Shown: piece by piece, positions 1 to 64,000 of the stretch
Numbering within the stretch: position 1 is the first letter of the stretch
Layout of the letters: each line of letters opens with the position of its first letter
Assembly: GCA_043228905.1 (NCBI GenBank)
Contig: JBHGNT010000013.1
Location: 20,522,001-20,586,000 of the forward strand
Length of the DNA stretch: 64,000 bases
Origin: Azolla caroliniana
Lineage: Eukaryota; Plantae; Polypodiophyta
Direction: 5' to 3'
Translations under genes and position numbers: made by a program
Notes under the pieces: generated by a model
Told to the model about the DNA's origin: nothing
Database searches by the model: none
Seen by the model: the letters and a program-made list of their open reading frames with translations, nothing else

Positions 1-63
1 AAAAATATGGCTTGGTATTTCGGTTTCAACTTTTTTGCCTTTCTAACATTGATGATTGATCAG

Positions 64-5454
<5,391 letters not shown>

Positions 5455-7027
5455 AAGTGTGCCATGCTGGGTATCTAAGTTGGGGATCTTCATATGATTA
5501 CATATATATGTTTAAATATGGGTGCCAAAAAGAGTATACCTATTGCATGCCATCAGAAGGCCTTTTTCCTGCACAGTAGAGGTATTCACCACTATCATCA
5601 TGATCATTTGTACAGTAAGCATATGGCTTGAGCTGCCACATGATGCAAGTTTCGAGCTGAAGCTGATAATCTTTGTAGAGCTTCTCAAGAATTTTTTGTT
5701 GGTGGGAAGAGGCAGTTACGTGATTCCAATATTGAGAAATGGAAGCAAATAGGTCTAAGCAAGGATGTTGATACCTAAGCAGTTTGGTTAAAAATTAGTG
5801 ATGATTGTGCTCAAGTCACCTTCATTGCTGCAACCTCAATTGAAGCTTTGTCATTCTCATCAGGTCTTCAAGTCTTTTGGTAATATGGCATACTTCTTTC
5901 ATGCTGAGATTGAAGGGACTTATATTTTTATCGAGGTTTCTTTATTCAAAGCTTTTCACTCTCTTATGTGCATATTGTAGGCAGTTTTCCATTATAGGCA
6001 ATGATGCTCTTGGCAGGTTAAGATCTCAAATGAGAATTTGTAATATTAGACCCTTCACTATCTATACATGGATAGTGAGAACTTTTATGTGACTTTACAG
6101 GTAAACCATGATGAAAAGAATACAGAAACATTTGTTCTTTATCATGGCAGAGTGGTAAGCTTTCCTTTTGGCAGATTGTTTACATCGCAACAATTTCACT
6201 GAGTTTCTATTCTTTGTTTCGGTTTACAATACCGGATTACCCTTTGTCTGCACTTTACATGTCAGAATATATTCTGGCAGTTAATTGGATGTGTTTATTT
6301 GTGTGTCTTAATTTTTCAAACAGCAAGTTTGCTATTATGACTTGTATGTTGAAAAGGTCATATTATTTCCTCTAATTCTTAAGAGGCACACAACTGTGAT
6401 ATTAGCGCATATTCAACGTTGGTCACAAATTTCAAGAGTATATCAATATCTTCATCTGCCTCTATAAAAGATATTGTGAAGGTAGATTCTATTTAATGCA
6501 GTTGTGATGGTCATTTGCGCTTCATATTTGCTAAAGTTACTATTATTTGAACATGCAAATGCCAGTTTCTACTCTTCATCTTTAATATGAGTTATTTTCT
6601 GGTCATTGTTCTCAGCTTTGGGATAGTGTGGTCCATGAAACTAACGGCCTCATGGATTTGGTCTGGATATCTCCAATTTAATTAGTCTTTTTCTTTCTTT
6701 TTCAAGAATAACAGTTCTGTTCCTGTGTAGGGTAATGTTTTCTTACTTGTAAAATGGGCTCAAGTTGCAGTATTATAGTAAACATCTAACTTCTAAGATA
6801 GGATATGCTATGTGAAAAGTGTACAATATAGAAAAATATGACTTTTAAAGAATTCACTATGTTGAAGCATTTTTGGAAATTCTGTGAATGGTTATTGTGA
6901 TAATGCAGTCCATAGGTTTGAGGTATGAATGTGATACATTGAATCTAACTTGTGATGCTTAGAGTGGGCTGTAGGAAGTGATAGTGATTGTGCACCAAGG
7001 TTGTCCCATTAACATAAATAATTGGAA

Positions 7028-7270
7028 TAATAAATTTTTGGTATGAATTTTTGCAAACTTGCTGGATGAGACAGTGATGAAATAGAATGTGCTATCTTGT
7101 GGTCTGTAATAATTTTTTGGTATATATTTTTGCTAACTTGCTGGATGGGATAGTGATGAAATAGTAGTATGTGGTATCTTGTGGTCTGTAATAATGTTTT
7201 GGTATGTATTTTTGCTAACTTGCTGGATGGGATAGTGGTGAAATAGTATGTGCTGTCTTGTGGTCTGTAG
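7028..7270. repeat. Minisatellite, ~80-bp unit x3
   Basis: TTTTGGTAT..TTTTTGC(T/A)AACTTGCTGGATG(G/A)GA(T/C)AGTG(A/G)TGAAATAG..ATCTTGTGGTCTGTA recurs at about 7035, 7115 and 7197. Confidence 0.9.
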
Positions 7271-8559
7271 TCATCCCCATTGTATCTTGACGTCACATTC
7301 GTTTCATCTAGCTCATGCACTTTATTCTATATTAGTAAATCTAAATTTTACATGTTCAAAGGGTAGTATTCACAAAGAGGGTGGCAAAACAAATATTTTG
7401 CCGTTCAAATGGAATCACCAAACTCAAAATTTTGATGCCAAATGCAAATAGTTGTTGATGGAAGAGGACATTTTTTACATCCATGACACATGTAATACCA
7501 TGAAGACATGGAAATAGCACTTCAAAACCAATGATAATTATTTCCTCATTGTGGGATATACTATGCATTACAAACGTGATATGGCTTGAAACCACATAGT
7601 TCAAGTTTGGCGGGTGGTAAATATGTACACTCAAATGATTTCAGCTTACACATTTAACAAATATCACATAAATTTAATTGATAAGCCAAAATAGTAAATA
7701 GTGTACACTAATCATTTCAATCAATTCTAACTTGAAGTTCAATTTTGCATGAAAGTCTTAATTATGTGTTATTAATTATAGCAGAGTTTGTAAAGAGCAA
7801 GTTCTTATTATAAATCTAATTTGAATAATATATTAGTTAAACCAATAGTTCTCTATTTCAATGTGTGAGTTTAATTTTAATAGCTACTTTAACCATTCTA
7901 CGTAACATAAGTTGTTCATGTTCGTTGCTATATAACAATATCTTAATATTGTTGATTAAAGAGGTGAAGATATAATTTAAGAAAGAGAGATGATGTTGTT
8001 AGAGATTCAGTAGAGATATTGTGGTTTTATGTATTCCAGGTTCCTATCAATTTATCTAGGTGCTTTGATTAGGTATCTACCCTTCTACTTTTAGTAAAGA
8101 TGGGAAATTGTATTTGTAGCTCACAATGTATGTTGCTATAGTTCTTATCCATTCAAATTTGACTCACACAAGTTTGTTATTTTATTTTTAAATTAAGAAA
8201 AATGATTGGCATTAATAAAGCACAATTAAGTTTTTTATTTCAAATTAAGCACAACGTATGTCTTCTATGTATGGCAAGTTCTAAACAAATCTCATCTTGG
8301 TGTGATACCCTTGCCACGACACCTTGTTATGTTGAATGTTCATGACTTTGGAGACGTCTACAATATAGAAAGGTGGTAATTTCTTAAACTTGAGGCCATT
8401 GACACTTCATCACATGATTCACATCAATTGTGAATATAAATAATGATAATTTAGTGTTGTTTTGCTATCACCATTTTTCTTCTAAGTGTCAAATGCCATC
8501 TATGTTGTTGTAATCCTTTGAGGTCTCATGGGAAATTAAGTTATGATGAGATTCATCAA

Positions 8560-9238
8560 TACATGATGAGTGTCCAACCTATGCCGAGATAAGGGCAAAA
8601 TACCAAGACATACTTGGTCCGTCTCCCACCCTCCCCAAACTATTAGATACTCTAGATATAAAGAAATTAGGCAAATACATTCTAGAGCTAAAACAACACA
8701 GAGAGAATAAATTACAAAATGTTGACAATAATGTTGCTAATGATCACGAACATGTAACAAATGCAGTTTTTCAGGAACCTGAGGAGACAACGAATGCCGA
8801 CACACTTGCACCACTCGGCCTTTCCATTGATGAGGCAGAAAACCAGAGAAGAACTAGACGTCCTCGGGTGCCGGGTTTCAAAACAACTCAACGTGATGTG
8901 GAAGCAATATTGAAAATAAGGGAACGTGAGCTACACCGCCTAGAAGCCATGGCTAGGGCACTCTCTACATTGGAACCCACATCAAGACCCTTTGACCCCC
9001 CCACTTCTTTTCGAGAGGCTTGGGTGGAAATAAAATTAGGCTTAGTGTATAGTCACTTTCGAGTATACTACATATTGTACACTACTAGAACTCTTTTAGT
9101 TTAAGTTCTATTTTTTTTACTTAATTTTATTTTTAGTTATGATGACTGGATAAATACTGTATTGTTGTAAACCAATTGTTTCATGGGCCAAATTTGGCCT
9201 TAGAAGACGTTAATACATCTTTCTCTCTCTCTCTCTCT
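8560..9238 (+). mobile_element. 5'-truncated RTE/RTEX-like LINE: ORF C-terminus, 3' UTR and (CT)n tail
   Basis: Reads ECPTYAEIRAKY..KKLGKYILELKQHRE, which parallels [27 protein letters not shown] at about 42670-42810. It ends in GGCCAAATTTGGCC-TTAGAAGACGTTAATA-(CT)n like the other copies. ORF 8868-9104 belongs to it. Confidence 0.7.
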
Positions 9239-9958
9239 GCCAATTAAGGTAGGGTTGTCAATTCGCTACATATACGTATAATCCCTCACTGATATGTGTG
9301 CACAGTGTACTTATCATATGCAATAAAATACACACTCTATTAATTAGTCTACAATTATATGTATTGTGGGAAAAAGGCCTAGAACTCCTCTATCTAAAAA
9401 CATCCTCCTATATATTTAAATTGCCCACAGAATGGGAGATGGGTTATCCTGACACAACAGCATAGTGCTTTCATGGTAGTGGTGGTGGGTCATGGACATG
9501 GATATGGACATGGCAGTCTTACAAAGCGACGCAAAAGTATGAAGGAATGAAGAAATATGGAATTTGGGCATCTCTCCAATCCCCACATAAAATGGCGCTC
9601 AGCTGTTGACAGAGGAAGAGGCGAGGAGGGTATAAGGGACACAGCTGATGGTGAATGGTGAATGGTGATGGTGATGGTGTTGGTGGTGATGCGAGAGTAG
9701 CCGCCAGCTATAATGTACAGAGAGAGATGGCGATGGCGATGGAGATGGAGAGGAATGCAGCAACACAGAAGACGCACATTCTAAGGAACCATCATCGTTT
9801 GGTTTGTTGGCTCGCCATTGATTGATGATAAAGGATGTGGGAGCTGCTGCCTTTGCTTGACGTGGAAGGGGGAGCACAGTGTTCTGAAAACACAATCCCA
9901 ACCCCTGCCTCTTCTTCTTCTCCTTCTTCTAGTTACTGCTCTGTCCATCCTGTTGAAG

Positions 9959-9995
<37 letters not shown>

Positions 9996-9996
9996 C

Positions 9997-12653
9997 ATGT
10001 CTTCCGCCCCTGCCGCTTCCCCTTTAGGATCAACGGCTCCGGCTCCGGCTCCGGCTCCTTCAGCAGCAGCAGCAGCTCCGCCTTCACCTTCACCTTCACC
10101 TTCACCTTCACCTTCAGCCGCTCCTCCTCCTCCTCCTCCGCCTTCTTCCACAACACCGCCTTCACCTTCAGCTGCCCCAATTCCCTTTTCTCCCAATTCA
10201 CCTCCTCCTCCTCCTCCTCCTCCTCCTGTTGCTGCCAATTCTCCCCCTACCACCACTATTACCCAATCCCCCCCACCCCATTCTTCCCCCAAATTCATCA
10301 CTGCCTCTCCTCCGCCCCCGCCCCCGCCCCCACCTCCATCTTCACTGTCATCGCACCCCCCCTCGGTCTCTTCTATTAGGCTAATTTCTGTTGGCATTGC
10401 GGGCGTGCTCTTCGTCTCCATCATCACCATCACCATCATAGTCTGCTGCCTCTGCCAGAAGACGAGGAGGAGGAGGAGGATAATGAAGAAGAAGAAGACA
10501 GATCATCACCCCCGTCAAGAGATCTATGGTCTGCCGGGAGGCTTCCCTGTTCATGCTATCTACAAAGGTATTCCACCAAGCTATAATTACATCCATTAAT
10601 ATTAGTCTGCACATTCACTTTCACTTTTCTTTCTCAAATGGATACAATGTACTAGGTTAGTTTCTCAATTTGTGGCCATGGGCAGATTCTTATGACAGCC
10701 CCAATCTCAGGGCAGAATGCTCACCTTCTCCCTTCTATAGTACTGAAAGTATTCTTAATAAACATCCTCCTCCTCCTCCTCCTCCTCCTCCTCCACAACT
10801 GGTGGTTGCGCCTTTCAAGCAAGGATGTGATGCCATCCCAAATGCAACCCCTGGGTTAGTCAATTCCAAATACAGGTTCACATACGAAGAATTAGAGGTT
10901 GCAACAGATGGATTCTCAATGTCCAACAAGCTTGGGGAAGGTGGGTTTGGATGTGTATACAAAGGAAGGGTGTCTGGTGGCCAGCTAGTGGCTGTGAAGC
11001 AGCTGAAAGTTGGAGCATCACAGGGTGAGAAGGAATTCCAAGCTGAGGTGGAGATCATCAGCAGACTGCATCACAGGCATCTTGTCTCACTCGTTGGTTA
11101 TTGCATCTCAGAGCATCAGAGACTTCTTGTATATGACTATGTACCCAACGGAACCTTAGAGTACCATCTACATAGTATGTTCCCCCTCCTCTTCTCTTAT
11201 CATAGTTTCTCGTCACATTTTGGCTCAGCCAAAACTATTGTCCATTGCAGAGAGGAAAAATGGAGCAGCTTTAGATTGGTCAATGCGACTCAGGATTGCT
11301 TGTGGCGCAGCACGGGGATTGGCATACCTACATGAAGACTGTAAATTGCCATCATATATCTCTTCAAGTTTGTTAAATGTTTTCATTGAGCACTGAGTTG
11401 TTGAGTCACCTCTAGGTCATCCCCGGATAATACATCGGGACATCAAATCTTCAAACATCCTTTTGGACGATAAGTTTCAAGCGCAGGTAGATGGTTTGCT
11501 ATGATATATGTATTTGCTATATTATTTCAGAGACGGCCTGACATTTTGCTATGACATGTATATTTGCTAGATGTCAATTTACACTTCTAACTGAGTGACT
11601 AATGACAGGTTTCCGATTTTGGGTTGGCAAAGCTGACTGCTGATACAGACACTCATGTGACAACAAGAGTGATGGGGACATTTGGGTACTTAGGTGCTTT
11701 ATACATGAAAGCATTTGTAATACTACTTGCTAGCCAACACATTCTTGTAATGATGCTGATGAGTATTATAGGTACCTTGCCCCCGAATATGCTTCTAGTG
11801 GGAAGCTCACAGAGAAGTCGGATGTATTTTCCTTTGGTGTTGTGCTGCTTGAGCTGTTGACAGGACGGAAGCCTGTTGATGTATCTCAACCCTTGGGGCA
11901 AGAAAGTCTGGTGGAATGGGTACCTACTTACATATATGTAGTAGGTTGATGTATGATACCTTTGGAAATTTCGTTGTGTTTTCCAATAACACATTGGTAG
12001 TCCATATATTCAGGCACGACCTTTACTTGGTGAAATAAAGAGTGAAGTGTACTTGGACATAGTAGCTGATCCTGACCTGAATGGAGTTTATGATCCCAAA
12101 GAGATGCTACGAATGGTGAAAGCTGCAGCAGCATGTGTTCGCCATTCAGCAAGTAGGCGACCTCAAATGGGACTGGTTAGAGAACTTTGCATATTACATT
12201 TTAATTCATAGTTTTCAAAAGAGAGAAGGAAATTATAGAAGATGGTGCAATCGTGTATTATGTGATGGGGTACTGTAGGTGGTGAGAGCATTGGAAGCTG
12301 AAATCTCTTTGTTGGATCTCGAAAAAGGCGTAAGACCTGGGCATAGTAGCAGAGACCACGATCATGAACATGGCAGCAACTACAACATTGAAATGAGAAA
12401 ATTTAAGGAGTTAGCATTAGAGAGCCAAGAGTTTGAGAATAAGTATAGTGGCACTACAAGTGCTGAGTACAAGTTGAACCAAAGCAGCGCTATGATGTCC
12501 AGTGTTGAGTACCAGCAAACAATGGCAAGCCAAGAGACAAGATTGACCCCAGTTGCAATAGCATCATCATCATCAACTTCTTCACCAACTAGGCAGGTGA
12601 GAAGTTTGGCAGGGCCCAGTTCAAATGTGATGTATATTCTCAAATTTCAGTAG
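9997..12653 (+). CDS. PERK: Proline-rich extensin-like receptor kinase (PERK family)
   Basis: ATG 9997 (MSSAPAASP), Ser/Pro-rich ectodomain with no signal peptide, TM segment [25 protein letters not shown] followed by RRRRR. Exons 9997-10567, 10686-11174, 11251-11340, 11416-11486, 11609-11685, 11772-11919, 12014-12175, 12279-12653. Kinase motifs [57 protein letters not shown]. Confidence 0.95.
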
Positions 12654-12929
12654 AAATTTCTTTCTTTTAAAGAGTATGGGTGGAAATGTATTAATCAGAG
12701 TATGGAAATTAAGGTAGCACAATCGATCATTCCAGATACCAAAAGTCAAATTATTAAAGCCTATACGATGCCAGTTTCATATCTAGTAAGAATTACTGGT
12801 TAATTCCAGTCATTCTCCCATAACGTCATGAAGTTTGAACCAAAGCAAAACAAGACCAATTCTAAACTTCATCTTGCATAAAAAAAAGTTTTAGTTTTTT
12901 GTAGTATTTAGATTCAGGTAGGTAGCAGC

Positions 12930-14330
12930 CTGTTCCCTGGGCAACAAACATATCTGACCAAGTCTTCTCAATCTCGTTGCACATTCATTTTATATTTTGC
13001 TTTATCTCCTCAAGTTTTGCACCAAGACTGTTTCCTCTTCACGCCCTTCTCCAGTTCCTTTTTTGTGCCAGGGCCTCTGCAACTACTTCAAAAAACATCC
13101 TGTCTTAAATAGGGTGCAACCATGACCCTAGAATGATTTGTTCTATATTATAATGAGGGATTAGTGTATCACAGTCTGGTCTTATATTACATCAAAGTGT
13201 GAAGAAGAAAGACACGGTGCTCATAGTGATCCGACTCTGGGGAGCTCCGTTTTGTTTGTCTGTGGAGAGAGATAAAGAGATGTGTAGATACCAAGACAAT
13301 CTGCTTGTGAAACTCAGGCTGTAGACCTCACCTAAGAATTGATCAGCAATTGCCTCCAATGGGCAGCCTGTTCTTGCCACTTCCAACCCGAAGTGCGGAA
13401 CACATTTTCGATCTACTAAGTTCGTCTCCCAAATGAGACCACATGACTATGTCTCGAAGCATATCACATGCTCCCATATCATATTGTCACGTGACCTTTT
13501 CTTTTGTAGTTTATTCCATGATTGAATTCGTCCCCTGCAGTATTGGATTCCCCGTTTTCTTTATTGCTCATCCATCCATCTTAAAAGCCTGTCTCTATTA
13601 TTATCTGGATTCTGTAGGTGGATATTTTTATTGAAATGACTTTCCCATTTCATGGAATCCTTCTTTTCTGAGTTTGATTTCTTGGGCCATTCTATTTGGA
13701 AGCCAATATAAATCTATATGCATTTTTTCCATTTCCTTTCATGAGTGAAGTTGTTACCCAGGCAATCTCAAAATTAGCCTAACCAGGGTAGTAGTGGTGC
13801 AGGCAAGCTGCAAAACAGAAATACTCAGCTTATCAGGAGGTAAATGGATAAACTGATTGGTTATTCGATCTTACCAAAGAGAGATGCTATCAGGAAAGCG
13901 TCATGGTAGATAAATATTTAACCTACTGAGAGATGGGCTAGATCTACTGACCTTGCTTGAACGATGGAAAGAGCCAACTGGTTATCCTTCTACTAGAGTA
14001 TCATGTTTGCCAAGGGTTTTGAGAAGCTCTTGCCAAATAATCCACACCTTGAAATCAAGAACATAAATTCAATATCCCACAGAAGGTGTCCAAATAGCAA
14101 GATGCATGCCCACCTTGATACTGTTCATACTGAGTATGAACAGTTCATCTAAGTAAATTCCCTATTTTAAGTTTTCTGACCTTACTGGTGAAACAACCTA
14201 ACTTTCTGTCTGGGATTGACCCATGTTTGGATGTTGTTTTGGGTAGTTTTCAAAGAGTTACTGTAGCAGAAGGACATCACAATTTTTCTCTGAATGACTA
14301 CCTTGAGAGATATATATGCTGCTTACCTTA
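12930..14330 (-). mobile_element. Possible highly degenerate LINE (L1-like) RT remnant
   Basis: Only scattered minus-strand fragments that resemble RT motifs (LDFK, FKQG) in a plausible order; no continuous ORF. Confidence 0.25.
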
Positions 14331-15861
14331 AGCATCGAAAGTTCCCTGGTATTTTTGCCTTCTTGATGCTGATTTGTGTTCTTTCCTATTTTCTCCGAAT
14401 TGTTTTGGTCTTATAGTTATATGGATCATTTAGTACTAATTCCTCTCAGATGCAGCCAAAGTTTAATGTCTTCCCTGCAATTTTGGTTTTGGCAAATATG
14501 CAGCCAAAGTTTTAATGTCTTCTCTGCAATTTTGGTTTTAGCATTTGCCATACTTTTGGTAGGACCTTGGCATGCACAGTTAGGTCCATCCACAGTCTGG
14601 TTTCATATTTCATACCAACAGTCACTTGAACATGTACACTTCATTAATCTGATTTTTTTAGCACTGTCTCCCTAAAACGAGAATCTATAGTTTCCATAAG
14701 CTTAGTTTAAAAAATAGTCATCTAGAGAAGACATTTTTGGTGGGTAGAAAACTGTATAATCTTTCGTAGATTATTGTCTTCCTCGTTTCCTCATCTACAA
14801 AACAGGGGGCAATGGCATTGTGTTTTGTACTGCGTCTTGTTAGTGTCTTGTTGCTACGAGTTTATAATGCAATTGTACATTGTGATGGGGTGCAGGTGGG
14901 GACACCATTGGATAGTCATACATCATTGTCAGGGCTTAATAGAGACATGAGATCTGGTTGTGATCAAACTATTATAGATAGTCATTTAGAGATGAGAAAG
15001 TATACGAAGGAGCGTCCAAAGATGGGGAGTCAGTACACGAAGGAGTACGGAGTGAATGTCCCAACAAGCCCCAGCTCGAGGTTCAACCAACAAACAAAGG
15101 CAAACTGAGGGACATCATCTTCATCATCAGATGGGCACAGTGGCGAGGGGTAGCATTATCAACCTCAACCCCAACAACGACAATCCCGAGGCCTATGAGT
15201 GTGCGGAAGGTTGCATGCTCCTTGGGAAGCAACTGCTTGCAGTAAACGTACTCACCTCATAGTTTCCATCATATCTAAAATACAATGGTGTCTATTTGTT
15301 ACAGGTCACGTAACGTAACAAAATTATGGAAGGACATCCCTAGTTCTCCATGGTAACAATAATTGAAACTTATTCACCTCCTATGAAAGAGAATGTCGTT
15401 GTTGCTTGTTTCTTTGTTCTCCAATCACTATTAACTAGTATGACATTATACACAATGTATGAATTGGACAAATTCTTCATATTTAAACTAGTGATGCCTT
15501 CAATTGTACAATTTTGAACTTAGCAAGAAATAAGTAAAAAATAAATGTAGTTAACAATGGGAACACCTTAACATAATCATAACTTCAAGAGATCATATTG
15601 GACGTGGTTTACTTCGTCTCTAAAACACAATAATCCAATAAGGCAAAACAGATACAAATGCAACATGTATCCTAAGAAAGTTAAACACATACGAAAAACA
15701 CGTGCTAAGAATGTAAAACATGTACTAACAATTTAGTGTAGCATAAAATCCAAAATGGCAAAACACATAAATGCAACATCGTCCTTGACTATCTTGGTTT
15801 TGAAAGAATACATTTAACCAAGTTTAGTTATAGATTAAAGTACTTTTTATCACCTAAAATG

Positions 15862-16493
15862 TGCTAGATATAATCAATGATCACCCAAGTTGTCAATCTA
15901 TCCCCATGTGTACTCTTAGAGTGCACATTTTGTGATAGCGCCCCAAATGAGTAGCTATTGTGCAACTCGACCATATGGGTCGATAAGGTGTCAATCTAGG
16001 AATCCGTACATGCGTAGGACACAATGTATTTAGGAAAGAGTGAAGTAAGTAAATAAGATTGGCTAATCAAGTCAACTAGAAGAATATTTTGTGGTCAAGT
16101 TACAATGTACTTAGTCTTAAAGTATGTGTCATGAACTTTAAGATAAGTACTATCTAGAACTTGTATCTAGGGAGTTGGATCATAGTAAATGACAAGTCAA
16201 TTGACAGAAGAGGAATATCTTCACTACTATCAAATGACATGCACATTTAATGTTACACTCATACCAAATAGAGAATATAATCCACTCTCTTACACAATGG
16301 TGTGATCATCATTTGTCCCCACTAATTTTGTCGTGAGTTGGTCCAATTCCCATCTAAGCTCTAAGGTGTGAGCGCATGGGTGAACTACCATTGTGAGCTA
16401 CTCTCATATGTAATAGAAGTTTTGTTTTCATATGTCCATCTCTGTGGTTGTAACTCTATATATCTATCTAATCAATTCTCAATATTTCTAACA
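15862..16493 (+). repeat. Copia 5' LTR (632 bp)
   Basis: Runs TGCTAGATATAATC...TATTTCTAACA and is near-identical to 19989-20001 + 20809-21431. Confidence 0.95.
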
Positions 16494-19400
16494 TTGTATT
16501 AGAGCTGAGAGGTTTATCTAGATTAGGTATACACGGGTAGTTGTTGTCTAGCAGGAGAGAGAGAGAGAGAGAGAGAGAGTATCAATGGCCTAGTCCACAT
16601 ATGTTGCAATTGCTCCACTGCGCATTCACCCACCTCCATTGTCTGATGAAAAGCTAGATGGAACCAACTACACTCTATGGAAGTTCAAAATGTCTGCCAT
16701 TTTGTACTCCTATGAGTTGTTGGAGCCAATCATGGGACCCACAGTAGGAGAGCATGAACCCATGGTGACCTTTGACCTTGCACACCCTACCACATCAATC
16801 CCTCCAAATGTTGATCTACTTCGAACCTGGAAGAGAAGGAATGTTGATGCGCTATGTACCATAGTCGTTGGTGTATGTGACTCTGTACTAACATTAGTGC
16901 AACATACAACCAAGGCACATGAAGCTTTGAGCATATTGGCCAGAAACTATACAAGGATACAAAACCTAAAAAATCAGCTTGCTCCAGAGAAGCTCATTGA
17001 TGGAGAGAAAGTAGAATCCTTTGTAAAAAGGATTAAGGATCGTCAAGATCGGTTGGCTACTGTTGGAGTAGTCATCTCTCTAGAGGATATGACTCGTCAG
17101 TGCATTCGAGTACTTCCTTCCAAGTATGATGGCAGAAATAATAGATTCAAGAAGCTTGGCAAGGTTGTAGGCATAGGGGTAAGGCGCAACAATCTCTATG
17201 AGTTGAGCGCGTTTACAATTTCTACCAACCACAACACATTGAGTACTAACATAAAGCAATGGCATGAGAGATTTGGGCATCTCAATGTTGTTGTGTTGAA
17301 GGAGATGAAGAAGTCGAATATGGTAGTTGGGTTGGCAACCCTATCTAACTTAAGTCATGTTTGTGATGCTTGTATGATGGGCAAGCATAAAAAATCAGTC
17401 ATTCCAAAAGAGAATCAAAATCGGACAAAGACTCCTCTACAGCTAATACACATCAACCTCTTTGGAAAATGGTGACTCCTACAATGGGTGGATCTCTCTA
17501 CTATATGCTAGTAGTTGACGACTTTAGTAGAAAGATGTGGGTTTACTTGCTTCGGGAGAAGGCTGAAGCTTTTAAAATCTTCAAAAGATGGCATAAATTT
17601 GTCGAGTGGGAGTCTGGAAAGTTAGTGAAGGAGTTACCCTCTAATCAAGGTGGAGAATTCTTATCAATAGAATTTTGTGAGTATTGCAAAGAGCATGGAA
17701 TTAAGCACCAACTTACAACTGCCTACGCCCCACAACAAAATGGAGTTGTTGAACGACGAAACCGAACAATTGTCGAGATGGCTAGGTGTATGTTGAAGGC
17801 AGAAGCGCTGCCCAACCCATTCTGGGTTGAAGCAGTGAATACATCAGTTTACATCCTCAAGCAGAGCTACATGAAGACACTTCAAGGGAAAACATCCCAA
17901 GAAGCTTGTTCAGGCAAGAAACCTTTAGTGATGCACTTCAGAACCTTTGGGTATACGTGCTACGCACATGTTCCAGACGTGAGCAGAAAGAAGTTGGATG
18001 CTAAAAGCAAGACGTGTATCTTTCTCGAATATAGTGAAGAGTTAAAGGCCAATCGACTCTACGATATAGAGGCAAGAAAGATATTGACAAGCCACGATGT
18101 GGTGTTCGATGAGGAACGACCACAACTAGCTGAGAACAGTGAGTCTCAAGTTATTTCATTAACTGAAGAAGTATTCCACCCAATCCCGTCCCATTATCCA
18201 GAAAAGGAAGTTGAACCATCCGATGGAAATGGCTCACTGGTTCATCCAGTGCTAGTGCCACATGTAAAGAAAATATCTAAGTGGGGGCAACAACTCTTTG
18301 ATGATCATACTCCTAAAGTTGAGTTTCCTGAAACTTGAACTGATGGATTACGAAGATCAAGAAGAATACATGAGCAAGGGAGAAAATCTGACCACATTGT
18401 CAACATGGCTCTGATGGTGGATATCATAGGCTCACTAAGTCAACCGACCTCGGTGGAGGAAGCCATGTGGAAAGAGGCGATGATATGAGAATATGATAGC
18501 ATCATGGAAAGTAACATGTGGGAGTTGTAAGAGAGACCAGCAAAGAAGACGGTGATAGGCACCAAGTGAGTGTGGAAAGCAAAGTATAAAGCTCATGGTT
18601 CTTTAGAGAAATTCAAGGCTAGGATAGTAGCGCAAGGATACTCGCAAATTGAAGGGTTCGATGTACAAGAAACATTACTATTGTGATCTAGTTGTGGTCG
18701 TTCCTCATCGAACCCTTCAATGCAAATGGTCATAACGTTGGCTGCTTCAAGAGGATCATGGCCAATTTATCAAATGGATGTCAAATCAACATATGTGACA
18801 CAACCACTAGAGTTTGAGATGCCGAATTCAAAAAACAAAGACTGCAAGTTGAAGAATGCGTTGTATGGTCTAGACTCTAAAGCAAGCACCAAGAGCTTGG
18901 AACAAGAGGATAGACTATTTCTTACGATCAATCGACTTTAAGCAATGTGCTCGGATGCAAGTATGTATGTCAAAATGAAGGATGGGAAACAAGTCATCAT
19001 CATCATTTACATGAATGATCTAGTACTTACTGGTGACCATGAAGAGTGTATTGGCCAAATACAGGAGTGTTTGAAAACTGAGTTTGAAATGATAGACTTG
19101 GGGATTCTACACTAGTTCCTTGGAATTGATGTTTGGCAAACCTCGGTTGGCATCTTCATTGCACAAAGAAAGTATGCAACAGAGATCTTGAAGACCATTG
19201 GGATGATGGACAACAAGTCGACGTCGACTCCAATGGACTCAAACTGCAAGTTATCCCATTGAGAAGACCAGTCACCAATGGTTGACATAAAGAAGTACAG
19301 ACAGTTGGTAGGAAGTCTAATTTACCTATGCAACACTAGGCCAGATATTTGTTTTGCAGTCGGTGTGGTGAGTCGACTCAACAACAAGCCGAAGGAGACT

Positions 19401-19988
19401 CATCGGAAAGCTGCACTAAGTGTATTAAAGTACATTGTCGTACTTTAAATTACGGAATCTTCTACAAGCTAACAATTGACGAACTTAGTGGGTATTGCGA
19501 CTCTGATTGGGCTAGAGATAGTGATTCCAAAAAATCAGTTTCTGGATATTGTTTTTCAATGCGTTCTAGAGTTGTTTCATTGAGTAGTAAAAAACAACCA
19601 ACAGTGGTACTATCTTCAACGGAGGTAGAATACAAAGTGGCATGCATAGTGGCATGCGAGGTAGTTTGGCTAAGAAGAATCCTTATGGATGTAACGGTTC
19701 CAATAAGGATGACAACAGTATAATTGAGGTGTGACAATCAGAGTTGCATGACCATTGCCAAGAACCCCGGTATTTCATGAACACACTAAACACATAGCAA
19801 TTCAGTATCACTATGTGCAGGAGCTAATAAATGATGAGACTGTGGAGCCTGACTACTATCCAACATCAGAAAATGGTGCGAATATCTTCACAAAGGCACT
19901 TGGAGCAGAACAACTACAACACCACCTTCGATGACTAGAAGTTGGCCCAATTCCAAGTCAACTCAATGGGTTGACCATTAAGGGGGCA

Positions 19989-21431
19989 TGTTAGATATAA
20001 TCATATATTGACATATTCGCATTCGTGGAGGTTACCAAACGAATGCATACGAATACGCATACGAATAGATGAAAAAATAATCGTTAACAAAAAAAGAGTT
20101 CATAAAGTCCCTACTTTTTAGTTTCTTAGATATAAATATCATATATCATATAAGTTATAAGTTATAACTATAAGTTATAACAAAGAGGAATTTGACAATA
20201 AAAAAAGGTATATTTTATTTCACATTAAAACATTAAAAAGGAGACTTAGACTAATAATATTTTTATAATAGATGTAAAACATAAAAGTATTTGTTTTATT
20301 TTTAATAAATAAATAAAAGGTTCATTAATTCCCCACTTTTTACTCTTCCACAAAATTAAGGGGACCTCACACTAATATTATTTTTATAATATGTATAAAC
20401 GTAAAAGTATTTGTTTTATTTTTTCATAAAACAATAAATATAAATAAATCAATAATAAGTAAATAAATAAAAGGTTCATTGATTCTTCACTTTTTACTCT
20501 CCCACAAAATTTGATATTTTTATCTAACATTAAAAATGGGACTTCATACTAATAATATTTTTATAATAGATGTAAAACTTAAAAGTATTTGTTTTATTTT
20601 TATTAAATAAATAAATAAAGGTTCATTAATCCCACCCTTTTTACTCAAATGGTCAAATAAATAATAAATAGTATTTGTTTTTTTAATAATAAATCATAAA
20701 TAAATGAACGAATGGTTCTATAATATTCTTGGGGTCATTTTGTATCCTCGAATATTACGGATAGAGATTACCACGAATATCACGCATGGGTCTATCTATG
20801 GATATAATCAATGATCACCCAAGTTGTCAATCTATCCCCATGTGTACTCTTAGAGTGCACATTTTGTGATAGCGCCCCAAATGAGTAGCTATTGTGCAAC
20901 TCGACCATATGGGTCGATAAGGTGTCAATCTAGGAATCCGTACATGCGTAGGACACAATGTATTTAGGAAAGAGTGAAGTAAGCAAATAGGATTGGCTAA
21001 TCAAGTCAACTAGAAGAATATTTTGTGGTCAAGTTACAATGTACTTAGTCTTAAAGTATGTGTCATGAACTTTAAGATAAGTACTATCTAGAACTTGTAT
21101 CTAGGGAGTTGGATCATAGTAAATGACAAGTCAATTGACAGAAGAGGAATATCTTCACTACTATCAAATGACATGCACATTTAATGTTACACTCATACCA
21201 AATAGAGAATATAATCCACTCTCTTACACAGTGGTGTGATCATCATTTGTCCCCACTAATTTTGTCGTGAGTTGGTCCAATTCCCATCTAAGCTCTAAGG
21301 TGTGAGCGCATGGGTGAACTACCATTGTGAGCTACTCTCATATGTAATAGAAGTTTTGTTTTCATATATATATCCATCTGTTTGGTTGTAACTCTATATA
21401 CCTATCTAATCGATTCTCAATATTTCTAAAA
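19989..21431 (+). repeat. Copia 3' LTR, interrupted by a DNA transposon
   Basis: TGTTAGATATAAT, then the insertion, then resumption at GATATAATCAATGATCACCC (20801); ends TATTTCTAAAA. Confidence 0.93.
20002..20800. mobile_element. Non-autonomous hAT-like DNA transposon (MITE), 799 bp
   Basis: 8-bp TSD GATATAAT (19994-20001 and 20801-20808); imperfect TIRs CATATATTGAC / GTCTATCTATG; subterminal ATTCG/CGAAT motifs; AT-rich interior with 3 diverged repeats (about 20236, 20358, 20535). Confidence 0.85.
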
Positions 21432-21447
21432 AAATGTTCACAAGCCT

Positions 21448-21545
21448 GACTATCTTGGTTTTGAAAGAATACATTTAACCAAATTTAGTTATAAGCACCA
21501 CTAAAGAAGTATGGATTAAAGTACTTTCTATCCCCTAAAATGTTC
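21448..21545. repeat. Second unit of a pre-existing tandem duplication; the Copia inserted into the first unit (15786-15861)
   Basis: TGACTATCTTGGTTTTGAAAGAATACATTTAACCAA..GATTAAAGTACTTT..CCTAAAATG is present on both sides of the Copia. Confidence 0.8.
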
Positions 21546-24500
21546 AACCTTGCCTTTGCTTGACTTAGAGATCTAACATGTTGCAGGAAAGCACATTTGT
21601 GTTGCGAATGTGTTGTTAAGAACTAGGCATAAGAATGAAGAAGAAATACTCATAGAAATGAAGATATGAGCTTAGAGTCAATATCCTCTCTTATACATGC
21701 TTCATGGTCAAAAGAGGAATACAAATTCTTCATCAAGGATGGCTTTTGGAAATATTCGAAGAGAAGGTTGGAGTATTATCCTTTGGAGGACAATGGGGAT
21801 CCCTAATGAAGGTTCTCGTATCTAAGTGGATTAAACACCTTTTCATTAACATTTTTCTTTGATTTATTTTTATCCTAATTAGTTCATTTCAATGGTTCCA
21901 TTTACATAAAGTGCAATGTTGTAGTTCCATGCGAATGAGATCTAACCTATGCAAAGAACGACTCCCCTTTCTTTTTTAATCATGAGAATTTGTTGCTACC
22001 ATGCAACAAACGGGTTAGCATGTTTCTTATTATGCAATTGCAGAATTCAGTCATTTTCCTTTTCTGATCATGCACCACTTCGTTTAGTTATAGTATTGCA
22101 GGAACATTACAAAATCTCTAGGTTTAGAATTCCAAATCATGTGTTTCTTTGTCAAGAGTGTGCTCCTACTGTATATAATATTTGGAATAAATATGACTAT
22201 TCTTATGATTATGCACTATCTAGTGTTCAGAAGGCTCTTGGTGAAATACAACAAATTTTCCATTTTAAGTCTAAACAAATATTCTATGCGTCTTTTACTA
22301 AAATAGGAAGACTTCGTAGGGGATTGAGATCCTTGCAACATCTACAAGAAAAAAGACCATATTCAAGTTATATAAGTTCCCGAGTGGCACAAATAGGGAA
22401 TCAGATATTGGAATTAGAAAAGATTTCTGTTGATTTTAATTATCATAGTATATCATCTACATGGGCAGAATCGGGAGATAAAGTCAATAAAATGTTCTTT
22501 GCAGTGCATAATCATCATAAGTCGACTGTTAGGATTTCTCGGTTAAAATGTCCTGATGGTTCTTATACCACTGATCCTAATCAGATGTTTCCAATAGCCT
22601 CTGATTATTATGAAGCTTTATTGAAAGCTAGATCCTTTTCTGGGGATGATTTAGTTAAAAGGGACATCATATGGTCAACGGTTCATAAGAGAGTGTCGGT
22701 ACAACTTTCAGAATGTCTTCTGCAACCTTTAAGTTCTCAAGAGATTCTTAAAGCAGTAAAAGCCCTTGCAAAGGATGTTTGTCCTGGATTGGATGGGATG
22801 GGATATACAATATTGGGATTTGATAGGTGATGGCCTTACCAAAACTTATCAACAGATCTTAAACTTAGGAAATATGCCACAAGAATGGAATGAGGGGTTA
22901 ATCTATATGATTCCTAAAACAAATGGACAATTAGAAGAACTTCGTCATTGGAGACCAATTACTTTGTTGAATGTTATTTACAAGATATTAGTAAAAATGA
23001 TAGCTAGAAGGTTACAACCTTATCTTCCAGAGCTAATTCATCATTCCCAAACCGGTTTTATGAAAGAGCGAAGTATTTTTGACAATATTATTCTTTTTTG
23101 GGAAATGGTGGTATTTGCTGAATTACATAAACAAGATCTAGCAGTGCTATTTCTTGATTTTGAAAAAGCTTTTGATAGAGTGGATTGGGATTTTATGGAG
23201 GGAACATTGCTTAAGATGGGTTTTCCCAACACATGGATACGAGGAGTGTCAACATTATATCGTCATGCACATAGTTCTCTTTTATTTGCAAGGGATATTG
23301 GTAGGCGGTTTTCTATTTCAAGATCTGTGCGACAGGGATGTCCACTTGCTCCCTTTCTGTTTTTATTAGTATCTGAAGCGTTTTTAGTACATCTAAATTC
23401 TCAAGATGTAAATATTAAAGGTTTAGCACTATCTGTGGAAAACGATGGCGTGGATAGTGAGTTTGCTGATGATACAGCTCTATATGTTGCAGCCTCACAA
23501 GTTAATTTGTTACATGTGCAAAAAGTTGTGGATGATTTCTCGCATGCATCCGGAGCATTGATAAATTGGGATAAATCATCAGGTTTTTGGATTGCTTCGA
23601 GTGATCCGCCAGTTAATATACCTACCTCAGGTTTTACATGGATACCTCATGGTCAATCCATTAGATATTTGGGTTGTAGAGTGGGTTTGGGTTTAAATGT
23701 AGAGGATATGATTGCACCCTTACTGTTAACATTAAGGAATAAGTTAATATATTGGAACAAGGAGAAGTTATCCTTAGCGAGACGTGTTTTGTAGGTAACT
23801 CAGTGCTTTTGTCTTCGATTTGGTATATAGCATCTACCTGGCTATTTTCTAGGTCAATAATGCTTAAAGTTCAACGCCTAGTACGCAATTTCATTTGGGG
23901 GAACACTATTGCAGACAATTCTATAGCAAAGGTAGCTTGGTCAGTTCTTATACAATCTAAACAGAAAGGAGGTCTAGGTTTGATTGATCCTTTTATGCAA
24001 AGTAAAGCCTTAATTGCTAAACATGTTGTTAGGAGTTTATTGCCAAGAGATGAGTTATGGAAAAAGCTATGGATTCATCACTTACATAAGGTCAAGCCCT
24101 CAGTAGGAGGGCAATGGCATGATAGTCTTAGGTGGTTTTTTAATTCACATTTTCCATTACCTAAGTGCAATGTTGGTTCATTATGTTTCTTTAGTGGAAT
24201 TTTTCGGGCATGGGAAACTCTTCAGCAATCACTTGTTTTCTTGCCTCCGAAAAATTATCATCAATTCATGTGTCAGCCTTTAATATGGAATCCTTTATTT
24301 ACTGACGAAGTTGCATGTGTTTTGGGTCTACGACCGAGGTTATCTTGGGCGACAATGGATAGTGGGCCAGCCCATACAGTTGCGGATTGGATAAAGTTTT
24401 TACAAACTTCAGCACACGACCAAAAGATTATGTTGTCTAATTTAAGAGGGGCAAGGATAATGTTCTCTCAATTGTCTATGGTGTATCAGGTCACACTACC

Positions 24501-25751
24501 AACTTTGCAGTTTGATCATTTTCAAAGTTGGTACGGTATGTTTTCGACATTTAATGTACTTATAGGAGCTCGTTTATATCATCGTAATGGCAATTTTTAT
24601 TGTTATGAAGTTTTGGACAATGGTAGATTGTTATTAGTGGCGGACTAGTCTCCAATTATGTCCAATGCAAAGCAGTTGCCAATTAGAGTAATTGCTAGAT
24701 TAGATAATAAAAAATTGATCGATCCTAGTCCGTTAATTGCTAAGTATGCATCTCAAATTTGGGTTTTACACTCTAGGCCACTTGTCGACCTGCAGTGGGA
24801 CCCATCAGATTATGGTTGGAAATTGTCCATGTCTGACACAGCGAATAAGATCCTTCCATTCTTCTCATATTCGGTGGTGTTCGGTAGAAACTTTATGTTG
24901 AATCAGACCGACTCAGTCCCAGCGGCAAACAAGTATTGGGAGGAAGGTAATGTCTCGTCGGCTCGTATGCGGATGTTTTGGAAACGGTTTTGGGTAACTA
25001 AATGTATGAATAAGATATTGCATTTTCGTTGGTTGATGATTCATTATGCATTGCCAGTAGGTGAACTATTGAGGGGTTCAGTGCGTGATCGGTCATGTGT
25101 TATGTGTGGGTTTGCATCTGAGTCATTGCATCATGTATTTTGGGAATGTTTGTTCGCTAAAAGGTTTTGGTTTCGAATTCTTACAAGGCTTTTAGGTCGT
25201 AAATATACCTCGGCTTTCTTCACGTGGGGTGCAGTCTTTTGGGGAATGTTGGATCAACAATCAGCCTTTTATCATTATCAGCATTCTTCTTTGTCTTTAC
25301 ATGTGAGAAGTTTTCAAGTATATGCTAGTTCAAGTTCCTTGCAAGGAATCAAGTTCTTCTCGCGGAGTTATGTTTGGCAAAGTGTTTCTTCTTTGGGTTT
25401 ATGGGTTCTTTGGAAAGCTAGGTGTTCCAAGCTATACAAGGATGAAAATACTCATGTTGTAGAACAACTTGAGTCTTTCTGGGACCTACTGGTACATACG
25501 GTAAAAGGTGATTATAACAGTTGTAAGGGATCAGGAGACACAACTAGTCGAAAAAGAAGGAGAATTAGAAGAGTTTGGTCATCTATTCCTATCATGTTGG
25601 ATGCAAAGGCTAATGTCAAGTGGAATTACGTACCACCTCGTTGGTTGTTCCCACCACCAGCACCGTCCTTAGAGCACACAACATAAATCAACATGGAAGA
25701 GGTGATTCTGGCACATAGCAAGAGTCTTTTCATAAAAGAAGCTTTTGGCGG

Positions 25752-26614
25752 TGTCATGATGTGGCGTGCTCGAGGGTGGGAAAAACCGGCGAAAAGGGGG
25801 TCAAAAATGTGCATGTGCAATGTGTGTGCACACAAAAGCGATTAATTGTGCATATGCAAAATAAAAAGGAAAAGAAAGGGTAAAAGGGAGGTATAGAAGC
25901 TCGTGCAAAAAGTAAGAGAGAGGTGAGATAAAGGGTATAGGGGAGACAGGCTATAAATTTATAGAGATAGACTTACATATTATATAAGAAAGAGTTAGTG
26001 GGTTAGTGGATAGTTACATTGACTACTAGCTAGATGTGCATGGTTTGAATCTAGTCTTACAGTGCTGCGTGATTTAAGGAATTTTAGTCCTTTTTCATTG
26101 AAGACAAATTTGGCGACCCCCCCTTCTTTTTTTTCCTATAAAAGGAGGTCGAGGGGGGGTTCATTTGGAGAGACATTTTGGGAGGAGGAGACTATCGCCA
26201 ATTTTCCTTCGAAGCTCTTCATCTCCTTATTCACCACATTTTTCTTCATCTCATACCCCTTCATCCCCCCATTGCCACGTGCTCGTGAGCCCAAGCTTCG
26301 TTGGCTCGACGTTGCTCCGCCCCGTTCATCGTTGCGAGCCCGTGTGCTTGCCGTTCGGGTGGTCGTGGTTCGTTGGGATTGGCATTTTGGTGGTGCTCGT
26401 GTGTTCGTCTTCGCCGTGTTCGGTTTTGCCTTGTCTCCAACGAGAGCCACCGGCCTCACAAAACAAAAGGGGAACGAGACCTTGCTCGGGAAGGGGTGGG
26501 GAAGTAGTATTGTCATAAAGCAAACCTCGGGTCTTCTCTATCCCTTGAGTACTCCCTAGTCCGAGACCCCCGTGGTCCCGCCCAAGTAACACGCGCGCGT
26601 GAAACTTCGCGACA
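25752..26614 (+). mobile_element. Solo LTR (863 bp, probably Ty3/Gypsy) inserted in the LINE 3' UTR
   Basis: Ends are TGTCATGA...TCGCGACA, an inverted repeat once CpG decay is allowed for; flanked by a 4-bp duplication GCGG (25748-25751 and 26615-26618); TATAAAA at 26137 followed by a GC-richer R/U5-like region. Confidence 0.7.
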
Positions 26615-26794
26615 GCGGTAATCTTCGATATGATTGGTGTGGATAGTAGAGCATATGCTTTACCTTAGATAGGGATGACTAATAATGAAACTTTAGAGAG
26701 GGATGATTGATAATGATTTTCATAAGGATACGACAGTGTGCATTCATGTTTGTTTAAGTTATTGGGGATACTCGATGACAGTCAGCTGATTCAT

Positions 26795-27560
26795 GCGGAT
26801 TTCCGTGGACATTGGCAAGATGCTAATCGGCGAGATGGTTGATGGGGACTGAATGGAGAAATTTTTCTGTGATAAAGATGAGTGAAGATGGTGGGGGGGT
26901 CGAAGCCGACTAACATGACTGGATGAGGAAACTTTTACACTAATTTCCGTTTTTAATACAGGTTTTTCGTGGACATTGGCAAGATGCTAATCGGCAAGAT
27001 GGCTGATGTGGACTGATTGAAGAATTTTTTGTGATAAGCATGAGGGAAGATGGTGGGGGGGTCGAAGCCGACAATCAAGAGTGGGTGAGGAAATTTTTAG
27101 ACTAATCTTTTGTTGTTAATACAGGATTTTCGTGGACATTGGCAACACGCTAATCGCCGAGATGGCTGATGTGGACTGAATGAAGAAATTTTTTCTGTGA
27201 TAAGGATGAGTGAAGATGGTGGGGAGGTCGAAGTCGACTATCATGAGTGGGTGAGGAAGCTTTTACACTAATTTTTTGTTGTTAATACAGGATTTGCGGG
27301 GACATTGGCGAGGCAAGATGCTAATCGGCGAGATGGCTGATGTGGACTGAATGAAGAAATTTTTCTGTGATAAGGATGAGTGAAGATGGTGGGGGGGTCG
27401 AAGCCGACTATCAAGAGTGGGTGAGGAAACTTTTGGACTAATTTTTGGTTGTTAACACAGGATTTTCATGGACATTGGCATTAGCAAGATGTTAATCGGC
27501 GAGATGATTGATGTGGACTGAATGAAGAAATTCTTCTCTGATAAGGATGAGTGAAGATGA
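26795..27560. repeat. Tandem array, ~165-bp unit x ~4.6, within the LINE 3' UTR
   Basis: GGACATTGGC..AAGATGCTAATCGGCGAGATGG..GGTGGGGGGGTCGAAGCCGAC..ACTAAT..TAATACAGG recurs at about 26807, 26971, 27134, 27300 and 27470. Confidence 0.95.
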
Positions 27561-27943
27561 GTGTTGATGCGAAGGAGATTCAATACAAATATAGTTTCAA
27601 TGATCGTACTACATTATTTTCTAGTCCTTATCAAAGGCTGTTATTAAGTGGACTTGGAAACACCTCGAGGGAGTGTCTACTTAACAAGATGCAGCTTCAT
27701 GGAATGTTGTAAAGATACTTGAAAACAGACTCTTCAGTGGTCTTATGATTTCGGTGGCAACAATTCATCGACACCAACCATTGGAATTCATCGACAAAAA
27801 AGGTGGTTGGATTGCTAAGACTACATGACTGTTCAAGAAGTTTTTACTTAAATATGTTGCAATATTGATTGTAATAGTGGACTGTTTTGTATATTGACTT
27901 CTTTAATACCAATGGAGGATATGTTTTTGGAAAAAAAAAAAAA

Positions 27944-29100
27944 TCAGTCATACACTTCCTTGTTGTGGTGGTGTAGGACCACAAGTATCCATTCGAATTT
28001 AATGGGATTGTTTTCCTATGCACAAAGGATATATCGTTATATGTACGCCCAAATCTTGCCAACTTCATCTCCTAGGATGGTATTCACTCCACTGAGGGCT
28101 TCATTTTTCAATTTTTTGACCAAACTTTTGTGACTAGATCCTTCATACACACACCCGATGAATTATCTAGCCTAAAAGTATCTAAGGAATAAATGAGCCA
28201 AGCAATCCACGAAGACAATGTTGCTAGTGTGAAGTGCAAGCAAGATCATTTTGTAATTTTGCTTTGGCTTTTCAACATCGTTGCTATCAATTTGTGATCA
28301 TAGTCAATTATGTATTGTTATAAGCAATTTGATGCGTCGTCACAATGTTCCTTGTAATTGCAACCTTTTTAACACGATATGCACAACAACAAACTTATGA
28401 TTCTCAACATAAAATCAAACAAAGGAAAAGATAATATTGTGTGGTTGTCGAGGTATATATTTTGAAGTATTGCATTCACCGTTCTCTTTAAGATGAAAAA
28501 TTAAGATGTCATTGTGTATGTCAAACACATGATGGGTAATTTGATATGATAAACCTAAGCAAGAAAATTCTATGTATTCGACGTTGAAGTCTAGGAAAGT
28601 ATTAATATGTTTGTTACTGCAAAAGCTCAACAAGTTAGTCATATAAGTAATAAATGTTTTTGTTGACTTTGTTTGCTAGTCTTCCACAATTGTCTCCTTG
28701 ATCAATATAACTTTACACATGATTACTACTAGACTAATATTATAGTCTACCTAAGGATCTATCCATAATGGTGAGATTGGGAGGGTTTCTGACTTTGCAT
28801 CCTCCTTGACAATATGCAGTGTATGTACCTCCTTGTGCCATTAAATGGGCAACTATGCTTCAATGAGTCACCACCTTGAACGTATAGGCTTATCCTTCGA
28901 TGTCGTTATGTCTAGTGAGGTTACAACAATATGTTTTGTTCCAAGCATGTGAGAAATGTCTAACATAAAGTTGTGTGTAGTTCTCTTGATGATAAGAAAA
29001 TGAAGAGTCGTGATGGTTCACCATCTTCATATATCTCTCTCAAAAAAAATTAAGTCATTTAAAGGTTTACTTAAAAATGGTGATCTGTTCAATTTCTTGG
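27944..29100 (-). pseudogene. Degenerate coding-like relic of unknown (probably TE) origin, continuing at ~21900-22054 across the LINE insertion
   Basis: Joining the two LINE flanks gives a minus-strand reading WILVVLHHHNKEVYD*ILQLHNKKHANPFVAW*QQILMIKKERGVVLCIG; family not recognised. Confidence 0.25.
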
Positions 29101-32005
29101 TTTGTGAGTTATGCACAAGGCCTTTCATGAATGGTAGGAAAGTAATATGGAAAAAGAGCATAGAAAGAAGAGACAATAAATCTATTAATCATACCACCTT
29201 TGGGCAATATCAAGTATGTCCACATATCCACTACATATCACCACAATGCAAATTAATATACTTTAGGAGCAAGAAACACGTGCGCATGCACTAAATATAC
29301 ATGCAAGCATGATAGAATTTCATCAAAACATTATATATACTCCTTGTCACTGCTAGGTGTCAAGAAAACTTGGTTCATTTCCTTCTTACATTTTATAATC
29401 GTTTGTTACAAGAGGACAATGTGATTGGTTGATGAACAATAACTATTGAAAGGTAGTTTCTATTCTCCTTTACTTTGTCTTCTATGAGCATATCCCCTCA
29501 TATTCCTCTCACTCTGAGACATTCCAAGAGTGAGAGAGACAACATGGGGTGCCCACATATCTATAGATATAAATGTAACAATAGAACATGATGATCCGAT
29601 ATAATTGCATCGGCTTTCTAAACTAAAAACAATAAAATATATATTGGTTTTGCGCTTGCTAAATTTTTTAAGACCGTGTAAATGTGTGCTCTCTTTAGTG
29701 GCAATCATCTACTCTTAATATTGTGATGACTAACATAAAGTTGTGCTATTATATGCACTCGTGTATGTATGGTTTATATGCACAATAAAAAAATGAAATC
29801 CATTATGGGTTTTGATTTAACTCGAGTATGTGAATGATTCCTTGCGATATTTTCAACATGCATTGCAAACGTAACAACTTTGTATCACCCAAAAATGGTA
29901 ATCTCCCAAATATTAATGTTACATGAGCAATTTTATAGCAAATTGTGCCACACTCAATTGAAAAGCCATGATTGAATATTAGCTTAAATTTGATGCTAAC
30001 AAATTTTACAAGCATGTATATAGTAATTTGTAACATTAGTTCCATGACTACTTAGAAAAAAGTTATTGAGAAGGCAAGAGCACGAGATGATCATTGTGAG
30101 CTCATAAATATTTCATATGCGTAGGACCATGCCTCATGCTCATCTTCATCGATCACTAAATGTTCTTCTATCTTATTCATGGGTAAATAACAAAATTAAG
30201 GCCTTTATGCTTTTATCAATGTGTCATGTTGTCCCCGAATATATTAATAATTTATCCACGATGGAAATCAGAATTAACTCTAAAAGGACGCAACAAATAA
30301 GCATGACTTAATATAATCCATTCTTTTTGTTCTCGATGTAAAGTACATGCCCTACAACGAGAGGTAAAAAAAATCCGTGCATTATTAGCGATGTGTAAAT
30401 CAAAAATGAAAAGACGCGAGGTCACGCTTTTCACAATGGGCTCCCCAGTTTTCATTCACAATACATGGAAACGTGAGGTGCACTTTTTTCCTACCCACTC
30501 CATGGCTTAACTCTTATGACATGTGTATCATCAGTATTATACTTTAAAAATTTGTAATTCGAAACTAAGATAAAGACAACATAGTCAAATTTATAAGTGG
30601 TGGGAATTGAAGCTTCACCTTCAGTTTACTAATATATAGGTTATGCCCCAGAACAAGACAAATTGGAGACCCATATCCAAAAGCACTACATTTTAAGGTA
30701 CAAATCTTAATTTCATTTGAAGGTTTAAACTTGCAAGAGCTACCTAGATTTCACTCTATAGAAATAAATGCTCATTTCATGGCACATGCTATCATTTTAA
30801 CGCAACAATGAGGATCTTATAATAGCACAAGCCTCCCTATAATGTGTCCCCCCAAATTTCAATAAAAGTGTGTATGTAGTAACAATATGTACATGTACTC
30901 AAAATGGATTACATAGATAAATAATGAGCCGGATAAAACGCACGTGACTAGAAATTGCAAAAACCATTTGTTTTTCTATTGATATACAATAACGAGATTT
31001 TAGTTGTTGTACAAAAGGATCCCAATAATGACATAGACTTGCTAGCACATTTCAACGGTAGAACGAAACTCTTTTCATGTGTTATAATTTCTACCTTTTC
31101 TTAATACTCGTGGGCCTTAACTATTTTGATGGTCCCATTACCTCCAAAGGTTTATTTTGGAAGGCTATTGCATGGTGTTACAATCATAACACTACCTATA
31201 TCATGGCTAAGTTAACTAAAATCTTGCTTGGCAGCCTTTTGTTACATCCTTATGTAGTCATCGAGATCAAATAACCATAATCTTTTAGAAAAGAAACCAA
31301 TGCCCAATAGACCACGTTTTTGTTTGTAGAGTAGTCTACCCAATACTACTTTACAAAGCTGTATGGATGCAAGAATGAGAAGGGAGGGAAAGTCATGCAT
31401 CTACATTCGTCTCTGACCAATGGGTTTTTGATACATTTGCAATAAGTTTTGGCACTCCACGTTCTCGATGATGTCACACCAAATCATATATGGATTTCTC
31501 TTGTAAGGGCTCAATCTAAAACTAACCTAACACAAGAAACTGTATTGTCCACATTCTCGAGCTCTCGATCATAGCGTACCACATCTTCTGGAACCAATGG
31601 ACGAGGAAGTTTGTCCAACTATGTGCTCAATTAGAATAGAACCCATCGTAAGGTGAGCAATGACATTGAGATGCTCAGGATAAGCCTGAGCCCGAAAGAC
31701 AAAAGAAGAAGAAGAAGAAGAAGCTAGGGTTTATGTGGCACATCATCGACATGGACGTAAACGAATGGCAAATGGTGGCATGCCAGAGGCAAGAGATGGC
31801 CTGGGGTGGGGGTCTTAAGCGTGGCGAGAGACAGATCGAGATAACACGAAGCAAATGTCTAAGATTGTGTCTCTAGGAGGAGGAGGAGGAGGAGGGTAAT
31901 GAGGGTGTGAACCCAAGCCCACCAGGCTAGATTGAGAGATTTGAGATTTTCTCTACACAAAGAAAGAAAGCCCTTTAAGGGTGGTGGTAAGTAGTAGCAA
32001 AAGAG

Positions 32006-32048
<43 letters not shown>

Positions 32049-32062
32049 GAACAGAGCTTTCC

Positions 32063-35000
32063 ATGGCACCTCCCTCTAAAAGACAAGCAAATCATCCTTC
32101 TTCCTCTTCTTCTCCTAATGCTGCTCTTCCTCTTCCCGGCCTTGCTATTGGCGTCATAGCAGGTATTGCTGCTGCCATAGCCTCTCACAACCTCCTCAGG
32201 AAGAAGGAGAAGAAGAAGAAAAAGAAGGAGGAGGAGGAGGAGGAGGAGGTCCCCTCTCCATCCCTCGTATTGGAAGAAACCCAAAACATAACTTGTAAAG
32301 AAGATGAAAAAGAAGAAGAAAAGGAGGATGGGTTCTCTGAGAAACCCTTGTTATCATCAGTTAATGAACTAGATTTCAGGCTTGCCTATGGTGAGGAGCT
32401 TCACCTATCTACTCAAGATAGTAGCTTTTCCTCCTCTGACATTGCACTAATTTCAAGTAATGAGGAGACATTGCATGAGGTAAGTAATGATCGTTTGAAA
32501 CCCTTTCCTTCTGAATTTTATGAAATAAAAACTGACAAACTGAGCCTGGAAGATAGAGAAAGGGAAAGAGAAAAAGAGCATTGGAATTATGCCCAAACAG
32601 ATGAAAAACATGTTTCACATATAGATTTGCATCCTTTGTTCACCACACAATCCATTGAAAGTAGACGCATGTCAATTAGTAATATAGAAACTGAGATTGA
32701 TCTAAAACATGATAATGTTGGGATCACAAGTGGTTTCTGTATTAAGGACTCAAATCCCCAACTGTTAATAGATGGGTCTAAAACCGGTCATATGGATATG
32801 AACAATCAGCACTCGAGCCTTGAATTGTTAATAGATGGGTCTAAAACTGGTCATATGAATGTCAGTGATGAAGAAAACATTCATGCAAGGAGGATCTATG
32901 CTGATATTTGTTTAAATCACAAGTATGACCAGCCTAACTACCAATTAAGAGCAGAAGATTCCAATGGCACTGGATCAATCACCAATATACCGAGTTTCAA
33001 TGACACTTGTTTAAGAAAGGATGTTGAGACCAATCATCAATTTTTTATTGGGAGTTTTAATAATGCTATTCAACAGATTAATTTCCAATCAACCCTGGAG
33101 AGATCTGACAATGGTAGTGAAAACCTTGATCTCCAACCAACAATGGAGGGATCTAGTAATGATAACAAAGAGATTAACGTTGAATTAGGATTGGATAATG
33201 GCAGTAGTATCCAACCAGCAATGCAGGAATCAGATAATGTGTCTGAAAACCATAATCTTCAACCAACAATGGAGGGATTTGTTAATCATATAGAAAAGCC
33301 TAATCTCCATATAACAATCGAGAAATTGGACGATGATAGCAAATATCCTAATCTCCAATCAATAAAAGAGAAATCAGATAATGATCGTGAAAATCCTACT
33401 CCCCAACCAACATTTGAGGAATCGGCCAATAGTATTGAACAGCTAACAATGGAGGAGTTGGATAATGTCAGTGAAAATCCTAATCTCCAACCAACAATAG
33501 AGAGATTTGACAATGGTGGTGAAAAGTCTAATCTCCAACCAACAATGGATAATGGTGTTGAAAAGTTTAATCTCCAGCCAGCAAGCAAGGAGCAATCAGA
33601 TAATGGTATTGAAAATCCTAAACTCCAAGCAATAATGGAGAGATCTGATAATGGTAGTCAAAATCCTAATCCCCAGCCACCAATGGATGGATCAGATAAT
33701 GTTATTGAGCAGCAGAATATCCAACCAAGAATGGAGGAATCAGAAAATGTTATTGAAAAACCTAATCCCCAACCAACACTGAAGAGATCTGATTATAGAA
33801 GTGAAAAGCCTAGTCTTGAACAAACAATAGATAATGGTATTGGAGAGCCTAATCTTCAACCAACAATCAAGGAATTGGATAATGGTAGTGAAAGTCTTAA
33901 TCTCGAACCAGAAATGGAGGAATCAGATAATGGAATGGAAAAGCTTAATCTCCCATCGTTGTTGGAGGATGTGAATGATCCATGTTTATTATGTGCCGAA
34001 GATATATATCCAGTTCTTCAATGTACAGTAGATGCTCCTTGTGTTGATAGAGGTATTTGCATGCAATCAATGACTAATGGATTGGATGAAGATCATTCAT
34101 CTATTGATAGAGAGCCTAATCTTCAATCCATGGCACAAGGATCTGATGAATCGTGGAGCATTGACCCTTGTGGCACTTTTTTAAGATGTGTGAATGGATG
34201 CTCGCCAACATTGCAAATCCTTTATGAGACATTTTCTAATCAACAACCAAATATTCGGTCAATAGAAGCCAAATTGGATGATAATTCTCTAGGTTTTGAT
34301 GAACAAGAGGTTAAACTTCAATCCATAATGGTGGTTAATGATGCAAATTTAAGTAATAATGGTGAACATGATCAGCCATTAATATTGGAGGGTTCAGAAT
34401 ATAGCTTATCAGATACCATTGTGAAGCTTGATGCTGGATCAGATATCAAGGGTAATGATGATAATTCTCTAGATGTTGATGGACAAGAGGTTAAGCATCA
34501 ATCCATAGTGGAGGTTAATGATGCAAATTTAAGTAATAATAGTGAACATGATCAGCCATTAATAATGGAGGGCTCAGAATTTACCTTATCAGGTACCATT
34601 GTGAAGCTTGATGCTGGATCAGATATCAAGGGTAATGATGATAATTCTCTAGGTGTTGATGGACAAGAGGTTAAGCTTCAATCCACAGTGGCGGTTAATG
34701 ATGTAAATTTAAGTAATAATAGTGAACATGATCAGCCATTAATATTGGAGGGTTCAGAATATACCTTATCAGATACCATTGTGAAGCTTGATGTTGGATC
34801 AGATATCAAGGGTAATGATGATAATTCTCTAGGTGTTGATGGACAAGAGGTTAAGCTTCAATCCACAGTGGCGGTTAATGATGCAAATTTAAGTAATAAT
34901 GGTGAACATGATCAGCCATTAATATTGGAGGGTTCAGAATATACCTTATCAGATACCATTGTGAAGCTTGATGTTGGATCAGATATCAAGGGTAATGATG

Positions 35001-38000
35001 ATAATTCTCTTGGTGTTGATGGACAAGAGGTTAAGCTTCAATGCATAGTGGAGGTTAATGATGCAAATTTAAGTAATAATGGTGAACATGATCAGCCATT
35101 AATAATGGAGGGTTCAGAATATAGCTTATCAGATACCATTGTGAAGCTTGATGTTGGATCAGATATCAAGGGTAATGATGATAATTCTCTAGGTGTTGAT
35201 GGACAAGAGATTAAGCTTCAATCCATAGTGGAGGTTAATGATGCAAATTTGAGTAATAATGGTGAACATGATCAGCCATTAATAATGGAGGGTTCAAAAT
35301 ATACCTTATTAGATACCATTGTGAAGCTTGATGTTGGATCAGATATCAATGGTAATGAGGATACTTCGTTACTTGTTGATAAAGAGATAAGTGTTAAGTC
35401 AACAATGGCAAAGTGTTTGGAAAATATTTCACAAGAACAAGAACTAAAACTAAATCTTCAATTTGAAGTGGAGGAATATGTTGGAGAAGTACATCCTGAA
35501 ACAACAAAGAAAGTCACAGATGACCCTTGTTTATTTGCTGATCATCATCCTAATTTCCGATTAGCAATGGAAATTTTTGATGATACTTGTAATTTAGAAG
35601 CTAATCCTTCATTTGGTGATGATCCTAATCTTCAATTGGCAATGGAATGTTTTCATGTTGTAGAGGCTAATCTTCCATTACTAGTGGATGGGCCTAATGG
35701 CACTTGCATAAGTATAAATGAAAGGAATGCTCTTCTATCAGCAACAAAGCATTCTGGTAATACTGGTTCATGTGTTAATGATGATGTTTCTATTAGCTTT
35801 GGCAGAGATTCTAATCTCCAAGCAAGATTGGAGGGTTCAGATGACACTTTTTCAATAAGCACTAGTGAACAGCTACCAGGCATCAAGGTGTATGAGAATA
35901 TCGTTTCAACTGATGAAAGAGAACAAAAGATGGAATCACTGGTTGAGGGATCTGATGATGTTGATTTAAGTGCTGAATCGGATGATAATGTTGAATATTC
36001 TAATCATAATCAATCAAAAGAAGTGTCTGATCAGTGTTGTTCTTTCCTTGATGAAGCTCATGATGATCTTCAATCAATCAATGAATGTTCTGAGGACACC
36101 GTTTTAAGCGAAGATATAGAACCAAATCTCAAATCAAATTGTGCTGGTAACAATTTCATACAGACCGATGAACGTGTTAATCTTGAATCAATAATGGAAC
36201 AGTCTGGTAGCATGTTTCCTAATGGTCTGCCTCATCTGCAACCAATAGTGAAAGAATTTGAAAATTTATGTTTCAGTATTGATGTTGAACATGATTTCCA
36301 AGAAACAATGGAAGGGTGGAATACACTGAATGTAGAGCCTGATATCCAACTGGTAGAAGAACATATTGATTATACTTGCTTATGCAAATGTGAAGAACCA
36401 TATGACCTATCAACAATGGAGGGAGTGTCAAATCTTTCAAAATGTTTGGACATTGATGGAGAGTCTATCCTTTTATCAGTATTAATGGAGTCCGACAGTG
36501 CTGGTGAGCCCAAAAGTGGGAGTGGTGAAACTTGTCTAACTAGTGATACAGAGCCAAATGTCCAATTAAAAATGGAGGAATCTGATGATGGTAATGATCA
36601 TCTCACAAGCTTTGGAGTCCCTTATATTCACCCAATGATGAAAGGGTCTGATCCAACTTTTGCAAATCAAAATGTTGATGGAGAAATACATTTCGAATCA
36701 ATAGTGGAACATGGTAACAACAATTTCTTAACTTCTAATGGATATTATAATTGCCAATTAATGGAAGGGTTGGATACTTGTGCTGAAAGAGCAGTTGAAA
36801 AGTGTGATGGAACTAATTCTGATATTCATGGGAAGTTGAATCTTCTACCAATGGGTGGTGAAACTTGTTTCAGCACCAACTTCAATTCAATGGTAGTGCT
36901 AGAGGAATCTGATTCTTTGAGCATTGATGGTGTGCCCAAAAACCAATCAATACTGGAGGGATATGATTATATGTGTTTAATTGGCGATGGAGATCATATT
37001 CTTCAACCAAAAATTGAGGTTTCCGATGACATCTATGGATGTTATCTGAGTGGTGATGATGAATGCAATCACAAAATAACAAGGGAGGGTTCAAATAAAC
37101 CTTGTTTAAGCAGTGAGGGAAACCCTGATCTCTATTTGATACAAACTTTTTCCGATTATCGAACATTGGGGTGGTCTTGTAATATTTCTGAGAACAGTCA
37201 GTCTGAAACTTGTTTAAGTGTAGATAGAGAAACTCCTCACCAATCAACAATGATCCCTGGAGATAATACTCGTTTAAGCTATAACGAATGTCCTTATATC
37301 CAATCAAAAATGGAAGAGCGTGGTCACACTTGTGCTGGTCAAGTGCATAATCTTCTGTCAACATTAGATGACAGTTTGGACATCGATGGAGAATCCAGTG
37401 TAGAGAGATCTGATAATGGTAATCTTCAACTACTAGCAAACTTTGATGAAATTTGTCAAACTAGTGATAGAGAGCTGAATGTCCAATCAGAAATAGATGA
37501 ATCTGCTGATGATAGTCCTGTAAGAAGTGGAATATCTAATGTCCATTCATTCATGAAGGATTCTCCCACCATTTTCTCAATTATTGGTGAAGAAACACAT
37601 TCCAAATCAATAGTTGAAGCTGGTAATGACACTCGGTTAACTTCTACTGGATATGATAAACTCCCAAAATTAGTGAAACACTTAGATGTTTGTAGCAATA
37701 ACGAAATTAATGTTCATACAATGGTAGAGGAGTTTGATATGGCTTATGTTACACCCATCGATGGTGTGTCCAAAAGCCAGTCTTTGCTGGAGACAAATGA
37801 TGATTGTTTAACTGCTAATGGAGATTCCACTGTTCAACCAATAGTTGAGTTTTCTGATGATATTGGTAATATTTATTTGAGTGATGGAGTGGTCAGTGAT
37901 GACAATGTTCCTTTAATCAGTAAACATGGACAGCTAATTATCAATGATGCTGACCCTAACCCTCAATCAGAAATGGAGACGGGGGGCTCTCCCTATACTC

Positions 38001-39346
38001 ACACAACCAACAATGATAAATATGATGATTTATTGATAATTGATAGATCTAATTATACTTGCTTGGTTTCTGATGATTTGCAATGCAGTAGAGAGGGATT
38101 TGAAATCTCTTGTTTAAGTACTGAAGGAGAGCAAGATCTACGATCAGCAACAGAGAGTGTTTCCAATACTAGTGTAAGTATCGTCAATGAAGAACTTCAC
38201 CTCCAATCAAGAATGAAGAACACTGATCAGCATTGTATTCTCAAGTCAACCATTGAAGTGGACAAGTCAGATGCAATGTGTTTAAGAGTTGAAAGAGAAC
38301 CTGATTTTCAATACAAGTTTAATCCTAGAAGCAGCCAACCAAGATCGATGTCTACTTATGAGATTGCAGCCAATGATGAAGATGCAAGCAATGATAAGGA
38401 TGAGATTCGAGGACATACTATCATTGCCCCTCTTAAAGACCATAATGTTGTCAAAGATACTATCATTGATCCTGTTAAAGAGCATGAAGATTGTTCTTTA
38501 ATGATGGATCATTCAGAAGAGCATATAATGAAATCAAGGGGTATAGATATCAATGATGTTAAAGAACCTGTGTGTAATGATGTGATTGAAAAGAGGAAAT
38601 TCGAGCTCGATGGCACAGAAAAGAAACCTAGGTAATTCAGCTCCTTTGTTTTATATCAATTAAATTGTTTCCGCAGAATCTTAATGTGATGTTTAAAGAT
38701 TGAAATCAACACTAATCTTAATGTGATGCCTTTACAGCCATACCAACTCATCTGAAGTGTTATCATGTGAACAAGGATTAACCAGTGTGAAGAAGGTAGT
38801 TCAACCAAGTCTTTATCAATATATTGTATTTCACTTAGTCTTAGTCCTGTTAAGACATACAGTTAATGTCCTCTTCTAGTTCAGTAAGTTTTTATCATGT
38901 TGTTCTTGCCTATTTTTGCTTTGATCCTTGTGAACCAAAATTTGGTCCATGGTTTTCATGAGTTTTTCAAATAACCCTAAATAATCTACTTGCTTTATAG
39001 ATGGTCTGCTAAATCCAAACGTCTTTTGTTCATTGATTAGGAGGATGGAGAACTGAGATCATCAGACGGAAATGGTGATATGAAGACCAACGAGGCATTG
39101 CCTTCAATACACACAAGCAAGAAAAGCAAGAGAAGAAGAAAAGTGAAAAAAGACAAGGTTGTCGTCCAGGGTACACATTGTCGCCAAGAAATACTCAGTG
39201 TTCACCAATCCAAAGATGGGTGGTTTCCAAACAAATTTGAGAAGCTCGCCCCACACTTTGTTCTCTGCTTTGTCTCCGCATGCTTATTTATTGCGGTAAT
39301 AAGTATTGTGCAACAATATTTACAACTATCTGAACCCCTTGGTTAA
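32063..39346 (+). CDS. Uncharacterised ~2310-aa acidic, repeat-rich protein with N- and C-terminal hydrophobic segments
   Basis: Uninterrupted 6.57-kb exon 32063-38631, then GT-AG-bounded exons 38738-38795 and 39041-39346 that join in frame (6933 nt in total). Upstream (CT)n resembles a 5' UTR. No RT, transposase or other recognised domain. Confidence 0.85.
33080..33960 (+). repeat. Coding degenerate repeats of ~19-20 aa (PNLQPTMEESDNGxE type)
   Basis: More than a dozen imperfect copies are visible in the translation, e.g. NPNLQPTIERFDNGGE and KPNPQPTLKRSDYRSE. Confidence 0.85.
34277..35356 (+). repeat. Coding tandem repeat, 180 bp (60 aa) x6
   Basis: GATGATAATTCTCT starts at 34277, 34457, 34637, 34817, 34997 and 35177; copies are near-identical with no indels. 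Confidence 0.97.
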
Positions 39347-40970
39347 TAAGCAAGTGAAACGAATTATTAGAGTAGAACCTTCATGACTTTAGGAAAGGCT
39401 TTAGTTTGCTCTACTTAAAATTTTCTACAATAGAGGATAATACCCTTTGTTAGCAGCAGCCTGTTCAAATGATTGGAGACAAATGTATAAATTTTGTAAT
39501 GAACCACAACATTACCTCTCCTTCATTTTGAGAGGTTGAGCTGAGTATTTGTTATATTTTATGGTTTCCCCAGAAATGTTATGGGGGGATGCGCTGTTTA
39601 TTAGAAAGCATTATTATACATGGCAATATTGATTGAGTTTATTCAAATTATTGAAGAGATAAAAGCATTTGTGCCATTTCTTTGAGAGGTTCAGTTTTTT
39701 TCGTCGTTTCAAAGATTCTTTTCAGCATTTCTAATCATTTTTCATGACCTGGACATTTCTTCCATTAGATGTTTACAGCATTCCTAGAGTCTTGGCATCA
39801 AAGAAGTCAGATGCACACAGACTACTTGGATAGCATAATAAAGGCTCTGCAGGTGTATATCTGCAAAGATGGTGGTTGAAAAGGGCTTCAAAGTTGAGGG
39901 GAGTCCTTTGAAAAACCAATCAAAAGCTGTTTTAAACTAATCACGAAATATTAGCTCCATATCCTTTTATTACTCTTATTACCATTACATTATACGTCCA
40001 AATAATTCAATTTCCAATTGACTCTTTTTTATGAGATTCTTCATAATAATCACTATTGTGGACTTGAGAATAATTTCTATGGACGTTAATTTGTTTGTAC
40101 TTATTAGGAAAAAATAAAAGAAAAAGATTGTTTGTATATTTTCCTATTTGGGTTACATCATTGTTGTCATTACAATTGATTAAGTTATTCAGCTAGAAGT
40201 CATTGTAATTTGTACATATATTTACATTGATACCTACACAGGGATATCTACAGGGATGATGGTTGGGTGTAAAGTTGAGGAAAAAGATTGATTTGTGTCC
40301 TTTGGAAAACCAAACAAAAATTTTCTGCACTAATTACGAGACAACTTGCTCCATGTCCTTTACTTTCATGGTATTGAAGATATAGCAGATAACGTAAAAA
40401 TTGTAAATTCCCAAAAAAGTTATTGAGGAATAACACAGTGAAAAATGTAACATCCCAAGAATTCTCAAGCCAAAATTATACAAAACTTATTAGATGTACA
40501 CAGATGGTTCTAACCCATTAAAGCATATGGCCATTTTGATCTTATTTAGGTGCAGTGCAAATTAGGATGTTGATAGTAGATACTTGCTCTCTATATTCCC
40601 CTTCGTTGGCTTGTTACAAATAATTTGAATCAGTTCATTCACTTTGAATGAGTTAATGCAATTTGGCTCACATTGAAAATTACAATTTCACACTTGTGTG
40701 AAGCAAAACACACTTAATACGTATTGAGTCTACGTTTGTAGTGTTGAAAGTCCTTAACAAGGTATGTCAATCATGAGGAACGAAATCTTGCCCTTCTTCA
40801 TGTCAAAGGGTAAACATCTTTCAACAAAAGATCGACTGATAGAAGTGCTGGCATTCTATATAGAATGTGTGCCATGATAATTCATACACTCATACAAGGC
40901 CTTTAGCTTTATTTGTTGACAACAGACGACTCGCACCTTCATCCAAGAACATACTCTCTCCTCTGCTGAC

Positions 40971-43900
40971 TCAATCTGAGGCTGATTCTGTCTGAATGTT
41001 TGGATCCTGATAAACCTGAGAGGTGATCACTACATGGATAATGCAAATGGTCAGTGAACATTCCCTCTTTCGAGAAGGTAAATGAAGAGAAAGAAAGTTA
41101 TGTACCAACCTTCCAACAGATAACAAATGGGTCACATCTTTGATTGCTTTGTTTGCAGCATATAACATCATCTTTTTCACCTGATTCATAGATAAGAGAC
41201 ATACCAAAATAAAAGACCAGCACACAAGCAGTAACCTCTCACTTCATAAAACTGCTGGTTGAAAGATAACCATGATATGTGAAATATCTAATAATATAGA
41301 AGAATTGGATACAACTATTTGTGCCTTCGTTCTCTTATATCTTATTGAATCATCATCACTCTACATGTGGCAGTCTATTGTCGGTTTTAGCTTGAGTGTG
41401 TGAGATTGCCCATTGAAGCATGCCCACAAGGTTCAAGCGTGTACTCAGGTCAATATTGGCCTCTCTCCTACAGATATGCAATGGGGAATCTATGCACTCT
41501 ATGAATCTGTGTCAGGAAAAGTGCGGTCTTCCAAGGGTTTGTCAGAGGCGGTGGCTAGCACCATCGGAGTGAAGCAAGGATGCCCACTATTACCCACTCT
41601 CTTCGGCCTCTATATAGATGAGGTATCACATTACATAGAGACAAAGGTTTGCCAATAAATGTAACAATATTGTGCTGATTTCTGACTCTCAGGAGGAATA
41701 TTGTACAGACAAAGGTTTGCCGATGAACATGGATAAGACTAAAGTGATGGTGTTTAACACAACTCAAGCATGGGTAATAAGATCAGAACCAGAATTTTTC
41801 TAGGGAGAGGAAAAGGTGAAATACACACGATCTTACACATACCTAGGAGTAACATTTACAGGGCTTAGGTTCTCCTTATGGGAGCCGCTTGTGCCCAACT
41901 TTCTCATGGATATGCAGCCCTTGGTGCTCTCGAGAGACCATGTGCACATTTGCAGTTCCATGAGCCACGAACTAATATGTGGTTATTTGGTACACTTGTC
42001 ACACCAACTCTTCTCTATGGAGTAGAAATGTGGGGACTGAGTCTTAACAAGGCAAATCATTGGAAAGATTTAGAGAGACCTTTAGTGTCAATGACTGCCC
42101 GCAAGATAAGGAGCAAAGCATATGTGCCCCATGATATAACCCGGGCAGAGATGGGAGAAGCACCTATAATCACCAGGCATTGTTCCGATCAGTGACATTT
42201 ATCCAACGTCTTTGGGAGCTCCCTAAACAAAGGTACCTAAGCTTGGCACTTATGTCATGAAGACAACTGGCTGAAAATGGAGACATTCATTGTTGGTATG
42301 CTGAAATGCAGCAATGTTTTGAGTCACATGGCATGAATATAAATGCACTACCCCCGTTCCAATATAACTTGAACTGTCCCCATCTAAACATGACCAAACT
42401 GGAAAAGAACAATGATCCGAACTGATATTATTAACTTGGAAAACAAGATAACATAGAACAGCCCCAAAATATCACTTGGTACAAACATGGCCCACTATAA
42501 GACACTTCTTACACACATCGGAGGATGGATTCATCATCGAGCCACCTTATATGGACATACATCTAGCGAACTTCATCAGATCAGTTACAGATATACACGA
42601 ATACCTCTAGAAGAAAGAATTTGTCAATGGTGTCATCAAGGAGTGAAATCCGAAGAACATTGAGTTTGTCATTGTAGTGTCTTTTATGAAATCAGCGGGA
42701 GATACCATTGCCTCTTTAAACAAGGCTTTGGCCCACTACACAAGGTAATAGAATATGAGGACCAACAATGCCTAGGACTTTTCTTGCTAGAGCTCAAGAG
42801 ACATCGAGAAAGTTGTTGAAGGATACAGCCACACAAGCTCATCCACAAAGAACAATCACAACTTTCTTTAGCTTCATCACTTCTAATGCTACAAGTCAAT
42901 CAAGGGATACACAAATGGACTGCCGACCAAGACATAACAAAGGGGTTACAATTGATCGGGCAATAGCAATTTGTTGTGCATGTAGGCCCGGCCCCATGGA
43001 TCACGACCTCAACACCCTTGTCATCGACAGATAAAGGCCATTATCCCTCGCCATCGCAGGTACTTCCCTCACTTCAGAGACCTTTCCATTCTGGATCGAC
43101 CTATGCTAGAGATCTTTTGAAGACAAACGCTGCAATATATCTAACTTGAGATCTTACATGTGTCGAAAACCAAATTCCCTTGTCTCTTTTTATCTTATTT
43201 ACTTTTATATTTACGGAGTAATATTTATTTTATTTTGATTTGTTGTTCTCAAAGATGAGACAACACTTAAGATGTAATCTCTTGTTTGGTTTTATAGGCC
43301 ATTTTGGCCTCTTAAAAGACGTTCATATTTCTTTCTTCCTTTCTTTCTTTCTCCCTCCCTCCCTCCCAATTTGGGAAGTTCCTCCTACAAATGTGCAATA
43401 GTACCGGAATGCTTATTCCAAATGGTGTATCCTTATGGACCAACACTAATGGTTTTACATGTATAAAACACAATGGAAAGTGTGATTGACTATTAGCTAC
43501 TTTTCAAAGGTATTTTGGATCGCATACATAAATTCTCACTCAGTGAACAGACACTAGAATCCGATCAAAGGACTTCATGTGTTGACCTCAAATGTTTGAA
43601 TAGGTTGGATTGTGAGAAGGCCATGAAAGATAATAAACAACCACACTTTAGCATAAACCTCAAGTGAGCACCCATGTATTCCAAGATGCCTGAGGATATA
43701 TTACAAATAACAAAGATAGAACATGGTGTCACACTAGAATGCAAATGGAAAGCTTTGAAGAAAGTCATTTTCTCATGCAAAAACATGTTTTTTGACCAAG
43801 AACACATCTTGGACATGCACCAAGTTCAAAAGAGCCTTATGATATTAGACGTAGTGAAGGATAAAGAAAATTATCGAAAGCATTTGTATGAGTACAAAAG

Positions 43901-46900
43901 ACTTATTCAAAGAGAAGAATATGGGAAGTTACTTAATAATTTCTTCAAACACAAGAAAAAGCACATGTATGTGCTAAATTATGGAGAAATCTAAAGGAGA
44001 AACGTGTTGAGAGTTATGGTGACTTGACTCTTCTTGACTTGTCTATACATTGTATGAATTTATATGGGCTATCTATTGCAAGAAAGATGATGTGTTATGG
44101 TTCTCTTCACATGTCTCCCTTCCTTACAATTGAAGATAATATGCTATCTATACCCAATGGCTGAAATGCTCAAATGGACAGGAAAGGAAGCACATGCAGG
44201 GATAAGTTATATGTTTAATCATGCATTGCAACATGCCATTGCCCTACAATTGGACTACAAATTGGATCAAACCTTTACATAAAAGTGGAGATGTAAATAA
44301 TCTAAACTATAGAACCATCATAGTTAGCTAACTAATGGCAAAACTATTAGGATGCATAATGGAATCAAAGAGAAGTGCATGGGCTGAAACAAAATAGTAA
44401 GAGAGCTTATGAACAAGTTGGCTTTCGAACACACCATAGCACCATCAATCACCTTGTCACCCTTTGAATATTAATGGAGGAAAGTCACTTGAGAGGTAAA
44501 GGTTTATATTGTTCACTTGAGAGGTAAAGGTTTATATTAATGGCAAAACTATTTGGATGCATAATGGAATCAAAGAGAAGTGCATGGGCTGAAACAAAAT
44601 AGTAAGAGAGCTTATGAACAAGTTGGCTTTCGAACACACCATAGCACCATCAATCACCTTGTCACCCTTCGAATATTAATGGAGGAAAGTCGCTTGAGAG
44701 ATAAAGGTTTATATTATTGATTTAAACTTTAAGAAAGCTTTTGATATGGTACCTCGTGAACATCTTTGGAAGCGAATGGAAAGGTGCCAAGTGAATATAT
44801 GCTTGAAATTTCCCCAATCTATGAGAAGGTATCTGTGTGTGTTTGGGTTATAGAATTTCAGATTTTTTCGATAACACTATTGGTGTTAAGCAAGGATGCC
44901 CATTCACACCAACTCTATTTGGTCCATGCATTGATTGTCAATGGAGCTTTGTTTAAACTACTATTCAAAATATAGACTTCTATCCTAACTTCATGTAAAG
45001 TCCAAAAGATGCTTTTTCTTGGAGAAATGAGGACGTCAATATTTGTTCAACTTGTCCCTCTCAACTTGAATACCGTGGGGTCAATTGGAAGAAATGGCTG
45101 CCAAGTTTGTATAGGAAGAAAGCATAGAAGAATGTCATCATGCTTTTGTTATATACTGATGGTATAGTACTTTTTGCAAATAATCTAGGAGATGCGCAAA
45201 AGCTTATGAAGGAATTGGAAGAATTTTGCATGTATACTAAATTAAGTGGCTATAGCTCTAAACCAAAAATTATACTTGTGAAGAGCTAAAGCTTCAAATA
45301 TCTTGGCCTTGAAGTTCCTTCAAATCATAGATGGAATGAGTGCACTACCTGTTGCCTAGACGCGGAAAAAGAGCATATTATGGATTTGAGAATACATGCA
45401 ATCATGGAAAAATGTAGTGTTTGGTCCTCCAGAAATACCTTTTCGACATTTTGGTGACATTGATGCTTCTCTATGGGGTGGAAGTATGGGATGGTAACAT
45501 CCCCAAATCTACTTGGAAAGAGTTTGAAAATATCCAAAAGGATTTCCTTATCAAATTTCTCCAAGTTAAGCACATTGACTTCCTAGAATTGCATGGGAAG
45601 CAAGCAAAAAGATCCAAAAGACGCATACAAAATTTGTGTTCCAGTTGGATGCAACAATGGAAAAATGGTTTGGAAGATGGGATGCAACATACTTGCTTCA
45701 TGATACATCACTAGATTCCTCTGTAAATGATGCCTTTTTGCAATGCTAATGGTTTGGAAGATGGGATGCACCACACTTGCTTCATGACATGTGATGGCTC
45801 ACGCTTCACACATTATACTACATATGTTGCACCTAACTACCAAAACCATATTCTTCGCCAAACGGGGAAACTATACACATCAATACATGTTAGAACCCAT
45901 CCCTTTGTCTGTGATCTAAATCATTGCTTCCATACGACTTAGGTCACACGCATTGCGATGTGAAACGAGGCATTGGGGCACAAGTGATGAGACTTGTCGA
46001 CTATGCACACTTTGCCTGAAACAAGTTCGAGAGTCTATGAGTATCACACTTTGATACAATGCTCTGCCTTCGATCATATTTGACTATGCTTTCCACATCT
46101 CTTCGACCAAATCCAATCCTTGCACGAATTTCTCTCGCAATCACAATGTACACTCTCGATTGCAAAATTTATTAATATAGTTCTTGAACAGTTGGAACTG
46201 CTACTTATTTTCCCATGTATTACGTAAAATCTAATATTTTTGGTGTCATAGGTCATATTTGACCTCCGAAAACGATAATAGAATCTACCTGTGTGTGTGT
46301 CTCAATAGTCAATGTTGACCTAAGAGAATACATTTTACACTTTACCCTTAACAAGTTTTGGGAGTCTGAGTATCATACTTTGATACAATGCTTTGGTTTT
46401 GATCACATCTGGCTATGCTTTCCACACATCTTCAACCAAACCCAATCTTGCACAAATTTCTCTTGTTTATAGTGTGCACTCTCGATTGCAACATTCATTA
46501 GTAAAATTCACAGATATTACGTGAAAATGTTATATGTTTGTTCTCATAGGTCATGCTTGACCTCCAGAAACGATAATAAAACCTGTCCATCTTTCAGGAG
46601 ATTAATGTTATGCATTTTACTCTAAGCCTAAAACTAATCTTTTCGTATGAGATTTTCGGTTTCATCATTAGCTAGCTAGGGTAAACGATTAAGCCACATA
46701 GTTGTATTTATTAACTTCTTAGTTAAAACAACTATTTAAGAGAGAAAGAAAGATATATTAATGTTTTTTAAGAGGCCAAAATGGCCTATAAGACCAAACA
46801 AGAGATTACATCTTAAGTGTTGTCTCGTCTTTGAGAACAACAGATAAGTGGTTGTGTGTCATTTACTTGGTTGGAGATGTAACTCCAAATGAGAGAAAAA

Positions 46901-49900
46901 TGTGTGCCCTATGCAACACATCTAATTTGTGTCTTTACTAGTAGTAGCAAGTGATGAGACAATACATTGAACAGAAATTTACTCTGTACTTCACTAATAG
47001 GTGTGCCAAATAGCAAGGATAATTTTAAAAAGTCAACTCAACTAATGGGTCTGCAAGCTTATTTAATGGACTCAATTAAGAAAGTATAAAAGATAATTTT
47101 TTAACTTCTCAAAGAGACCATAATAGCCTATATACTAGACAAATAGTTGTGCAAGTCTTATCTAATGGACTCAACTAAGAAAGTACAAAGATAATTTTTA
47201 AACTTCTCTAAAAGACCATAGTAGCCTATTAAACCTAACAAAGATTACAACTATTTATGTTAACTCATCAATGGCAATAACAAAAGAAAAATGTCTTTCT
47301 ACTTTAGCATCCTAATACTGAATTTCTTGAAACTAAATGGCTAGTTGCCTGTCTATAAGCACCCCAAAAAAGGGTGAGTTAAGATAAAGAAATATAGACC
47401 TTCACAATCTCAATCACTGAATTTCGAACAAGCGAATATGATAAAGCTGGAATGGTCTTTCTGAAAGCTCTAACATGATTATCACCTTATGAAGATCATA
47501 GAAAACACCACAAAAATCCAATATACATACCTCTAGCTTATCCTCCTTGGAATGATGATGTAACGGGAGTAAGCGTACCTCCTCTGTTAAACGAATACAT
47601 TCTCGTAGGTTTTCAGGAGAGACGAAATCCATCTCTATGTGAATGCAAGACTGGACAAGTAGCAACAAATTTCAATGTAGAAAGTTTTGTACAATCACTA
47701 GCAATTGATCAAACTTCTATATACCTATTAATTGATTCTAACAAAAATAATAATAATCATTGTCAAAGAAGTACAATGAAGGGACCTTCAAGTTTCTGAC
47801 TTGGTAAGCACATCCTGCTGGAATAAACACAGCTTCTCCAACATGCTGTTCAAACGTCCAAGGATCCACACCTATAAAATTGGAGGAAGCTTGAGATTCT
47901 GGAAGCACATTCATATTTGATTGTGAATAACTGAACACTTACCATACTTTTCTTTAAGTTTTCTCTTATGCTCTTTTGTAAGATAGACAGTCTGATCATG
48001 AATTGAATGAGTAACCTGCATTCCAGAAATTATAATCACGAAACACTATCAACAGATGATAGATACATGCAAAATCTTGGTACAGATTTTTACATGTTGC
48101 AAGCCCTGTTGTGACACATGCTGAAATTCACGGAAGTGCTTTTGCAAATAATCTTGTAGATTAGGTAAATCCTGCCGTCTGAAAATATCCCATAATGCCC
48201 CTCCATAGTAGTCACCCACGTTTCTATTAGATTGTTCAAATTCTGTCCCCTCACGATCTGTTGTCATCTCATGGGCTAGAGAGTTGGTGATATTCTTCTC
48301 TCGCAGTGTAAAGTCTTCAGTTACACCCACATTAGGAACTTCTGAATCAATCCTCAAGTTTGCATGTTCTCTCGATAGAGCTATCTGAATGATGCCAACA
48401 AGATGGAGAAACAAGAAATCTAAGTCCAAATATAAAAAGGATAAAGTAACCAAAAATGCAAAAGAAAATGAGACTGTTGGAACTAGGTAGCATAAAACTG
48501 ATGATCTAAATTTACAATTCTAAAAGTGCATCTCTAAACGACAATAAATGGCCTCTAAATGGGATTGAAATGAAATGCAAGTTATATTAACATCTTCAAA
48601 AGGCCAGATGACAGATGAACCAAAAGTTACATCCATGAAAAGAACAAATGTCATATTTATGTCCACAGTATGCCTTGAGGGCAAGTTGATACATCAAATC
48701 AAACAATTCACTTCATGGAGGTGCGCACAAGGCACATGAAAACTAATGCTATAAATGGTTTCTTTATAACTAAAATGCTGATATTTGATGACGATACAAT
48801 GCTAGACCTACAACATCATCTACCATTCAACAATGCTTAGGAATATGAAAGTCTTCTAGTAGTGCTCTCTCCTCACAGTAGACACCAATTTCCAGCTTGC
48901 TGATCAGAACTAACTTTCTGTTCTAAATTCACGGAGAAGTATTTTATATGTTATACAATTGCTTGACATTGACTAGAACTTTCACTTGCTCCTAGATTAA
49001 GAGCCTCACAACGTCATTCTTTGTATAATAAATCCTTCCGCCACACATCTGTTAGAAATATTGAGAATCGATTAGATAGACATATAGAGTTACAACCACA
49101 GAGATGGATATATGAAAACAAACTTTCTATTACTTATGAGAGTAGCTCACAATGGTAGTTCACCCATGCACTCACACCTTAGAGCTTAGATGGAATCTGG
49201 ACCAGCTCACACTACAAAATTAGTGGGGACCGATGATAGTCTCAGCCACCGTGTAAGAGAGTGGATTATATTCTCTGTTTGGTCTGAATGTAACATTAAA
49301 TGTGCAAGTCAGTTGATAGTAGTGGAGATATTCCTTTTCTGTCAATTGACTTGTCATTTAATATGGCCCAGCTCCCTAGATACAAGCTAGTGCTAGATAG
49401 TACTTATCTTAAAGTCAATAGCGCATACTTCAAGACTAAGTACATCGTAACTTGCCCACAAAACATTCTTCTAGTTGACTTGATTAACCAATCCTAAAAT
49501 ATTCTTCTAGCTGACTTGATTAGCCAATCCTATTAGCCTACTTCGCTCTTTCCTAAGTACATTGTGTCCAACTCATCTATGGTTTCCAAGATTGACACCT
49601 TATCAACCCATATGGTTGAGTTGCATAATGGCTACTCCTCATTTGGGGCACTATCACAAAATGTGCACTCTTAAGAGTACATATGGGGATAAATTGACAA
49701 CTTGGGGTTGATCATTGATTATATCTAACAACATCTACATGAAGTGCTGCCTATGAACTATACAGTTACCAAAGGTAAACAGCTTCTATGGTAGACAGAA
49801 GAAACAGATTTCTTCTCATTGAAAAATCATCCCCTGTTTTGAAATGGAATAATGTAGCATTACAAGTCATTCAAATCTCTTTTTACTCCACCCTTACTGT

Positions 49901-52900
49901 GACGGTTAATTTACTCTTCCATTTTGCAAACTGTAATCATAAAGAAGCAAATACAATAATCCATCCATTTAAAGACCATCAATCAAAAGGCACACATTCT
50001 CATTCACCAAAAACCTACTTTCGCTGTATCATATTCTGAATCAATTTCCCCACATATTTCTCTTTCCAAGTCACGCGTTTCATGTGGAGGAACAGGCCTA
50101 TCGTTGTCATGCCAGTCCTTATTGTCAGAAGAGTTTACTTCTCGGTACAGTTCAAGGATTTTATCAAGTTGTCGTTTCTGCCCCTCGGAAAGCTTAATAG
50201 CCGTTGCATGCACGAGCACATTCACCTTGATCACAAGCAAAAACAAGGGGATCTTTGGATCAGTCCTCACAAAGTGGCAATACAGAGCTTCACAAACTTC
50301 CCAAGACAACAACAACAAACTAACCACATCAGTTAGGTTACAATGCAACTTGGTTACTGAATCACCATGTCCAAGTTCGTCCCTTATACCATAAGCTATG
50401 GATGTCTTTGGACCGAGATCTGGTTTCAGTATGTAATCCGGAAGTTTTGATATCAAGTTCAAGCTTCCATATTTTGGATGTGTATATTCATGAAATGGAA
50501 GGCCAGTGATGAATTCAGCACCATGTCGTGCGAGCCTTTCCTGAAACAAAATTGATGGTGGCCAATCTTTCAATTGCAACATTTCAGGCCAACCGTCTTT
50601 ATGCATCCGGCCTTCTTGATAGCCTTTGAAGAATTGATGAATATTCATATCCACCTACAAAATGTCAACATGTCAAGAGCCAGCCTTTTTAACATTGTCT
50701 TAATGATGACCGGAATATCAATTGAGACAATGTTGTACAACATAAATACACCAACCTGAGACCAGTTTAGACAGTCAAGAGCTTGCACATTCTTTATTTC
50801 TCCTTCAATTTTATCATTTATACTCTCCTCGACTGCGTGGAAGATGTCTAAGGGATCCCAACTTAATCCCGGTGCGCCCTTCAGCACATTTCTGACAATA
50901 ACAGGCTCACCCTGAAACCAATGTTTTTGAAAATGTTGTAAACCTTCCTTTTTTGTCAGCTTGATTGTTGGGCAGTATACATAATTGTCCTTGCCTCCAA
51001 TTCTATTAGACGCATGACGAGTATATGCATTATGAGAATCAGCAGTGAAAGTCAGATCTGAAATAAGTCTAGCAGAGCAATCATAGCAAGGATCTTGAGC
51101 ATCCTGCAATAAAGGTGACTTTGAGTCTATCTTCATAATGCAATTAACATCATTCACCATTTTTGCTATCCAATCAGGCTTCAATATCCTTTTCAGAGCA
51201 AGTATACCAGACCCACATCCACCCCTTTCTGGATGTGGGCAAGGAATACTTTCATTTTCACTAGCAGACCAATCGGGTAATTTATACTGGCTTTCATTAT
51301 CCGGTGTATTGGAAAAAACTCTGACTCTTGTGTATGATGTTTTCTTAGCAGAACTTGCTTTTTCTCCTCCAGGTTGCTGTCCACACCGTAGCTCATAACA
51401 GCATGTAATGCACAAGTTATAGCTACAGCTTGAACAGCTTCTAAAGAGATCAATAACAGATGAATTGCAGTTATCACTGGAAAAGAAGCAAAAAACATAT
51501 CAAATATAATGACAAAATGATATCCACCATTGTTCAACCCACAAGTAGTCAACTCAACAGATTGAATGCAATGTTTCACTAAGCCACAAACAGATATAGC
51601 ATTACATTGGATTTATCGAGCTTGCTTTTTCAAAGAAACCCACACACCAGAATGATCACAAGGTAAGCACCTCCTTCTAGAAATTAACTAGTGAAATGAA
51701 TAACTTCAGCTTATATTTATGATCATTAGGGATGTTGATCAAGCCACCGAGAAGCTTGGATGTTGGGCAAAGCTTAGTTGTAACTAGAATTCTCCTCAAG
51801 GGAGAAACCAACCACGGAGGAGGCAGGATTCATCTAACAGTTCTATTGGGGAAATTTCCCCTTATCCACGTGAATAACCCATGAGAGCACACGTCTATAT
51901 TCATGAGGCACTCACATTTCCTTGATTAAATATCCATAGAATAATAGAACATATTATAGCACAAAAGCATATTGATTTCTATGCCTCTGAAGATCAAGCT
52001 AGAAATAATAAAGGTAAGTTTTCACCGGAAAAGGAAATCATGAAAAACAACTGGCTAAGTCCAGTTCAATTCTATGAACTTCCCTTCAATAAGTATACCC
52101 AAACTCAATGATCGAGAACATATGTATGTTATGCCTTGTAACAGATACGATACCACCTTCTTTACGGCTTTTTCCTTCTTTCTAAAGTGTCTTTGTTCGC
52201 AGTGTGGCGTATTTTCTGTGTCAGCATATTCTGAGGGAGGATCCTAAGCTTCCGCATATTTCTAACCCCAAATGAGTAAAGAAAGAAAAGGTTGCTTGGG
52301 GGTTCCTAGAACAAATCCGGTGGGGACAGGGAATGTAGCTCAGAGGATTAGAGCACGTGGCTACGAACCACGGTGTCGGGGGTTCAAATCCCTCCTCACC
52401 CACAATAATAATAATAGGGAGAACGAGAAGTCACCTTTCGCTTCGTGATGATTCTATCGAGAATGATCAAAACCTTGCTCTCAAGGCAATTATTTCAAAG
52501 ACTTCGAGCGAGTGTTAAGCTGCTTGCTATTTCGCCATGACATTTCTTAGAAGCTCCGAGCATAGGTGTGCCGATGGCATTCAACATGGCCTCTATTTGT
52601 TTGATTCCTTGAACCTCTACTTGTTGGGTTAGTCTATTGGAAGGGGTTAGGACATGTAGATTAATCGATTTCTCTCTTCCCAATCGCTCAAAAAGTCAGT
52701 CAAAGCTTACTTTGAATAGGGAGAGTGGCCGAGTGGTAAAAAGCAACAGACTGTAAATCTGTTGAAGATTTTCTATGCAGGTTCAAATCCTGCCTCTCCC
52801 AACCAATAGGTTAGGTCTGAAAAAAAATTATGCTTTCACTGTTGTTAATGGATAGCGAACGTATATCTGATGCTTTGCCTAGACTAGAGAACTCCGCTCG

Positions 52901-55491
52901 TACCCTCCTCTTCCATGGAAATGAAACGAATTTACCTTTCCACCAACCAGCTTCTCCCTCAAACCGACTTTCCTAAGGAGGGCACCACTTCGGTTCGGAG
53001 GGCTGCTTGCTTTTAGGCAAGCAACTTTGGTCATCTTTTGGTATAGTGAATACACCACTCTGTCCGACCCAATTAACCCTGCAATTAACCCAGAAAGGGC
53101 GGGCATCCGAACCGGGGATATTAGGGAATGAATCTATCCGTATGTCCACAGCATACAACCGCAACTAAAGCGAAAAGCAGCAGGTGGGAAAAAAGGGGGC
53201 AGACCCCCACCCTGAAGTGAAGAGATTCAATGAGACCACTCGATACATAGACAACATGCTATTTCATGAGTGACTAGGAAAAGCAGAGAAAGGTATAAGA
53301 AGAGGAAACTAATCGACGAGAATTGAAAGATGATTTAATAAGAACAGAAACATCTTCAGTAAACTCATAAATACCCTTCAAGATTCAAAAGTAAATGCTG
53401 ACCAGTACAAATGTTCATTCTTCATAAGCTTTAGCCTTTCTGTCTTAGAGCCTGTATCGCCTAAAACCCAGAAAAACAAATTCATTTAACTTTCAGCTAA
53501 TATATAGAAGAAATGGCAATTTCAAAACTTGTTCAAGGTATTAATTTGTGTTTTCCCTAGAAATTAACCATTCCATTTTGTTTCAATTTCCATTTCTTGG
53601 CATTGTTCTTGATGCAGTCGTCCTAAAAGTGGTTGAACAAAAGACAGCAAGTAGTGAAGGGATTTCATTTTATCAGCATCACCAATCTGCTGAGGCTGCA
53701 AAAGAAAATAAGGCACAATAATTCAAATATCCTCATAGCTCACAATGAAACACTGAGTTGTGTGAAAAGGAAGTGGGGCAACCTTAAACCTAAACCCACC
53801 TTATCATGGAATGATGCACTAGAACCATCCACGCAAAAGCAAGCTTTGCAGTTGCAATTTCCTCTACAATAAGGGCAAGATTGTTTGACATCCTTTTCAG
53901 ACATTGCTGGATACCTAAATTGGTGTTAGTTTTTATTCATTAATTTTCATAAACATAAAATGGGAATTTAAATTTCTTATTACCATCTTGCAATGCATTG
54001 AACACAATATCGCTTCTTTCCACACTTTTGACAGCGGATAATTTCTTCTCTGTCATTCCTTTGGCATTGATGGCATGACCTACTTTGTTGATCCTTTTCA
54101 GCATGTGCAACATGATCAGGGTATGGCAGTACCTTGTCCTAAATTTTGGAAAGGTAAGTGCATGAAATTTCTAAGAAAATAGGTATATTTCCCCCATGAA
54201 GTAAATTAAACTCCGCTCAATGCAAGGCCTTATAATATCATTTCAAACATTCTTATTCCCTTCATTAAAAAGCATGAGTTGGCCATACAATTGCTCAACT
54301 AACACCGATAATTGATAAAAAGGAAATGAATTGAGCATATAATTGGTCTTTTGGGGCTTGAACAAAGGGTATTTGGTGGAATAAGGAAAACACAGGCATT
54401 TGAGGAAACAACAAACTCCAGGATATTCTGGCGTTTTTCCCTCATATAAAATATTCAATAAACAATGATCTTAGAGAGTAATATGCATGCATACACATAT
54501 ACACATATCAATGTGTGGACAAGAACATGAGTTATTAGCATAATCTCTACCTTCAATTCCTTATTATGCATATGATTTGCCATGAATAAAAGTTAACTTT
54601 CCCATAAACCCTATGTGGTTATATCAACAATTCTCAGACCATTATAAGCTTTAATCATTCTTGCAAATCCTTCAAACGTTCTAGCTTTGGGATAAATTCT
54701 TGGATTTCTATCCTTCTTTGAATTCTCTGTGACTTTGAGATTCCAAAGGTATCTTTACAGTTGCTGGCAATGGTTGGCAGGACAACTCTAAGCCTTTATC
54801 CATATTTTGATTACCTTCAACCTTCTAAGTTTGCAAATATTGACTAAAGGAATGATTTTTCATTTTGAAAGAAATAAAATTACCCGCAAGAAAAAACAAT
54901 CAGAGATGGAGAGGCAGAATGGGTTTTTTGAGGGCAGATGACCAATTCTAAGACTTAATCTTTCTTTAAATTTTCGCACTAATTTTCTTAATTGAACAAA
55001 GATTTTAAAAAAGACAAACAATATTCACTAAACAAAGAATAAGCAATCAGAGATGGAAAGAACGAAGAAAAGGGTTCACTGAAGCATACTTTCATGGACG
55101 AACTTGAGGTCGGAGACTTTGCAATTTTAAAAGTATCATCAATTCTCTTTGAGAATTTCAGATGCTCACTTACACCAAAATCTTTCAGAAATTTATGCTC
55201 ATTACTTGCAAAACTTGATGAAGAAGAAGCTCCTTTAAGCTTTGATTTACTCTTCGCTTCATTTGTTTTCATCTTCTTTGGAGAAGTATTTGAAGGAGCC
55301 ATTGCAGAAGCAGACGAAGAAGACGAAGAAGGATTTGTTCCTCTCTTCTTAGCTTGATTATAATGCTTTTCGCAGAGTGTTTTGTTCTCCATAGCTCGGG
55401 CAATACACCTCCATTGCTTACCATCAGATCTCTTGCATCGATATTCATCAGGAATTAGTTCTTCCTCTGCGTTCTGTTTGATTCGATTCAT
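40971..55491 (-). CDS. JMJ24: KDM3/JHDM2-group JmjC protein, JMJ24-like (WRC, RING-type zinc finger, JmjC with substituted catalytic residues)
   Basis: WRC domain [29 protein letters not shown]; RING-like [29 protein letters not shown]; JmjC region [78 protein letters not shown]. Approx. exons (minus strand): 55491-55090, 54824-54551, 54138-53984, 53914-53800, 53695-53569, 53460-53403, 51476-50756, 50654-50325, 50225-50019, 49930-49770, ~48384-48094, 48015-47943, 47871-47786, 47650-47531, 41180-. The 3' end is uncertain: 40971 if unspliced, ~40856 if a further short intron is used. Confidence 0.9.
41460..43367 (+). mobile_element. RTE/RTEX-like LINE, 5'-truncated and degenerate, in a JMJ24 intron (antisense)
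   Basis: [45 protein letters not shown], then C-terminal [21 protein letters not shown]; ends with the 3' hairpin and a (TTTC/CTCC)n tail. Confidence 0.85.
43368..46300 (+). mobile_element. Second, older RTE/RTEX-like LINE (different subfamily), degenerate
   Basis: Endonuclease remnant [24 protein letters not shown]; RT fragments [47 protein letters not shown]; C-terminal [21 protein letters not shown]; internal duplications at 44333-44714 and 45664-45790; 3' hairpin at 46250-46265. Confidence 0.8.
46360..46595 (+). mobile_element. Additional 3'-end copy of the second LINE subfamily
   Basis: Diverged repeat of 46030-46290 (GAGTATCA(C/T)ACTTTGATACAATGCT..CATAGGTCAT..TGACCTCC..AAACGATAATA). 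Confidence 0.8.
46740..46847 (-). mobile_element. Short 3'-end fragment of the first RTE-like LINE subfamily
   Basis: Near-identical to the reverse complement of 43240-43345 and to 3165-3265. Confidence 0.85.
47050..47230. repeat. ~97-bp tandem duplication
   Basis: TGCAAG..TAATGGACTCAA(T/C)TAAGAAAGTA..AAAGATAATTTTT..AACTTCTC..AGACCATA(A/G)TAGCCTA occurs twice. Confidence 0.75.
49050..49730 (-). mobile_element. Solo LTR of the same Copia family as 15862-21431, in a JMJ24 intron
   Basis: Reverse complement of the Copia LTR, with TGTTAGA...TCTAACA termini and a perfect 5-bp TSD ACATC (49045-49049 and 49731-49735); small internal duplication at about 49460-49530. Confidence 0.93.
52329..52402 (+). 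tRNA. trnR-ACG: tRNA-Arg(ACG), plastid type, probably a pseudogene
   Basis: GGGAATGTAGCTCAGAGGATTAGAGCACGTGGCTACGAACCACGGTGTCGGGGGTTCAAATCCCTCCTCACCCA matches the plastid trnR-ACG as I recall it, with a damaged acceptor stem and TTCGA>TTCAA. Confidence 0.88.
52719..52801 (+). tRNA. trnY-GUA: tRNA-Tyr(GUA), plant mitochondrial type, probably a pseudogene
   Basis: GGGAGAGTGGCCGAGTGG..ACAGACTGTAAATCTGTTGAAG..GGTTCAAATCCTGCCTCTCCCA; 83 nt with a long variable arm and no intron, unlike nuclear tRNA-Tyr. Confidence 0.88.
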
Positions 55492-55612
55492 GGCTTCCTA
55501 TTTTTCCTTCAGCGGGTGGTTTGTTTGCTGATCTGTTAGATGTCGGAAACGTATGGAACTCTTCTTTCTGTCTCTCTCAGTTCATGTGAGCAAGTAAAAA
55601 AAAAAAAAAACG

Positions 55613-55651
<39 letters not shown>

Positions 55652-56774
55652 TTGTAGTAGAACCGCTGCTTCTCCACAAATGGTTCCTCTGATTATTGAA
55701 AACTACACAAAATGACCCAATCCATTTTGTCCCAAAACCTTGCTCATCCGGTATAACTTGGTCAAGTAAACAAGCCCACAAAGAATCATCTTCTCATCTA
55801 TGCCATAGCAACTTGCCCCAATCCTCGCTAAACGCTCTTTCAACCAAGATTCCACAACTTGCCTACACTCCATAGTTGAACACCGTGGTGTTTTGTCTAT
55901 GGACTGGGAATTTGCAACCAATGTATCTTGTTGGCAAAGAAAATCGATGCATCGGTACAACCTCAAAGCCAATTAACTAGGCTCCCCATCTTGTAAATGA
56001 TTGTCTCTTATGATAGTAAGGAACCAAAACCTCAATTTTGTGTAAACATCTGTATTTGCAATGGATGTTGCCTCCTAGAGTCCTTGGGATCACATGACAA
56101 TCGTATGCTATTACACCCTCAACGCAGTTAAAAGACTTTTTTCCTACGAATAAAGTAAGACTTTAGAGGTTCTTTCTCTCATAATGTGGAAGGCTACATA
56201 CAGTTTACTCCAATTGAAACTATCTATTTGTGCATTGACTCGCCGAATTTTGATATCATTCTATTCCATTGCATATGTTGAGTGAATGGAGACCATACGA
56301 TAGTGTCCCTATTGTGTGACTACCAAAGACATGTACCATCCCAAAGTGTGGTGGTCCAAGAACATAAAAAAAAGCTTTGAAGAGATAGAGAGGCTAGGTG
56401 TATTTTGAGGTATGATGATTAATTCTAAAACCGAAGCCTCTAGAACAATGATACCGTTCCTGGCCTACCGTTCTTAGAAATGTATGGACACATGCTAAGA
56501 ATGCGCCATGCACCACCACCTCATACAATTATCCAATAGCTCTCGTAGTACTTCACACTACTTTTTTCGTCATTATTATGAAGCACACTATAAAGGTATA
56601 ACCCCTTGCAAATTGGATCTTAAGACATGCTGCCCGTTATTAAAAGTACAATTAGAATTATAAACAGTGCTATTGCTGCCATTACGATCATGTTAATCAC
56701 AGAACGAAAACACCCTAATGAGTCCCATAAAACATCCACATTCAGTAACCCATAAAATAAAGGTTCATGCCATC

Positions 56775-57032
56775 ATTAGCTCTTAATCATGTCACAGAAA
56801 TGGGTGCTTATATATTCGTATGAAGATACTGTACTGAACAAGATTGTTCACCGCACTAAAATTAGCTCTTAATCATGTCACAGAAATTGGTGCTTATATA
56901 TTCGTATGAAGATACTGTACTGAACAAGATTGTTCACCGCACTAAAATTAGCTCTTAATCATGTCACAGAAATTGGTGCTTATATAATAAGCAAGAAGAT
57001 AGTGTATTGGAAGAAGATTGCTCACCGCACTA
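56775..57032. repeat. Tandem repeat, 86-bp unit x3
   Basis: ATTAGCTCTTAATCATGTCACAGAAAT(G/T)GGTGCTTATATA at 56775, 56861 and 56947; each unit ends CACCGCACTAA. Confidence 0.93.
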
Positions 57033-58270
57033 ACACAAAAAGCATTGGCAATAAAAGAATAAAATTGTGGAGATGCGAGACATGGCAAAACCCTAACGCA
57101 CTATTAAAATGAACCTGTAACGATATTTACACCATGATAATTATAATGAAACAATATTTGAATACGATGGTTCCCAAAACTCGACTAGAATTGATAACAC
57201 GTCCTGATCATAATGATTTAAAATTTTCAAATGAGCTAGTTGTAAACGACGGCTATATAAAACAGATTCTACAAACAAACGACGTTTCATTACTAGAGCT
57301 CCATGCATTACATAAGCAGAAGCGATCTCCCCATGGGAGAGCAAATCTACGTACAAAAACCGTACATAAATTGGCTCATCGACCTAATTTAAGTGTCGAG
57401 AGCCAGATATACACAAGAAAGATGATTACCTGCAAAAGCTAATCTCTCAAATTACACGAAAAAGTCCAGAAACTAGAAGGGAAAACTCAAAAAATATAGA
57501 TTCCATGTGGTAACAAACAAAAGAAAGAAATAAAGAAAATATTTTTGCGCTGAATATGCAGAGCAAATGTCGGATGTGGTGGGAACGAAGCGTTGTCGTG
57601 AGGGATGCAAACATAATTAGATATAATGGTAGAGATAAGGAGAGATCCGAAACTGAGAAAGAACGACGCAAATATCACAGTGGATGATATGCGAACGAAG
57701 TATGTGGATATCTAATATGCAACTGCTAGTAGACTGACTGACTGGTTGGAGAGAATGAGATAGAAGATGGACTGTTGCACGCGATACATGCTTATAGCTT
57801 AGTTAGGATAGAGGATAATTAATGTACATAGTAGTTTATGAGATAATTAGGATAGATGCAGACACACGTAACACATGGTTTACCTCACAGAGATAAAAGC
57901 AAGCAAGAACATGCGCAAAGATGTGCAAGAAAATAAAGCTGCAGAAGATTGTGATTGTAAGGATGAGAAGCAGATGAAAGATTTCTACAGATGATACTAG
58001 TTTAAGATAACTAGTACAAATGCAGGAACACCTGTCATACGGATCAGACGCACAGGTTAGCACGATGATGACGAACAAAATTCAGGTGTGCTGGTGAAGA
58101 TAAAGATGGACAGGAAGACGGAAGATTTCAAGGCGTACGAGGTAAGGCCTCGTTGGGGTTATAGGGTAGAGAGGAAGTAGTGAAGGGAATGGACACCAAG
58201 CTGACGAAGAAGGCGGTAAACGTGAGCATGAAAACGATAACGACGAAGATAGATAAGAGAAGAAAAGCTT

Positions 58271-58978
<708 letters not shown>

Positions 58979-59049
58979 CTACGGCGGAAACTCATCCGAC
59001 GGTGAACCGTGAGAGAGATGATGATGCGATTGCGGCCATGAACGGCTCC

Positions 59050-59236
59050 ATCATCATGGATGCATGCATATGCATAATATGCATGGATGGATGGATGAAT
59101 GCTGCATTTGAACGGCTTGTCATCATGGATGCATGCATGCATATGCATCTGCATAATATGCATGGATGGATGGATGGATGGATGGATGGATGGATGGATG
59201 AATGCTGCATGCATCCATCCATCTATCCATCCCATG
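59050..59236. repeat. Compound (ATGG)n/(ATGC)n/(CATC)n microsatellite with internal duplication and inverted arms
   Basis: CATCATGGATGCATGCAT..GCATAATATGCATGGATGGATGGATGAATGCTGCAT occurs twice; the (GGAT)n run is followed by (CATC)n. Confidence 0.9.
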
Positions 59237-61409
59237 ATTTATTTAGTTTGTCCCCTCCCCAATCTCATCATCACCCATTACATGTGTGCAATGGGATGGG
59301 CCGGCCTCTCGCCATATTAGGGCTTCTTAGGCTTTTTACCGCCTTCATTCTCACTCATCTATGTAGGCATTTGCCAATGTCCGGGTCTTTGTCGGCATTG
59401 ACGTCACTAGCCCCTTTGGACTCTACTCTACGGTGCTTGAGTTTAACTTGGTGTGACACGCATCCTTCCTCCATTCCCATCTCCCCCCACAATTATATCC
59501 GCTCGTTTTTCTCGGCGTTTTAGATTGATGCTTCTTTCGGCGTTTGTGTCTCATCATAGATTCGCCGTTGAGTATTTTTTTAAAATACATGTATCCTTTT
59601 TGAAGAGATTGTCATTGCAAGTTCGAGTAATCATTGAACCTGATGTGGGACTATTTCAATTTACTTCCAACTTTTACGTGTTTTTGCAAACATATTTTTT
59701 GTTTCTACATATGACAAAGAGCACGCAATGTACGCATATAAAGTATACACCTTGTTATTGTTTTATAGTGTGTTACTACATTCATTTGAATTGTATTTGT
59801 TGACCATACAATACAAGGGCGACAAAGGGCTAAATAGTTGGATGAAACCAGGATCCTCGAGCCATGTGTATTCTTTTCTTGAGCAATGTGCTCTTTTCGC
59901 ACTCGTATGTTTAAATCGTATCTTAATGAGGCAACTAGGATCCCAAACATTGCTCGTCTAGGTGACACAACATAAAACTCTCAAATGAGATTGAAAACTC
60001 CCAAATCGATATCAAGCCATCCTTAACATTTTCTTGGAATCTTGACATGTTGCATATATGTACATTTTATCCTAACTTGTGTGGGAGTTTGCCCCCTTAA
60101 CTCTTTCTTATAAGGATTTTATATTACCTTCTATGCAAGCCAGGATCACATAATGCATTAGTAGTAGTCCTTTGATCTTCATGTGTAGGTGTACCATATG
60201 TATATGGGACACATACATTGCTCGTCAAAGTACAACATTGTGATATCTAGTAAATAATTAGAAATTAGGGCGCCACAATGAACTTAAGATACGTCAATGT
60301 GTATATCGATTGGATATGTTATTAAGAATTTGTTGTTCATGGTCCATGGAGCATCTTATGGATGCATTAATATAATTCATGCTTGTGAATGATTTATCTT
60401 GTTTGAAAAGTGGCAAGCCACCATACCAAATATACTCCTACAATGGGCTAATACCTCAAGTTTTTGTGATTGTCTCAATATTATTTATAACTTAATAAAG
60501 TGATCTATCTTATTCCAACACGATTGTTTGTATTGTATTTCACTTCATCTTGTGATTGTTGTCCTTTACGATGTCATGGAACCAACACCATGAAAAACTA
60601 GGGGAGATTGAGAATAAAGAAAAAATCAAATGTTTGATGTAGTTAAATCCTTGTTTTTATTAAGCATCTCTAGAGAACTAAAGAAAAGAGTTCTATATTG
60701 TGGAATAGGTGTATAGGTGTCGTGACCAATACCACGTGTATGTGTAAAAAGGGGGCCGGAGAGAGAGAGTGCGTGTGTGTGTTACTTACATAACCATAAC
60801 TAATCATGAGATAGGTTTTTTGTAGTTCTTCTTAATTTCACAATGAGTATGTGTGGGCTAATTCTAAAAGGAACGAGGGTATGAATTGAATATTACAATT
60901 CATACGGTGTGAGATAAATTGTAAACTATGTTATCACCTGACTACTTCATATAATGTAGTCAAGTGTGAACATGCAAAGGCCTAGGGTTTTGAACCATAT
61001 AAGAAGGCTAGTGGGCATTGGGAAGCTTGACTTATGTCGAGACTATATTAGTGTATGACTCTTGTTAGCTAAGCACGTGATCCTCACAAAACCCAAGATA
61101 CGACGACCTTCATTGCTTTCAGAATTAACACACATGTACTTACTACTCATCATAAGTTTAGGGAAAACTACAGAAAAGATATATCGTGATTAGTTATGGT
61201 TATGCATGTAGCAATGGGAGAAGAATAATATTTTATCGTTTGAGGAGTTCCAAAGCAATCAATTTTTGCATTCGTTTTTTGGGTTGGCCTTTTCATTGTA
61301 CGGCTTCTCAAAGTCTATAGATCTCAATCGAGATCCCAACACCAATGGCTTCTATCTTTAAGTTATCTATAATTATTTTCATGTTTCGTGATTATTATTA
61401 TAGTTACAG

Positions 61410-61525
61410 AGAAAGAAAGAATAAAGAAATATATATTAATGTCTTTTAAGAGGCCAAAATAGCCTATAATGCCAACCAAGAGATTGCATCTTAAAATGTT
61501 GTGTGACATTTGAGAACAAAATATT
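61410..61525 (-). mobile_element. Diverged short 3'-end fragment of the RTE-like LINE
   Basis: TATATTAATGTCTTTTAAGAGGCCAAAATAGCCTATAA..CAAGAGATTGCATCTTAA..TTTGAGAACAA, as in 46750-46840. Confidence 0.8.
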
Positions 61526-64000
61526 TCCAAGAGTGAGACTACAAGCAACACGTGGGATTGTATAGGTCTATAATGATTTGTCTAAACATTAGGGATGTCA
61601 CGAGAATCCTAATTGATTTTGTTATGAGTCAACGAGATATCATATTTCATCGATTGTAATATGTATGACATTCATAACTAATATACCACTATGAGAGAGA
61701 GAGAGTGAGTGAGAATACATAAGATTCATATTTACAATATATTAAGCAATAGCATGGATGATTATATAATAAAACTACAAATAAGCATAAAACAATTATA
61801 AATTAAGGATTAACCAACACTCTATCACTTTATACCAGAGGGGGATTTGGTTGATCTATTCAATTTCTATGCAAGTACTTATAGAAGTTAAGAACATTAC
61901 AAGAGATGGGATTTGGGTTTATTTATTCGATTTCTATACAATAATACAAGTACCCAAAGAAATTAAGAGCAATCTAGTAACATGGAGAATGATTGGGATC
62001 TCTAAGGTATCTGCTTCATTCAATGCAAAGGTAATATGTAAAGCATAAATTCAATAGTAGAATTTAATATACACATTCTAAACGACTAAGTTTAAGCATA
62101 GGTGTGTGAATTTGAGTTTGTCATGTACGAGTATTGTTCACCACAAAATGATGGGTATATACTATATTTGTAGAATCATAATATAACTTTGCACTTTCGA
62201 GTGGGTGTAGCTTTTAAAACACAACAACTTCTCGTGGATATTACACATTTTTCTCCTCTCTATCTTATCATACAATAACATGACCAATAATAGAAATCGA
62301 CTCTTCTATAAAAATTACATGAAAGCATATTGCGAGGATTTGACCTTATTAATATTTCAGCATACAATTTTACATGTTACTGTAAAATTTGTTGAGATAT
62401 TAAGCTCAATCGTCCAATGTGTGTGATCTCATAAGTATTGACGCACATGTGTGGCTCGACTATCCAAAAGATATGTGATCACACAAGTATCGGGTGCACG
62501 ACACATGTGTGTATATATAAAATCCCTTGTTATAACGTCGTAACTCCAAGCGATGTAATTAAAGTCCACTCACTCCCTTGTCATAACCTTGTATACTCCA
62601 AGTGATATAACTCCCTTGCCATATAGTATTATAAATCATAGTCTGTGTTACTAAAATTGTGATTCCAATAATCTAATGAGAAGGTGAACCTATATAATGC
62701 ACCCCTCTCCCATTGTGTATTGTTGGTTAATTATTATTATATTCCCTTTGTTGTATGCATTGTTTCCATGTCCCTCATTCTCATTCTCTCTCTCTCTCTC
62801 ACAAATCATCGACAAACGTACATCTCTATCCCGTTGTGTGAGAAGTGCATACGTAGTTCCTTAATTATTTATACAACTTAATATACGTAGTGCATGTTAG
62901 TAATACTTGTGACAACTAAATGAGTATTATACTTGCATTCACAAATATGACCTTCACATGAACAAGTTGCATAAAGCAACAATCGAACTAGCAACTAAAT
63001 ATGACCTTCAAATGATTGCAATAGGTAATTGCACAAAACTAGGATCAAACTAGTGATGTTTTTGTTGCAATCCATACACCTGTTTTGAGCGAACTACCAA
63101 ATATCTCTATTAATTAGGCTCCAAAATCTTCCACTTTGCAAAATCCAACCATCCTAGAGGTGAACCAAATATCTCACCCAATAAATGAATAATCACACCT
63201 ACACTATTCTTATTGTCACGTCACCAAAAGAGGAAGAAGAATATTTCATTAAAACAATCAATCCCTCTTTGACGCAACATACAACTACGTGTTGCAATGC
63301 ACTCTCCGAGTGTGCTTGCTCCCTCACCCCCCTTCTCTTGTTTATAACAATGAGTATCGAAGGAGTTGTGTGGAGGCACCTACTGCCATGAATCGATTGT
63401 GCACACCATAGGATCCTTCTCTAAACCAACTCCCACTGTTGCTGAAGGATGACCAATATGATATACATGTGAAACACTTGTTTTTATTCTCATCGTTTGG
63501 AATGACATATCCACATGTGTTGGTCTAAAAGTCAATATCAACACATAATGCCGTGTTCATGTTGAATCATTTCTAATTTGTCTTCTTGATATTTTATTAT
63601 ACATAAGGTATATTGATGAATTGTCTTGTAATTTTGTCATCTTGTTGTATATGTTCCTTGTTCTCTCCCAACTTCATGATAATAAAGAGAGCATTTCCAT
63701 AGCTTAGTAAACCAAGCAAAGGTTTATAGTAATATGAAGGACATCACATGTTTGAGTAATGTATGACCCCAAAAACTCCATGACTATAAATTTTTATGCG
63801 TGAAATTTTTGTGAGGAAAATTTCATTTGGATTGCATTTGGCTTTCAGTTTAATTAAATTCCAACAATATATTTGCTCATAATTCTCATTCAAAATAAGA
63901 AAGAATATAAAACACATGGCAATAACGATAGTTTATTAGATTTTAGCTTAGGTAGCAACTTTTTCAACTTTCAAATCTATGAAGAAAAACATAGAAAGGA

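What the first reader, a model, noticed from the sequence alone, without database searches (positions are those of the whole stretch)
32063..39346. Giant orphan acidic protein with a membrane anchor at each end: candidate long tether or spacer
Seen: the spliced ORF is ~2310 aa. It has one hydrophobic stretch near the N-terminus (LPGLAIGVIAGIAAAIA, then RKKEKKKKKK and a poly-E run) and one at the C-terminus (HFVLCFVSACLFIAVISIV, preceded by KKSKRRRKVKK, with a ~12-aa tail). Between them are more than 2200 D/E/N/S-rich residues with no domain I recognise. The second anchor appears only after splicing in two small exons, so the ORF track hides it. Inference: a signal-anchor plus tail-anchor layout around a long disordered linker could bridge two membranes or organelles, or set their spacing. 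It may be a hugely expanded member of a small two-TM plant family. A 6.5-kb stop-free exon in TE-decayed surroundings implies selection.
Basis: partly seen in the sequence, partly recalled or inferred. Interest (0 to 1): 0.8.

Follow-up and report, generated by a model that had tools for sequence, protein, structure and literature searches.

The report
Giant double-anchored acidic repeat protein
This spliced plant gene with no detectable distant relatives encodes a 2,310-residue protein made mostly of one short acidic motif repeated and decayed, with a predicted membrane anchor at each end, so it likely acts as a long flexible leash between a chloroplast or mitochondrion and the ER.

Summary
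The gene is real. Exons 32063-38631, 38738-38795 and 39041-39346 give a 2,310-aa ORF (pI 4.3) with only two hydrophobic peaks, aa 22-40 and 2281-2299. Both introns are spliced out in contigs of 4 of 4 runs laid, from four studies. Close relatives keep the frame (7 of 7 coding indels in frame, no stops), but amino acids drift neutrally (dN/dS about 1), as expected of a spacer. No distant homologue was found. The N-anchor fits the plastid/mitochondrial signal-anchor rule; the C-anchor has a non-basic tail and fails the KASH motif. Best reading (0.4): a cytosolic leash between an endosymbiotic organelle and the ER. Nothing shows localisation; both anchors may enter one membrane; no RNA contig covered the N-anchor. 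The 'small two-TM family' idea has no support.

The parts
32014..32043 (+). (CT)n tract 19 nt before the ATG, likely 5' leader
   Evidence: the kinase and cold-shock genes of this window also have (CT)n 6-11 nt before their ATG; 3 of 5 (CT)8+ tracts precede a long ORF
32063..38631 (+). Exon 1 (coding), 6,569 nt; next Met only at aa 203
   Evidence: RNA contigs cover it in pieces from 32258 on
32126..32182 (+). N-terminal hydrophobic helix aa 22-40 with a GxxxGxxxGxxxA glycine zipper; predicted signal anchor
   Evidence: KD 2.11; Wimley-White mean 0.03-0.10, scale recalled; transcription not shown
32198..32227 (+). Basic cluster aa 46-55 (9 K/R), followed by poly-E
32750..38242 (+). Decayed tandem repeat region aa ~230-2060; unit of 16-22 aa, consensus roughly P-N-L-Q-[SP]-x-M-E-x-S-D-N
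33059..33970 (+). 48-nt (16-aa) array, aa ~333-636
   Evidence: TRF period 48; autocorrelation z 15 at lag 16
34277..35367 (+). Six young 180-nt (60-aa) copies, 95% alike; contig of run X3 skips 900 nt (five copies)
36269..38236 (+). Old ~310-aa internal duplication (aa ~1403-1757 against ~1717-2058, 31-36% identity)
38632..38737 (+). Intron 1, GT..AG; if retained, a stop at 38633-38635 removes the C-anchor
38738..38795 (+). Exon 2, 58 nt
38796..39040 (+). Intron 2, GT..AG
39041..39346 (+). Exon 3 coding part to the stop
39119..39151 (+). Basic cluster aa 2236-2246, NLS-like, unchanged in L001
39254..39310 (+). C-terminal hydrophobic helix aa 2281-2299; predicted tail anchor
   Evidence: KD 2.64; three conservative changes in L001
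39311..39346 (+). 11-aa tail without basic residues, not ending in the KASH motif

Best explanation
The gene encodes a 2,310-aa protein whose middle is a decayed acidic repeat and whose two ends are predicted membrane anchors, and it likely works as a long, flexible cytosolic leash with its N-anchor in a chloroplast or mitochondrial outer membrane and its tail anchor in the ER or nuclear envelope. Shown: gene structure, splicing, repeat architecture, frame kept while residues drift. Inferred: both anchors insert; the positive-inside rule puts the linker in the cytosol at both ends; the N-anchor (weak hydrophobicity plus 9 K/R) sorts to an endosymbiotic organelle; the tail anchor (non-basic tail) sorts to the ER; the ~2,240-aa chain is disordered and spans roughly 35-50 nm as a coil (up to ~850 nm stretched), holding the organelles near while its negative charge keeps them from touching; its length changes by gain and loss of coding repeats.
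For: Only two hydrophobic peaks, one per end. Net charge +7 just after anchor 1 and +10 in the 45 aa before anchor 2, tail -1. Anchor 1 meets both parts of the plastid/mitochondrial signal-anchor rule, Wimley-White under 0.4 and three or more basic residues after it (rule: PMC4010795 section 5; values). Anchor 2 lacks the basic tail that mitochondrial tail anchors need (section 6). 21 of 24 blocks of 100 aa fall on the disordered side of the charge-hydropathy line; AlphaFold on an alignment of 14 diverged repeat segments gives pLDDT 48, pTM 0.13, no secondary structure. Frame selected but not residues: 7 of 7 coding indels in frame, no stop among 93 substitutions in L001/L002 (P 0.013) or 79 in RNA contigs (P 0.024; the two sets overlap in part), dN/dS 0.98-1.79 in three of four segments and about 1.1 in RNA tables. 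N-glycosylation sequons not enriched, 28 against 27.6 +/- 4.6. The same layout, built by hand, links mitochondria to ER (PMC2064383 passages).
Against: No localisation data of any kind. Anchor 1 is only ~15 residues, Ala/Gly-rich and marginal on the Hessa scale (-0.4 for 15 aa, +1.3 for 17; scale recalled), and no RNA contig covered it; four CAG/TAG sites at 32159-32199 could be acceptors for another first exon. Chloroplast tail anchors show no charge trend and anchor 2 scores 0.26-0.30 over 17-19 aa, so both ends could go to one organelle. No purifying selection was detected even in exon 3 (16 non-synonymous, 4 synonymous). The predicted span exceeds the 10-25 nm of ER-mitochondria tethers. 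No partner-binding motif found (FFAT-like and AIM-like patterns, recalled: 0 hits).
Confidence: 0.4

Rival explanations
1. Both anchors enter the same kind of membrane (for example the plastid outer envelope or the ER). The protein forms a giant acidic loop or brush that spaces membranes apart, or links two organelles of the same type.
For: Both helices score under 0.4 over 17-19 aa on the recalled Wimley-White scale; chloroplast tail anchors have no fixed tail charge; the glycine zipper in anchor 1 could cluster copies; uniform net charge of -0.09 to -0.16 per residue suits a repulsive brush.
Against: The two ends differ in hydrophobicity and in flanking charge; chloroplast tail anchors usually have basic residues on both sides, which the tail lacks.
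Confidence: 0.24
2. Only the tail anchor inserts. The protein is an ER or nuclear-envelope tail-anchored protein with a long disordered arm; the basic clusters are nuclear localisation or lipid-binding signals and the N-terminal helix binds a partner or is not in the mature transcript.
For: Weak anchor 1; no RNA cover of aa 1-65; two NLS-like basic clusters; Ist2 tethers by an ER anchor, a disordered linker and a lysine-rich end (PMC7387695 passages).
Against: The ATG has a (CT)n leader and context like the two neighbouring genes; anchor 1 is followed by a textbook basic flank; the KASH motif is absent.
Confidence: 0.18
3. It is a secreted, mucin-like type I membrane protein: cleaved signal peptide, giant extracellular or lumenal repeat domain (possibly a beta-solenoid rod), one C-terminal TM.
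For: An A-x-A site closes the first helix (aa 38-40); 2.4% Cys; AlphaFold folds the six 60-aa copies into regular beta structure, pLDDT 62.6, pTM 0.56.
Against: Charges at both helices point the other way and the tail has no basic stop-transfer residues; sequons not enriched. AlphaFold2 is known to give unrealistic solenoids for near-perfect repeats (PMC11795689 abstract); the model has no Foldseek match at E<=0.001, best TM-scores ~0.1; diverged repeats do not fold.
Confidence: 0.1
4. It is a transcribed, nearly neutral ORF grown from a coding minisatellite, with little or no function.
For: dN/dS about 1 throughout; no distant homologue; coding divergence (5.7-8% non-synonymous outside exon 2) equals intron and UTR divergence (6.0-7.6%).
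Against: At 7% divergence a neutral 6.6-kb frame would gain ~21 stops; repeat units have diverged to ~65% DNA identity with no stop; all 7 coding indels are in frame while 2 of 4 intron indels and the UTR indel are not; splicing is kept in four studies.
Confidence: 0.08

Closest known systems
Engineered OMM-ER linker mAKAP1(34-63)-mRFP-yUBC6 (PMC2064383, passages)
   Same: One chain, organelle signal anchor at the N-terminus, tail anchor at the C-terminus, cytosolic middle.
   Different: Synthetic and under 5 nm; this one is natural, ~2,240 aa between anchors, and its targeting is only predicted.
Yeast Ist2 ER-PM tether (PMC7387695, PMC12618243, passages)
   Same: Long disordered linker, longer than the gap, modelled as an entropic spring.
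   Different: Ist2 has a TMEM16 scramblase domain and ends in a lysine-rich lipid-binding patch and binds Osh6; here no folded domain, a hydrophobic helix at each end, no partner known.
Trypanosoma p197 of the tripartite attachment complex (PMC9546609, abstract and outline)
   Same: Giant lineage-restricted protein whose repeat middle sets a distance between two structures.
   Different: p197 is alpha-helical and binds proteins at both ends; no sequence similarity was tested or is implied.
Plastid/mitochondrial signal-anchored proteins OEP7, Toc64, OM64 (PMC4010795 sections 5-6)
   Same: Moderately hydrophobic N-terminal helix followed by a basic cluster.
   Different: Single anchor; no giant repeat linker or second helix.
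Plant KASH proteins WIP/SINE (PMC4050730, passages)
   Same: C-terminal TM followed by a 9-40-aa tail.
   Different: The tail does not end in [DTVAMPLIFY][VAPIL]PT.
Toc159 acidic A-domain (search listing only; properties recalled)
   Same: Long acidic, disordered region at the plastid surface.
   Different: No GTPase or M-domain here.
Tetherin/BST2 (recalled, not looked up)
   Same: Membrane anchor at each end bridging two bilayers.
   Different: Extracellular coiled coil of ~100 aa with a GPI anchor.

Membership tests
Plant KASH protein | TM followed by a 9-40-aa C-terminal tail | tested here: met
   hydropathy peak then 11 aa; definition
Plant KASH protein | Last four residues [DTVAMPLIFY][VAPIL]PT | tested here: not met
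   ends EPLG, QPLG in L001
Plastid/mitochondrial signal-anchored protein | N-terminal TM with Wimley-White value under 0.4 | tested here: met
   0.03-0.10 for windows of 11-21 aa; scale recalled, the original windowing not reproduced
Plastid/mitochondrial signal-anchored protein | Three or more basic residues just after the TM | tested here: met
   9 K/R in aa 46-55
Plastid/mitochondrial signal-anchored protein | Insertion in the outer membrane in vivo | not testable with these tools
   needs GFP fusion and fractionation
Mitochondrial tail-anchored protein | Basic residues in the tail after the TM | tested here: not met
   tail net -1, no K/R; rule
Ist2/TMEM16 tether | Anoctamin multi-pass domain | tested here: not met
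   no Pfam match, only two hydrophobic peaks
Ist2/TMEM16 tether | Long intrinsically disordered linker | tested here: inconclusive
   predicted by charge-hydropathy; one search gives a likely artefactual beta model for the young repeats
Toc159 family | GTPase (AIG1-type) domain | tested here: not met
   absent in Pfam scan
Transposable-element or viral ORF | TE/viral domain, repeated copies or viral relatives | tested here: not met
   no TE Pfam domain, no second copy in the window, no viral contig match; the rest of the genome was not available
Mucin-like type I membrane protein | Lumenal ectodomain with enriched glycosylation sites and basic residues after the last TM | tested here: not met
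   N-terminal 120 aa: one 95%-identical 71-aa fragment and one unrelated repeat protein among 1.84 billion; exon 3: none among 45 candidates of 178-2000 aa; searches are weak for a sequence that drifts neutrally

The most novel reading that the evidence does not exclude
A natural single-chain inter-organelle leash: an integral anchor in a plastid or mitochondrial outer membrane at one end, an ER tail anchor at the other, and between them a purely entropic acidic chain whose length, and so the organelle spacing, evolves by expansion and loss of a coding minisatellite.
Probability: 0.3. Interest if true: 0.75.

Novelty: new variant of a known kind. Interest (0 to 1): 0.48.

Why it matters
Plant organelle tethers are poorly catalogued and are mostly found by homology to conserved families; this protein would be invisible to such searches because only its layout, charge and frame seem to be selected. 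If the two ends sort to different membranes it would be a natural version of the engineered mitochondria-ER linker with a built-in length dial, and a direct test of whether linker length sets organelle distance. My paper searches for such a natural protein found none, but the library lacks most subscription journals. It also suggests a simple screen of plant genomes: two terminal helices around a long acidic repeat.

Tried and rejected
Homology: Pfam gave three hits on exon 1 with 0 passing stretches (3D, Mcp5_PH, MCP_V20_C), sums over the 60-aa repeats, rejected; NCBIfam one such hit below its cut-off. Word-based protein searches: 0 of 45 (exon 3, 178-2000 aa), 0 of 5,116 (exon 1, 1204-3833 aa), 0 of 7,993 scored (repeat alignment, 175-2000 aa); exon 3 was not searched against proteins over 2,000 aa. 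ESM Atlas: no usable hit for either end. PDB sequences: 0. Viral contigs: no pattern match; prokaryote genomes: 11 pattern matches, 0 confirmed. P0002 is an unrelated repeat protein. No whole genome is held, so copy number and paralogues are untested. No run was on record as RNA; 7 of 15 listed runs were laid; X7 and X13 gave almost no orthologous cover of the 5' end. The missing cover of 32063-32257 is not counted as evidence of absence. Rows dropped: the 3- and 5-nt gaps at 32114/32118 lie in one 60-letter contig on a TC-rich repeat (they would shift the frame if real) and the 32309 difference comes from short contigs on the GAA repeat. The 71-nt unchanged run over the C-terminal basic cluster in L001 is not significant (expected longest run ~64). 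The beta model of the young repeats was rejected as the known AlphaFold2 bias. A self-BLAST printed nothing and was redone. Complex prediction was not used: no partner is known. Earlier-finding look-ups by sequence, place and words gave nothing on this gene.
Full report
Observation. The longest ORF of the window is 31991-38635. From the ATG at 32063, joining exons 32063-38631, 38738-38795 and 39041-39346 over two GT..AG introns gives 2,310 aa, 256 kDa, pI 4.3, with 442 D/E against 173 K/R. Only two 19-residue windows are strongly hydrophobic, aa 2281-2299 (KD 2.64) and aa 22-40 (2.11); the third is 1.24. The host is a land plant (plant-type WRC domain, proline-rich receptor-like kinase, copia and LINE remnants); notes by other agents on this genome call it likely a fern, which I did not test.

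Expression and splicing. Fifteen runs were listed, none on record as RNA. In the four laid over the gene (X1, X14, X2, X3; four studies) contigs cover exons, end near 39570 and skip the introns: intron 1 as a 106-nt GT..AG joint in X2 and an equivalent joint in X1 and X14, intron 2 as a 245-nt GT..AG joint in X1 and X14 and matching loose ends in X2, and both with the small exon between in X1, X14 and X3. The DNA contig L001 keeps both introns with the same ends. The second anchor is therefore real at transcript level. The first is less secure: laying X1, X4, X7 and X13 on the 5' end gave orthologous cover only from 32258 (aa 66) onward. The tool skips the repeats either side of the anchor, so the hole is no evidence of absence. 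For the ATG: there is no other Met before aa 203, and a (CT)n tract lies 19 nt before it, as before the kinase and cold-shock genes of this window. Possible acceptor sites at 32159-32199 leave another first exon open.

The linker is a decayed repeat. TRF finds a 48-nt array and six 180-nt copies. A matrix built on 17 units of the 48-nt array finds 18 further units outside it against a mean of 0.49 (maximum 3) in 300 shuffles; iteration reaches 62 units between aa 230 and 2060, and an HMM built on 50 of them finds 54 above 0 bits against 0.2 per shuffle (partly circular). The 60-aa copies each hold two detected units, and aa ~1403-1757 is duplicated in ~1717-2058 at 31-36% identity. One contig of X3 skips five of the six 180-nt copies, either a real length difference or an assembly collapse.

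Selection. Among close relatives 7 of 7 coding indels are multiples of three, as is the 15-nt deletion in L001, whereas 2 of 4 intron indels and the 3' UTR indel are not. No stop appears among 93 substitutions in L001/L002 (expected 4.3, P 0.013) or 79 from the RNA tables (P 0.024; these are 40 of 423 rows and 39 of 46, and overlap L002 in part). A neutral frame of this length would gain about 21 stops at 7% divergence. Amino acids, however, drift: dN/dS 1.79, 0.43, 1.13 and 0.98 for the end of exon 1, exon 2, exon 3 and L002; about 1.1 in the RNA tables; introns and UTR differ by 6.0-7.6%. L001 and L002 are low-coverage contigs whose 5' parts are unrelated to the window, so they may be chimeric or broken copies; the RNA-derived figure does not depend on them. 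Frame kept and residues free is what a spacer should show, and it explains why no distant homologue is seen.

Homologues. None beyond very close kin: Pfam and NCBIfam give only repeat-summed noise; three word-based searches gave 0 of 45, 0 of 5,116 and 0 of 7,993; phmmer of the first 120 aa over 1.84 billion representatives gave one 95%-identical 71-aa fragment and one unrelated repeat protein; Atlas, PDB, viral and prokaryote collections were blank. It is not a TE ORF by domain and has no second copy in the window.

Structure. 21 of 24 blocks are disordered by charge-hydropathy. AlphaFold2 on 14 aligned diverged segments gave pLDDT 48, pTM 0.13 and no secondary structure (shallow alignment). 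The six young copies, folded as a single sequence, gave regular beta structure at pLDDT 62.6 without any Foldseek match at E<=0.001; AlphaFold2 is reported to do this for meaningless perfect repeats (PMC11795689, abstract and outline), so I discount it without excluding a conditional solenoid.

Mechanism. Anchor 1 scores 0.03-0.10 on the Wimley-White scale and is followed by 9 K/R (scales recalled); over 89% of plastid and mitochondrial signal anchors score under 0.4 and need three or more basic residues there (PMC4010795 section 5). Anchor 2 is more hydrophobic, has +10 in the 45 aa before it and a tail with no basic residue, unlike mitochondrial tail anchors; chloroplast tail anchors show no charge trend (section 6), so the plastid is not excluded. 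By the positive-inside rule (established knowledge) both ends leave the linker in the cytosol, and sequons are not enriched. That is the layout of the engineered mAKAP1-mRFP-UBC6 linker, which pulls ER and mitochondria together (PMC2064383 passages), with a linker like that of Ist2 (PMC7387695 and PMC12618243 passages) and a repeat-set length like p197 (PMC9546609 abstract and outline). Recalled scaling laws give 35-48 nm end to end and ~850 nm contour. I put 0.4 on a two-organelle leash, 0.24 on both anchors in one membrane type, 0.18 on a single tail anchor, 0.10 on a secreted mucin-like protein and 0.08 on a near-neutral ORF.

Membership and novelty. It fails KASH (PMC4050730 passages), Ist2/TMEM16, Toc159 and mitochondrial tail-anchor tests, and meets the sequence rule for organelle signal anchors. 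It works, if the inference holds, like a disordered-linker tether, but belongs to no family I could find. Paper searches for a natural two-anchor tether returned none; PMC7118198 (passages) added nothing. No supplements were read. Verdict: a real, expressed, lineage-restricted gene with an unusual layout and an untested function; new variant of a known kind; interest 0.48.

Noticed in passing
window 9997-~11335 +: Proline-rich extensin-like receptor kinase gene (Pro-rich N-terminus, TM, kinase domain by Pfam; PERK name recalled).
   Followed up: partly
window ~48000-55500 -: Multi-exon gene with a WRC domain and pieces that read like a KDM3-type JmjC demethylase (recalled; no Pfam or PDB hit for the pieces). 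At ~50200 the usual H-x-D iron-binding motif appears to read H-x-N, so it may be catalytically inactive.
   Followed up: partly
window 58274-58810 -: Cold-shock domain protein with glycine-rich linker and two CCHC knuckles; exact sequence not in the collection.
   Followed up: partly
window 16594-~19000 + and 21946-25686 +: Frameshifted copia element and frameshifted LINE (RT, zf-RVT).
   Followed up: no
window 26797-27559: 171-bp tandem repeat, 4.6 copies, 86% alike, G-rich, just after the LINE.
   Followed up: no
window 8550-9104 +: 184-aa open frame with protein-like composition and no Pfam or NCBIfam hit.
   Followed up: partly
P0001: A 71-aa ENA protein matches aa 1-59 at 95% and then ends after an unrelated 12 residues; slippage at the K/E microsatellite, a chimera or a short allele.
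   Followed up: no
L001 1-530 and L002 1-~940: Parts of these contigs are unrelated to the window and join the gene in mid-exon; chimeric assembly or rearranged copies.
   Followed up: partly
window 44333-44715 and 56775-57033: 205-bp duplication (97%) and 86-bp triple repeat (93%).
   Followed up: no
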